From Euglena gracilis (taxonomy: Eukaryota): 64,000 nucleotides of DNA. Where the stretch lies: assembly GCA_039621445.1 (NCBI GenBank), contig CP154954.1, positions 46,417,847 to 46,481,846 of the forward strand, given 5' to 3'. The translations under genes were made by a program, and so were the position numbers. Shown one piece after another: positions 1 to 64,000 of this stretch. Below the pieces are notes generated by a model. It did not search any database. It was not told the DNA's origin and saw only the letters and a program-made list of their open reading frames with translations. Numbering within the stretch: the stretch's first letter is position 1; each line of letters begins with the position of its first letter.

Positions 1-2
1 GA

Positions 3-104
3 TCCGATGCACCAAGAGGGCGGAAGCCTCCGCCTCCTCCTCCGCCCCCCGAGGAAGATTGGGGACAGACTTCAGCATTTGAAACGGAGGCCAAGGATAC
101 CTTT
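3..104 (+). CDS. Probable exon fragment (SDAPRGRKPPPPPPPPEEDWGQTSAF...), likely part of the same gene
   Basis: Exon-like composition similar to the 801-974 exon; splice boundaries not resolved. Confidence 0.3.
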
Positions 105-800
105 TGAAAACAGACTTCTTTTTAGCACCCCCCCCCCAGGTCACCAATTGGAAAAAATTTTCTGCTTGCTGCCAAAAGCATGAAATGTGTTCCAAAGGTG
201 CTTGGTTTGAGATATCCACAATGTCCTCCCACCAAATCAAGGTTCAAACGGTTCTGCAACACCGATTTTTTGAAAATATCACAAAAAAGGCAATTTTGCT
301 GGAATCCCCCCCAAGGTCCCAATGTGGGGGATGGCAGAGTGGGTGCATGGAGGGGTTTCCCTCTATTTTCGTTGCACAGCCCCAATTTTTTTTGAACTCC
401 AAATTGCCCCCCCCCCCAAAGTGGGTGCTCCCCCTGAGAGTCCCCCTCTAAGGGGTGGGGTGGATGGGTCCGTACCCCCCAGGTCCTAAAAAACCTCTGG
501 TGCCAGGGGTGCAGTTTTTTTGGCAGGGTGTTTCCTATTTGCATGAATAGTGGTACAGAGCTTTGACATGGAAGGGGTTGTGTTTTGGGGCAGGTGGAAC
601 ATGAAAACAATTCGAACCATGTTTTTTTCGGACGGGGCCTAGCTTGGACCATGTATGTGCTGGCACCATAGCAAAACGAGCAGATTTGGTCAAAGCCTGA
701 CACAATAGGCACAACTGTCATTTTGGCCATCCTGATGGGTTTTGCGGCGTTTCTTTTTTTGACGTTCTCCAGCGGCGTTTCTTTTTTTGGGCATCTCCAG

Positions 801-3322
801 CGGCAGAAGCCTGTTGACCGACGACGTGCAACCCGACGCTGCCGCGAAGCACCGGAGGCCCAGCCATCGTCACGAGGAGCCGGCGGCTTCCCGCGGAAAG
901 TGGGATGGCCCGGTGTCCTTTGCGGAGGAGCCCGCTGAGTGGGATGACCCTCCACCCCGGGAACGTGCGCCAAGGCCAGCACTCCACCCTGCTGTGTTCT
1001 TGAGACCACCGAATGAGCGTTAGTTAGTGAGTAGATTTGTGTGCCTATCATTAATTAGGGGGAGATATTATTTATTTTGGGGTCCGTTGTTGCCCTCCCC
1101 CTTGGTGAGAAAGTGGGACTGCGTGTGCTTGTTTCTGACATTTCTCTTCGTCACTGCCCACATAGCGGATATCTCCCAAAGAATGATCCCTCTGCTGCAT
1201 ACTGGTGAAGACAAACAAAAATGGCAGAAAAATCACCAGGTACATCCAAAAAAGGTACAATGAAAAATTGATGAATTGAGCCTGTATGAATTTCAAAAAT
1301 TGTGGTCATTGCACAAAAAGTTACAAAAAATATTGGCCTGGAGAAATTGGCGAAAGAAATTTTGCAGTCATTTTTTGAGGTTGATAATCTAGCCCAACAT
1401 CCCCCCAACCCCCCCCCCTGGGCTCTGACTTCGGTGTTCAAATCATTATTATTTAGGGGGAAACACTCAAGGGGTAGGATGTTGGTGAAGGTTTGAATTT
1501 CCAATCTTAGCAAAGCCCTCCACACCTTCCTGTTTTTTTTTCTCCCCTTTTCAGGGTGCCGATATACATGTGGACTGAGGAGGATAGAGCTGAACACTGA
1601 AAATACAAAATGCCCAGACATGGAAATTGAAAACGGGCGATATTTCTGCCAAAAACCAGTGGGGACCCCCAGGGAATGATAGCAGCGAATAGCACACAAG
1701 GATCATGTCTTTGGAGTTGGGTCTGGGCTGCACAGGCCTCACACAATGCGCGTTGCAAGGGACCCTTTGGCACCACACCGGCAACCCTCCGTTCCGGCCA
1801 TCACACGGGGAGTGCTGCCCTCAAAACCAGCGGGTCAAAAAAAAGTCCGAAAAAATCGAAAAAATTTCGGACAGCCAACCATGAGTTTTTTTGGCCTCCG
1901 GCCCCAAAAGAGTGTTTTTTTGGTTTGGCCTCCCGCCCGGAAAACAAACTGTTTTTGAGCCGAAAGAGCGTTTTTGTTTTTGCCGCCAAGCCCGGGCGGA
2001 TTGGTCGTCCCAAAGAGCTCAGCTCTACGTCACACCCTGGTCGCTGAGCTCTTATCTCTTTAGAGTAAGAGCGAAGCTTACCACCCCCCCGGTTTGGGAA
2101 AACCCCCCCCCTGCATGACCCCCCCGCCCCCACCCCCGCCGCCCCCCCCCCCTGAGTAGGCAGGGAGTCCCGGATTATCGAATATGAACCAAATTTCCGG
2201 ATCCCCCAAATATGTTAAGGTTAATAGCCTATAGGTTAGGAGACGGTCCCTAGTTTGTCCAGAGCCCTTAGGTGGCCCGCACCTCCGCGCCAGGCCGGAG
2301 ATCTGGCCCGAGCAAAAAAGTTGTCTACCGTTTTTTTTTTAAAGAGAGTTTGTTGGACCGGCAACAGGGGGTCATTTTTGGGGTCAAAAAAATCGAAAAA
2401 TTCAAAATATCTCGAAAACGCCGGGGAGTTGAGAAAAACTAAAGAGTACCTCATTCCACAACTTTGGGACGCCCTATCCACCGGAACTCCCCGCCTAGCC
2501 CGAGATATGGCCGTTTTTCGGTCCAAATGGCCGTTTTGCGCACTTTTCCCACTGTCCGACTTAGCCGTTTTCAGGCCAAAAAGTCGAAAAAAATCGAAAT
2601 TTTTTTTTTCGCCCAAAACCATGTTTTTTTCCCCTCCCGGACCCGGAAAAATTGTTTTTTGAGCTGAACATGAGCCTGTTTCGCCCCGCCAGCACCCCGT
2701 TTTTGTTCGCCAACCCATTTACTTTGGGTCAAAACCGGGTCAAAAAAGTCGAAAAAAATCGAAAAAATTTTTTTTTCGCCCAAAACCATGTTTTTTTTTG
2801 TTTTGGCCTCCCGGACCCGGAAAAAGTGTTTTTGAGCCGAAAATGAGCGTTTTTTCGACCCGCCAAGCGCCCCGTTTTGGTTCGCCAACCCATTGACTTT
2901 GGGTCAAAACGAGTCAAAAAGTCGAAAAAAAATCGAAAAAAATTTTTTTTGCCCAAAACCATGTTTTTTTGGCCTCCCGGACCCGGAAAAAGTGTTTTTG
3001 AGCTGAAAATGAGCGTTTTTCGACCCGCCAGGGCCCCTTTTTGGGCCGCCAACCCATTGATTTTGGGTCAAAACCGGGTCAAAAAAGTCGAAAAATATCG
3101 AAAAAAATTTTTCGCCCAAAACCATGTTTTTGAGCCTCCTGGACCCGGAAAACATGTTTTTGAGCTGAAAATGAGCGTTTTTCGCCGGCCGAGCCGGAAT
3201 GGTCCCCCAAAGAGCTCAGCTCTACGTCACACCCTGGTCGCTGAGCTCTTATCTCTTTAGAGTAAGAGCGAAGCTTACCACCCCCCCGAAACCCCCCCCT
3301 CCCCCCCCCCCCCCCCCCCCCG

Positions 3323-3363
<41 letters not shown>

Positions 3364-6300
3364 TGAGTAGGCTCGGGCCCCCGAGGATTATCGATGTGAT
3401 TGGATTTCGGGACCCGAAAGGTTAATAGCCTATAGGTTAGGAGACGGTCCCTAGTTTGTCCAGAGCCCTTAGGTTGCCCGCAACTCCGCGCCAGGCCGGA
3501 GATCTGGCCCGAGCAAAAAAGTTGTCTACCGTTTTTTTTCCAAAAAAATTTTGTTGGACCGGCAACAGGGGGTCATTTTTGGGGTCAAAAAATCGAAAAA
3601 TTCAAAATATCTCGAAAACGCCGGGGAGTTGAGAAAAACTAAAGAGTAACTCATTCCACAACTTTGGGACGCCCTATCCACCGGTATTCGCAGTTTGGGC
3701 CAACTCCCCGCCTAGCCCGAGATACGGCCGTTTTTCGGTCCAAATGGCCGTTTTGCGCACTTTTCCCACTGTCCGACTTAGCCGTTTTCGGACAAAAAAG
3801 TCGAAAAAAGCGAAAAATTTTTTTTCGCCCAAAACCATGTTTTTTGGCCTCCCGGACCCGGAAAAAGTGTTTTTGAGCTGAAAATGAGCGTTTTTCGACC
3901 CGCCAGCGCCCCGTTTTGGTTCGCCAACCCATTGACTTTGGGTCAAAACCGGGTCAAAAAAGTCGAAAAAAATCGAAAAAAATTTTTTCGCCCAAAACCA
4001 TGTTTTTTGGCCTCCCGGACCCGGAAAAAGTGTTTTTGAGCTGAAAATGAGCGTTTTTCGACCCGCCAGAGCCCCTTTTTGGGCCGCCAACCCATTGATT
4101 TTGGGTCAAAACCGGGTCAAAAAAGTCGAAAAAAATCGAAAAAAAATTTTCGCCCAAAACCATGTTTTTTGGCCTCCCGGACCCGGAAAAAGTGTTTTTG
4201 AGCTGAAAATGAGCGTTTTTCGCCGGCCGAGCCGGAATGGTCCCCCAAAGAGCTCAGCTCTACGTCACACCCTGGTCGCTGAGCTCTTATCTCTTTAGAG
4301 TAAGAGCGAAGCTACCACCCCGGCGGCCCCCCCACCCCACCACCCCCCCCCCCCCCCGCCCCCCCCCCCCCCGCCCCCCCCCCGCCCCCCGCCCCCCCCC
4401 TGAGTAGGCCCGGGCCCCCCGGATTATCGATGTGATTGATTTCGGGACCCGAAAGGTTAATAGCCTATAGGTTAGGAGACGGTCCCTAGTTTGTCCAGAG
4501 CCCTTAGGTTGCCCGCAACTCCGCGCCAGCCGGAGATCTGGCCCGAGCAAAAAAGTTGTCTACCGTTTTTTTTTCCAAAAAAGTTTGTTGGACCGGCAAC
4601 AGGGGTCATTTTTGGGGTCAAAAAATCGAAAAATTCAAAATATCTCGAAAACGCCGGGGAGTTGAGAAAAACTAAAGAGTACCTCATTCCACAACTGCAT
4701 GTTTTTTGGCCTCCCGGACACGGAAAAAGTGTTTTTGAGCCGAAAACGAGAGTTTTTTCGACCCGCCAGCGCCCCGTTTTGGGCCGCCGACCCATTGACT
4801 TTGGGTCAAAACGGGTCCAAAAAGGCGAAAAAACATCGAAAAACTTTTTTTGCCCAAAACCATGTTTTTTGGCCTCCCGGACCCGGAAAAACTGTTTTTG
4901 AGGGGCCAAAAAATGAGCGTTTTGTGACCCCGAGCCGGCCGAGTTTCGGGTCCCCCAAAGAAGCTCAGCTCTACGTATATAGAGGGGCTGTCTTTAGAGT
5001 AAGAGCGAAGCTTACCACCCCCCCCCCCAAACCCCCCCCCCTACCCCCCACCGCCCCCCCCCCCCCCCGCCCCCCGCCCCCCCCCTCCCTGATTAGGTCC
5101 GGGCACACCGGGTTATCGATGTGACCAAATTTCCGGGCCCCCGAGTGAATTAGCCATAGGTTAGGACGGTTTCCCTATTTTTTCTCCGAGCCGTCACGTT
5201 AACCACCCGCAACTCCGCGCCAGGCCGGAGATCTGGCCCGAGCAAAAAAGTTGTCTACCGTTTTTTTTCCAAAAAAATTTTGTTGGACCGGCAACAGGGG
5301 TCATTTTTGGGGTCAAAAAATCGAAAAATTCAAAATATCTCGAAAACGCCGGGGAGTTGAGAAAAACTAAAGAGTACCTCATTCCACAACTTTGGGACGC
5401 CCTATCCACCGGTATTCGCAGTTTGGGCCAACTCCCCGCCTAGCCCGAGATACGGCCGTTTTTCGGTCCAAATGGCCGTTTTGCGCACTTTTCCCACTGT
5501 CCGACTTAGCCGTTTTCGGGCCAAAAAGTCGAAAAAAATCGAAAATTTTTTTTTCGCCCAAAACCATGTTTTTTGGCCTCCCGGACCCGGAAAAAGTGTT
5601 TTTGAGCTGAAAATGAGCGTTTTTCGACCCGCCAGCGCCCCGTTTTGGTTCGCCAACCCATTGACTTTGGGTCAAAACTGGGTCAAAAAAGTCGAAAAAA
5701 ATCGAAAAAAATTTTTCGCCCAAAACCATGTTTTTTGGCCTCCCGGACCCGGAAAACATGTTTTTGAGCTGAAAATGAGCGTTTTTCGACCCGCCAGGCC
5801 CCCGTTTAGGTTCACCGACCCATTGATTTTCGGTCAAAACCGGGTCAAAAAAGTCGAAAAAAATCGAAAATTTTTTTTTCGCCCAAAACCATGTTTTTTG
5901 GCCTCCTGGACCCGGAAAACATGTTTTTGAGCTGAAAATGAGCGTTTTTCGCCGGCCGAGCCGGAATGGTCCCCCAAAGAGCTCAGCTCTACGTCACACC
6001 CTGGTCGCTGAGCTCTTATCTCTTTAGAGTAAGAGCGAAGCTTACCACCCCCCAAACCCCCCCCCCCCCGCCCCCCCCCCCCCGCCCCCCCCCCCCCCCT
6101 GAGTAGGCTGGGCCCGCGGATTATCGATGTGATTTCCGGGACCCCAAAGTAATAGCCTATAGGTTAGGAGACGGTCCCTAGTTTGCCAGAGCCCCCCTTA
6201 CCCGCAACTCCCGCCAGGTCCGGAGATCTGGCCCGAGCAAAAAAGTTGTCTACCGTTTTTTTTTTCCGGGGAAATTGCAGGGGTCATTTTTGGGGTCAAA

Positions 6301-9300
6301 AAATCGAAAAATTCAAAATATCTCGAAAACGCCGGGGAGTTGAGAAAAACTAAAGAACCTCATTTACAACTTTGGGACGCCCTATCGATCGGTATGCGCG
6401 GTTTGGGCCAACTCCCCGCCTAGCCCGAGATACGGCCGTTTTTTTTTGGGCCATGGCCGTTTTGCCATTTCCCCGTCCGAAACCGTAATTTGCGTTTCGG
6501 GCTAGACGAGGAGTTGGAGCCCAAACCAGTCAATCATTAGGTTTTTTGACCGTTTTTTGGGGTTCCCGGGTCTGGTTTTGCGATTTTGGGCCAGTTTTTT
6601 TGGGGACCCCCGCGGGGTTCGAGGCCCGGGCTGGGGTCAAAAATCGAAAAATTCAAAATATCTCGAAAACGCTGCGGAGTTGAAAAAGTGATGGCGACCA
6701 GACGACTTTGGACGCTATCGATCGGTATGCGCGGTTTGGACAACTCCGCCTAGCCCGAGATACGGCCGTTTTGGGGGTTTTGGGCCGTTTTGCCAGGTTT
6801 TGGCCTTTGGGCCCGAAACCGTAAATTGCCGTTCTCGGGCTAGACGGGAGTTGGAAAAAGGGGAAATTATTTTTTTTGACCGTTTTTGGGGTTCCCGGGG
6901 TCTGGTTGTGCGATTTTGGGCCAGTTTTGGGTATTCGGGGCCCCCGCGCGCCGTCACCCTGTCTGGCAGTCGGACCCGAAATTTTGAAAAAATTTTTTTC
7001 GCTCAAAACATTTTTTTTTTCACTTCAGAAAAAAAGTGTTTGAGCGAAAAAAAAATTTTCCGACCCGGACCCCCCCCCCCCCCTCCATGCCCCCCCCCCC
7101 CGGCCCGCCCCCGGTGGACTTAGCCCATTTTTGGGTCAAAAAGTCGAAAAAATCGAAAAAATTTTTTTCGCCCAAAACCATGTTTTTTGGCCTCCCGGAC
7201 CCGAAAAAAGTGTTTTTGAGCCAAAAATGAGCGTTTTTTTTCGACCCGCCAGCGCCCCGTTTTGGGCCACAACCCATTGATGGGTCAAAAAAAAAAAGTC
7301 GAAAAAAAAAAATCTTTCCAAAAAATGTTGTTTGGCCTGAAAAAACATGTTGAGTGAAAAAAGTTTTCGACCCTTTTCAAATTGCGAAAAAAAACTTTTT
7401 GGCGCCAAATTTTTTGGGACAAAAAACGGGTCAAAAAAGCGAAAAAATTCGAAAAAACCGCCCCGCCGGGGGAAAAAAAAGAAAATGAATGAGCGTTTTT
7501 TCACCAACGGAATTAGAGCCACCCTCGAACCTTATCCTCTTTTGGGCCCCCGCCCCCCACCCCCCCCCCCCCCCGTTCCCCCCCCCGCCCCCCCCCCGTT
7601 CCCCCCCGAGCCGCCCCCCCCCCCCCCCGCCCCCCGAGATCTGGCCCACCCGCCGGTGGGGTCGTGACCCCCCCCCCCGTGGAGATTGACCCCCCCGCCC
7701 CCCACCGCCTATTCATTTTTTGGCACAAAAATCGAAAAATTCAATTTTGGGGGGGTTTTAAAACCATTTTACTTTCCGGGACCCGGGCCGTTTTTCGCGA
7801 AAAATTTTGAAAATGTTTTTTTTTTCGATACTCCAAAAAAAAGTGTTTTGAGCTTTTTTTTGGTGCCAAATGACTTTGGTCAAACTGGTCAAAAAGTCGA
7901 AAAAAATCGAAAAAATTTTTTTGCCCAAACCATGTTTTTTGGCCTCCTGGACCCGGAAAAAAAGTGTTTTTGAGGCTGAAAATGAGCATTTTTTCGACCC
8001 GACCCCCCCCAATGCCGGCCCCTGGATGGTTCCCCCCCCCTGGCCGGTGGACTGCCATTTTTCGGGTCAAAAAGTCAAAAAAATTGAAGATTTTTTTCGT
8101 CAAAAACCATGGTGTGTTTTGACCTCCCGGACCTGGAAAATAGCTCTTATCTCTTTAGAGCCTTAAAATGAGCTTTGTTTCAACCACGCCGGCCTCCCGG
8201 CGCCCCAGTTGGATATTTTGGGCTTGCCGAACCCGGGGCAGTTTTGCGCCGTTTTTTGGGGCCCCAGCCGGGGTCGGGTTGTGCGATTTTTTTTGGGGCC
8301 AGTTTTTTTTTTTGGTATTCGGGAGCTCGGGCCCCCCCGCGGATTATCGATGTGACCTGATTCGGGACCCGAAAATTCGCACACCCTGGTCAATGAAGGG
8401 GTGGGTGCGCGCTTATCAAGAGCTCAGCACTATTCAAAATCAAAAACCTGGTAAGGGGGGTCGCTTAGCTCTTATCTCTTTGAGTAAGAGCAAGCTTACC
8501 ACCCTAGCCTATAGGTTAGGAGACGGTCCCTAGTTTGTCCAGAGCCCTTAGGTTGCCCGCAACTCCGCGCCAGGCCGGAGATCTGGCCCGAGCAAAAAAG
8601 TTGTCTACCGTTTTTTTTTTCAAAGAAATTTTGTTGGACCGGCAACAGGGGGTCATTTTGGGGGTCAAAAAATCGAAAAATTCAAAATATCTCGAAAACG
8701 CCGGGGAGTTGAGAAAAAGTAAAGAGTACCTCATTCCTCAACTTTGGGACGCCCTATCCACCGGTATGCGCAGTTTGGGCCAACTCCCCGCCTGGCCCGA
8801 GATATGGCCGTTTTTCGGTCCAAATGGCCGTTTTGTACACTTTTCCCACTGTCCGACTTAGCCGTTTTCGGGCCAAAAAGTCGAAAAAAATCGAAAAAAT
8901 TTTTTTCGCCCAAAACCATGTTTTTTGGCCTCCCGGACCCGGAAAAAGTGTTTTTGAGCTGAAAATGAGCGTTTTTCGACCCGCCAGCGCCCCGTTTTGG
9001 TTCGCCAACCTATTGACTTTGGGTCAAAACCGGGTCAAAAAAGTCGAAAAAAATCGAAAATTTTTTTTCGCCCAAAACCATGTTTTTTGGCCGCCCGGAC
9101 CCGGAAAAAGCGTTTTTGAGCTGAAAATGAGCGTTTTTCGACCCGCCAGGGCCCCGTTTTGGTTCGCCAACCCATTGACTTCGGGTCAAACCCGGGTCAA
9201 AAAAGTCGAAAAAAATCGGAAAAAAAATTTTCGCCCAAAAGGATGTTTTTTGGCCTCCCGGACCGGGAAAACCTGTGTCTGAGCCAAAAATGAGCGTTTT

Positions 9301-12262
9301 TCCCGGGCCGGGGTGGTCTCCCAAAGAGCTCAGCTCTACGTCACACCCTGGTCGCTGAGCTCTTATCTCTTTAGAGTAAGAGCGAAGCTTACCACCGGGC
9401 CCACCCCCCCCCCCCCCCCCCCCCCCCGCCCCCCGCCCCCCCCGCCCCCCCGCCCCCCCCCCCCCCCCCCCCCCGCCCCCCCGCCCCCCCGCCCCCCCCC
9501 CCCCCCTGGGTAGGTCCGGACCCGGATTATCGATGTGACTGATTTCGGGCCCCCAAAGTGAATAGCCTATAGGTTAGGAGACGTCCCTAGTTTGTCCAGA
9601 GCCCTTCGGTTACCCGCAACTCCCGCCAGCCGGAGATATGGCCCGAGCAAAAAAGTTGTCTACCGTTTTTTTTTTTGGGGAAATTTCAGGGTAATTTTGG
9701 GGTCAAAAAATCGAAAAATTCAAAATATCTCGAAAAAGCCGCGGGAGAGAAAAAAAAGTACGTCGTTCCACAACTTTGGGACGCCCGATCGATCGGTATG
9801 CGCGGTTTGGGCCAACTCCCCGCCCAGCCCGAGATACGGCCGTTTTGGGGTTTTGGGCCAGTTTGGCCAGTTTTGGCCGTTTCGGGCCCGTTCGGGGCCC
9901 GAAACCGTAAATTGGCCGTATCTCGGGCTACACGGGGAGTTGCAGCCCAAACCAGGAGGTCAATCATTAGGTTTAGGGGGGGGTTTTGACCGTTTTTTGG
10001 GGTTCCCGGGGTCTGGTTGTGCCATTTTGGGCCATTTTTGGGTATTCGGGGACCCCTGTGGGGGTTCGACGGCCGCCGGGCTGGGGTCCAAAAATTGAAA
10101 ATTTCAAAATATCTCGAAAACGCTGCGGAGTTGAGGAAAAGTGATGGCGACCTTATTTGACGACCTTGGAACGCCCTATCGATCGGTATGCGCGATTTGG
10201 GACAACTCCTTGCCTAGCCCGAGATACGGCCATTTTGGGGGTTTTGGCCCCGTTTTGCCAGTTCTAGCCATTTCGGGGCCCGAAACCGTAAATTGGCTGT
10301 ATCTCGGGCTAGACGGGGAGTTGGGACCCAAACTGGGGGTCAAACATTACGTTTAGGGGGGGGTTTTGACCGTTTTTTGGGGTTCCCGGGGTCTGGTTGT
10401 GCGATTTTGGCCAGTTTTGGGTATTCGGGGACCCCATCGCGCGCCGTCAGGGCGGCTGGGCGAGGGGGGGTCGGGTGGCAGGTCGGGGCCCAAAATTTTG
10501 AAAATTTTTTTTTCGCTCAAAAACACTTTTTTTCACTTCAGAACATCAAAAAAAGTGTTTTTGAGCGAAAAAAAAATTTCCGACCCGGACCCCCCCATGC
10601 CCCCCCCCCTGGATGCCCCCCTGGCCGGTGGACTTAGCCTTTTTTGGGTCAAAAAGTCAAAAAAATTCAAAAAAAAATTTTTTGCCCGAAACGATGTTTT
10701 TTGACCTCCCGGACCCGAAAAAAGTGTTTTCGAGCCAAAAATGAGCGTTTTTCGACCCGCCAGCGCCCCGTTTTGGGCCGCCGACCCATTGACTTTGGGT
10801 CAAAACCGGGTGAAAAAAGTCGAAAAAAAATCGAGAAATTTTTTTTTGCCCGAAACGATGTTTTTTGGCCTCCTGGACCCAGAAAAACTGTTTTGGAGCC
10901 AAAAATGAGCATTTTTCGACCCGCCAGCGCCCCGTTTTGGGCCGCCGACCCATTGACTTTGGGTCAAAACCGGGTCAAAAAAGTCGAAAAAAATCGGAAA
11001 ATTTTTTTTGCCCCAAAACGATGTTTTTTGGCCTCCCGGACCCAAAACAACTGTTTTGAGCCAGCAAAGGAGCGTTTTTTTCTTGTTTTTTTCCCGGCCG
11101 GGCTGTGGGTGGTCTCCCCAAGAGTCTAAGTCACTACGGGTCAACCCTGGTCGCTGAGCTCTTATTTCTTTAGAGTAAGAGCGAAGCTTACCACCCCCCC
11201 CGAAACCCCCCCCTGACCCCCCCCCGCCCCCCCGCCCCCCCCGCCCCCCCCCCCCCCCCCCCGCCCCCCGCCCCCCCCCCCCCCTGAGTAGGCTCGGGCC
11301 CCCGCGGATTATCGATGTGACCTGATTTCGGGACCCGAAAGGTTAATAGCCTATAGGTTAGGAGACGGTCCCTAGTTTGTCCAGAGCCCTTAGGTTGCCC
11401 GCAACTCCGCGCCAGGCCGGAGATCTGGCCCGAGCAAAAAAGTTGTCTACCGTTTTTTTTTCCAAAAAAAGTTTGTTGGACCGGCAACAGGGGGTCATTT
11501 TTGGGGTCAAAAAATCGAAAAATTCAAAATATCTCGAAAACGCCGGGGAGTTGAGAAAAACTAAAGAGTACCTCATTCCACAACTTTGGGACGCCCTATC
11601 CACCGGTATTCGCAGTTTGGACCAACTCCCCTCCTAGCCCGAGATACAGCCGTTTTCCGTTCACATGGCCGTTTTGCGCACTTTTCCCACTGTCCGACTT
11701 AGCCGTTTTCGGGCCAAAAAGTCAAAAAAAATCGAAAATTTTTTTTTCGCCCAAAACCATGTTTTTTGGCCTCCCGGACCCGGAAAAAGTGTTTTTGAGC
11801 TGAAAATGAGCGTTTTTCGACCCGCCAGCGCCCCGTTTTGGTTCGCCAACCCATTGACTTTGGGTCAAAACTGGGTCAAAAAAGTCGAAAAAAATCGAAA
11901 AAAATTTTTTCGCCCAAAACCATGTTTTTTGGCCTCCCGGACCCGGAAAAAGCGTTTTTGAGCTGAAAATGAGCGTTTTTCGACCCGCCAGGGCCCCTTT
12001 TTGGGCCGCCAACCCATTGATTTTGGGTCAAAACCGGGTCAAAAAAGTCGAAAAATATCGAAAAAAATTTTTCGCCCAAAACCATGTTTTTGAGCCTCCT
12101 GGACCCGGAAAACATGTTTTTGAGCTGAAAATGAGCGTTTTTCGCCGGCCGAGCCGGAATGGTCCCCCAAAGAGCTCAGCTCTACGTCACACCCTGGTCG
12201 CTGAGCTCTTATCTCTTTAGAGTAAGAGCGAAGCTTACCACCCCCCCCCCGAAACCCCCCCG

Positions 12263-12300
<38 letters not shown>

Positions 12301-15300
12301 CCCCCCCCCCCCCCCCCCTGAGTAGGCTCGGGCCCCCGCGGATTATCGATGTGACCTGATTTCGGGACCCGAAAGGTTAATAGCCTATAGGTTAGGAGAC
12401 GGTCCCTAGTTTGTCCAGAGCCCTTAGGTTGCCCGCAACTCCGCGCCAGGCCGGAGATCTGGCCCGAGCAAAAAAGTTGTCTACCGTTTTTTCAAAAAAA
12501 GTTTGTTGACCGGCAACAGTGGGTCATTTTTGGGGTCAAAAAATCGAAAAATTCAAAATATCTCGAAAACGCCGGGGAGTTGAGAAAAACTAAAGAGTAC
12601 CTCATTCCACAACTTTTGGACGCCCTATCCACCGGTATTCGCAGTTTGGGCCAACTCCCCGCCTAGCCCGAGATACGGCCGTTTTTCGGTCCAAATGGCC
12701 GTTTTGCGCACTTTTCCCACTGTCCGACTTAGCCGTTTTCGGGCCAAAAAGTCAAAAAAAATCGAAAATTTTTTTTTCGCCCAAAACCATGTTTTTTGGC
12801 CTCCCGGACCCGGAAAAAGTGTTTTTGAGCTGAAAATGAGCGCTTTTCGACCCGCCAGGGCCCCTTTTTGGGCCGCCAACCCATTGATTTTGGGTCAAAA
12901 CCGGGTCAAAAAAGTCGAAAAATATCGAAAAAATTTTTTCGCCCAAAACCATCTTTTTGAGCCTCTTGGTCCCGGAAAACAGCTTTTTGCGCTAAAAATG
13001 ATCTTTTCCCGCCGGACGAGCCTCAATGGTCCCCCAAAGAGCTCAGCTCTACGTCACACCCTGGTCGCTGAGCTCTTATCTCTATAGAGTAAGAGCGAAC
13101 CTTACCCACACCCCCCCCGAAACCCCCCCCTGACCCCCCCCGCCCCCCCGCCCCCCCCCCCCCGCCCCCCCCCCCCCCCCCCCCCGCCCCCCCTGAGTAG
13201 GCTCGGGCCCCCGCGGATTATCGATGTGACCTGATTTCCGGACCCGAAAAGTTAATAGCCTATAGGTTAGGAGACGGTCCCTAGTTTGTCCAGAGCCCTT
13301 AGGTTGCCCGCAACTCCGCGCCAGGCCGGAGATCTGGCCCGAGCAAAAAAGTTGTCTACCGTTTTTTTTCCAAAGAAATTTTGTTGGACCGGCAAAAGGG
13401 GTCATTTTTGGGGGTCAAAAAATCGAAAAATTCAAAATATCTCGAAAACGCTGGGGAGTTGAGAAAAACTAAAGAGTACCTCATTCCACAACTTTGGGAC
13501 GCCCTATCCACCGGTATTCGCAGTTTGGGCCAACTCCCCGCCTAGCCCGAGATACGGCCGTTTTTCGGTCCAAATTGCCGTTTTGCGCACTTTTCCCACT
13601 GTCCGACTTAGCCGTTTTCGGGCCAAAAAGTCGAAAAAAATCAAAAAAAATTTTTTCGCCCAAAACCATGTTTTTTGGCCTCCCGGACCCGGAAAAAGTG
13701 GTTTTGAGCCGAAAATGAGCGTTTTTCGACCCGCCAGCGCCCCGTTTTGGTTCGCCAACCCATTGACTTTGGGTCAAAACCGGGTCAAAAAAGTCGAAAA
13801 AAATCGAAAAAATTTTTTTCGCCCAAAACCATGTTTTTTGGCCTCCCGGACCCGGAAAAAGTGTTTTTGAGCTGAAAATGAGCGTTTTTCGAACCGCCAG
13901 GGCCCCTTTTTGGGCCGCCAACCCATTGATTTTGGGTCAAAACCGGGTCAAAAAAGTCGAAAAAAATCGAAAATTTTTTTTTCGCCCAAAAACATGTTTT
14001 TTTGGCCTCCAGGACCCGGAAAACATGTTTTTGAGCTGAAAATGAGCGTTTTTCGCCGGCCGGGCCGGAATGGTCCCCCAAAGAGCTCAGCTCTACGTCA
14101 CACCCTGGTCGCTGAGCTCTTATCCCTTTATGGGTAAGAGCGAAGCTTACCACTGGGGGAAAACCCCCCCCAACCCCCCCCCCCCCCCCCCCCCTCGGGG
14201 CCACCTCGGGAACCGGCGGATTATCACCATGATCCCGGCCCCGTTCCCGAAATTTTTTTTTTCAGTCACGAGCGACTGGATTCCTAGTTTCCGAATCACC
14301 TGGGTTTGACCCCCAACTCCCCGCCAGGCCCGAGTTATTCACGCGCGAAGGGGTCCAAACTGGGTAGGATTCGCCAACCCCCCCTGGATAAGCCCCCCCC
14401 CCCCCTTTGGACGGCCAAAAAATGTCAATTTTCAAAATATCTCCAAAATGAAGCAAAATCAAAGGAAATGTCCGGAGACCTAATTTGAAGCCCTTGGAAC
14501 GCCTCATCCACCGGTATTTTGATTTCCCCGCAACGCCCCGCCTAGCCCGAGATACGGCCGTTTTCGGCGCAGCTGGCCGTTTTGTACACTTTTCCCTCTG
14601 TTCGACTTAGCCGTTTTCGGGGGGTTGGGGGTCAAAAAATCGATGTTTTCAAAATTTCTCGAAAATGATGCAAAATCAAAGGAAATGTCCAGAGACCTAA
14701 ATTGAAGCCCTTGGAACGCTCTATCTACTGTGATTTTGGTTTCATCGCAGCTCACCGCCTAGCCCGAGATACGGCCGTTTTTCGGCCAATTTAGGCCATT
14801 TTGTACACTTTTTCCACTGTTCGACTTAGCCATTTTCGGCCAAAAAAGTCGAAAAAAATCGAAAAAATTTTTTTTGCCCGAAACGATGTTTTTTGGCCTC
14901 CCGGACCCGGAAAAACTGTTTTTGAGCCAAAAACAAGCGTTTTTCGACCCGCCAGCGCCCCGTTTTGGGCCGCCGACCCATTGACTTTGGGTCAAAACCG
15001 GGTCGAAAAAGTCGAAAAAAATCGAAAAAAATTTTTTTGCCCGAAACGATGTTTTTTGGCCTCCCGGACCCGGGAAAACTGTTTTTGAGCCGAAAACGAG
15101 CGTTTTTCGACCCGCCAGCGCCCCATTTTGGGCCGCCGACCCATTGACTTTGGGTCAAAACCGGGTCGAAAAAGTCGAAAAAAATCGAAAAAAATTTTTT
15201 TGCCCGAAACGATGTTTTTGGGCCTCCCGGACCCGGAAAAACTGTTTTTGAGCCGAAAACGAGCGTTTTTCGACCCGCCAGCGCCCCGTTTTGGGCCGCG

Positions 15301-18300
15301 AACCCATTGACTTTGGGTCAAAACCGGGTCGAAAAAGTCGAAAAAAATCGAAAAAATTTTTTTTGCCCGAAACGATGTTTTTTGGCCTCCCGGACCCGGA
15401 AAAACTGTTTTTGAGCCGAAAACGAGCGTTTTTCGACCCGCCAGCGCCCCATTTTGGGCCGCCGACCCGTTGACTTTGGGTCAAAACCGGGTCGAAAAAG
15501 TCGAAAAAAATCGAAAAAATTTTTTTTGCCCGAAACGATGTTTTTGGGCCTCCCGGACCCGGAAAAACTGTTTTTGAGCCGAAAACGAGCGTTTTTCGAC
15601 CCGCCAGCGCCCCGTTTTGGGCCGCGAACCCATTGACTTTGGGTCAAACCCGGGTCGAAAAAGTCGAAAAAAATCGAAAATTTTTTTTTGCCCGAAACGA
15701 TGTTTTTTGGCCTCCCGGACCCGGAAAAACTGTTTTTGAGCCGAAAACGAGCGTTTTTCGACCCGCCAGCGCCCCATTTTGGGCCGCCGACCCGTTGACT
15801 TTGGGTCAAAACCGGGTCGAAAAAGTCGAAAAAAATCGAAAATTTTTTTTTTGCCCGAAACGATGTTTTTGGCCTCCCGGACCCGGAAAAACTTTTTTTT
15901 AGCCGAAAACGAGTTTTTTTCGACCCGCAAGCGCCCCGTTTTGGGCCGCAGACCCGTTAACTTTGGGTCAAAACCGGGTCGAAAAAGTCGAAAAAAATCG
16001 AAAAAATTTTTTTGCCCGAAACGATGTTTTTTGGCCTCCCGGACCCGGAAAAAAAGTTTTTGAGCCGAAAACGAGCGTTTTTCGACCCGCCAGCGCCCCG
16101 TTTTGGGCCGCCGACCCATTGACTTTGGGTCAAAACCGGGTCGAAAAAGGCGAAAAAAAAATCGAAAAAAAATTTTTTGCCCGAAACCATGTTTTTGGGC
16201 CTCCCGGACCCAGAAAAACTGTTTTTGAGCCGAAAACGAGCGTTTTTCGACCCGCCAGCGCCCCGTTTTGGGCCGCCGACCCATTGACTTTGGGTCAAAA
16301 TCGGGCCAAAAAAGTCGAAAAAAATCGAAATTTTTTTTTTGCCCGAAACGATGTTTTTTGGCCTCCCGGACCCGGAAAAACTGTTTTTGAGCCGAAAACG
16401 AGCGTTTTTCGACCCGCCAGCGCCCCGTTTTGGGCCGCCGACCCGTTGACTTTGGGTCAAAACCGGGTCGAAAAAGTCGAAAAAAATCGAAAAAAATTTT
16501 TTTGCCCGAAACGATGTTTTTTGGCCTCCCGGACCCGGAAAAACTGTTTTTGAGCCGAAAACGAGCGTTTTTCGACCCGCCAGCGCCCCGTTTTGGGCCG
16601 CCGACCCGTTGACTTTGGGTCAAAACCGGGTCGAAAAAGGCGAAAAAATCAAAAAAAATTTTTTGGCCCGAAACGATGTTTTTTGGCCTCCCGGACCCGG
16701 AAAAACTGTTTTCGAGCCGAAAACGAGCGTTTTTCGACCCGCCAGCGCCCTGTTTCTGGCACAAATCCCATGGATTTCAGGCAAAAGAGCTCCATGGAGT
16801 GGTCCGGTATGTATGGAGGGGTCAATGAAGGGGTGCGTGCGCGCTTATTAAGAGCTCAGCACTATTCAAAACCTGGTCCGGACCCCCCCCCCTAGATGTT
16901 GGGAGGGGGGTCCTGTTCCCCCCACCCCCCCCTCCTTGACAGGTGCCAAAAATAGCAGAAAATTTTCTTCCGGCGCTGCGCACCGGAAAATGAGCAAAAA
17001 CACCCCTTTTTGTTGACTTTTGGACATATTGCCCTTTTTTTGATGTGTTGGTGTTTTCCCCCAAAAAATTGTTCAAAAAATTTCAAAAAACGAGCATTTT
17101 TGGATCGACTTTCAAAGAAAAATCAGGGGTTTTTGACCGATTTTGACCCGATTTCCGGCCCTTTGCCCGTCCATGAAATCGAAAATTTTTCGGCCCCCCC
17201 TCAGTTTCGAGGTAGGGGGGGGGTCTCCCCCACCCCCCCCCCCTCCATGTCGGGAGGGGGGGTCCGACCCACCCCCCCCCCTCAAGGCTTCCCATCCATC
17301 CCTGCCCCCTCCTGGACCGGAGGGGGTCCAACCCCTCCACCTGCCATTATATCGAACCGTGGGTCACCTCGCTCGTTATATACCCGTCCTCCACCTGGAG
17401 CCATTCAGGACATGCAAAGGAAAGCAATAGATGCCGGTGACGAATTTTTTTTGCTTCAAACCCCCCTGAAACTATTGTCGTTAATATTTATGCGACTAAC
17501 CGTCGTCAAAACATCATTTTTGACACTTATTTTTCGAGAATTGGGCTTTTGGTGGTTTTGGGGGAATTTTCAGGGATAGGATATTCACCAACTTTTCTTC
17601 ATCTTATACCCCCCCCCTGCAAAACCCACCAAATCTGATCTTATAAGCTGGGAGGGAGTTATGATGGGGTTATCCCGGCCTGCAGAAGTGTTGAAAGAAA
17701 AGTGGGTGTGGTTAGGTAGATTATTTGCCACAATCGCTAAGCTTTATCTGGCAGCTTTCCCGCAGCTTCCCCACATTTCACTTTTTCTTTTCACTCTCTC
17801 GGCATCGCACTCCCCCACGTTTTCCGCTTTTCATTGTTGCATTCCTGCACGCACATGAGTGGTGTTTTTTTTTATTGACTGGTGTTTGGGAAACCCCCGA
17901 AGTATTTCCCCCCCACCCAGCGCAGCATCCAATGAGAAGGCATTTCCTTTTTCAAAAATTGCGAACTCCATCCGCATGCCAGTGCCCACTCGGCCCAATT
18001 CCTCGCAGGCCGATGCCCAGGCCGCGGCCCAGGCTGGGCTGAGCCGGGCCGTGGCAGTCCCTGCCGCCGACCCGGGCTGGGGGGCGGGGCCGGACGGCGG
18101 GGGGGACCTCGCCCAGCAGCGGGCCCAGCTGGAGGAGGAGCGGGCGCAGCTGCAGACGGCGCGGGCGGAGTGGGACCAGCAGCGGGAGGAGTGGCGGCGG
18201 GCCAAAGTGTGCGCCGTGGGGGGCTTTGGCACCGTGGGGTCTCGGGAATGGTGCGCCGAGGGGGCGGCTGGATGGCACTCCTATCGGACAAAGTGGCCTC

Positions 18301-19099
18301 CCGGACGGTGCTGGGGATGCAAGTTCTCCTTTTAATAAGCCCTGTGCCGGCTCCTGTGCTGTCCTTGAAGCACAGCGCCTTTACGCACACCATTTGGTTC
18401 CTGGCGGCATCCATCCTTCACTTTTTGCAGCCCCTGCCACCCCAACCCTCACGCAGGCAACCCGGGACCGGGCAGAAGCTGAGTTGATGGCAAAGAGGGA
18501 ATCGCTCCTTCACTTCAGTGCAATGAAGGTATTACCATACAGCATGCTGTGTTGTTTTGGGGGAATTTTGTTTTCATTTTGTGAAATTATAGAAGTTTGA
18601 AGTTCATTTTTTTTTCTTCTCCTTCTTCCTTCTTTATCAATTTCTAGGTGGCAATCTGCCTCTGGGTTGTTTTCTTTGGGTTTTGTCCGCCCTCAAGTAA
18701 TCCCCAAAGGTCACATCCTCCGGTTTCTTTAGTACCCATCTGCCCCTCCCTCTGTGGTTGTCCGCAGGCTGCATCGGATGTGCAGCGTCTGGAGGAATGG
18801 AGCAACCGTCTTCATGCGACCCAGCAGGTTTGCCGAAGATTTATTTTTGGAAACCTGTGTTGGGGGCAACAAATTGTTGCTCCGTTCCATTTGACATTGG
18901 CTGGTATTGCGTTGACCTGCACGTTATCGCTGTATGCATTATGGCCGCCCTCGCTTCGCTGTTGTTTTCTTTCTTGCAGGAGTTGTGGGACATGGAGCTC
19001 CGGATGATGAATGCTCGCATCCCTGGGGCACTTGCGGCAAGCCCCCAGCTCATGTCAGGCAACCTCCTGGCCCTGCAGCTCCCGTTCGCAAGAACCTGA
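801..19099 (+). CDS. Multi-exon gene, unknown Pro-rich / C-terminal coiled-coil protein (5' end probably upstream of or at the window start)
   Basis: Well-supported 3' exons joined by phase-0 GT-AG introns: 18009-18206 (possibly starting at 17926), 18457-18528, 18768-18827, 18980-19099 (stop). They give ...LAQQRAQLEEERAQLQTARAEWDQQREEWRRAK|ATRDRAEAELMAKRESLLHFSAMK|AASDVQRLEEWSNRLHATQQ|ELWDMELRMM... Upstream exons ~801-974, 1736-1802 and 17349-17436 are frame-compatible but less certain. Confidence 0.6.
1828..16876 (+). mobile_element. Head-to-tail tandem array of ~11-12 non-autonomous Helitron-type elements
   Basis: Units start TCGCTGAGCTCTTA (e.g. 2041) and end AGAGCTCAGCTCT-N10-CTGG. The junction motif aagagctcagc...ccCTGG|TCgctgagctctt starts near 2013, 3210, 4248, 5977, 9324, 11120, 12170, 13037 and 14081. 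The last unit ends CTGG|T at 16876. No Rep/helicase ORF is seen. Confidence 0.75.
14830..16750. repeat. ~163-bp tandem repeat (~12 copies) inside the last Helitron unit; ~1-4 copies in the other units
   Basis: Monomer ...gacccgccagcgccccgttttgggccgccgacccattgactttgggtcaaaaccgggtcgaaaaag... recurs with 163-bp period (ORF starts 14965, 15128, 15291, 15454). It is rich in regularly spaced A/T tracts. Confidence 0.95.
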
Positions 19100-19964
19100 T
19101 TTTCATTCTGATGCAGGAACCAGATAGCCGCCGGGAGGTGGCACCCTGTTTTGGGTCGCCAGCATATCTTTTTATGGGGTCTGATGTGCACTCTCTTGAG
19201 AACTCTCCGAAGTCTTTGGTTGAGGGATTTTTCCCTCCCCCCCCCCCGTTGTCTGATAATAAATTACTGACAGAAATTTTTGGTGCTTGTCTGGCACACC
19301 AAATTGTGCCGGCTGCTCTATTTAATTGTTTTATGCCTGTTTCCTCCTAAATATGTGGATTGTCTGTGCCTGTTCAGATCAGTCCTAGATATGCGTGCTG
19401 GAGTCTGAACGCAACTCATGGGTTGTGTTTTTGGGGGTTTGACAGCCTCAAAATTATGAAATCTCTTTTGTCTCCTTGTCTGAACAATGGCTCTGGCAGA
19501 CCCCATCAACTTGCTTGCGTGAAACCCCAATTCAAAAGACGTGGTTCATTCAAAGAAGCACCCCCAGTTTTAATGGTAATTCCAAAAAAATCAAAAAACT
19601 AAAGAAATATAAATTGAATTCCAAAATAAATCAACAACAAAAATCAGTCAGGTAAAATCCCCAGCCCAAGGCCACGGTGCTGGAGCTGCAGGTCTGCAAT
19701 CACCAGCGGTCATGCAAATATGAGGCCAAGCGGGGGTGGTCCTGGCCCCTCCGAGGAGGGTCATGGCCACCGCTGAACGTCTGGCCCAAATCAAACACAA
19801 TGCAATTGTTTAACGTTTTGGGGCCATTTCCAGGCGGAACATATCGAAAATGCTTTCCCACTCCCCCCCCCCGCCCGCCGCCTGCACAAACAAATGAAAT
19901 CGACACCCCAGATGTCCCCCGCCCAACCACCGCGGGGGAGGGGCGGGGGAGGGGCGTGCCGCCG

Positions 19965-22586
19965 ATGCTGGAGCCGCCGTCGGCGTCCACGTCGTACACG
20001 GTGTCGCCGCACAAGCGCCTGCCGCGGCGCGTGGCGGACTGGGAGCTGTTCCACGCTGTGGCCGTGGACCTGAACATCCTCGTATCGTTCCGCCTCGCGT
20101 TCATCAAGTCCGCTCTGTGCGTGCCTGAACTGTGCCATGATGCAAGCGGTGGAACCATCGGTTGCCGCATCGCACATTTTCTGGGATGAGGGGGAAAGAA
20201 GGACGAGGTGGGTTATTGTGAATACCGTTGACTTTGCCAGCTTGGGTGATGGGCAGGCCAACAGACAGACAGACAGACAGACAGACAGAGTTTAGGGTGT
20301 TCGGTTGTCGATGGGAAAGCTTGGTTTCAAACCAAGCTTTCCCATGTAATTTGGGGTTTTCAAATTTCTCAAGTCCAAACTGGCACAAAAAAAAATCATC
20401 GACGCAAATACATTGCATACATTGGTCGATGCCTAGCACGGGGTGTTAACATCGCCAACTACAAAAGGAACTTTCAGGTTGCATTCTGAAGAATGCATAG
20501 AAGGTGATCCTTCAGCGGTCTGGCTTTGCCAGAGCGCATTTGGAACAGAACCATCCCCTCCCCCCACCCCGACGCCCCCGCCCCCTCAGGCTGGACCCGA
20601 TGCGCAGCGGGGTGCTGCTGCTCTCCCAGCTGCTCGCCCTCGGGGAGCTTCTGGCAGTGCCGGAGGCGACGCTGGGCCGCATCGCCGGCCTGGCCGCGCA
20701 AGTGGACAGCAGCCAGAGCGGCCGGCTGGACTTCTGGCAGCTGTTCGGTATCCAGGTGTGTGCGTGGGTGGGTGGGTGGGTGGGTGGGTGCACCCACCTG
20801 CGCGCGCCTGTGGGGGGGGGTGGATGTGGTGTGGGTGTGGGTGTGGGTGTGTGGGTATATGGGTGGGTGGTGGGTGGGTGGGTGCAGGGCGTTGCTTAAG
20901 AAAATTTGACCCCACCCCAGGGGGGTCAAGCCAGCCAGCAGCGTTATCCCCTTTTTTTCAGCCCTGGACCCCCCATCAACAAGATTTATTTGTTTCCACC
21001 CGCCCTTCGGGCGGCTGGACTTAATGGATTTTTCGTTTTCGGGGGCACAAAAATGGGCAAAAAAATGGGCCAAAAATGGGTGAAAATGGGTTGGAAAAAA
21101 GCTGCCCAGGACATTTTTGGGGTCAAAAAGTCGATTTTTTTTGCATGATTGGTAGTTTTTTTTGACCATTTTTGTGATTTCGATTTTGGTACCCGACCCC
21201 CGGTCGGCCCAGCTCCAGCCTGGGACCCCTATGGGGGGAGGGTCAGCCAACAGCCTTTTTTCAGCCAGCCCACATTACCCAGCCAATGAACTGGACCCCC
21301 CCGGGGTCCATGAGCAACGTCCTGGTGTGGGTGTGGGTGTGGGGTGTGTTGGTGTGTGTGTTTGGTGGGAGACATTGGATCTGCTGTAGGAAGACCAAAA
21401 AAAAACAACCCTCCAGCTGGGGATGTCAAAGAGCACACGCGTGCCCACCCACCCACACCCACACCCTCACCCACACCCACACCCACACCCACACCCACAC
21501 CCACCCCCCCCCCACGCGCGCGCGAACACACACACACACACACACACACACATGCGGACGTCCTTCCAGCCTGTTGGTTTCCATTCTTCAGGTATACGTT
21601 GAGTGTAACCTGGCTAGAGCTTCGCTTTTCTTTTCTTCTTTCCTGAAAGCACCAAAGTGGCCTTCTTGCATTATTATGCATTATTGTTGAGCACTGGAGT
21701 CTTTTCGTGAATCAGCCAAATTGCTGTGCAGAATGAATTTACTGACATCAACACCGAAACCCCCGAAAAACCTGGCGGCAGGGGGGGGGGCAAAAAAGAT
21801 GGTTGCACCACCTGAACCCCCTTTTTGAGGCAAATTTCTAAAACTTATTTGGAGAGGGTGTTTCAGTTTAGATGCTGCTCCAAGTTGTTTTCCTTGAAGA
21901 TGTCATCAAAAAGGTTTCTTGCATCATGAAGACCTTTTGCACATTTTCCGAAAAGTGCAGTTCAGCGCTCTGTTAAATATCTTTGAATTTTTTCCTGCCT
22001 TCCCAATTTTTTGCAGGGGGTTTTCGATCTCTCTCCCTGGACATGCAGAAATGGACAAAATTTTCTGAGGCATTCACACAAGAATGCGCAAAGCTCATAT
22101 TTGAATCAAATTTAAGAATGTGAGTTAAGCACATTTTGGGGTAGTTTTGGCGTACTTTGTCGATTTCATGCATTTTTACCCAGGCTGGCCAGCACCTCTG
22201 CCTTGCTTAAGTCATGAATAACTTTCATTGCAGTGGGTGCAGGGATGGCTACAGAAGCGCCAGTGACCTCAAGTTTGGAGAATGGGGAGTGAGTCCACCA
22301 ACTCACTGCCGCCAAATTTCCTGCTTCCAAACAGCCCAACGAACCATTTTACCCCCACAACGGGTGGCCAGAGTTCCAGGGGAGAATGATGAGCGAAGCC
22401 CCAACTCCGGCCGCCTTCGACTTCGCCTCGTGGATGCAGTTCGTGACGCAGTCGCCGTACCACTGGCCTCCCCGGCCCCGGCCGCGGGCGGCGCTGACCG
22501 CGGCCCCCGCCCCGGACACCCCCGCCAGCCCCCCGTCATGGCCCACCCCCGCGGCCCCTTTTGGCGCCGCCCCCCGCCCCCTGTGA
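19965..22586 (+). CDS. Multi-exon gene encoding a degenerate EF-hand pair protein
   Basis: Exons ~19965(or 19912)-20107, 20590-20755, 21592-21606, ~22377-22586. A phase-2 GT-AG join gives FRLAFIK|LDPMRSGVLLLSQL...AAQVDSSQSGRLDFWQLF, i.e. two EF-hand-like loops (DxxxSGxL). The last junction and the start are uncertain. Confidence 0.65.
20885..21324. mobile_element. CAG...CTG MITE (hAT-like) in a GT-AG intron
   Basis: TIR cagggcgttgct / agcaacgtcctg; inserted in a GT-rich microsatellite, so the duplication is ambiguous. Confidence 0.7.
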
Positions 22587-25500
22587 GCTCCCCCTGGGAC
22601 TCCCGACACAGCTCCACCTGCCTCGGAGAGGCGCCACTGGCTTGGCACGGACAGATGGGCTAAACCCCAAATTCAAGGTTGCTCAAATTGGGTTGGGTTG
22701 GGTTCAATGGGTTGCTCAAATTGGGGGGTTCAACCCTAATCTAAATCCCAACCCTGACCCGAATCCTCATCCTAATCCTGATTTTTACTCTCGCCCAACC
22801 CCAGCATTCACCCCACCTGTGCTAAAAAGTTTCCTGTGCCGGCACCATTTTTATAGGGAAGAATGGGGGGTGTCCAAGTTGCTTATCCTGGTTGGCTGAA
22901 GACCTGGTGCGGTCTACTACTCCCTGAAACGTTGCCAAAAAATTCGATTTGATGATATTCATTTCCCATTTTCCTCAGATACCGTTGTCAATGTGCAAAG
23001 GCATTGTTCGAGACAGCAACGAGACGTCACCGGGAAACAGCAAAGAAAAAAACTTGGGATGAAAGAGATTTCACACATTGGAGTAATCCATTGGCAATCC
23101 TGCTTGGCATTGTGTCCGGAGGGTTGGTTTTCACTGGATAGGCCGAAGGGTTGCTTAGATAATTAACTTAAGTTATCAAACTTAAGCGGTCAACAAAAAA
23201 TGCCTCTTTTTCCAACGAACGAAGGAGGTGGCATATTTTTTTTTTGATGATATGCTCACCTTTGAACCCAAAAGATGAGCAATATTTGTAAACTTGGGTG
23301 GTTTTTGTTGCTGATGGTTGGTTGATTTCATTTGCATTTTCCCTGAATTTTTCCACATTTTCAGGGTTGTTGACATTTTGATTTGCCGTGGTCCTCCAGG
23401 GGCTGTTTAAACTTGGGTGTCGGTCGGTTCGGCCCCAAAGGGTGTTTGAATTTGGGGGTTGCTTTATTGGGGGTTATGGTTAGGTTTCGGGATTTTTCAG
23501 GGAGTTCGGCCTGCTTTAGGCCGCATTTTGGCCTAAAGCACTGCCCACTACCACTCGATCCATTACTGACCCCCCCCCAGGGGGACTCAGAAATGCAACA
23601 TTGCTGATCTTTTATCCTTCATGGCTTCGTGGGTGGCATCTCCGGGAACCTGCTCCCATGGGCCCTCAGATGTGCACAATCGCCAAAAACTTCATTGTTT
23701 TTGGCATCAATAAAAAAGGTGGTTGACTCGTTCTCGCCACTGCTCTCAGATGATTTCTGTTGGTTCCCTCTGGTATTCCTCAAAATGGATATGGTGATGT
23801 GTTGGAGTGAGCTGGAACTGGTGATGAAGCAAATGGAGTTTGCTGAATGCGAACTGTCCTTCTGCACACTTTTCAATGCGCTGTTCCCCCACACCCCCTG
23901 TGCCGAGGCCTCAACTGAAGGCGCTGCATTCCGCACCAGGACTGGAGACCTTTCGTCCTTGGTGGTGCACCGAGGCATCCTTTCGAGTTCTCCAGGGGCA
24001 CATTTTCAGGTCAACTTTTACTTCGGGCATCCGCGCCGAAGGGTGGGTGCGTTCTGATCTTACAACTCTTGCAAAGAGTTGCCTGACTCGCCCCCAAACC
24101 AATCCCCGTAGTGCGTTCTGTGCATGATGAAGGTCGTTTGTTTCTGGTTCTGGAGCACCCGGTTTGGGAACCAGTTTAGGGCATTGTGCACCCATTTGGC
24201 TCTTGGATGCCTTTGTTGCTTCCTGACGTTCAGGTCCCAGGTGGATTACCGTCACAACGGTGCAGGGAAGGGGCGGATAGTGGGGCGATAACAGCGTTGG
24301 GCCGCCTCTCAACAATATTGTGAAGCACTGTTTGCATCTGATGGCCTCCCGGCCAAGGCACAGGGACGCCAGCAGGTGGTGGGCAGTTATGAACCCCCCA
24401 AATTTCATCGCTTTCCTTATTTTCACATTCACATTGCACCTTCCCTTGTGTTTCTGTTCCTACTCACAATGTTAAGCAGCCCATTTCCAGGTGTGCAGGC
24501 AACGTTGTTTGCCTTTGAGAGCTACTGGAGTTGAGAAATTCAAATACTAGAGCAAGCGCTGGTGGTACAGAAAATGTCACCTGGGGAGGGGAATTGGGCG
24601 TGGTGGATAAATTGGACGGCACCCACACACACATATACACCTATGCGTACATGATTGGATAGCATGAACGTATAAATAGCATCCGCAAAGAAAGTTGAAA
24701 CACTTCTCTGTGGATGAAACAGAGTGTATTGTACGCGTTTCCCGTTGTGAAATCCCTCGCACAAGGGGCAAGTGGATCAATTGTTTGCACCATTCTCCCC
24801 AGGTCAGTGGGTGCAACGAACTTAGTACCCCCCTCCCAGTGCCTGTGGTGGGAGTACGTAGTCGGAGACTACCAGACATATTCTGCACCTTGCGAAACTG
24901 TCATTAGAAAGGTCATTAGAAATGTTTTTCTTGATTCTCCTCTTGCCAAAGCCTTTCAAAAGTCCGCCCCAGATGAGAATCACAGTAGTTCAGCTGTTTA
25001 TTTTGCCAGCCTACTTCAAAATGGGGGTTCTTTGCAAAGGTTCAAAGTATTTCTGATTTTGTCCCGGGAGGATTTTTGTAGGTTCATAATTTAAGGAGGA
25101 GGGGGGTATCAAAAAAAGTCATTTTTGGGATTATTTCCACCAGCTACAGAAAATGGGGTGCCGCACAAGTTCTGGTTCCCAGAAGATTGAAAAAATATGC
25201 CGCGTGAAGATTTATGGTCCGACTCCCTCCAGTCTTAAAAGAAATCCCTGGTCCTGGCCCGAGTTCACAGCGAAATTGGTTTGCCTTTTGGAACAACCAC
25301 GCTCCAGGCAGGCCCTCTGGCTTGCCTGCGGCCTCAGATGTTCTGTCCTCGGTTCCCTGCCTCGTCGCAGGGTTCCTCCCTCGTGCGTTTGTATTCGGTC
25401 CCGTGACCTTGCCTGGGTGGGCCTTGCCTGGCAAGATCGGACCTGCTCGGACCTGTGACCTCCGGCTGATCATGCAGCTCAGCCCCCCCCCCCCCTGGAT

Positions 25501-25656
25501 TGTGAATATCCTTTCCTGCTGCACACCGCATTGCTGTTAGATAACTCGTGACTTTTGCAGGAATGGAGCCAACTTTTGATAAGGTCATTTGTGCAAATCT
25601 GGCGCATCACCATCACCATCATCAACACACACACACGCGCGCGCGCACGCACGCAT

Positions 25657-25687
<31 letters not shown>

Positions 25688-25701
25688 GCGATTGCAATGC
25701 T

Positions 25702-25960
25702 GTGAATGTGCCATTGGAGGAGGTGCGGGGGAAAATTGAATCATACGTTGTGGAGATTAAGCCGGGGCACCGGCTAAAGGCTCCACGACGATCATTAAAA
25801 GTATACGTGGATGACACTTTCGGAGGTAACCCCCTTGTATTATCACAAGCGAACGGTCCGGGATCCGGACGCGGAGCCGGACGAGTGGATCACAGAAGAA
25901 ATATTGAGCCACCCCAGGACACTTCATGGCCCGGTTCGCCATCGTCACCTGTTTGCAGAT
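25702..25960 (+). pseudogene. Fragment of Ty3/Gypsy (chromovirus-like) integrase C-terminus and chromodomain start
   Basis: ESYVVEIKPGHRLKAPRRSLKVYV, then after a frameshift EPDEWITEEILSH, resembling the integrase C-terminal motif followed by the chromodomain N-terminus (E-W/Y-x-V-E-x-I-L-x-H). Confidence 0.55.
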
Positions 25961-26351
25961 TCGGGTCTGAAGTTGATTTTCTTCATGAATGGTGTTTTGT
26001 CGCACATCAGGTCTGCGAAACCGGCAAAAGCATAATAAAACGGTGTTTAAAACAAAAAAGCTGATATCACGTTGTTGTGAAAATTTCTATCTTCTGTGAG
26101 GCTGTGAGGCTGTCGCATGTCGCCAACAAACACCTATGAAATGATTGGGCATGACTGGGCGTGACTGGGTCTGGGGCTCTGGATGACCAAACGTGCTGGG
26201 TCGCCAACCTGGGACCTGTGTCCTTCTGTTCGGCATTGCTACATTTTTTCCGTGGGATGTGACTGTTGTCGCTTCCCATCTCAGTCGCCGTCCCATTCTT
26301 TGGGCCGAGGCCCATCCTGTTTGCCGGCCTCGCTACTGCGGCGGGCCGACC

Positions 26352-29304
26352 ATGTCGCACATTGAGGCGCTCCTGGCCCGGACCGCCTCCGACCTCAACC
26401 ACCGGGCGTGGCAGCCGTGCTTCGAGGCCGTCAGCAAGGGTCCTCCCCCAGCCCTCTCTCGCACGGCACCAAAGCGGAGGAGGGGCCGGGCCATCCCAAA
26501 CAACGTCCCCACACCCCCATCCCGGGGGGGGGGGGGGCTGCTTTCCCGCATTCAAAAAAAATTGGTCAGTGACTTTTTGAATACCAGTCATCCACTCCTC
26601 CCCCCTGAGGGCCGGTCACTCTGGCCCTGGCCAGAGTGAGTTAAGCCCAAAAAGATGTCCCTCTTTTTTTGTATAAAATACATCTCAAAAATGGATGAAT
26701 TGAACACCTGCTGTCCTAGAAAAAGATAAGCCCTCAAGCCCATAGTAAGGAAAATGTATATGTATATGCCACCTGGGCCCTTTTTTGTTGTTCAGCACCC
26801 CTCACTTTTTAGGTGTTAAGCGCCCATCAGCCCCCTCAGGTGCCCCCCTCTGCAGGCACCTATGGCCGACCAGGGCCGACCAGGGCCGACCAGGGCCGAC
26901 TATGATTTTCAGGACCCCCGTAGGTGGGGGTTCCGACCAGGGCCGACCAGGGCCGACCAGGGCCGACCAGGGCCGACCAGGGCCGACTTGCATGTGATTG
27001 GCCGACCGAAGGGGATTGGATGAAGGAATTCGGCAGCTTTCCCTCTGGACCAAGCACCTCTGATGATGCTGGGCGGTGCTGGGCGATGCAGGACGATGCT
27101 GGCCCGGCAGCATCGACCGCGGGTTACCGCGGGTTTCAGGACTGTCATAGGTGGGTTGCCGACCGCAGCCGACCGCAGCCGACCGCAGCCGACCGCGCAA
27201 CCTTTTTCTGATTGATGTCATTTTTTCAGTGACAATGAGGAATTTTATCCCAGATGTTGAGATTTTTCTGGTTCATCTGGCTCATGTTGTCACTTTTGGC
27301 TACTTTTGGCCGCTTTTGGCCATTTTAGGTCGCTTTTGTCCCCTTTTTGGCCCATTTGTCACCATAATTCACCAATTTTGACCTATTTTGACCATTTTTG
27401 GCCACTTTTTGCGCACTTCTTGTAATTTTGGGCCATTTTGTCCTGCTCTGGGGCCATTTTTGACCATTTAAAGCCATTTTCGACCTTTTTTTTTGTTATT
27501 TTGCCCATTTTTTTGGTCTCTTTTTGGTCCAATTTGACCATTTTTGAGCATTTTGTGCCAGTATATTGTATATTTTGAAGAACTCAACCCATTTTTGGAT
27601 AATTTCCCCACAAATATCCAGTTTTACACCCATTTTGGCCATTACTGATCAGTTTTTGCTAACTTGGGGGCCATTTGTCACTGATTTGGCAAATATTGAG
27701 CTGATTTGGGTCAATATGAGCATATTTTATGGTATTTTGGCCATTTTACGCCCTTTTGGTAATTTTGGGTTATTTTTCACAATCTTTTTTTCTGTGACAG
27801 ATACCCCCCCCCCCACCTATGGCCGACTATTTGCCGACCAGGGCCGACCAGGGCCGACCAGGGCCGACCAGGGCCGACCAGGGCCGACCAGAGCACCAAA
27901 ATGGGAAGTGACCAAAGGTGCCTGCCCCTCTGGACAAGCCCCCCCCAGGTGCCGTTTATTTGTATCGCTTCAATATGGGCAATTATTAATTATTGGATAG
28001 CCTCACCCCAGATATAAATTGCCTGTGTTTGGGTGCGATTGTGCTATCAATTACTTACAACATGGTTGCAGTCCAGATTTTTCTGGGGTGTGTGATTCCA
28101 ACTCTGGTAAACAGAAATGAGCAAGAGGAGGCACAGAACAGGCTGCAGTTTAGTCGGGTGCCGACCCCACCCCGGGGGGGGGCTTGCCTGGGCAAGCACT
28201 CCAAGGCACAAGTATCCAACCCCGGAGGGGGGGGGCACACGGCCAAAAGTGCTTGGCAGGCACTCCGGCGCCGAAGGCGCCGGAAGGCTCAAAAATGGCC
28301 GATTTTCAAGGAAAAAAGGCCTATTTTCTGAGATAATTTCCTGGGCACAGGCCGAAATCAGACCCCGGGGGGGGGGGGTAGTGCCCGCCTGGGCAGGCAC
28401 TCAAGGGCACTCACCCCGGGGTTGGTAAAAAAAACAGCCTGGCACAGAGCAGGCTTCTGTTTAGTAACTCAGAGCCCCCCGGGAGGGAGGGAGTGAGTTC
28501 TGGCAGGTCCCGGGCTGGTGGGGGGGAGACCCAAAGGTCTTAACTAGAAGCCCAGCACACAGCTGTGCCATCACGTTCTGTCAGTGCTCTCTTTCGGATG
28601 TTTTTTTTCAGTATGACAGTGCTTTGGTTTATAATGTTGATGCCCTGGGGGGTGAACCTGATCCCGATGGATACTTGGGGGTTTAACCTATTGTCCTGCA
28701 AAATTTTCGTCTGGTGTGGTCAGTTGGGGTGCAAAAATTTTCGAGCCCAAACCAACTCCCAAGACGGCCCCCCTCTTAGACGGCCGGGAATGCACACTTC
28801 ATTTTTGGTGGTTTTTTGCGCACCTGCGCATTCTTTTGTGACCAAGTGTGTCGCCATCACTTGACGGGGCGGCCGACCCGTCAGCTGAAACCCCTGGTAC
28901 CAAAATGGGTACCACTGCTTTCGACCCCCGGGTTTTTTTTTCTGGGCAAACCAACTTATTTCGTTTTGAAAATGCCGGTTTAGCACCTCCGCGGACCGAG
29001 GGAAAACCCCCGTCTGCCGAAGTAGGTGCGACACAAAACACTGTTTTACGAGGACGAACCCTCGTCAGGTGAAGGCGTTGTGCCTGTCGCTGTCCCCCCT
29101 GTTTTGTGGTGCCGAGTGAATGCGCAGGTGCGCATTCACCCCCCTCCCCGTCCCGGCCTTTTCCTGAAGTTTTGGACGGTTATTGTGGCTCCCGGGGATG
29201 GTTGTGGGAAGGGGGTACCGTGGTCTCTGCAGTTTGAGTGGAGAGGAGGTTTTTTTTTATTTTTTAGTTTGTTTTTTTTTTTATTTTTTTTTCTTTTTTT
29301 TCCT

Positions 29305-29336
<32 letters not shown>

Positions 29337-32300
29337 TTTTTCTTTTTTTTTTTTCTTTTTTTTTCTTATTATATGTTATTTTTATTATTTTTTTTTTTTC
29401 TGTTGGGAGCAGGGCACGAGGGGGCGCTGGCGAATGTTTGGTGTGTGCGTGTAGTCTGCATTCAGAGACTGGTGGGGTGTGTGTGTCAAAATCAAGACCA
29501 GATGTCTGTAGGGGAGGGCTCGTTACCCTCCTCAGGCTGCCTGCTGTTTGCCATCCCACACACAGTGCACTGCACCCCCCTTGACACTTGCAGGCACAGC
29601 ATCCCTCCAGTGGCGCAGTCTGCTCCGCACAGTCTTCTCATAGGCACCACGGCACATCACCATGTGCGACCACCTGTGTTTAGGTCTGACGTTTGTGATG
29701 GGGTGCTGGGTATGGAAGGGGGGGGCTGGCTTGCACTCCTCTCCTGTGTGTCACTGGTTTTAAAAGCTACGGAGCAGAGCCCCACTTCAACCCTTTCTGC
29801 CACAGATCACATTCTCCAGAACACCCTCACAAACGATGTAAAATGGCTCCTCTCCGAGGTTGCATGAGGCACAAGAATGCGCACGTGCGCACTCTTGGGG
29901 CCATTCCTTCGGTGGCTGGCTGTGATTCTATCTGCAGGAGAGCAGGAGGGGAGCAGTGCTGGGTATCCACAAGAGCGCGCACCTGCGCATTCCGTGAGGG
30001 AGAGTGCGCATGTGCGCATTCTCTGTGTTGTGGGGAGCTGTGTCTCGCACTCCTGAACCCAGTGCCAGCACAGCATTGTGGCAGGGTAACACCCATGGTT
30101 CACTGCTGGCCTTTTTGTTAGCAATTTCAGAGGCGTCTCGTTGCACATGGATGCCGCCAGTAGGGTGTATGTCTCCTGGGCTGTGCCTCCACCTTGTGTG
30201 CTGAGTTGTTTGACATGGCCTTGTACAGCAACCTCCTACCAGGGTGCTTTAAGGGGAGACACACGAAGGGAATGTGCATGTGCGCATTCATCCCGATGTG
30301 CCATGTTTGACTGCAGCCACTGCGGATGGGGTGTGCGGAGAAGGTGTGTTCACATGTGCTTTCCTTGGTCTTCACAGCTGCCAGGGGTTGTGTGGTTTGC
30401 AGTGCTGGAGCGTTGACTCTGAGTACATGATAAATAAGGGTTCTGTGTGGGGGGGTGTCGTTTGTTGCCGGTGGTGGTCCTCCTCTGCCGTGTGTCGCTC
30501 CAGGGCTGCCTCGTCCTCGGACACCATTCGATCCTCGCAGGGAGGTCTGCACTTCAGCCATGTGGTTTCAAATTCAGGCCAGGCGGGGGGAGTTGGCGTG
30601 GGTGGTGGCATGCCCACCTGGGAGCGAAAATATTCGACGGTGTGGCTGTCATTCAAAGAAAGGCACAGGACGATTTTTTGCGCATGTGCGCATTCACCGG
30701 CTTTTCACTCATGCCATGAAGGACTGCTGACCGCATTTGGGAATTAGGGTGCCCGTCACCGAGGAATTTCCTCGGGCACTGAAGTCTCTTTCTCATCCGT
30801 TTTCCCATGGTGCGGCACAGTGGAATGCACAGAAAAAGCAGCACACAAAAACTTCCTGGGTTTATCGGCAAGTTTTTGTTGTGATGTGCTTGTTCCTGTC
30901 TCACGATCTCAAGGGCCTGGAGAAGATTTGGGGCAAGGACTAACCAGTGGTGTTCGCTTCTTTGAGTCCATTTGGATTGTGAATTAATTCCGTGTTTACA
31001 GACGGTTTTTGGGGAATGATGCCGAAGGTGGTGGCAGGGGTGTTTCGCTCTCGAGGTGCCAACCCCGTGAGCACTGTGTGTGGAACCAGACACAACCCCC
31101 TGCGTTGACCCTAATTGTGGGGCACAGTGCTCCTGGCACCGTGCACTGCAGCCCAACATAAGGTTGTTCAGGGAGCCAATTGGCTGTGTGCTGCCATGCA
31201 CGCTCTGGGGCGTGGGGTCGGACAACGCTGGCAGCAGCCTCCCTATCACCTCCCCCAGGTGGGGGACGGTTGCCTGTGTGTTGTGACGTGCTCCACACGT
31301 TCATGAGAGCAGCGTAGGCTGGGCTGGGCACTGGACTGCAGCGGGTGAAGTCGAATGCGCAGGTGCGCATTCTGATTTGTTCAATGACTTGCGCTGCAGG
31401 GGGGCAGTTCCCCTGTCACTGAAGGACATCAATTCGTGCCTTGACACCTGCCGTCGCCGAGCCCAGGGTTTTCCATGCTGCTGCAGGTGTGGTGTTTCAG
31501 GGTGTGGTCTGGTACCGCGACATGGTTGCCCAGGGTGATTCTGTTGGTTCATCTCCCCCTCACACACTCATGTTCAGCCTGCCCTACATCATAGCGGTGC
31601 ACAACTCGAATTCAAGGCAGGCAAACAACAGGCCATACCCAGTGATTCCTTCAACATCAATGCGCGTGTGTGCATTCCCCCTTCCCTCAGCCTGTGTCCA
31701 TTCCAAAAAATGCGCACCTGCACATTCTTTTGGGTTTCCAAAAAATGCGCAGGTGCGCATTCTTCGGCCCTGATACTCAGTGACACCCCCATTGTTTTGA
31801 CCTTGGGAGGGCTGTGTCTCTGTGGCTGCAAGGTGTTCCCTACCATGCTCATCCCAGGTTCACCAGGCCCTGCCCCCGGAAGCCATCAGCACGCATCGGT
31901 GAACACAAGGTGGCACACCCAGATCCAGGCTTCCCTGTGTCGCCCATGTTCCGCATGCTGCGTGGAGTGTACTGAGTGTGTGTCCATCCACGCACTGTCC
32001 CACAGTCGTCGTGAAGCAGCTGTAAACAGCATGATACGTGGTTGAAGCAGAATACTGGGGGGTGGTTCCTGGGGTCGCGTTGAATCCAAACAGCTCATTT
32101 TTATGGTGTTTACCTCCAGTCTGGAAGAGGCATCACACCATGCAGAATGCGCACCTGCGCACTCCGCGTCCAAAATGCGCGGATGCGCATTTTCACTAAA
32201 ACTGCCTAAATTTTGTGACTCAACAAGAAAAGTGCATTCCCGGCCGTCTAAGCCCCTGGCTCCCTTCCCCATACACCCCTTGGGGGCTGGCGGTGCTTGC

Positions 32301-33681
32301 CAAGCCACCTGCACCCAGGTATTAAAGAACCTTTGACGTTCAGTTCAATACACACATTCTTTCCATTTAGGTGTGCATATTTTTTTCTGCAGCCCCAAAT
32401 TCCAGAGATCGACCCTACAAGTTTTTTTGGGAAGAAGCCTGCCCTCAATTATTGTGGTCCCTCAGGCCACATTGAGCCCGCGATGAACCTTCTGGCCGAC
32501 AAATCAGAACGACTGGTGCCTCTCCTTTCATCTTCTCATTTTCATCTTCTCTTCTCTCACATCTCTTTATGTTTTTTTTTCTTCGAGAGGGCAGCCAATC
32601 AAAAGAGTTTGGGTTCATTCGTGGGTGTCCACCCCTTCATTTGTTCCACGCTTGAACTCCTTTCAGTTACTGAGGTTTCATCCTGGTGTTATTTTCAGCC
32701 CAAATTCCAGAGGTGCCTGATGGTGATTCGTTTAGGTCTCCCAGGAGTCTGCCTTCAATTAAATGCCAAACCAAAAAGATGTTCTGCATTAGGGATGTCT
32801 TCTGAAGGTTCTTCTGGAAATGAGCTTGAAAACACTCCAAAAGCGCTGCGTCTTACAGGGAGAGTTGCTTTAATTTGAAGGTATACACCTGGAGCTCTTG
32901 TATTTCCAATGAGCCAGGGAAAATTCTGACAAATCCTGGCAACAGGCCTCTTTTTTTTTAAGATCCACGGGGGGGGGGGGGAGGAGGAGAGGTCCCCTCC
33001 CACCCAGCCTGGTGTGGGACCCCGTGGGAGGGATCCCCCCAAATTGGGCCGTCTAAGGGCATTTCTGAAAAAGAAAATTGCCAAAACGCACACCCAGATC
33101 TCTGGCCCAGAACCCTTCCCATGAATTTTTGAAAGCTTGATCATCAGAACGGAAGCCCAGGTTTGGGAGGTTGCCCCCTCCCCGCACAACGTGTCCTTCA
33201 CCGGACAAGCCCGGATGGAGACACATGCAGTGACCCCTCTCCGCCTCCCCCCCCCCCTGCTGGCCGGCAGGTCACCACAGAGATGGTCCAGCCTGGGCCG
33301 GACGGCGATCTCTGCAGTCTGCTGGTGCACGCCGCGAGGGAGCAACAGCCCATCATGGTGAAGTACCTCATGGGTGTGTGTGGCTTCTGCCCTGTCAAAG
33401 TGAGGTGTAAGTCTCTAGATATGCCCGCCAAATTTTCCGGCTGGAAAGCAAGCTGCATATTTGAATGAGCCAAAGCCATCTGACGAACCAAAGTTGCAGC
33501 GACCAAAAAACTACAATTTATTTTGTGTTGTTTTGCATCTTGCAAAAAAAAAATTTGTCAGTAGACATTAGGTGTGGCCAGAATGGCAAATGTTTCATTT
33601 GCCACCCCAAAATTGAGCTGTTAGGGGTTCTAGCAGATAACGAAAATTTGTGACTAAAAGGATATATTAAAAGGATATATA

Positions 33682-33717
<36 letters not shown>

Positions 33718-34267
33718 TGTATGTATGTATGTATGTATGTATGTATGTATGTATGTATGTATGTATGTATGTATGTATGTATGTATGTATGTATGTATGT
33801 ATGTATGTATGTATGTATGTATGTATGTATGTATGTATGTATGTATGTATGTATGTATGTATGTATGTATATATGGACACAAGAGGAATAAAATGTAAAA
33901 AAGGGTTCCCTTGTTCTTGTATCCCTGTTTTGAGCCAAGGGGTATTTGCAATGCCACCCTTTATAAGATCCCCGAACTTAAGTGTAACCCGTTGAATGAA
34001 CCCCTCTTTTTTTTAATTCTGGAATTGAGAGGTTCTTGGGTGGGTGCTGAGGTAGGTCATTTTTCCCTCATTGTGTTCATTTTCTATTTTCTGCCAGAGA
34101 ATTACGTGTGGCCCTATGAAGAATGCCAACGAGCGCTGCTGGTGGCTTGTGAGGCTGAGACCATCTGTATGTGCTGTGAATGTGATGGCCATTTTTGTGC
34201 AAAAATTTTTATCTGTATTGAGAATTGGTTTGATAACCCACCAAAGAAGACTCCATTGGCCCCAATA

Positions 34268-34317
<50 letters not shown>

Positions 34318-35094
34318 TGCAAGCACATTGGAGGCCACAATTCATATTTCAGGGCACGGTCTATCTCAAATTAAATAGTGTGACTGGCGAAAAAAATTCT
34401 GGTTGATTGATTGATTGATTGATTCTGATTGGCTCAAAAGAATGGACACCCGAGTTTGGATTATGAGGAACCAGAATCACCTCTCACAAGCGTGGTGGAA
34501 GGCAACAAGACGGTCGGGCATCAAACATACAGCACACGAACATGTTGCAGACTGAGCCCGCAAAGGTATGCTGCAAAAAAAGCCATTCCGTCTGCCACCA
34601 GAGCCACCACCTTTTGCAATCCTGTCAGTCACAGACACTCAATCAGGACCAGATTTGGGCTCGCTCAGGATTTCTTTACCACAGGGGGGGGTCCTGGGCT
34701 CCACTCAAAACCTAGTATTGTGGAGTTGTCAACCCCCCCAACCAGGAGAGGATTGGTGTCCCACCCCTCCCACTGATGGGCATTTCATTTTCAATGCCAC
34801 CGAAAGTTCGTTGATTCATAACCGACGGAAAATGTGAAGGCTCATGCCCACCAAAGACGTTCATTTGTTGAAAGTTACATGAAGTTGGGGTCAGAAGGGA
34901 AGCCCATGGCCGCAGCCATGAGCATACCAAAGGCTTCAGTGTACCGGAGTGGGACCCCTGACAAATCCTCTCAAGTTTTCCCAATCCACCGGCCGTAGTT
35001 GCTCAACCGCATTGACATCTGAGCCATTTTTTTTATTTGCCCGTTTGATTATATTACTCACCATTTCATCTTGAAAGATTGCAGTTTGAGGGCC

Positions 35095-35143
<49 letters not shown>

Positions 35144-36755
35144 AGGGACAGGCGGAATGGCTGGTTGGACAGCCCTGCAGCACACCTTCGCGGCGATCAG
35201 TGTGCAACAGCTTTGTGCGTTGTTTCGGTGCCCGGCCGCCTTGCTGCCTTCTTTGTTGACGGTTGTGGTGGGCCCTGCCGAGCGGTCTCCACAGCCCTGG
35301 CTCATCTTTCACAATTGCCCTTTGTTCATACTCCAACCTCCACCTCCTCGGATTTTTTTTTTGGGACCCTGGAGATTTCACAATGCCCACCCCCAAATAA
35401 TTTTGCCCCCCGCAAAGTTCGTGGGCAGATTTTTTTTGGAAGCACCCAAGGCGATTTATGGAGCGATTACAATCAATTCGGTGTCATATGCTGTTCAAGC
35501 TAATCATTTCAATGGAATTTAACAATGATTCTATTTATCAGACAGAAAAAAAATTTGTCATGTTGAATGATGTTTTGTGCTCACCTCCTGTTGATTTCCC
35601 AAAAATGATCCATCATTTTTCTCGTTGTTCTTTGTGAAGGGGGGGGGCAAATTTTTTGAAGGACCTTTTTTGGATCTTTTCCCCTACAAAGTTGTTTGGG
35701 CATTGCTCTAAATGATGGATGATGTTCGGTCCAGCTGTCTGTTGGGCTGGGTTGGGCTGGAAAACAGTTAGTGCATTTAAACCCCCCCCCAAAAATAAGA
35801 CCCCCCCAAAAAAATAAGACCCCCCCCAAAATAAGACCCCCCCTGGGCCCATCGAGCAAAAATCCAAAAATAAGACCCCCGCCATAAATAAGACCCCCTT
35901 GACGGCGCGAAGCGCCGGGGACGGTGAAAATTTTCCTTAAAAATTACCAAAAACCCCAATTTCATGCACAAAAATGATGCAATTTCAAAAAATTTCAGAT
36001 TTTTGAAGTGCAAAAAACATACCACATATCAAATTACACCAATCTACACATGGCGCGAAGCGCCGAAGGAAAAATTTTAGCACTCTTGGGAACCTGAAAA
36101 ATGGTGCTTTTTCGGGCCCGGGTCGGTCAAGAAAAAATCCAAAAATAAGACCCCCCCCCTGGAGGCTTCCAGCAACGGACCCAAAAATAAGACCCGGGTC
36201 TTATATTGGGGGGGGGTTAATTGCTTTTGCAACAGTCATAGCCAAAAACCTGAGGGCAACCTTGAGGGAACAATGTCAGATTTCCAAAAACCCCGCACAA
36301 ACAGTATTGTTCATTTTTTTGATCCCTTGCCCAAATTCATTAATTAGTTTAATCCCAGCCGGACTGAGTGGAAACCCATTTTATATCAGTCAGTTGACAC
36401 CGCGGGAGAGAGATCCAGGAATCTGGCAGAATTTAGCTCGAAAGAGGTGCCCCCTCCCTCTCTGGGTGCTCTCCGATATACAGCAGAGGGCTAAAGAATG
36501 GGACGGTCCATCTGAAGTATGTTAGAATCAGGGTTTTTTTTAGTCGTGGACCCCCGGGGGGGGGAGGGGGGGCAGGGTGGGTGGGTCTGGCCGAGCCCCC
36601 CCCCCCCGGGGGGGTCCCCCCGCAGGGGGGTGGGATATACTTTTTGGCGCCAAAGGCGCGCCGAAAAAAATGCTATTTTTTTTAGCACTTTTCGCGATTT
36701 TTTGGCCATTTATTGTGGGTCCCCCAGGACCCCCCGGGGGGGCCCCCCAGGGGGT

Positions 36756-36826
<71 letters not shown>

Positions 36827-39274
36827 GGGCGGGGGGGACCCCCCATCCCCCCGGTCTCAAAAAAACCCCTGGTTAGAACTCAGTGCTTGCTCAAACAATG
36901 ATTTGACCCCCCCTGCTGTTGGAGCGGTCGCAGCGCAGCCACCACCCCTCTGTCACCCCAGTGGCCACATTTGTGAGGCTGGCGGCGTACCCCTCCCTGG
37001 AGACGCTGTACGCTGCCATCGCCCTCCCGGACTTTTCCTTCAGGGGAACAAGCATGAGTTGCCGGTCCCGTAGAAGTTGCGGTGTAGTTTCCATTTTGGT
37101 ACCCTGCCTGACAATTGATGGGTTGCACGTCACCTTGAGCTGCACTTCTGGATTTTTCTTGTCTTTTCTGGGTTTGTCCAGAAGTGAAGGAGGGGTTCAA
37201 GGCTTTTAAGTTTGGAGGTTTGTGGAAATTTTGAATTTGGGGGTTATTGACCCAGGGCTTTAAAAAAAATATGTTTGAAGTATCCATGGTTGTTGGAGAG
37301 GACAATTATTTGGTAACCCCCCCCCCCATTTAAACCGACTCCCCTTCTAAACCGACCTACCCTTCCAAACCGACCCATTGCAGAATTTCAACCAAAAAAG
37401 GCAAGTTGGATGACAAACATGCACAACGTAATGGAAGCCGCCAACGAAAAGAGGGTCCATGCTCATTGAATAGTTAGTATTGATGACCCAAAATTGGGAT
37501 TTTACACCCAAAGTTAGGCATTTGTTTCCAAATTTTGGAGTTTGCATCTCAAATTGGGCATTTTCCTCCGAAAATTTGGCGTTGGCACCCAAACATTACA
37601 AAATTAGGCATTTGCTGTCTAAAATTTGAAGTTTGCACCCAAAATTAGGCAGTTTGCCACCAAAAATTGGATATTACACCCATAATTCAGCATTTGCCCC
37701 CAAAAATTAAGAATTTGCATCCCAAATTAGGCATTTGTCACTCAAAGTTAGGAATTGGCCGATCAAATTGGGCATTTGCCAATTTAAATTGCCTTGCTAA
37801 CATCAACCCGCTTCCGTCACGCCGTCGGCCAGCCGTGTGCTGCCCCTGAAACCGACCCCCCGTCTAAACCGATCCCCTCCAGGATTTCCACCAACCCAAA
37901 AGTCCTAAACCGACGGGTCGGTTTAAATGGGGCGGGTTTACCCAACCCCTGGATGGTTTCTGTCCATCCAACCCCCCAGTCCCCCAACTCAAATTTTTGT
38001 TTATTGTGGGTTGTTTCTAATAAAATTGCCCTGCAGAGTGATGAGTTTTTCACTGCAGAGTGATGAGTATCTGACCTCTTTCACTCTCCAAACTGCCTTG
38101 TCTGCGGCAGCAGGGGTGGCTGGTGCTTGACAATAGCATTTGTTTGGAATATGGCGAATGCTCAAACAATTGCACCTCCCATGGACATAATATGGAGCCA
38201 ATTTGCTCAGTAAAATACGTACTCATTGCAAGCCAAGGATGTCTTTCATTGGGCATTGTAGTCAGATGCTGGCTCTGGTGGTGAGGGAACAATGGTTGTC
38301 CACCGCTGCTGCCGCTGGATCAGGCGATCGCCGATTGCGCAGTGACATGTTGGGGCATTCACCCATCCCCTTCTGAGCCGCACTCTGCTTGGAGGGTGGC
38401 AGGGACAAGTTTTGAGCTCCAATTGGCTTCCAGCCACAGCCTCCTGTCCGCGCAGCAGAAGAAAGGCAGTCCGTGGTCGACGGCCCATCCAACGCAACGG
38501 CTTTGGAAGGCACCCTGAAGACCACGCCCACCACGTCCTGTTGCTGCAAGTGATGACCCGTGACGGCGTGTACAGCCCTCAGGTGTGCGTGCATGCGTGT
38601 GCAAGTGTGTGTGTGTGTGTGGCAGGGAATTTCTTAAGCCGGAGGGTACCCTACCCCCCGGGGGGGGGTCCAGCCAGCCAGCAGCCCAAATCCAGCCAGC
38701 AGCCCAAATTCGGGCTGGGAGCCCCCCCCCCCCGGGGGGTCGAGTGAAATAAAGTTGGGTCCAGCCCGGCCGGAGGCCGGGCCAGCCGGCCGCAGGCCGG
38801 CCAGCCAATTGGGCTACCCAGCTCACCTGTCCCTTCATTTTTTCCCTTCATCACCCAGCCTTGACCTGGCTCCACCCATCAAAATGTCGAAAATGGCAAA
38901 AATGTGTTAGAAAATTTTGTTTTTCGTCGACCCGGCCCAGCCCAGCCCCCTCCAGCCCCGGACCCCCCCTCCCCCCCCCACCCCCCCCGGGTGTGGCCTA
39001 GGGGGGGGGGGTGGTAGTGGGCCGACGTTAGGTCGGCCCCCGGTCGCCAAAGGTCGCCAAAGGTCGCTATGGGTGTTTCCTACTCAGTTTTCTTTTGCAT
39101 TGTAGCAGCGTAGGCAACTGTTCGGCGGCCCTAAAAAAAAATCCCTTGAAATCCAGCCAGCAGCCTTTTTGCCAGCCGGAGGCTGGACCCCCCCCCCCGG
39201 GGGGGTCCTTAAGAAATTCCCTGGTGTGTGGTGTGGTGCGTGTGTGTGTGGGGTGGGGTGGGGTGGTGTGGTGT

Positions 39275-39323
<49 letters not shown>

Positions 39324-42300
39324 TGTGGTGTGGTGTGGTGTGGTGTGGTGTGGTGTGGTGTGGTGTGGTGTGGTGTGGTGTGGTGTGGTGTGGTGTGGTG
39401 TGGTGTGGTGTGGTGTGTGTGCGCGCGCGTGCGTGCGTGCGCTCGTGTTTTGATGTGTGTGAGGAGGGGGCATGGTGGGTGGCTGGATGGGTACGTGCGA
39501 TCGTCAAGCCGTAGGATTTTTGGCTTCCAGAAGTCTCGGTTGCCATCACTGCCCTCTTCTCACCCTCACGGCCGCAAAAGCAAGCATCACTCTCTGAATG
39601 GATTTGCGCCGCATCAGCACCAAGCGCGATTCAGGAGGTGTGGTCTGACCCCTCCCCCATTCCCAGGACCTCCTGCACGTTGTCGTTCTGGCCGACCAAT
39701 TGGAGGCGGTGGTGCACCTGCTGGAGGCCGGGGCCACCCCGACCCGCAAGGTGAACTGGGGGGCATATGCCCTGGGGTTGGGTTGGGCAGCCCGTCCACT
39801 GAAAATTACCACAGGCGAAGCCTTCTGTGAACAGAATAATGTTTCAGTGCAACCAAGGCAAGGGCTAGATTGCGATGTCCTTTGTTGGCCCGCAGGCGTT
39901 CTGGATCATGGGCTACAACATTGCCCGCTTCCGGGACGACCCGGCCAGGGCAGAGGGGTTGCCACTGGAGACCCTTCGGGTGCACGACCCTCTGCGCAAG
40001 GTACGTGCACATCACTAGTTCTGCTGAAAATGTTTGAGTTTTCTGGCAATTTGAACCCAGAAATGCACATGCATGTCAGGAGTACAGGAGTTCGCCTGCC
40101 TGCTTGCCTGCCTGCCTGCCTGTCTGTGTGTGTGCATTTGTTTGTGTGTTTGTGGTGTGTTCTGAGTTTGCGTGTTGTGTGCTGTGTGTGTGCTTGCGTG
40201 CCCGCGTGTGGTGCCCGTACGTGTTTGGAATTCCTTGCAAGAACGCTGTGCTATGGCCCAGTCAACCAAGCTGGAAAGTGTTTGTGATCCTGTGGTAGAA
40301 ACGAACACCAGTTTCTGTAAAATGGACCCTGTGTGGTTTGACCCCCTCAGCTCAGGCAATGGATTGATACATACATGTGCCTTTGAATGAGAAAAATCAT
40401 CATCACGACTGTTTTATTTATGTGGTGGTTGAAGAGGGAGTTGTCTTTTGTCTTCCCTTCTAAATGTTGATGAGTTTAAACCCCCCCACCTATAAGAAAC
40501 CCTCCTCTATAAGAAACCCCCACCTATAAGAAACCCCTTGGGAGCTCTTGGTTGGCCACCTGTAAGAAACCCCAAGAAATTGGGGTTTGGGCCGTGTTAA
40601 AAGGGAGCAGTGCAGCAGAATTGTCAAAGGTGCAACAAACAAAAAACGCTCTGTGTAGTGCAAGAAAAAGCAGATCACTGCTTTTTGGAAAAGCAGGGGG
40701 CAATGCGCCGCTGCTTTTGGAACGAACGGGAGCTGGAGCTGGCCAGGCATGACAATGGGCTTCAATCAAGAAAGGAGGGACCCACACCGTCACCATCAAT
40801 CTCCATCAAGAACCAGCTTCCTGTTTTTCAAAAATATTTCGATGGATAATTTCGATTGAAGCCCCATCTGGAGGTGCTGGCATCAATATAGCGTGCTCCT
40901 CAACAGGTGAGGAGTGATCATAGTCATTTTGGCTTGGTGCCAAGCCAAGTGTAGCCGAGCTGGGCGAAAGCAAGGGGGACATCTGCTGTGGCGAGGGTTT
41001 GCTGAACAGCAGCTGCCAAAATCAGGCGTTGAAATGAGTGTGAAGACTTTGGGGAGTTGGCAACCTTTGGGTGGGGTGTGTGCCATGCCAACTGAGTTAA
41101 ATCACCAGGGGGTCGTAACGCACAAAGAAAGTCGGTCACGCAAAGCCTGAGTACCCATTTGGTATGCAGAATGCGACGTTGAGATGCATTAGGTATTGGA
41201 GGGTCTTTAACGAGCCAGTCTGTGAACATCTTTGTGTAGTTGTTCTTGAAGGTCGCTGCGAAGTACACATCAATGTACTGGAAATAGCTTGCGAGACCCG
41301 CAGGTACCAACACCCGGCGGACCTGAGACAGCAACAAAGTCAGCTTTGATATTTGGAGCAAATGCGCACCATCATCCTCCGCCATTGGTCAACCAAGTTG
41401 GACAGTCAATGTATTGGGGTGTGGCCACAGATCAGCAGCTTTGCAAAGTCCTAGGGCATGTTGGTGCGCCATTCTGAGATGATGGCGTTCCAGGTCTCTT
41501 CCCCAGCAATGGCCTCATCCTGTACAAGGCTATGGTTGAAAAGTTGCTATAAAAAAAAGCTAACCTGGAAAGTGACCAGCACATTGGGGTCCCAGGCTGT
41601 TTTCTCTGCTTGGGTGATGCGGGTTCCCTTCCCAAAGAACACAATCACAGGCTTGACGTGCATCTTCTTGTCGCCGAAGACTGTGACGATGACAGTGAAC
41701 ATTCTCTTCTCCCAGTTGCCGGATTCTATCACGCAACGTCGTAGTTCCTGTGTTTTGAGAGAATTAATTGCCCACTGTTGTGGTAGAGGAAGAATACCTC
41801 GTACCGTGATGGTCTGACGAGAACTAGAATTTCATCGATGTTTGCAACGTCCTCAGGCGAGAATGAGATTGTTCCTGAAAGAGGAACATTATCTTACATC
41901 CGGAAAACATTAAAAATTTAAATACCTGTGTGTGTCACCATGTGTTTTCCCACCACTCGGATGGTGCCATGAAATTCCAATGCTTTCTGCTTCAGCTCCT
42001 CGTCAGTGATTTTCACTCGCGCTTCACGGTGCGTTTGGCGAGCCGTTTGCGCCTCAAGAAGCTTTGGAACCATTTCAAACCCAGAAGACTCCGCCGGTTC
42101 TCCTCGGCCAAGAAAATCTACGAACGAAGTTTTTGAAATGATTAAATTTTGACAAACAGGTGCAAATGAAACCTGGGCGTGTGCTAGAGCTGCTTCCTTC
42201 GTGGTGCGCTTCTTCCTTGCCTTTCGGTCTCGTATCCAAGCATCTAATTTGTCCTCGACCAACGGGAAGAAATATTTTTTCAACCAGTGCCCACGCGTGC

Positions 42301-43167
42301 TCGTTTCTTCCCACCAGCCTTTACAGCCTTCTGTAGCTTTGCTTTGCTTGCTGTCCACTTGCTCACCATCCCCTTGGTGATCCCACTTTGCTTGGCTGCA
42401 TGCCCCAGCGACGTTGCTTCCCCCAGAGCAATCACACGCAGCTTGAAGGCAATGCTATGTTTCTTGCGGACCTTTTTGGAACCCTGCCCTCCTTCTTCAT
42501 CTTCTTCCTCCCCCTCGGTCCCTCCCTCACTCCCCCTGTGACCATCGCGCACCTCATCCGCAGAAGCAGCTCCATCACTCCACGTTTCCTCACCCCCCTC
42601 AGATTCTGACCTGTCAGACCCTTAATACACACTCTCCAAAGCTTCGGACCCAGATTCATTGTCTGACATTACAAAAGACTGCAAGGAGGATGGTAACAGG
42701 CATTAGGAGCCAACTATAAGAAACTCCCACCTACAAGGAACCTCCGAGCAATGACTTCGACACCCACCTATAAGAAACCCCACCTATGAGAAACCTTTTC
42801 GGTCGGTTTTCGGAAACACACCTATAAGAAACGGGTTCCTTATAGGTGGGGGGGTTTACGTTTGCGCATGCACACGCGTGCGCGCACACACGCGACACAA
42901 ACACACACACACACGCACACACACACACACACATGCACAAACACGCATGCACATCCCCACACACCCACACCCATATTGGCCCAGGCTCTGGAGCGAACGA
43001 CGGGGGCGGGACTGCCGCCGTGGGCCCAGGACGTGCTCCGCGACGGCCGCCACTGCGCCGCAGCGTTCGCAGCGGAGCTGCGCGGCGCGGCGCGGGACGG
43101 GCCCGCGCGGCGCGTGGCGGACTTTGAGGGTCAGCGGCTGCTGCCCCCCGCCGACGACGTGGACGCG
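26352..43167 (+). CDS. Multi-exon gene, ankyrin-repeat-like protein
   Basis: Exons ~26352-26429 (MSHIEALLAR..., tentative first exon), 33271-33373 (SLLVHAAREQQPIMVKYLM), 36962-~37043, 38456-38582, 39667-39750 (DLLHVVVLADQLEAVVHLLEAGA), 39896-40000, 42985-~43167. Mostly phase-consistent GT-AG introns. The 37043 donor and the 3' end are unresolved. Confidence 0.6.
26853..27924. mobile_element. hAT-like non-autonomous element with 10-bp subterminal tandem repeats
   Basis: TIR caggcacct / aggtgcctg, perfect 8-bp duplication cccctctg, arrays of GGCCGACCAG near both ends. Confidence 0.9.
28139..28441. mobile_element. hAT-like MITE, CAGGCTG family
   Basis: Ends caggctg / cagcctg; duplication gcacagaa/gcacagag; second copy at 63484-63801. 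Confidence 0.9.
28775..32252. mobile_element. Unclassified TIR element (CTTAG termini, 5-bp duplication) with dispersed GAATGCGCANNTGCGCATTC palindromes
   Basis: Perfect 21-bp TIR cttagacggccgggaatgcac / gtgcattcccggccgtctaag; cccct on both flanks; ~11 internal palindromes; only broken ORFs. Confidence 0.8.
33689..33870. repeat. (ATGT)n microsatellite
   Basis: ~45 perfect tetramer copies. Confidence 0.98.
35778..36219. mobile_element. TA-flanked pogo/Tc2-like MITE (AATAAGACCC motifs)
   Basis: TA-aacccccccc...gggggggt-TA ends with repeated aataagaccc / gggtcttat. Confidence 0.75.
36529..36871. mobile_element. hAT-like MITE (family shared with 58358-58639)
   Basis: cagggttttt...aaaacccctg; duplication gttagaat/gttagaac; contains a ~70-nt G run. 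Confidence 0.85.
37314..37940. mobile_element. TA-flanked pogo-like MITE (TAAACCGAC motifs)
   Basis: taacccccc..atttaaaccgac / gtcggtttaaatggggcgggttta inverted ends with repeated aaaccgac. Confidence 0.75.
38623..39223. mobile_element. hAT-like MITE in a GT-AG intron
   Basis: Perfect 16-bp TIR cagggaatttcttaag / cttaagaaattccctg; 8-bp duplication gtgtgtgg. Confidence 0.9.
39224..39440. repeat. Compound (GT)n/(GTGTG)n microsatellite
   Basis: Direct inspection. Confidence 0.95.
40477..42858 (-). mobile_element. Decayed pogo/Tc2-like (Tc1/mariner superfamily) DNA transposon
   Basis: TIR aacccccccacctataag / cttataggtggggggggtt-type ends, TA at both flanks, repeated cctataagaaac subterminal motifs, internal transposase remnants. 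Confidence 0.9.
41130..42480 (-). pseudogene. pogo-family transposase pseudogene with short GT-AG introns
   Basis: RKKHSIAFKLRVI...GMVSKW (Brinker/psq-type HTH); FPLVEDKLDAWIRDRK and KWFQSFLRRKRL (CENP-B-type HTH); EDVANIDE; EKRMFTVIVTVFGD...KPVIVFFGKG; VPAGLASYFQYIDVYFAATFK (DDE-1-like). Frameshifts and stops are present; intron at 42118-42172. Confidence 0.85.
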
Positions 43168-44462
43168 GTGATGGGGCCAGGGCTTCACTTCCCTTCACTC
43201 ACCCCCTCCCCCCCCCCCCCGGGTGGCGTCGTCCGGGAAAGCGTGTGTTTGGGGGTTTCAGCTGGGGGATTGCCCGCCAAGCGCAAAGGTCCCGCATAAT
43301 GCAGGGAACCCGGAATTATTTGGTGTATGGTGTGCATTTGAAAGAAGGAAGTATTCGTGAAAAAAAAAGCAGAGACCCCAAATAGAGACCCTAAAGCACA
43401 TGCACACACATGTGCTTTGGCAGGCAGGCGGGCGGGTGGGTAGGCGGTGCTTGAAGAGAGGGTTCTGTGACCCCAACGATGGCCACGATTATTTCAAGCG
43501 GGTCTGCAGCATTTCTCATGTCACAAGCCACCTGCGGCCTGAATGATTTTCTGTTTGATTGCTACCGATGATGGTTTTTTGTCTGTGTTAGCATGCCCTT
43601 GCCTGCTGCGTCTTTGGCCAGCCAGGTGTCCTTCCTGCACCTCACCCCCGAGTTTTCTTGGTTGCATTTGCTTCATTTGCTGGACCAAATGGTGTGATTT
43701 TTACCCTGATTTTTGCGTTTTTTTTCTGCAAGTGGTTACATGAGACAATTTAGTTGAAGTCTTAAGCTTTGCTGCTTTTTTTAACCCAGCTAGAGGGCTT
43801 AGCCCAGAGTTCATTCTAAAAGGTGAGTCCTCGGCAGCTTCAGATGCTGATTAGAGAGCTTATTCTTTCTGTCCCACAGCAACCCAGCGAATCCCAACAA
43901 AAAAAATATTGTTGCATTGTTTACATCACGGCGCAGTGTCTGTAAATGCACGGAATATTTTCTTCGCATTTCCTTTTCATTTTCATCTGGTCCCAAAGTT
44001 TGCAATTGTTTTGTGCAACCTTTGATTTTTTGGGGAAAGGTCTAAACATTTCCCACCAATGGTTTAAAAGTTTCTGTGCATGAATCCAGAGCAAAGACAT
44101 TCAAGGTTCATAATGCAGGGCATATTATCATTCAGTCACTGGCCGACCCCCCCCTGGTTTTCAGACCCGTTTCACCCCCCCAGGTGGGTCATCAATAAAC
44201 TGCCAAAGTGAACTGGCGCCGAAGGTACAAAAAAATTCTGGTAAATTCTTCCCTCCCGGAAGCCCCAGGAGTGGTCACACTAGTTTTCCAAAGAAACAGT
44301 GGCCGAATGGCTTTGAGAAGAGTGGGCGTGACCCCAAGGTTGTTTTTTTCATAGTGGTCAAGATTCGTTGATTTCGAGGCTTCTTTTTCCCAGCGACCCG
44401 GGCCTGCGGCCCCCAGAACTGAACCGGTCCCCCCAGGAGGGGTGGGCCCGGGGACCCGGCCC

Positions 44463-44573
44463 GGGAAAAAATGTGTTTATTTTCTCATACCAGAGCCTTC
44501 TTTTAACTTGGAAGACCCCGGGGGGTCTTCCAAGTTAAAAGAAGCCTGGTACGAGAAAATAAACCCTTTTTCC
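44463..44573. repeat. ~110-bp near-perfect palindrome (fold-back)
   Basis: tttattttctcatacc..cttcttttaacttggaagacccc / ggggtcttccaagttaaaagaag..ggtacgagaaaataaa. Confidence 0.9.
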
Positions 44574-46862
44574 TTGGGAAATGAAGACGTACTTTCAGTG
44601 ATCGAAGTGATGCCTAGGGGGGGGTGACAACAACTCCGAATTGAGATGTATTTGGGCAACTCCAGGGATGCACGAGAAGTTTTTCGGTTTTGAGGTCAGT
44701 GGTCCTGGTCACCCCTCATTCCTGGGGGTCAAGGTGGGCAGTGGAGCGGAATACGGACCCCCTCCCAGATGTTATTAGGTTGGTCGGGCCCACCCGTCCC
44801 TCCTAAGAAGAAAACTAAAGCCATGAAATATTTTCTTCCGCTGTTGAGCGTCAGAGATGGGTTGTGGAAATCGCAATTCTTTTCAGGTTTTTCACATCAC
44901 CTTCAAATTTCGCTTATTTGCTCATTGCATATTCTGTGGCAATTAAAATTATGTTTTGTGAATTTTCAATGTTTTATCCTTCTTTGTCTTTTCTTGGGGC
45001 TGATTTCATTTTTTCCAATAATATTTTTTAAACATATATGCGAATTTTTTGCTTTTTTTTTCAGTTGTTCATGAGCTCCCAGGGGATTTTTCTCTGCAGA
45101 AAAACGTAATCTGGGTGATTTTTTTGCAAAGAAGTTTTTGAAAAAGACGGTTGCTTTTCGGCATACGATGTGTTTTCAAAAATGAAAATTTGAAGGAAAA
45201 AACAGTGTATAATATATCTCTCTGTGTCGTTTTTTTTTCCCCCAAAAGGAGTGAGACAGAGAGGGTTTTTTTTGGAAAAGAAGTGCTTTTTGAAAATATT
45301 TCTTCGCCATATTTGGCAAAAACCACGTGAAAAATTGCAGATTATTTTTTGTTTAATTTTTTTGGAATTAAATGCAAAGCCTATTCCTCCAAAATCATTT
45401 TTTTCAGTTTCCCATTTTTTTGTTTGCTTGTTTTTTGTCGACGTTTGAAAACAGTTATTCAAATCCAATGCATCCATAATTTTCGTCAGCCCCATTTTTG
45501 AAAGAGCGATAAGAAGTAGGAGGAGCAGGAATGAAACGAATTTTTTTGTTTTAATATTTTAGGGAAAAATATATGTCAATTATTTTTTGCTACAATTCTA
45601 CAGCAAACAGTGTGGGAAAAAGGGTAGGTGAATTTGTGTAATTGTATCTTTTTTGGTGACCAACAATTTTGGTATTCTTTCCAAACTGAATTGCCGCTGG
45701 GTTTCTTGTTTGTGTTTAGTATCATCATGTTTCCCTGGAGAAAAATGAGGGGGGGAAGTGCATAGCATAGCAGTTTTCGGTAATTTCTCAAGAAAATCAG
45801 GGTTCTTCCAACAAATTCTCGCATTTATTTTCAATTTCGGCTGGCTCTTAACAGTTTTGAGGGGGGGGGTCAAAGATGGGCCTCCGATTCCCCCACCCCC
45901 TTTGTGTTTTTGTCTGGGAGGGGGTTCAAACCCCTCCTCTGGTTTCCCTTATTATCCCTGACCCCCCCACAAAAGTTCTGTTCATGTCAGCAGGCTCTAT
46001 TTATTCTGATCTTTCAGAATATTGTGTCCAAAATGTGTAAGTTCCTCAGGGCAAGGAATCCCTTAATCTGGAACCCGGGGCGTCCAGTAGCTTTTTTTCC
46101 CCCCGCCAACACCTTCCAGCTGGGCTGTGGACCCCCCCCCCCAGGGTGGTCTTTCCACCCCGGCGAGTCTGGTCTTTCCAGCCCGGCGAAGCCAGGCTGG
46201 ACTGACAAAATTTCGGCCCAAAGCAAAAATAGGTTTGAATAAAGGTTTCAAGGTGAGTATCCAAAATTTCGCTGAAAATGCCAACAAGCTGGGTTTGGGC
46301 TTTTTTGAAAGTTTTTGGGCACCAGCTGTGCCCAGCCCAGTATTTGGTTGGACCAGACGCCCCATCCCTAGTGGGGAGGAGGCCCAGCCAGCAACTGGCT
46401 GGACACCCCTCTTTAAATGGAACGACACTTCCAGCCATATGGGCTCCCTTTCCCTTAGTCATTGCTGCCTTTCCAACCCCCACCCCCTCAGTTGGACAGA
46501 CCCCCTTCGGAAAGAAAGCATGTGACGACGACACAAAAGAGCGTTCAAGCTGTGTTTGCTTCTGAAAAATTCACGTGTGGATCCATGTATGCCGCCGAGT
46601 AGGGAGTTTCTCAAGGACCCCTGCCTGCCATACTGTTTGGGAGGGGTTCAAAAAAAATCCCGTGATATTATATTTGACGAATTTCTGTCACCTTCCCCGA
46701 CGTGATTATCGTTGAAATGTCCGTGCGCCAACAGCAATGCTAAAAATGCACCGGTGAGCCACCGGTTTTGCAAACTTTCACCCATTTCCAAACGTGTGCC
46801 TCCGTGTGTTTTTTCCCCTTTGTGTGGCCCCCAAGAGTTTATCTTTCGTCTTTCGCCCACAG

Positions 46863-49800
46863 GTGCCCTGCAAAGCTGAAGCTGCGCACCTCACAAATGG
46901 ACATCTTCTGCTGCCCCTTGCTGGCCGCCGAGACCGTCCGGGAGGCAAAACTGCAGGCGGTGGTGGTGGCGGCGGCCACCAACGTGCGCAGTGGGCAGCC
47001 AGCCATTGCAAAAGCCGAGGCGACGAAGGACCTGACATCGGACGAGAGAAATCACACGTTGCGGGGGTGGTCAGACTCGATGTTCAGCAGCACGTCTGAG
47101 GTGTTTTACGACCTGCGCCGGCGGGGTCTGCCGGAGCAGAGAATCATTTCATTACTGCCGGGCCTGCAGCCGAGGCTTGTCAAGAACTATTTCGCCCGGC
47201 GGGGCGCTGGAAAGAAGGTCCAGAAGCCTGTGGTGTCCGCACGCTCCCGGGCATTCGCCTTGGGCCTCTTCAGCCAGTATTGGGCCCGATGGATGGACGG
47301 TGAGCTGCAGCGCGACCAGTGCTTTCTGCAGAATCAAAATGTCTTGATTGGAACCTCCTGCCACTCCTGCCTATGGGAAAATACAATGTGTTCAGGTTAT
47401 GGCTAGTATTTGGTCAGAAGTAAGGCCGAAGTCGGGCCGGAATTTCAGCCTAACTTAGTCCTAAATCCCCATAAACAATCGTGACCTTGCCCCATTCTTA
47501 ACGCTGACCCTAACCCCAACCAGGGCGGTCCATAAGGGACGGATTTTTTGTTTAAGGACCGCCGTGTTAGGACCGCCCTTGGGCATAAGAGCCGGTCGAT
47601 GGTCCAGGGCTCGAATGGGGGCAAATATTGAAAGGTTGAAAAACGCGTTCATTGACGCTTTGGGTGAATGAGCAATGGTCCAAGATATCATACCAAGATA
47701 CCAGAAATCATTTTTTCCCCCTCGAAGTCCACCCATTTTATCCAAAACATGACCAGTTTTCCAGTGGATTTTTCATCGAATGTGCTGGGATGGGAATGGT
47801 CTCATGATTAAACTAAGTTAAGGACCGCCTTAACCTACCCCGATTCTACACATAATCAAATAACTGCCCCTCCCACGCCCCAAGGTGGCTTGGGGAACCA
47901 AGGGAAATGCAATAAAGCTCAGTCGGCCGAAGGTCCTGTTGGACAAACCAGTTGGACCTGGGAAGCTCCAATTAAACCCCACCCCCCACTTATTACCCCC
48001 CCCCACTTACAAACCCCCCCCACTTACCAGGTTTGAGCTCTAGTAGTTCTGAGCTCTTAACGGGACTTGCATGTAATGGAAGGCCGAAAAGACCATCATT
48101 GCAAATTTCGTGTAAGTTGTAAATTGTAAATTACGCGAACTTACAGCCTTGCAATTTACAATGACTTTCGGTGATTTTACGGGAATTTCTGAAATGTTAA
48201 TGAAATGTTTACCTCCCCATACACCCCACACCCGTTTTATTGGTTTTTTTTCCCGGATTTTGACCCATTTTCGACCCGAACTCTACAGGTTTCGGGCAAA
48301 AACACGGCGCTGGGGGGGGTCGAAGACAGCTCATTTTCGGCGCAAAAACAGTTTTTTCCGCATCCGTGAGGCCAAAAAAAACATGGCTTTGGGCATTTTT
48401 TTTGATTTTTTCGACTTTTTTGACCCGGTTTTGACCCAAAATCAATGGGTTGGCGGCCCAAAACGGGAGGCTAGCCGGTCGAAAAACGCTCATTTTCGGC
48501 TCAAGAACAGTTTTTCCGGGTCCGGGAGGCCAAAAAACATCGTTTCGGGCAAAAAAATTCGATTTTTTTTGACCCCAAAATCACCCTAAGCCCATTGGTT
48601 TTCGGCCAAAAACAGGGGTCTGGGGGGGGGGGTCGAAAAATGCTCATTTTCGGCTCAAAAACACTTTTTGGGGGTCCGGGAGGCCAAAAAAAACATGCTT
48701 CTGGGCAAAAAAAAATTCGAGAAATTTTGAGAACATTCATTTTTTGACCCCTCCCCCCCCCCGAAAACGGCCAAGTCGGCCAGTGGGGAAAGTGCACAGA
48801 ACGGCCATGTTGGCCGAAAAACGACCGTATCTCGGACTGGGCGGGGAGTTGTGGGGATGTCAAAATACCGGTAGATGGGGCATTCCAAGGGCTTCAATTT
48901 AGGTCTCCGGATACTTCCTTTGATTTTGCATCATTTTCGAGATATTTTGAAAATTGATTTTTTTTGGCCCGAAATGGCAGAGTCCAAAGGGGGGGGGGGG
49001 GCTTAAAAAAAGGGGGGCGGGCCAATCCTACCCGGTTTGGACCCCTTCGCACGTGAATAACTCAGGCCTGGTGGGGAGTTCGGGATCAAATCCAGGTGAT
49101 TCGGAAACTAGAAAGCCAGTCGCTCGTGACTGGAAAAAAAATTCCGGGAACCAGGCCGGGATCATGTGATAATCCGTCGGTTCTCCTGGTGGCCCCGACA
49201 CGGGGGGGGGGTCGATGGGGGGTTTTCGCCAGGAGGAAGCTTCGCTCTACCCATAAAGGGATAAGAGCTCAGCGATAAACCCCCTGGGCCGACCAACCAA
49301 ACTGGATCCTATAACCCCCCCCCCCCAGGAAGAAAAATGGAAATCGCCGGGAACGATTTTTTTCGATCGCCCGGGAACTGATTTTTGGCTATTTTTTGAG
49401 ACCGATCATCATCAAAAATGTCATTTTTGACTAAATTTGCCGAAAACTGACAATTTGGGGGTGTTTCGGGGTCATTTTGGGGGGGTCGGATTTTCACCAA
49501 CAATTCCGGATCCCATAACCCCCCCCCCCCCACCTATAAAACCCCCCACCCCCTTCGGCCGACCAATCAACCCGGATCTTATGAACCCCGGGGGTTTATA
49601 AGTAGGGGGGTTTAAACCCCCCCCCAAATATGAGACACCGGTGTCTTATATTTGGGTGTCAACCAATTTCGCCAAAGGGTGCCTTATATTTGGGTTTCAG
49701 GTGGATGACTGAGGGGTGTGTAATATTTGGACATTTTTCCAGCAAGTATGTTGTTGTGCTAATGTCCTCGTACCTTCACATATATTTGTACATACATGTA

Positions 49801-52800
49801 TACATACATTGTCTGAACGGCGTTCATCACCACTTGCAGATTGGTCGCTTTCTTGTTGTTCAGTTGCTTCTGACCAAACACCTGTGATGGATTCCAAATT
49901 TTAGTCCGCTGTCGGACTTGCTGCTCCACACTCACTGTGGAAAGCCTTTCATTAGGGGGGGGGTGTCTGAAATTTGGAGAAGTAGGTGCCAGCCCAGGGG
50001 TGTCTTATATATGGGGGGTGTCTTATATTTGGGGGGGTTAGTATATTACGCGAAAGATTATATCATGTTTGGTTGGCTGCGGCCGGCCAGCCATGGCCGA
50101 CCGCATGCAACCAAGCAATTTCATCTCAACTCACTGGTTTGATTTTTGATCGGCTGGCCTTGGCCGGCCCTTTTCCCAAACAGCAGATCGTCACATCTCT
50201 CACATCTCGCTTCGGCTGCAGCTGGTTGCACTCAGCCACAGCTCCAATCAGTTATTGGAAAAAATCAAAAATTGATGACGGTGTTTGAAGAAAGCAGTGT
50301 GAATTGTAAAACAGGGTCTATCTGCCAGATGACTCCCCAAGGCCACCGAGTCATCCAAAGGGCCCAATAAAAAGAATTCAAGCCCGTGCAACGCTTTATC
50401 CCATGGTACCTGGCTTTCTGGTACCTTCTCGGCTGGCAAAAGTTACGCCCTAAATCCGCAGCCTCGTTTTTTTTGACGCGTTTTCTGCCAGTTTCAGCCC
50501 GTTTGGGCCAAAATTTTTTTCATAATACCTTGAAAATGAAAAAACCAAACAATTGTGAAATCAAACAAAGCTCTGAGAACGCTTTATCTAACTGTATTTC
50601 GGTTTTCCTATAGCTCTTACCTCGTCCCATTTCCGGCCGTTTTTTGGGCACAAAAAATTGCCGATTGCGAAATGCCAAAATTCTCAATAATGAAGCAAAA
50701 TCAAACAAAATGGCCAGAAATCCGAATTGAAGCCCTTAAAAGGCCTTATCTAACAGTATTTTTATTTCCCCGCAACTCCCTGCCTAGCACGAGATATGGC
50801 CAATTTACGGCCCAAATCAGCGCTGCAGGCTTTTGCTTCTGCTGTTTTCTGCCATTTTGGGTTCAAAAAATTGATTTTTCCATTAAAATGGTGTCCCGGA
50901 CCCCCACCCCACCCACCCACGAGGAGTCCAGCCAGCACTTTTTTCCTGCTGGCTTGTGCCCCCCCCCCCTCCCACTGGGATCTTTAAGAAACCCCTGATT
51001 GTGGCCGTTGCGCACAGGTTACTCATTGCGCATGTGAGACATGGACATTCAAATAGCAGATGTATATGAATATATGTCCTGTGGGAGGTGGCGGATTGAA
51101 GATAATAATGAAAGGGGTTTGAGCAGCGCAGTGTCCAGAAGCTGGATTAGCGGTTTTGAAGTATTTGGGCACTTGGGAGGGAGGGGTGTCCCAATGGGCG
51201 GTGGGTCTGTCTGGTGGGTTGCAAACCAAAACCAAATGTGTCAGTATGTCCGCTTTTCTCTGCCATCGTTAATTCAATTTCATTTTTTTGTTTTCTCAAT
51301 TCCGAACGCTCACCCAAAGTTATGTGCTTCAAATCCAGGGAGAGAAAAGGGGGGGGTGACGAGCTTCTTTAAATCACGTTTTGGGTCCCCAAAAGTTTTT
51401 CCTTGGCTTCGATTTCAAGGGTTTGTTTGCGACCAAGCACCTCCGATGATGCTGGCGATGCTGATTTTCTGGACACCAGAGGTGGAGTTCCAATACTGGA
51501 GACAATGCTGGACGGTGCTGGCGGGTTTTTTTTTTTGCATATTTAGAACAATTAACCCATATTTAGGATTAATGAGCAACCATTTCCCACAATTATTTTC
51601 CCCCATTTGGCCTTGCCCATTGGGGCCATTATTTCTGTATGTGATAATTTAGGTAAATATTGGGATGATTGGGATCAATATGAACAAGTTCATGGCATTT
51701 GAGGCTGGTTTATCCCATTTTTGTAATTTGGGGTCATGTTTTTGCAATCGTTGTGGGTATTGTTGGCCATTTTGGGTCATTTTGGCCGCTTGGGGGATTT
51801 TTTGTGGTCAATTTGGCTGCTTTGGGAGCTAGTGGATGCACACGTTGAAGTGGATGCAGTGGATGCAGACGTTGTTGTCGTTGGAAGTACTGGATCTGGA
51901 ATTACTGGAGTGCACAGGGGCGTTTGTAGCCTCGAGAGCATCCACTCCAGTGTCATGCATTCTGGTGCTGCTAATTGAATGGATAGCGTTTGGTCAACAC
52001 ACAAAAAGGGGTGACACAGAGGGGTCGTATGCCAAAAAGTTTTGCTGCCTTCGGTTCCCTGCTTGATGTTCCTGGGTCTCATGATAAATGCGTGCATGTA
52101 CGTAGGAAGAGGCTCTAGAGCCTCCTCGAAAGACCTCTAACGACGTATGAGGCTTAGAGTCTTCTGGAACGACGGTCAAGGCGGATCTAGAGCCTGCTCG
52201 AGCGTCGTTCAAGGACGTTTGTGGAGGCTCTAGAGTACCCGGACCATTGGTGTGAGATGATATTCAAGTGGTTATGTTGCACATCTGCACAACGGCCACG
52301 CGGATTTATATTTCTTTTTAAATTACATGTCCATTGCATATTTTTGCAATAAAAAAAAACTAAATCTAAATTTTAAATCTTAAATCTAAAAATCCAAATT
52401 TTCAATCTAAATCAACGTGCCTTCTTTTAAAAAAAAAAGTTTGCACCTTCCAAGGGGGTGGGTGCTATGTGCAGGCAACAGGGATTTTTTTTTAAGTTTT
52501 GGACCCCTGGGGGGGGGTCCCGGCCGAGCCCCCCCCCCCCAGGTCAGGTCGAGTGGGTCCCCTGCCCACTTGACCACTGGGGTTTGCTTCTATTTTTCGG
52601 CACGAAGCGACAAGATTTTTTTTGACCCCCCACCCCCAAATGGGCCCCCAGGGGGTGGGTGGGTGGGTCCGGACCCCCCCTCCCCCCGAGTCCTTAAAAA
52701 ACCCCTAGCAGGCAGTGGGGCATTTACAACCCCGGGGGGGGGGGGGGGCGGGTTTTGGGGTGGGTTGCGCTCTACATAGCACACACACCCCGGCGATGAA

Positions 52801-55800
52801 GGGTCCGAACATGGCCATTTAAAAAAAAAATTGGCTTGGCATCGGAACCCAAACCAATCCCGGCAGGGTGGGGGCTACTATGGGCAGGCACTCCATAGCA
52901 CAAGGCTTCTCCTGTCCCAGAGGGTGCCCTGTAGGTCGTGGAGTCGTGGAGCCATTGTTCCGTCCCACGCTGGCTTGTTTGTGGGGCTTTTATTCAGCCC
53001 CCTCCCCTCCCCCACCCCCCCCCCCCGGGAGCCCGGGAGGGTGACGCAGAGCTCGTATTGCACCGCACAGACAAGAGTGGTCCTCCCCCGGGGTTGGCAA
53101 AAAGGTCTGGCGCTTCTTGCACAGATACACAACAAAAAATAAATTTAAATATGAAGGTTTGTAGCTATTGCGCAAATGCAATGTGATTTTGGGCAATGAT
53201 CACCCACATTTAGAATTTCACCTTATTAAAAACATTTTGCAAATGCACAATATTTCTAATTTTGCAATTAATGTTTTCCATTGCGCAAGGATCCCTTCAA
53301 TGGAGTCCACTCATTTCATTATCCAGCGCTTTCAGGTTCATGCGCAATGGACCTTGGGAGACCCGTACCCGCAGACCGCAAAGTTCCAAGTTGTTGCTTT
53401 CATGCCAGGCTGTGGGGGCGTCCAGACATACCAATGTGGATTTTCCTGGACCTCGCAACTCGGGATTGGGAGAGTGAAAAAAAAATTGGAGGCTGCGCAT
53501 TTGCGCAGCGCCCTAGTGATTTCCAACATCAAGTATGACTTGAGCGCTTAAGCAGCAGCCATAAACGGGTTGGACCCCACAAGGGGGACAGTGAGACCTA
53601 CCTGAGTGACGAAGTGGGACCAAGATCCACACCCAGGCTGCCACCGCCCTGCTACCCAGAGATGACCCCAGGATTCATAGTGTCCACACAGGATATCACA
53701 GGGTTGGTAGTTGGGGATAGGGTCAGGGCTTGGAATAGGGTTAGGGTAACACTAACATTTTGGGCTGAATTTGGGCAGTTTTGTGTATTTTCGGCCTGAA
53801 AAAGGTTCGAAGTCAGGCCTATATTTTTGCCTGGTTCAGTCCTAAGTTTGGTTTTAAGCCAAATCCGAACCCTAAACCCTAACCTCATCGATGACTCAAA
53901 CTTCCCAGGTTTCTGCGGGGGAAAAAACAAAATCGACGGTTTTTCCATGACCAAATAAAAAAGTGCAAGTTGACGGCTTTACAATGATGTAGCTAGTCCA
54001 ATCCCCTTGGCAGACTAGTGGGATCACCAGGGGCGATCCCACCAATTTATGGCTGCAATTTATGTGCATGGTACAACCTAACCAACCTTTTCATATGAGA
54101 ACCTGGCTGGTTTTTTTCAAAGTGGAAAGTGACCCCTCAGGATGACTGGAAATAATTGTTTGGTAGGAAGTGACGGTAGGATTTCCATAGGCACATAAAG
54201 TCTCTCGTTTTGGGGGGGGGGGGCATTTGGTTCAAAGATCAGAAAGGCCTGTCAGGGAATATGGGCTCAACCTAAAAGGAACGGTGGAGTACCCTCTGGC
54301 CCAGCCCCAGTCGCTGCGGTACTTGGCCCCCATCCCCTACATCACCCCCGCCACTCCGGAGGAGGGCCACCTTGAGGCCCTCGTCCGGTGCATCGCCGAC
54401 CGCCTTCAGGAGGAGGGCTGGCTCGACCTGGACAAGCTTTGGCCAACGGCGCAGACACTGTGCAGCGAGAAGAAACGTATCACTCACCTCGTCCGTGACA
54501 TCTTCCAGCGGGCCTTCTGCAGCTACGCCCAGGCTGTGCACGGATACCATATGTGTGGCAGCCTGGCCCCGACGCGTTCACGGCGGAGGAGGACCAGACC
54601 ATTGTCAGTGCTGTGGAATTGCAGAGTAGACCGATCGACTGGAAGACGGTCGCGGCGCTGCTGCCCCACCGTACCGCTGTAGTGGTGAAAGACCGATATA
54701 AGGTGTTGTGTCGCAGCTTGGCCAGCATGACCTATGGCAAGGCAGCGTCGTTTCCAGATGAGACGCTGTGGCGGCAGCAGCTGCTGCGGGGCTTCTTCTT
54801 CCGCCACCGCGTGCCGGTGAACCACCCATATTGGGCGGACCTGCTGGGTGCCGATGTCGGCCCTGTTATTTGCCGGCTCCCATTAACAGACGCTGATAAC
54901 GGTGCAGTCGATGAGAAGCCTCTGGTGATGATGACTGTTTCCTCCACAGGGGCTTCATTTTGTATGTTTTTTTTTCCATTTAATTTTCATTTTTATTGAA
55001 AATGCGAGCGCTTTTGTAGGTGTATTGAGGACAGCACAAACCATGAAGCTTTTCACATGGAGTTCCAGTTCAGCAGTCTGGTGGGTCAAAGTGGTCAAAA
55101 TGGTTCAAAAAAATTTTTTAAGGGAAGCCTGAAAATTTATGAGACAAAGCGCCGAGAATTTTTAAAAAAGTATCCTCTGATCAAAATGATAAGAGGATAT
55201 ATTTGCAAGGGGGAGGGGGCCAGACCCCCCCCCCATGGGGGAGGGGGTCGGACCCCTTTTCGGACGGGGGGGGGGGGTACGGAACCCCCCGGAAACCCAA
55301 TAATTTTTCCGGCCCCAAAAATTTTTCCGGCGCAAAGCGCCAGAAATTTTTTTGCACAGGGGGAAGGTGGTTCCGACCCCCAGGGGTGGGTTAGGGGGTT
55401 TGCCAATCCAAGAAAAAATAGCCAGCTTTATTTTATGGCAGGGATATTTTTTGTACAATTTTCTTGTACAAGGGGATTTTTTCCCCAAAGGGGCAATTTT
55501 CTCCATGTAATTTTTCACTCATTCTTCAGATTTGTCAGTCTTGTTTCATTCTTTTTGATTCAGAGATTTTTTCTTTTCTTTTCTTCATTCGATGGATACG
55601 CAAAAATGCTCAAATTAGTCTTTTTCCCCCATGTTTTCACGTTTTTATCTTTAGAGAAAGGCTCCTCCCAGGAGAGTCGATTTCACACCAGCAACCTTTT
55701 GGCATACAGATGACAGTGGGCGTATCCTTCTTTGAGCCTGGCAAGGAAGCCCCCACCCAACGTGAAGCTGGAAGAAGACGCTGTGCACAAAACCGTCCGC

Positions 55801-58797
55801 ACTGCCCGCCGCGTGAGTGGTGACCGGAAGGGCAAGCGCAAGGCCAGGGTGGGTTGGGGGGCAGCTTTGGAGCGTCACATTCGCACCTTGCATCGTTGGG
55901 CTTTTGCCCACGTGGCAGTGTCAGTTTGCCTCCCGCAGGCCAACAGGCACAAGGATTTCTGCAGTTTTCATTCTAACCCCGATTCTCAGCATATCATATT
56001 TCGCATTTGAATGTGATCTCTATCATACCATTGCTTAACAACTGTCCCACCCCTGGGGGGGATTGACTGGTTTTCTGGCCAAGACCCCCCCTCCAGGGGG
56101 TGGAGTAGGCCCGAAAATGAAAAAGTGACTGGCCTGTGCCGAAGGATTTTTTGGTGTTTTTTTCTTAGACTGTTTGGCAAAAATGTTCACTGCCTCCTCC
56201 TCATTCAAAACTCTTTCACCCAGGCATTATCTCTTCACAACGAGGGACAAGTACGCCTGTGAGTGTGGGATGTTCATCCTAAACACAAAGAATGGAATTT
56301 GAAGTCACTTGCAAGGCGAGTCACGCAAAAATACCACGAAGGCAAACAATTCCAAACGGCTTCCGTGAAGGTTCCCTTTGCTTTTTGTAAGGATTTTGCC
56401 TTTTGAGACATTTGTGGTTCTGAGAGATGTTTCTGATTCAAGCAATGCAGCAACAGGAAGCAAAATGGCATCTGGAAGCGCTTTGTGCCTTGCCAACATA
56501 AGCGCATTCGAGAGTGGCCGATCCCCCCCCCCCCCGGGAAAAAGTGATTGACTGGTTTTTCCAGAGTAGAAAGTGACCCCCCTCCCCCCCCCCCTGGGGG
56601 TCGCCAAGCAGTGGTATGATCTTCATTCCTTCCAGAAAGGTACAGTGTCCAAATAAGCACCCTAATCCCTGGAAGTTTGAAGATGTGTTTGTAATGTAAT
56701 TCCCGAATAATTTAATTCCCGAATTATTATTGAAAAGTTTGCCAACGTTTGCGTTGTTAAGGCAAAAGTGGCACCTGAAACAATTGTGCTTTTGCGCAGG
56801 GGGGGGGAAATGCAACTTGCATACTTTGCATTTTTTTGCATAATCGGCTTTTCCCGAAATTTGCATTTTTTTGCATTTTTTTGCATTTTTTTGCATAAAA
56901 TATTTTGCCCTGGAAAAAATTTTTTGTAGTTGGTTGCCATATGTTTGGATTTTTTTGCATTTTTTTGCATTTTTTTGCATAAAATATTTTGCCCTGGATT
57001 TTTTTTTCAATTTTAGGCAGCAAAGCTCTGTTATATTCCAGCTTTTTCTCAGGTTTTTCATGCAAGTTGCATTTTTTTTTGCATTTTTTTGCATTTTTTT
57101 GCATTTTTTTGACTTGCATAATTTGAAGGGCCAAGTTGCATTTCCCCCCCCCCCTGTTTTGCGGAATTTTTCGGGCCTACCTACCGCCTTTGGAGACTTT
57201 CAACGCCGCTTCAACCACAAATCCCAGCATGGGAGCACTCAAATTCACCGTAATTGATTGCACAATCAGTTGCAAATGGATGTGAACAAAATCGAATCTG
57301 CGTTTGCAGAATTGTGTGCCCGGTGCACGGGTGTTCAGAAATCAATGTTTGCCTGGTTGTACAATGATATAAGGCCTGGTTAGTTGCACATTTGAAGGCT
57401 CACTGGTTTTTGGAGGGCAATTGTTGCTCTTTCTGGGCTCATCCCCCTCGATTCCCATCATTTTTGGTTTTTAAGCGCTAACCTTGGACAACTTCGCATT
57501 GTGCCAGCTTCCAGTGCACTCATCTTTCATGGTGCCCCAAACTTTGGAACAATTTGTGTTATTTTGCAACTTCCGTCGATAGAAGGCCATCAACCAGGAG
57601 GCCAAGGAGTAAGACAAATCACTTTAATTGCCCAGAGAAGAGAAAAGGCAATAGTTTCCTCCTGCAAAAAACCTCTGCAAAATGGCTTCTGCACCCTGCT
57701 GGTTGGATAAGCAAGCTTGTTTTGAGTCGATTGAGGGTGCGCAGGCAATGCTGTTCTTAAAATCCCATCCTCTCCATCTGCCCTTCGTATATTCTCTTTT
57801 TTTGCATCACACCCAAACACGGCATTCCTCACACGTTTGGGACACACATATGGAACCTCCGGATCCCTGCCACGCTGCCACGCCAGGCTTCAGTTGGCGG
57901 TTGCAGAGTCCCGCCTGCCACCCCTCGGGGGGAAGTCCCCCACCCACCCTGCGAGCGGTGCCGCCCCCCGCCCCCAGCCCCGAGCCGGAGGAGAGCCCCA
58001 CACCCTCCAGTGTGAGGGAGCCGGCGGGGCGACAGCCGGAGGAGGAGGAGGAAGGGGGCGTGGAGGAGTGGCGGCGGCTGCTGGCGGAGTACGAGGCGGC
58101 GGAGGAAGCCCGGCAGTCACGTATGCATGAGTGTGTTGTGAGGAATCAGCTGGATGTGTTACCCCAAACGCAACGCCACTGCTCGGCAGGTTTGAAAGGT
58201 CATTGCAGTCTGGTGATATCTCATGCGGGGGTTGAACACAATTTGGCATAACAAATTTGAGCGGGAATGCAGTGATATTTTTGGAGGGTTTGCTCAATGT
58301 ATTTTTTCCAATATGCAACTATTTTCGATGCTTTCTCAGGCTTTTATTTATCAGAGCCAGGGGTTATTTTAGTTGTGGACCCCCAGAAGGGGAGGGAGGG
58401 TAGGGTGCATGGGTCCGGCCGCCCCCCCCCCCTGGGGGGTTCCCCCAGGGGCCGGTGGTATGCTTTTCGGCGCGAAAGCTGAAATTTTTTGAAAATGGTG
58501 CTATTTTTGGCATTTTCGCGATTTTGGCCATTTTCGGGGAAATGGAGTGGGTCCCCCCGGGACCCCCCCCCAGAGGGACCCCCCAGGAGGTGGGTGGGTG
58601 GGGGCCCCCCTCCCCCCCCCAGTTTTAAAAAAAACCCTGATGAGAGCACCAATTGCTTGAGGGTGTTTCAGGATTCTGGCTTTTTTTTTGCTGCAGAATT
58701 TTTCATTGCACAATTTCAAAGCATGAAGCCCCCCCCCTCGTATGAGGAATTACATGAAGTTCAGGAAGGTGAAGAATTGTGGATGAAGTGGTCTGAG
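46863..58797 (+). CDS. Multi-exon gene encoding a Myb/SANT-domain protein (3' end unresolved)
   Basis: Exons 46863-47313, 54257-54526, 54571-54924, 55717-55848, 57907-58120, 58340-58354, 58645-58662, 58697-58797 join in frame. FTAEEDQTIVSAVELQSRPIDWKTVAALLPHRTAVVVKDRYKVL (54577-54710) fits the Myb repeat pattern. Confidence 0.75.
47973..49614. mobile_element. TA-flanked pogo-like MITE interrupted by a Helitron
   Basis: taaacccc..cactta / tataagtaggggggttta ends; repeated cact(t)ataaaccc motif. Confidence 0.65.
48027..49275 (-). mobile_element. Solo non-autonomous Helitron, same family as the last array unit
   Basis: Minus strand reads ggtttA|TCgctgagctctta...aagagctcag...aaacCTGG|Taagtg: TC start, CTRR end, A|T target, no duplication. 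The empty site rebuilds the host motif cacttataaacccc. Colinear with 14109-16876 but with few 163-bp repeats. Confidence 0.85.
49613..50040. mobile_element. TA-flanked pogo-like MITE (GTGTCTTATATT motifs)
   Basis: taaaccccccccc aaatatgagacacc / ggtgtcttatatttgggggggtta; shares its left TA with the previous MITE. Confidence 0.75.
51001..52299. mobile_element. TIR element with GTGGCCGTTG ends, unclassified
   Basis: gtggccgttgcgcaca / tctgcacaacggccac inverted ends; duplication unclear. Confidence 0.55.
52479..52707. mobile_element. hAT-like MITE
   Basis: cagggattttt...aaaaaccccta; duplication gcaggcaa/gcaggcag. Confidence 0.8.
54527..54570 (+). other. 44-nt non-conventional hairpin intron
   Basis: TAC|gcc CAGGCTG tgcacggataccatatgtgtgg CAGCCTG gcccc|GAC; removal repairs the frameshift between ORFs 54227 and 54553. 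Confidence 0.85.
56797..57156. mobile_element. hAT-like MITE with TTTTTGCA internal repeats
   Basis: TIR cag(g)n-aaatgcaacttg / caagttgcattt-(c)n-tg; ttttgcg duplicated on both flanks. Confidence 0.85.
58358..58639. mobile_element. hAT-like MITE inside a coding exon; predicted non-conventional intron 58355-58644
   Basis: cagggg...ccctg; duplication atcagagc/atgagagc; homologous to 36529-36871. Excision by the N3/N5 rule gives RQSR-FYLS|EHQLLE in frame. Confidence 0.75.
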
Positions 58798-58804
58798 GTT
58801 CGTG

Positions 58805-59190
58805 TAACCCTTGGACCCGAACCGACCGACACCCAAAGTTAAGCAACCCCCAAATTTCAGCAACCCCCGGGACCAATGAAAGTTCCGAATTTAAGTAACC
58901 CTGATATTGAGGGGAAAGAAGGGAAAATGCAGGCAAATATGAAAGTGAAGCAAGGATACATCTCGTAAAGGTTTTGCAGGCCCCTCCCTGCTAGCCCTGT
59001 TAGGCAGCCTCTTTTTGCCTCCTCAGAAGAGACAGTTTTTTTCTGTTGACCATTTAGTCCGAATTTAAGCAACCCCTCGGTGTGTCTTGTGAAACCCAGG
59101 TTTCAGCAACCCCAAATTTAAGCAACCCCTTGGGCGGATCGACTGAAATCCAAATTTAAGCAACGAGTTGCTTAAATTGGGGGGGGGGTA
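58805..59190. mobile_element. Probable pogo-like MITE (TAAGCAAC motifs)
   Basis: Repeated aatttaagcaaccc; right end gttgcttaaattgggggggggg-TA; left end less clear. Confidence 0.5.
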
Positions 59191-59191
59191 C

Positions 59192-60188
59192 CAGACATTC
59201 ATTTAGTGTGGTACACCGAGGTAGTCATTTTGTGGTTCACTGTGGACACCAAAAAATTTTTTCGTGGTTCACGTATGGACACCAAAAATTTTTTTGTGGT
59301 TCACCTCTGGGCAACAAAAAAAAGTTTGTGGTTCACATGTTTGCTGCGGCAAAAACTCGTTTGTGTGCCGCGTGCACCGCGTAAAAAATTTTGTGCCGTG
59401 GCAAACTTCGCCATGGCGCACTGAGTGAAAGTCTGAATCCAATGTTGTGGCGCCATGAATCTTTTTTTTAACAAGAGGGATTTGACGGTTGGGGGACGTT
59501 TCCATTCATCACCGTGGATGCATAGCACGAATGGCGATTCCCCAAGGAGTTCGGCATTTGATTGAGGAGGCCAAAAAATGATTGGGTCCACATCCTCCAC
59601 CGTGAAATTGGCCGTGATTCCTCAGACGCCGGTTCGGGTGTGAACCTGGAGTCCCCTAGAAACGATTTCAAAAACTGTGTCCCAGGCACTGGCTTCACGC
59701 CCGAACCGGCGTCTGGGACAGAGTTCTCAATATAGTAGTGGTGGACTAACCCGAGCCCTCTCAATTGACCCTAGGGTATGGGTGCAACACACCCCAGCCC
59801 TAACCCTAGCAGGGGGGGCATTGGCACACGTACCATCCAGTGCGCGTTCATGCGTTGTACGTACGCCTCAAGGGGGGACGTCAGGTTGTCCGGCTGGGAG
59901 CAACCCTACATGTAATGGGGCTCTGCATGTGCGGTATGAGGGAGTGGCGACCCTCCTCCAACCACAGCGGTGGGAAGTGATTCCCTGCCACGCTTTACGG
60001 ATTGAGCCGAGGTTAAGGTCCACAATGTGGCTGAGGTGTCTACACATCAATCAAAAAAATTTGTGGACACCGAATATTTTTTTGTGGTTCACCTGTGGAC
60101 ATCAAAAAATTTTTGTGGTTCACCTGTGGACACCAAAAAAAAATTGTGGTTCACACGTCTTTTGTGAACCACACTAAATGAATGTCTG
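59192..60188. mobile_element. hAT-like non-autonomous element
   Basis: Perfect 21-bp TIR cagacattcatttagtgtggt / accacactaaatgaatgtctg; duplication gggggtac/gggggtag; subterminal tgtggttcac repeats. Confidence 0.9.
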
Positions 60189-60193
60189 GGGGG

Positions 60194-60378
60194 TAGCTCC
60201 CCCCCCCCTTGTCATTGACACGGCGTGTCGTTGACACACCCCCCGTGTCAACGACACTTTTCTGGAACATTACCTATTGAATCACAGTGACATTGACATG
60301 GCGTGTCGTTGACACACCCCCCGTGTCAACGTCACTCTCCTGGAACATTGGCGTGTCAACGACAAGGGGGGGGGGGTA
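60194..60378. mobile_element. TA-flanked pogo-like MITE (GTCGTTGACAC motifs)
   Basis: (c)n-ttgtcattgacacg / cgtgtcaacgacaa-(g)n-TA. Confidence 0.75.
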
Positions 60379-60658
60379 GTGACTGACTGGTTTTCTAGAA
60401 AATAAAATGTGGCTGGTTTCTGGAAGAGTGGAAGTCAGCCCCCCCAGAAAGAATTGTATGGGTGTGTCCCCCACATGTGCAGATGCGCATGATTGTGCCG
60501 TGTGATGTGAATGTGTCGTTCCGGGCTGCATTTTTCAGTCATGGACGGGGTTTGTTTCTTCGTTGCAATCTTTTGCTAAGTGCACATGGGCTGTCTAAGG
60601 TTTTTAATATTGACATTTGCCTTGGGCCTTTTCTTGGCCAAACTTCATCCTATTGCCA

Positions 60659-63600
60659 TTAGGCGGCCGAATTCGCACTTAAGGATTTAACTTTTTATTT
60701 GCGCACTTGCGCAAATTTCTGATTTTTTTAGTTCTTTTTTGATTCGGTTGTATGACCCCGGGAGGGTTTGAAAACACGTTGACAAGAGCGTGCAAAAAAT
60801 GAGCAAAATTCTGTTTTTGGCGGTGTGACCCCAGGGACTTTGGCGAAAAATGGTGTTTTTGGGGAGTCCGAAAATGGACTTTGTATGTCGAAACCCCCAG
60901 GACCTTGCCGGCCAAAAGGGAAAAAAAAATGCTAAAAAGCAGCACAGGAACGGGACCTTTACTGTCCTTGTTGTTTCTTTCGGCTGTGTCCCCGGGTGTG
61001 CCCGAGCTGCCGGCGGTGTGCGTCCTGGGTGTTTGTTTTGCCGGACTGCTTTGTTTGCGACGCCTTGGTGTGGTGTTTTTGGGCTGTTTGTTAAAGCGTG
61101 GGGAGGAGGTGCCGGGGGGTGTGGGTGCGGTGTGACCAAGCGGGAAGGCGCAGTGAGAGGAAGGCAAGTGTGAGGTGTTGGGCAAGGGAAGCACAGGGGG
61201 GAAGAAATTGGGTCCGCAGGGAATGAAAGGGACGGGTGTCTCCCACCCGGCTTATGCCTGGGATCTGTACAACCAGTTGTGTGGCAAAGAACCCAGCGGA
61301 AGAAGCCAAACACTGGAAGGACAAAATTGTGTTTATTTGTGCAAATGCGCGCACCAAGATGTTTAGGTTTATTTGCGCATTCGCGCAAATAAACATAAAC
61401 ATGTCCTTCAAGGATTGGGCTTTGGTACCCATGAACTGACGCTGTTGATGAACGGCGTGACAAAGGAGCTGTGGGTGTGCAGACCAACGGGCCGTCCAGT
61501 TGGTGGGTTTGTCACACTGTTTGTCGACGGCGTCAGCTTCTGGGCGCAAATGCGCGCACAAAAAAAATTATGTTTATACGCGCATTTGCGCAAATGCGCA
61601 AACAAACATGTCCTTTGTTCATTTGCGCAAATGCGCAAATAAACACAGAGAAGAACGGTGTGACAGAAACATGACCTTCAAACACCAGCAGCAGATGTGG
61701 TTTATTTGCGCATTTGCGCACATCACATTGTTTGTGGGCGCAAATCGCCAAATAAACTGCGTGAAGAAACTGCACAATTTATATCTGGTTTATTTGCGCA
61801 TTTGCGCAAATAAACCACGTGATGCGCGCAAATGCACAAATAAACAACCAGTGGAGGAGTAAAAAGCGACTTCATTTGGCCCTCCTTCTGCCACCCGTAG
61901 TGGCTTCTGAATGGGTTCAACCCAAATGACCACACCGTCTCCTCCGGCACATGGTGTTATGGTTCCTTTTTTGAACCATTGGCAGGTCCCACAAAAGATG
62001 GAGACAGCGGATCTCCTGAAGATGGGTGCGCAGCCACCCAGTAGCAGTGCACGTCCACCGGCACCAATTTTTGGGTCCCAAGGGCCCTGCCACTGGCCCG
62101 CGGCCTCGGCTCCGCTGCTGCAGCCACATCAGCTGCTGATGCTTCAGCACCCACCAGACCGGCATCCACCTCCCCGGTGCAACAACACCCAGATTTAGCG
62201 GCCACGTTATACCCCACAACCGGGGCGTGAGACTGGGGTATGACGTGGTGCCAGTGCATGGCAACCAGCAGCCGGAGAAAGGTAGCCCTCAAACACCCGT
62301 CATTTTGGGTACAAGGAATTGTTGAATCTTTACCACTGGATTGGGCGCATCACACCTGTGGGACTCACTCCCCCCAAATTATGCACAAAAACTGGTGTGT
62401 TTTACGTATTTTAAGGAAATTGCTGGAGAAAAACCAGAAAACGGACTCCGGCCTGACACATCCGGGGTATTTCAGGTGCCAAATTTTGACTTCTTGTAAC
62501 GCAGTACAGTTGCAGAAAAGGTGTCGAACAGTCACAGGTCGTTTGCACGTAATCAAATCATGATGTTTAACTGCCAAACAGATGACGCCAAAGGAACAGG
62601 CCGTGTGGGCCAGGTCACAGCAGTACAAATGTACACACATAAGCCAGGCAAATTTTGGCCAGTGAGATGCCGTGTTCCAGCGAGCATTACACACTGCCTC
62701 TCACCACAAATTTCATCGCCATGTAATCGTGGTCAATGGTTGGCGTGTGGAATTGCGTTCGCCAGCCGTCACAAAGGAGGAGATGTTATTGCAAAACTGA
62801 TGTGTGTTGGTGCCCGCATTTGCGCAAATAAACAAACTTTGTTTGTGTGTAAGGCTTGCCGAAACGCATCTTTTGAAGCGGTTTATTAATTGTTTATTTG
62901 CGCATTTGCGCAAATGCGCGCACAAACGTAATTGTGTTTATTTGCGCAATTGCGCCCACCAAACCTCGTACGGTCATGGTCCTCATTGGTGTCTTTTAAC
63001 ATGAAAAAAAATACATGTTTATTTGTGCATCTGCACAAATAAACATAACTTTGTTGGTGTGCGCATTTGCGCAAATGCGCACACCAACAAATTTGTTTGT
63101 GGGCGCATTGGCGCCCACAAACACGCCATTTTAACGTCGTGTTTACGTTTTATTAGCGCAGATGCGCCCACAAACACAATTGTTCTTATTTGCGCAAATG
63201 CGCCCACAAACACACATCAGTTGTGTGATGGCTGGCTGACGTAGTCTGTCGGTGTGTGTGATCTAATGAGGCTCAGTGTGTTCTTATCGGCGGTGGCAGT
63301 ATCACAGTCAGTTCAGCCAGCACGTCAGCACCATTTCCAAGTGTCGTAACAAGGGGTGTGTGCCTCTCTCCTGTTTGACATACAACAGCACAAGTCTCAC
63401 CCTCTGCCCTATTTGCGTCAATTGGTAAATAACATTTACACCAAACTACTGGGAGTTAATACCCTCCAATAGAGGGTTGTAACCAGGCTGTATTTTAGTC
63501 GGGTGCCGACCCCACCCCGGGGGGGGGGGGGTGCCTGCCTGGGCAGGCACCCCAAGGCACTCCAAATCCGACCCCCCCGGGGGGGGGGGGGGTAGGGCAC

Positions 63601-63931
63601 ACGGCCAAAAGTGCCCTAGCACAACCCCGGCGCCGAAGGCGCCGAGGAGCCAAAAATGGCCTATTTTCAAAGGAATGTGCCCGGGCACAGGCCGAAATCC
63701 GACCCCCCCCCCCCGGGGGGGGTAGTGCCTGCCTGGGCAGGCACTCACAGGCACTCCGGACCCCCCCTCCCCCCGCCCGGGTTTGGTAAAAAAACAGCCT
63801 GGTTGTAACGGTTCATAAATTGTATTCCGTGTGACAGGGTACAGAGCCCAGGAATTTCGTAGAATTTGCGCATTTGCGCAACTGTGCAAATTCTAAAGAA
63901 AAACCCTTAAGTGCGAATTCGGCCGCCTAAG
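60659..63931. mobile_element. Unclassified TIR element ((C)TTAG termini, 5-bp duplication) with dispersed TTTGCGCANNTGCGCAAA palindromes
   Basis: Perfect 26-bp TIR ttaggcggccgaattcgcacttaagg / ccttaagtgcgaattcggccgcctaa; tgcca on both flanks (left terminal C missing); roughly 18 palindrome copies. Confidence 0.85.
63484..63801. mobile_element. hAT-like MITE, CAGGCTG family, nested in the previous element
   Basis: caggctg / cagcctg; perfect 8-bp duplication gttgtaac; homologous to 28139-28441. Confidence 0.92.
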
Positions 63932-64000
63932 TGCCACCGACCACCCAGGCGGTGCAACCTGTCAGGGGACTACGAGATCCTTCTCTCCAGGGTTGGAAAA

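Follow-up and report, generated by a model that had tools for sequence, protein, structure and literature searches.

The 44-nt segment at 54527..54570 on the + strand of the analysed window, a 64,000-nt stretch of Euglena gracilis DNA, is with a probability of about 0.85 a short, hairpin-defined nonconventional intron of the euglenid type, lacking GT-AG ends and lying between exons 2 and 3 of a Myb-like gene. That figure belongs to the best explanation as a whole, and so covers the splicing of this copy, which we infer, and the predicted gene product, a Myb-like DNA-binding protein of about 371 residues encoded by three exons. The first-pass annotation had proposed such an intron as the cause of an apparent frameshift just upstream of the Myb domain, and this proposal is now strongly, though indirectly, supported: the homologues are colinear with the joined exons, the segment follows the published intron rule, and the insert recurs in close copies of the gene.

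Structure of the hairpin segment and restoration of the reading frame

Two open reading frames on the + strand overlap by 184 nt around the segment and are out of frame with each other, 54191..54682 carrying the FCSY frame and 54499..54999 carrying DAFTAEED, the frame of the Myb domain. As read directly from the sequence, GCC is followed by the 5' arm CAGGCTG (54530..54536, + strand), and the 3' arm CAGCCTG (54559..54565, + strand) is followed by GCCCC and then by G, the first base of the next exon. At the upstream boundary the exon closes with C and the segment opens with G, and at the downstream boundary the segment closes with C and the exon opens with G; because CG is thus repeated at 54526-27 and 54570-71, the junction 54526↓54571 can be moved by one base in each direction. 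Removal of 54527-54570 (44 mod 3 = 2) yields ttc tgc agc tac ↓ gac gcg ttc, i.e., FCSY↓DAF, and a product reading FCSY↓DAFTAEED. The ORF list, the direct reading of 54527-54570 and the codons therefore bear out three earlier observations, namely, the pair of exon-like frames around the hairpin, the perfect 7-bp stem in the N3/N5 register with C↓G junctions, and the exact repair of the frame by a 44-nt removal.

The window contains a single inverted repeat of the form CAGGCTG-N(5-35)-CAGCCTG, and 0 of 100 dinucleotide shuffles contain one; the motif CAGGCTG is present 21 times where 8.08 copies are expected, a count reached in none of 100 shuffles. Folded alone, the 44-nt RNA forms one hairpin of -22.2 kcal/mol (z -2.22; 7 of 200 shuffles equally stable); folded together with its exon flanks it is unexceptional, with 34 and 29 of 200 shuffles equally stable in two runs. 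The Rfam search of the whole window returned no matches.

Comparison with known classes of introns

Approximately 70% of the introns in sequenced Euglena genomes are nonconventional, and genetic experiments of 2025 have defined their cis-rule. The rule, 5'-N3CDG-/-CH'GN5-6↓R (Nomura et al., PNAS 2025, PMC12501133), is described in the available part of that paper as an anatomy necessary for splicing in Euglena gracilis and sufficient in fully synthetic 50-bp introns, which were spliced in vivo. In the segment considered here, the 3-nt spacer GCC precedes CAG at 54530-54532, this CAG is complementary to CTG at 54563-65, and the 5-nt spacer GCCCC precedes the purine G at 54571, while the stretches just inside CAG and CTG (GCTG and CAGC) are perfectly paired. 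The E. gracilis consensus of CCAGG at +3..+7 and CCTG at -9..-6, as given in the accessible text of Gao et al. (BMC Genomics 2024, PMC11170887), is likewise present, the segment reading gcCCAGGctg ... agCCTGgcccc. It begins with GC and ends with CC, and so does not have the termini of a conventional spliceosomal intron.

Set beside the introns of PMC12501133, as far as the consulted portion describes them, the segment shares N3, CAG/CTG, N5, the purine, the inner pairing and the absence of GT-AG ends, resembles the knocked-in natural and 50-bp synthetic introns in its shortness, and shows no structural difference from them. With the short introns tabulated in the available part of PMC11170887 it has in common the CCAGG/CCTG positions, the terminal pairing and a length below 60 bp, a class that comprises 40 of 4,495 and 146 of 11,656 nonconventional introns; still shorter natural nonconventional E. 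gracilis introns are tabulated, with minima of 36 and 30 nt, and 44 nt falls within the known spread of lengths. The suggestion that the segment would be useful as a minimal substrate thus loses its support, given these natural introns of 30 and 36 nt and the spliced synthetic 50-bp introns, whereas the accompanying remark that the splicing machinery is still uncharacterised agrees with the consulted literature on trans-acting factors. For tubA introns, release as full-length circular RNA has been reported, according to papers that cite that work. The likeness to tRNA and archaeal bulge-helix-bulge introns lies in cut sites that are set by an RNA helix drawing the two ends together and not by GT-AG; the euglenid fold is nevertheless described as unlike tRNA or self-splicing introns (PMC6221363, available part), and the segment does not belong to that class. 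It is almost certainly a clean but ordinary example of a kind of intron already known and not a new type of element.

In the mechanism that we propose, the ends of the intron would pair in the pre-mRNA, CAG at +4..+6 with CTG at -8..-6, and GCUG/CAGC, together with more pairs farther inside, would lengthen the helix. The nonconventional machinery would then cut 3 nt upstream of CAG and 5 nt downstream of CTG, before the purine, and the exons would subsequently be joined as ...UAC↓GAC....

The predicted three-exon gene and its homologues

Exhaustive HMMER comparison of exon 2 with 1.84 billion protein representatives gave four proteins at E ≤ 0.001; the repetitive protein P0004 (E 5e-4) was dropped as a low-complexity match. 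In the resulting gene model, all parts of which lie on the + strand, exon 1 (46897..47313, 139 codons, ATG at 46897) was placed by homology to P0002, since residues 52-191 of the ORF 46744-47406 align with P0002 residues 3-143 (E 4e-24). It is followed by a putative nonconventional intron 1 of 6,943 nt (47314..54256) with the structure gac-CAG-tg-CTTTCTG ... CAGAAAG-gc-CTG-tcagg↓G, which fits the core rule in its N3, CAG/CTG, N5 and purine and carries a second 7-bp helix beyond a 2x2 mismatch; its removal gives ELQR↓EYGL, ungapped against P0002 and P0003, and opens 331 codons. Exon 2 (54257..54526, 90 codons, ending in FCSY) was also placed by homology, being ungapped against P0002 residues 143-232 (E 8e-17) and 88% identical to P0001. 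For exon 3 (54571..54999, 142 codons and a stop, with a predicted C-terminus), the alignment to P0002 starts at residue 233 (E 1e-22), and a Myb-like domain is found at about 54574-54702 in the Pfam scan (PF00249, E 2.7e-8; PF13921, E 4.2e-7).

Across the junction, the sequence is FQRVFCSYDGFTPADD in P0002 (428 aa) and FQRVFCSAEPFTEEED in P0003 (459 aa). The end of exon 2 corresponds to P0002 residue 232 and the start of exon 3 to residue 233, so that no residue is gained or lost, and the same straight run is found in P0003. When the three exons are translated and aligned (alignment A1), they cover these distant homologues end to end with zero gap or overlap at both junctions, and P0002 and P0003 could stem from spliced mRNA or from intron-less genes alike.

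Alternative readings of the segment

Among the competing explanations, the one that survives best, although it is unlikely, is that an insertion that is not spliced, either a transposon remnant or a hairpin-forming indel, has frameshifted the gene and left a pseudogene or a gene for a truncated protein. The sequencing reads give it some room. The region 46500-55100 was covered with contigs from two DNA sets (X1, X8) and with raw reads from two RNA runs (X20, X24) bearing the same species label, the RNA runs being read to approximately 5 in 100 and 56 in 100; the RNA runs had essentially no reads on 54249-55100, leaving the gene without usable RNA reads, and the joint 54526>54571 was absent among the joints listed. 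Moreover, both of the DNA variants inside exon 3, 54604 G>C and 54620 T>C, alter an amino acid by codon reading, and the word-indexed searches for longer proteins gave no near-identical protein with the joined form (exon 2, 0 matches among 88 candidates; exon 3, 0 among 416). A scan of metagenome contigs with exon 2 produced 385 pattern matches, none of which was confirmed.

What speaks against an unspliced insertion is, in the first place, that the flanking ORFs are open and that, with the introns removed, the product can be aligned colinearly to P0002 and P0003 for about 330 residues; in addition, the insert possesses every element needed for nonconventional splicing according to the available part of PMC12501133. 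P0001 and P0005, unspliced ORFs from other contigs that are 87-88% identical, read FCSY-AQAVH...GSLAP-(T/I)RSRRRR, and thus carry the insert at the same place and with the same frame shift, its translated ends conserved (as judged on translations, not on DNA) and its middle longer by four codons (12 nt). The 'near' protein search with exon 3 gave P0007 and P0008, which are 83-87% identical and open; P0008, open at 87% identity, probably comes from the contig of P0005, because the longest contig is 1931 for both. A frame-breaking insert common to P0001 and P0005, with the downstream exon open in P0008, argues against both an assembly error and a dead gene. Copies with 12-17% amino acid divergence keep the insert while exon 2 (P0001, P0005) and exon 3 (P0007, P0008) remain open, which is expected of an intron and not of a decaying frameshift.

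It is considerably less probable that the 3' arm pairs mainly with an alternative 5' arm, CAGGCTGCCAC at 53634..53644 on the + strand within intron 1, and that 53631-54570 (940 nt) is removed with skipping of exon 2. The upstream arm is an 11-bp perfect complement to 54555-54565 (GTGGCAGCCTG), giving a longer stem than the local one of 7 bp, and the rule is obeyed at its ends (ACC-CAG...CTG-GCCCC↓G). At the same time, the homologues have a conserved, colinear counterpart of exon 2, this use of an arm within intron 1 would destroy the 3' end of that intron, and no ORF of at least 40 codons in the required frame ends at 53630.

Even fainter is the case for a tiny conventional GT-AG intron of 26 nt at 54536-54561, which has a GT start and an AG end and restores the frame (26 mod 3 = 2) but would give FCSYAQA↓PGPDAFTAEED, leaving six residues that are absent from P0002 and P0003; it is also too short for a C-rich polypyrimidine tract and falls below 41 nt, the shortest of the 11,527 E. 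gracilis GT-AG introns in the consulted part of PMC11170887. Least credible is that sequencing or assembly went wrong, for instance by slippage in the short TG run at 54552-54557 (TGTGTG): a slip of 1-2 nt would still leave approximately 14 extra residues lacking in the homologues, and two other contigs share the out-of-frame insert with a different loop. The stretch is also covered by contigs from two DNA runs of different years, and their tables contain neither an indel beyond 54207 nor a changed letter between 54228 and 54604, a missing row being weak proof.

A look-alike hairpin in exon 3

A second hairpin that follows the rule, 34 nt long and reading agg-CAGCGTC...GACGCTG-tggcg↓G, is located inside exon 3 at 54740..54773 on the + strand. 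Its excision would put the conserved LLRG..HPYW block of alignment A1 out of frame, and according to homology it appears to be retained. The two strands of the window together contain 12 strict short matches to the rule, this hairpin among them, and 100 dinucleotide shuffles gave 5.5 on average and 17 at most; a rule match alone is weak evidence for an intron. The published rule may not be sufficient in every context, the second match, 170 nt downstream, being seemingly kept.

Relation to CAG...CTG elements with 8-bp duplications

Two MITE copies in the window, neither assigned to a strand, have the ends CAGGCTG/CAGCCTG: 28139..28441, with the 8-bp flanks GCACAGAA and GCACAGAG, and 63484..63801, with the perfect 8-bp duplication GTTGTAAC. 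The hairpin was said in the first-pass annotation to have 7-bp ends identical to these copies, and this is correct for 7 of 7 nt at both ends; four of the seven shared nucleotides (CAGG/CCTG) coincide with the general E. gracilis intron consensus in the available part of PMC11170887. The further claim that the hairpin is an internally deleted member of this family found no support, the 7-nt ends being shared without any likeness of the interior. Among the blastn matches listed for the first copy against the window, only 28139-28441, 63484-63801 and internal sub-repeats were present, and none lay at 54527-54570. The 8-mers flanking the hairpin, GCTACGCC and GCCCCGAC, agree at 5 of their 8 positions, an agreement without significance (estimated chance of approximately 3-6%). 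Descent of the hairpin from the CAGGCTG family is thus unproven. An origin of such introns from MITE-like elements or other transposons has been proposed earlier (Milanowski et al. 2013, PMC3935182; 2024 review, PMC11282704; available parts), and the hairpin resembles introns so derived in its terminal inverted repeats and has the 7-nt ends of the two duplication-bearing MITE copies in the window, without similarity of the interior.

Five CAG...CTG elements with 8-bp target duplications were found in the window, and N3 + N5 also equals 8, an agreement that is suggestive; the intron length of 44 nt equals a 36-nt element plus 8. An 8-bp duplication and CAG-type ends are characteristic of hAT-type elements. 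It is conceivable, at somewhat less than an even chance, that the N3/N5 register exists because the introns stem from DNA transposons that have CAG...CTG ends and duplicate 8 bp of their target. When the five duplication-bearing elements were each removed in the N3/N5 register, no convincing ORF resulted, and none of them was shown to be an intron; a 291-codon frame at 38623-39223, obtained after removal of an element, proved to be GT-microsatellite. In the control of the 8-bp duplication test with all inverted repeats, poly-T, poly-G and palindromic repeats predominated, and no weight is placed on its outcome. The Pfam scan took in 113 of 181 ORFs of at least 110 codons past a low-complexity filter (203 found), a few of the other 68 being scanned separately; among the 113, no transposase and no hAT match was obtained, and a MobA_MobL match at 15903-16550, located in a tandem repeat, was regarded as spurious. 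A pogo-like remnant is present elsewhere in the window.

Significance for Euglena introns

As an intron, 54527-54570 would be one more case of a major class in Euglena. The published rule together with homology resolves a three-exon gene without RNA data, and a reading of the raw sequence can annotate such genes correctly. Two side results are worth more, namely, the CAG...CTG elements with 8-bp duplications and the occurrence in one transcript of two hairpins, of which one would have to be excised and the other kept. Such a pair offers a natural control in the search for what the rule lacks. The elements, taken together with N3 + N5 = 8, give the long-standing hypothesis of a MITE origin a concrete, testable form. 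If that origin were true, a cut in the N3/N5 register would remove the element and one duplication, so that the mRNA would regain the pre-insertion sequence whatever the target, and the window would present free copies with intact 8-bp duplications beside old introns of 44 nt and 6.9 kb in which the duplications have been eroded. The whole pathway would then amount to a 'precise excision', at the level of RNA, of a single transposon superfamily.

Results

The 44-nt segment of the Myb-like gene (54527-54570, +) lies where two ORFs overlap by 184 nt out of frame: the sensible part of ORF 54191..54682 (+) finishes with ...VRDIFQRAFCSY, and ORF 54499..54999 (+) contains DAFTAEEDQTIV... together with a Myb-like domain (PF00249, E 2.7e-8; PF13921, E 4.2e-7). 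The segment, which separates FCSY from DAFT, reads gcc-CAGGCTG-tgcacggataccatatgtgtgg-CAGCCTG-gcccc, and an in-frame tac/gac joint results once it is taken out; the ORF overlap, the hairpin and the frame repair described in the first-pass annotation were borne out in all details by the sequence and the ORFs. The CAGGCTG/CAGCCTG inverted repeat occurred once in the window and in 0 of 100 dinucleotide shuffles, and the CAGGCTG heptamer was counted 21 times against 8.08 expected. Folded alone, the 44-nt RNA gave a single hairpin of -22.2 kcal/mol (z -2.22; 7/200 shuffles equally good), and the fold energy with exon flanks was ordinary (34/200 and 29/200 shuffles equally good).

With exon 2 (54257-54526) as the query, exhaustive HMMER searching yielded four proteins at E ≤ 0.001; P0004, a repetitive protein (E 5e-4), was dropped. 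Two distant homologues with 35-42% identity, P0002 (428 aa) and P0003 (459 aa), run through the junction without interruption: FQRVFCSY-DGFTPADD and FQRVFCSA-EPFTEEED, respectively. Exon 2 aligns without gaps to P0002 residues 143-232, exon 3 starts at residue 233, and residues 3-143 are matched by ORF 46744-47406, located 7 kb upstream. Because the translated segments 46897-47313, 54257-54526 and 54571-54996 tile both homologues in one alignment with zero gap or overlap at both junctions, exact removal of the 44 nt is needed, with a one-base slide possible at the repeated CG. A single further intron that would restore the frame was noticed, a 26-nt GT..AG segment (54536-54561); it is an improbable choice, as its removal keeps six residues absent from the homologues and its length is below the 41-nt minimum reported for 11,527 E. 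gracilis GT-AG introns (PMC11170887). An 11-bp perfect complement of 54555-54565, the 3' arm of the 44-nt segment, was observed inside intron 1 (CAGGCTGCCAC, 53634-53644, +); by rough estimate such a match has a chance of about 1 in 100, and it may represent a solo terminal repeat, an alternative 940-nt intron that would skip exon 2, or a chance pairing.

Close copies were compared on protein sequences only. P0001 and P0005, ORFs on other contigs with 87-88% identity over exon 2, are unspliced read-throughs (FCSY-AQAVHRYHMGALVGGSLAP-TRSRRRR and FCSY-AQAVHGCHIGALVGGSLAP-IRSRRRR; FCSY-AQAVHGYHMCGSLAP-TRSRRRR in the window), and both carry an insert at the same place with the same frame shift. 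The translated ends of the insert, spanning both stem arms, are conserved, and its middle is different and 12 nt longer. Exon 3 (54571-54999) is still open in P0007 and P0008 (83-87% identity), the latter probably sharing a contig with P0005, as the longest contig of each has an equal length (1931). Judged from these translations, retention of the insert in diverged copies with both adjoining exons intact is intron-like behaviour, which speaks against error or decay.

Hardly any reads fell on 54249-55100 in two RNA runs bearing the same species label (about 5/100 and 56/100 of the runs read). Contigs from two DNA runs of different years span the place, and their tables, with no indel past 54207 and no letter change from 54228 to 54604, weakly back the assembled sequence. 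At 54604, G>C was observed in these runs (19.2/55.2 depth in X1 and 30/30 in X8), and likewise T>C at 54620; by codon reading both alter Myb-domain residues (V>L and L>S), and they may be alleles or mark a close paralogue.

Several other elements were observed in the window. Within intron 1, an extremely abundant repeat (48222-48795) reached a summed contig word depth of 1.0-1.5 million in the two DNA runs against ~20-100 for single-copy neighbours, and many contigs end there with T-rich ...TTTTTTCGAT loose ends. The tandem array at 14800-17000 has a period of ~162-163 nt, with CAGCGCC recurring at 15605, 15767, 16091, 16256, 16418, 16581 and 16743; its sole Pfam match, MobA_MobL, looks spurious. 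Weak signatures of a pogo/Tc5-type transposase were detected in three ORFs at 40924-42621 (-) (DDE_1, E 0.005; HTH_Tnp_Tc5, E 6.5e-5; BrkDBD, E 0.003); these ORFs are probably what is left of a decayed DNA transposon of the pogo-like kind, which has no relation to the CAG...CTG elements.

Discussion

That 54527-54570 is an intron, as proposed in the first-pass annotation, is very likely (a probability of roughly 85%), with strong indirect support from residue-exact homologues, the fit to the published rule and the insert in close copies. The rule for nonconventional introns, 5'-N3CDG-/-CH'GN5-6 before an exon-initial R, was set by knock-in mutagenesis in E. gracilis (Nomura et al., PMC12501133): as reported there, neither CAG nor CTG can be dispensed with, the 5' spacer is exactly 3 nt, the 3' spacer is 5 nt with +1 tolerated, the following exon begins with a purine, and base pairing immediately inside CAG/CTG is required. 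The E. gracilis consensus of Gao et al. (PMC11170887) adds CCAGG at +3..+7 and CCTG at -9..-6. Because the 44-nt segment (gcCCAGGctg...cagCCTGgcccc, then G) fits all of these features, it is a textbook member of an already known class; intron 1 (47314-54256) fits the core rule as well, reading gac-CAG-tg-CTTTCTG...CAGAAAG-gc-CTG-tcagg before G. In E. agilis, nonconventional introns are reported to make up 71.8% of introns, and 61.2% of those follow the rule (PMC12501133). The proposed value of the segment as a minimal splicing substrate has been overtaken by the reported splicing of wholly synthetic 50-bp introns with the rule features (PMC12501133) and by shorter natural introns, with minimum nonconventional lengths of 36 and 30 nt and ~1% below 60 bp (40/4,495 and 146/11,656; PMC11170887).

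Counting inverted-repeat pairs with a stem of at least 7 bp and a span of 20-1500 nt, we found 174 CAG...CTG pairs in the window, five of which (26853-27924, 28139-28441, 38623-39223, 59192-60188 and 63484-63801) are flanked by 8-mers that differ at one position or at none; none of the 174 had comparable flanking repeats of 9-12 nt. Because only ~0.07 would be expected by chance (our own estimate), the genome contains several families of CAG...CTG elements, as defined by terminal sequences, with 8-bp duplications, a combination characteristic of hAT transposons. The MITE descent proposed for the 44-nt intron is not supported in that form: the intron shares only the 7-nt CAGGCTG/CAGCCTG termini with the copies at 28139-28441 and 63484-63801 (74% alike; duplications matching at 7/8 and 8/8, respectively), its interior has no similarity to them, its flanks match at only 5/8, and four of the seven shared end nucleotides belong to the general intron consensus. 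At 44 nt the intron has the length of a 36-nt element with 8 nt added, and N3 + N5 = 8, the size of the duplication; the N3/N5 cut would take out exactly one duplication's worth and give back the pre-insertion reading frame at any target. The MITE hypothesis for such introns is already published (PMC3935182; PMC12501133, Discussion), as are "TSD-like" repeats at junctions (PMC11282704), a newly gained intron with an eight-nucleotide direct repeat (PMC4770533) and direct repeats at 84.4% of introns (PMC12501133). A literature search of openly accessible main texts found no paper naming a MITE family with CAGGCTG/CAGCCTG ends or tying N3 + N5 to the 8-bp duplication. A transposon origin of the intron is plausible but unproven.

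A rule match alone is weak evidence, because strict short matches of up to 120 nt (CAG with at least 4 further paired bases, CTG, N3/N5 and a purine) numbered 12 on both strands of the window against a mean of 5.5 and a maximum of 17 in 100 shuffles. Other short hairpins of 41-101 nt that fit the strict rule lie at 18822-18862, 19828-19889, 39948-39999, 57592-57669 and 59620-59720 (+) and at 33273-33317 and 34639-34699 (-), and some of them may be genuine nonconventional introns of the short class, belonging to other genes. The region 17.8-22.9 kb holds many ORFs and many CAGGCTG heptamers. Exon 3 itself carries a 34-nt look-alike (54740-54773, +; N3-CAG...CTG-N5 before G, 7-8 bp stem, -13 kcal/mol) without the extended CCAGG/CCTG consensus, and the residues covering its CAG differ in P0007 and P0008. 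Because taking it out would change the reading frame before the LLRG..HPYW block that exon 3 shares with P0002 and P0003, it is expected to be retained in the mRNA. The 44-nt segment is set apart by position-exact homology rather than by the motif, and the look-alike, as part of the same transcript, offers a naturally occurring negative control of the splicing rule.

Follow-up and report, generated by a model that had tools for sequence, protein, structure and literature searches.

We analysed a 64,000-nucleotide stretch of the Euglena gracilis genome (hereinafter the window, in whose coordinates all positions are given), with emphasis on a MITE (miniature inverted-repeat transposable element) near its 3' end and on the DNA surrounding it (Table 1). 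This MITE, hereinafter element A, starts with CAGGGGTTATTTT, ends with AAAAAAAACCCTG and has terminal inverted repeats that match, ungapped, at 11 of 13 positions. A pair of 8-mers abuts its two termini; of the 6 nt lying just outside them on either side, only one position agrees (1/6), so the flanking repeat is exactly 8 nt long. A GC-rich open frame lies immediately 5' of this region, and a Myb DNA-binding domain is found further upstream. An earlier sequence-only reading of this DNA had described a young CAG...CTG MITE with an 8-bp duplication and a sister copy at 36529-36871. The element is real, its inverted repeat, its flanking repeat and its relatives all being present, and the sister copy was recovered by blastn at 73.2% identity to element A (261 columns, E 1.6e-33). 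The duplication stands insofar as the 8-mers directly abut the termini, but it is imperfect (7/8). The supposed youth is not borne out: family copies are only about 73% alike, and there are mismatches in both the flanking repeat and the inverted repeat.

Table 1. Features of the window discussed in the text (a dot marks features to which no strand is assigned).
Feature	Position	Strand	Details
Myb DNA-binding domain	54574..54702	+	PF00249, E 3.7e-08, 33.8 bits vs cut-off 24.4
Candidate non-conventional intron	54527..54570	+	44 nt, gcc-CAGGCTG...CAGCCTG-gcccc, then G; would join two Myb open frames in phase
GC-rich open frame, upstream exon of the sequence-only reading (…AEEARQSR)	57865..58120	+	GC 0.75, GC3 0.835
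Candidate ordinary GT...AG intron containing the MITE	58121..58696	+	576 nt; GTATGC at 58121
GT..AG intron required by the sequence-only reading	58663..58696	+	34 nt, below the published minimum of 41
8-bp flanking repeat, left copy	58350..58357	.	ATCAGAGC
MITE, element A	58358..58639	.	282 bp, CAG...CTG termini; family-profile nhmmer E 5e-79
8-bp flanking repeat, right copy	58640..58647	.	ATGAGAGC; 7/8 identity to left copy
Predicted unit of non-conventional excision (N3, element and N5)	58355..58644	+	290 nt; from published code
MITE copy B, family of element A	36529..36871	.	flanks GTTAGAAT/GTTAGAAC
MITE copy C, family of element A	52479..52707	.	3' end CTA, not CTG; flanks GCAGGCAA/GCAGGCAG
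Family-2 MITE	63484..63801	.	CAGGCTGTATTTTAGT...AAAAAAACAGCCTG; perfect 8-bp repeat GTTGTAAC
Family-2 MITE	28139..28441	.	flanks GCACAGAA/GCACAGAG
CAG..CTG element	26853..27924	.	1072 bp; perfect 8-bp repeat CCCCTCTG
CAG..CTG element	38623..39223	.	601 bp; inverted repeat 16/16; flanks GTGTGTGG/GTGTGTGG
CAG..CTG element	59192..60188	.	997 bp; inverted repeat ~21 nt; flanks GGGGGTAC/GGGGGTAG
CAG..CTG pair	30501..31937	.	1437 bp; weak inverted repeat 10/13; flanks TGTCGCTC/TGTCGCCC

The 64-kb window contains at least nine CAG..CTG elements with 8-bp repeats, element A included; three of them are full copies of its own family (family 1) and two of a second (family 2), all at unrelated sites. Every one of the nine starts with CAG and eight of them end with CTG, the CA/TG being included in the inverted repeat. 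The pair at 30501-31937 is the least certain member of the set. In the eight elements other than A the inverted repeats match at 10-13 of 13 positions. The element at 38623-39223 lies inside a GT microsatellite, and its flanking repeat is therefore weaker evidence.

Across the window, 8-bp repeats abut CAG..CTG termini far above chance. Of 264 CAG..CTG pairs that were separated by 40-2500 nt and whose inverted repeats scored 10/13 or better, eight had abutting 8-mers with at least 7/8 identity at offset 0; 48 other flank offsets around the same pairs yielded 0-2 apiece. A wider scan for CDG..CH'G termini recovered 8 instances with at least 7/8 abutting identity among 1170 candidates, and 20 dinucleotide shuffles yielded 0 or 1 apiece (3 in total); since tandem repeats at 4.7-9.4 kb inflate the offset control of the wider scan, the offset comparison is taken from the CAG..CTG-only table. 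Further evidence came from read mapping over 44001-64000, which drew on contigs of runs X1 and X2 (guessed to be RNA), a DNA-like run X3 and a raw RNA-seq run X4 (about 5% read). The filled 5' junction of element A is present in X3 (record 24, 58117-58510), and the 15 joints listed of 1153 include no empty site for it. For the family-2 element at 63484-63801, an empty site was found in the form of a joint 63474->63801 that skips 326 nt (318+8) with 8 ambiguous letters, carried by one contig of X3 and one of X1.

The transposon nature of these elements is thus supported by several CAG..CTG families with 8-bp repeats and by one empty site. We favor, with moderate confidence, the view that the segment 58358-58639 represents a hAT-like DNA transposon, non-autonomous and of the cut-and-paste type, sitting in AT-rich non-coding DNA; its transposition mechanism, its superfamily and any splicing of it are what we infer from these data. 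In common with hAT-superfamily MITEs (e.g., the Ds-like elements of plants), element A has an 8-bp target duplication, short imperfect inverted repeats starting with CAG and several copies that have diverged; it lacks coding capacity, and a relative shows a precise empty site. The ends of hAT elements typically begin with CAG or TAG. Unlike in those systems, the window yielded no transposase partner: of 8 ORFs taken from the larger elements, those of 26853-27924 and 59192-60188 included, none matched any Pfam family, so that the hAT assignment, which is made by structure, has the 8-bp repeat and CAG ends as its whole basis.

Two other origins were weighed. One is mobilization by Merlin or another non-hAT transposase, to which the length of the duplication would be suited (8-9 bp in Merlin elements), two Merlin families with 8-bp duplications being documented in E. 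gracilis (PMC8101967). However, the termini required of Merlin end in 5'-GG according to the same source, whereas the elements of the window have CAG at all nine starts and CTG at eight of the nine ends, and we accordingly consider this origin unlikely. The other takes the insert for filler DNA from double-strand-break repair, by which short direct repeats may also arise and through which the authors of PMC4770533 explain the 8-nt repeats of a newly gained gapC intron. This we regard as extremely improbable here, given that the insert is one of several family copies whose termini are conserved and whose sites are unrelated, that nine elements have in common both CAG-type ends and a repeat length of exactly 8 bp, and that a relative (63484-63801) has a precise empty site.

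The termini of element A, taken as those of a hAT-like MITE, bear directly on the non-conventional introns of euglenids, for which a genetically defined code is available in Euglena: 5'-N3CDG-/-CH'GN5-6, followed across the border by R (Nomura et al. 2025, PMC12501133). On the plus strand, element A and its flanks read AGC-CAG ... CTG-ATGAG with A as the next base, an exact match to this code; on the minus strand they read CAT-CAG ... CTG-GCTCT followed by G, which matches it as well. Hence, the geometry proposed earlier holds (the 3-nt/5-nt rule, CAG...CTG, and a purine next), and removability in either orientation is predicted, the code being satisfied on both strands. In Euglena, the machinery of non-conventional splicing makes its cuts 3 nt ahead of CAG and 5 nt behind CTG; as element A ends in CAG and CTG, its RNA copy from either strand is predicted to be a substrate, and excising 58355-58644 would restore the exact pre-insertion sequence. 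Because 3+5=8, its removal leaves a single copy of the 8-mer, as had been claimed, and base 58645 is an A, a purine. Letter for letter, an mRNA after splicing reads the same as an allele with the empty site, and DNA controls are therefore needed to tell them apart.

Element A has in common with euglenid non-conventional introns (PMC12501133) the CAG placed 3 nt inside the 5' border, the CTG followed by 5 nt and the purine as the next base, and its sequence has the potential for inverted-repeat pairing behind CAG/CTG. By sequence, the possible end pairing behind CAG and before CTG amounts to 11/13. The minimum-free-energy fold of the element closes with UUAUCAG/CUGAUGA, one register outward from the predicted terminal stem, and is no more stable than the folds of shuffles (z -1.73). 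There is also a difference: the known introns are excised from RNA between coding exons, whereas the surroundings of element A look non-coding and its excision is a prediction.

The sequence-only reading had placed the MITE inside a coding exon of a Myb gene, as an intron caught at an early stage; composition, frame, intron length and protein searches give this no support, and the insertion probably does not represent an intron at an early stage within an exon. For a Myb gene, the PF00249 match is all the evidence there is. It lies 3.6 kb upstream, with nothing linking it to 58340-58354 and 58645-58662, in which no analysis pointed to an exon. Adjacent to the domain, the segment 54527-54570 is a putative non-conventional intron, judged from the frames and the code; 54260-54526 found no match among longer proteins.

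As laid out earlier, element A would split a 33-nt coding micro-exon (58340-58354 + 58645-58662) and be removed as a non-conventional intron, after conventional introns at 58121-58339 and 58663-58696 had been spliced out; we find this arrangement quite unlikely. Several points speak for such an arrangement: the chain is phase-consistent, the fit to the code is exact, a 3' splice-site-like CTTTCTCAG occupies 58331-58339, a GT begins at 58663, and conventional introns of E. gracilis do leave before non-conventional ones (PMC6221363). However, it needs a GT-AG intron of 34 nt, as against a minimum of 41 nt among 11,527 in this species (PMC11170887 Table 1), and if that intron is retained the frame meets a stop after 32 codons. 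Moreover, the length of the micro-exon is divisible by 3, so that the frame lends no support, and its GC3 is 3/9 (a weak test at 33 nt), as against 0.76-0.83 in the Myb exons. The open, phase-consistent frame claimed for the product does exist (RQSR-FYLS-E-HQLLE-E-FFIAQ), but it stays open when the mini-exon is skipped: with 33 nt making 11 codons, a single intron spanning 58121-58696 keeps the frame equally well (RQS-Q-FFIAQ). This longer candidate ends in T9GCTGCAG up to 58696, and GT-AG introns of E. gracilis have a mean length of 512 nt (PMC11170887).

The MITE might instead split a longer exon in another frame (e.g., 58287-58354 + 58645-58797), which would dispense with the 34-nt intron. 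In this arrangement the frame is kept from 58120, and phase 0 is the longest of the three once 58355-58644 is removed (46 codons upstream, 65 downstream). It nevertheless has a poor acceptor (TTTTTGGAG, ending at 58286) and a non-coding composition (GC 0.43-0.44), and its downstream part is without a homologue among proteins of near length (no match for residues 68-119 of 58483-58842); we hold it to be very unlikely. The split micro-exon, the single intron and the longer exon all give open products, and across the excision junction all three phases are open, for 26-46 codons upstream and 4-65 downstream; an open frame is therefore no test of coding here.

Composition shows no exon/intron contrast over 58121-59191 (GC 0.43-0.48): GC is 0.43-0.44 in the candidate intron 58121-58696 and 0.33-0.44 in the flanks of element A, and GC3 is 0.485 in the putative exon 58699-58797. 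On each strand, several frames of the GC-rich segment 57865-58120 are open. Its sole relative, P0001, is a read-through ORF of genomic origin carried by a contig of 1042 bp; P0001 differs from the upstream frame at 7 of 65 "exon" residues (92-156) and at 1 of the next 15 "intron" residues. Among longer proteins, 57865-58119 matched P0001 and no transcript-derived protein; a whole-library protein search with 57655-58251 likewise recovered P0001 and two matches at E ~1e-3, none of them transcript-derived. Against the arrangement with the split micro-exon, both of its flanking "exons" are absent from the protein libraries at 90% and 50% identity, the genomic read-through ORF aside. Neither the protein nor a 28-base flank had a match in the metagenome scans. 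In the read mapping, the output of which was swamped by repeats, no joint at 58120, 58354 or 58662 was present among the 15 listed of 1153, and depth in the bin of the upstream frame (57341-58007) was 0 in X1, 1.83 in X2 and 0.17/0.03 in X4. Most likely, element A lies in an ordinary GT-AG intron (58121-58696) or in DNA that never reaches mature mRNA; on this view its target was AT-rich DNA of non-coding composition, a short way downstream of the GC-rich open frame.

A MITE source for euglenid non-conventional introns was proposed in 2014, in a paper according to which no transposon was then known in euglenids, and passages in papers of 2018, 2024 and 2025 still give the origin of these introns as "unknown" or as a suggestion. 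We see an even chance that the splicing rule (cuts 3 nt ahead of CAG and 5 nt behind CTG) mirrors, at the RNA level, a CAG...CTG insertion that duplicates 8 bp, and that most non-conventional introns are MITE-derived. The sequence-only reading had called this rule the geometric image of a hAT insertion; the equality of the 3+5 spacers with an 8-bp duplication has gained indirect support, while the hAT identity is a matter of structure. In the literature, a newly gained gapC intron has 8-nt direct repeats (PMC4770533), one published intron has "nine possible positions", and both junctions of these introns follow one consensus, each with a pyrimidine followed by a purine and with C at intron +3 (PMC11170887) and exon +3. 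Such likeness of the two junctions is expected from two copies of one 8-bp target. The gapC repeats, the nine-position intron and the junction consensus have seemingly never been joined up in print, and in the main texts of the open literature we found neither hAT named for Euglena introns nor the 3+5 spacers equated with an 8-bp duplication.

Two known cases are instructive by comparison. In E. agilis ACOI 323, gapC intron 4, which is non-conventional and recently gained (PMC4770533), looks like the outcome expected of a fresh insertion resembling element A. Unlike element A, it is shown to lie in a coding gene and to be absent from other strains; its authors propose break repair rather than transposition, and the passages of the paper that deal with it report no repeat family. 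The introner elements of Micromonas and Aureococcus (Huff et al. 2016, via PMC11282704) offer a parallel in principle: transposon ends and a target duplication together give a removable unit, whereby insertion into an exon is tolerated, and element A can be likened to them through its predicted excision. However, introners use the spliceosome, GT/AG signals and a 3-bp duplication (PMC11282704), whereas the cut in Euglena is stem-measured, apparently non-spliceosomal (3 and 5 nt), and would consume one 8-bp duplication.

The window offers concrete families with the right termini and with an 8-bp duplication equal to the sum of the experimentally defined spacers. The MITE-origin hypothesis thereby becomes testable genome-wide, through the family membership of annotated non-conventional introns, which number about 16,000 in E. 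gracilis and about 466,000 in E. agilis, and through a peak of junction repeats at 8 nt in the youngest of them. If the proposed correspondence is true, excision would return the exact pre-insertion mRNA, the excised circle would consist of the element plus one copy of the duplication, and MITE families like those of the window would be the long-sought source of non-conventional introns.

A search of the window for CDG...CH'G pairs separated by 40-2500 nt, in which the ungapped inverted repeat matched at no fewer than 10/13 positions, retrieved 1170 candidates, whose abutting 8-mers agreed at 0, 1, 2, 3, 4, 5, 6, 7 and 8 of eight positions in 106, 425, 283, 215, 99, 25, 9, 5 and 3 cases, respectively. 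All eight with at least 7/8 identity are CAG...CTG pairs (starting at 26853, 28139, 30501, 36529, 38623, 58358, 59192 and 63484); those at 28139 and 63484 constitute a second family (family 2), and the one at 38623 lies within a microsatellite, making its 8/8 match weaker evidence. Across twenty dinucleotide shuffles such cases numbered 3, never more than 1 in any shuffle. On the CDG..CH'G pairs, a shifted-flank control gave counts raised by the tandem repeats that lie at 4.7-9.4 kb; restricted to the 264 CAG..CTG pairs, it returned 8/264 at offset (0,0) versus 0-2 at each of 48 other offsets. Microsatellites comprising a (CATA)-like array and GT/GTG arrays occur at 33650-34000, 38600-38630 and 39200-39830, and long repeat arrays (~2000-17000; periods of roughly 1 kb and ~160 bp), with a poly-G/poly-C tract in every unit, show very high depth in many runs.

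At the family-2 MITE 63484-63801, a joint (63474->63801; stretch 63474-63809) present in both a DNA-like run (X3) and a contig set guessed to be RNA (X1) skips 326 nt (318 + 8), the 8 letters fitting either side. Other copies of the high-copy repeat around this MITE carry a precise empty site for it; as X3 has the same form as the X1 contig, the latter is unreadable as splicing. If the 3-nt and 5-nt intron spacers are an 8-bp duplication, empty-site DNA would be letter-identical to spliced RNA. None of 8 ORFs in the larger CAG..CTG elements contains a Pfam family; hence, all the elements appear non-autonomous. Together, these results indicate cut-and-paste elements that duplicate 8 bp. CAG is typical of hAT ends. 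Combined with the 8-bp duplication, the CAG termini point to hAT; Merlin elements also make 8-bp duplications in E. gracilis but have termini that end in GG (PMC8101967). Separately, the 997-bp element 59192-60188 (inner part 59252-60111) displays joints skipping 852 nt (59252->60105 in X1 and a second such contig set, X2; 59258->60111 in X3), reflecting either slippage between internal repeats or shortened forms of the element. The right flanking repeat of 28139-28441 is followed immediately by CAGGCTTCTGTTTAGTAAC (28450-28475), resembling the 5' end of another such element.

Family 1 includes element A, whose interior contains long runs of G and of C. Its flanking 8-mers are 7/8 identical and the next 6 nt outward match at only 1/6, which limits the repeat to 8 nt. 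The sister copy proposed from sequence alone (copy B) was borne out by blastn (E 1.6e-33, with 73.2% identity across 261 columns) and has 8-mer flanks of its own, and a profile built from three copies found no fourth full copy in the window. The element had been called young; the copies, ~73% identical and with one mismatch per flanking repeat, bear no mark of youth. A GGCGCC-GAA-GGCGCC-like palindrome and AAAATGG(C/T)..ATTTT(C/T), internal motifs common to both families, suggest that these may form one wider group.

Coordinates and composition of the features discussed
Feature	Coordinates	Length	Sequence	GC	GC3	Remark
Element A (MITE)	58358-58639	282 bp	starts CAGGGGTTATTTTAG, ends TTAAAAAAAACCCTG			read from 58000-58900
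Left flanking 8-mer of element A	58350-58357		ATCAGAGC			
Right flanking 8-mer of element A	58640-58647		ATGAGAGC			
Copy B	36529-36871		flanks GTTAGAAT/GTTAGAAC			own 8-mers
Copy C	52479-52707		flanks GCAGGCAA/GCAGGCAG			3' end CTA; absent from the sequence-only reading
Shared family 1/2 motifs	58470-58540; 36640-36710; 28270-28330; 63630-63680					
Candidate non-conventional intron	54527-54570	44 nt	gcc-CAGGCTG...CAGCCTG-gcccc|G			frames and code
Myb exons				0.60-0.63	0.76-0.83	
Mini-exon	58340-58354; 58645-58662			0.08 and 0.47	3/9	two in-frame parts
Putative exon	58699-58797			0.43	0.485	
Proposed introns around these two				0.43-0.48		

As defined in a knock-in study, the non-conventional intron code, 5'-N3CDG-/-CH'GN5-6|R, comprises an obligatory 5' spacer of exactly 3 nt, a 3' spacer of 5 nt (6 tolerated), a purine as the next exon base and pairing behind CAG/CTG, and a foreign exon was freed of fully synthetic introns built to it (Nomura et al., 2025; PMC12501133). 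Element A matches this code on the plus (AGC-CAG...CTG-ATGAG|A) and minus (CAT-CAG...CTG-GCTCT|G) strands. Accordingly, the excision unit 58355-58644 anticipated by the sequence-only reading is exactly as the code predicts and, with 3 + 5 = 8, leaves one target copy, as that reading had also held. Folding gives a less clear picture: of 13 terminal pairs, 11 are possible, but in the minimum-free-energy structure the closing pairs lie one register further out, and its stability does not exceed that of shuffles (z -1.73).

The same reading had made element A a non-conventional intron inside a coding exon, splitting a mini-exon (15 + 18 = 33 nt, 11 codons) of the Myb gene. This chain requires a 34-nt GT-AG intron (58663-58696), below the published minimum of 41 nt for E. 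gracilis GT-AG introns (mean 512 nt, n=11,527; PMC11170887, Table 1), and skipping the mini-exon keeps the frame equally well through one 576-nt GT...AG intron joining 58120 to 58697. A joining in another frame likewise keeps it, and non-conventional excision alone meets a stop after 32 codons. After excision, each of the three phases reads through the junction without a stop, so an open frame says little about coding; the GC3 of the mini-exon falls below that of the Myb exons. The Myb domain (54574-54702) lies 3.6 kb upstream with intervening repeats, and we found no link between it and the 58-kb stretch. The upstream 'exon' (57865-58120) is rich in GC, and several of its frames are open, on both strands; its only relative among 1.8 billion representatives searched is a read-through ORF on a contig of 1042 bp, which differs at 7 of 65 'exon' residues (92-156) and at 1 of the 15 'intron' residues that follow. 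A protein search recovered no protein carrying the downstream 'exon'. Read depth over 57341-58007 was 0 in X1, 1.83 in X2 and 0.17/0.03 in raw RNA-seq (X4), with 15 of 1153 joints listed. In X4, 125 reads (46 + 79) join G/C homopolymer tracts at 52734 and 56577 on opposite strands; the loose ends are homopolymers, and this looks like an artefact of such tracts. The coding-exon claim is unsupported and probably wrong: a split mini-exon is quite improbable, and we lean toward an intronic or otherwise non-coding setting for element A. What was noticed is confirmed in part, the element with its geometry being real and non-random.

Within the Myb gene, two open frames overlap at 54499-54682, and removal of 54527-54570, a perfect fit to the code, joins them in phase (…FCSY|DAFTAEEDQ…). 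Judging from frames and code, this is likely a true non-conventional intron; at 7 nt each, its ends match those of the family-2 MITEs.

The proposal that non-conventional introns stem from MITEs was already published in 2014 (PMC3935182), and a 2024 review treats CAG/CTG as the inverted repeat and mentions duplication-like repeats at the junctions (PMC11282704). In the main texts of the open-access literature searched, we found no publication that names hAT or that treats the spacers of 3 nt and 5 nt as equivalent to a duplication of 8 bp. Several published observations fit this idea. For instance, a strain-specific, recently gained intron in E. agilis gapC has eight-nt direct repeats, ascribed to break repair in the authors' account of them (PMC4770533), and up to nine possible positions have been reported for one tubB intron (PMC3935182), an 8-nt repeat giving nine. 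Likewise, non-conventional introns show pyrimidine|purine at both junctions, with C at intron +3 (PMC11170887) and at base three of the exon downstream (PMC3935182); comparing these published consensuses, both junctions have one consensus, as would follow if they were two copies of a single 8-bp target. The idea that the spacers of Euglena non-conventional introns are an 8-bp target duplication is plausible and open to direct testing, and, stated this explicitly, it seems not to have been published.
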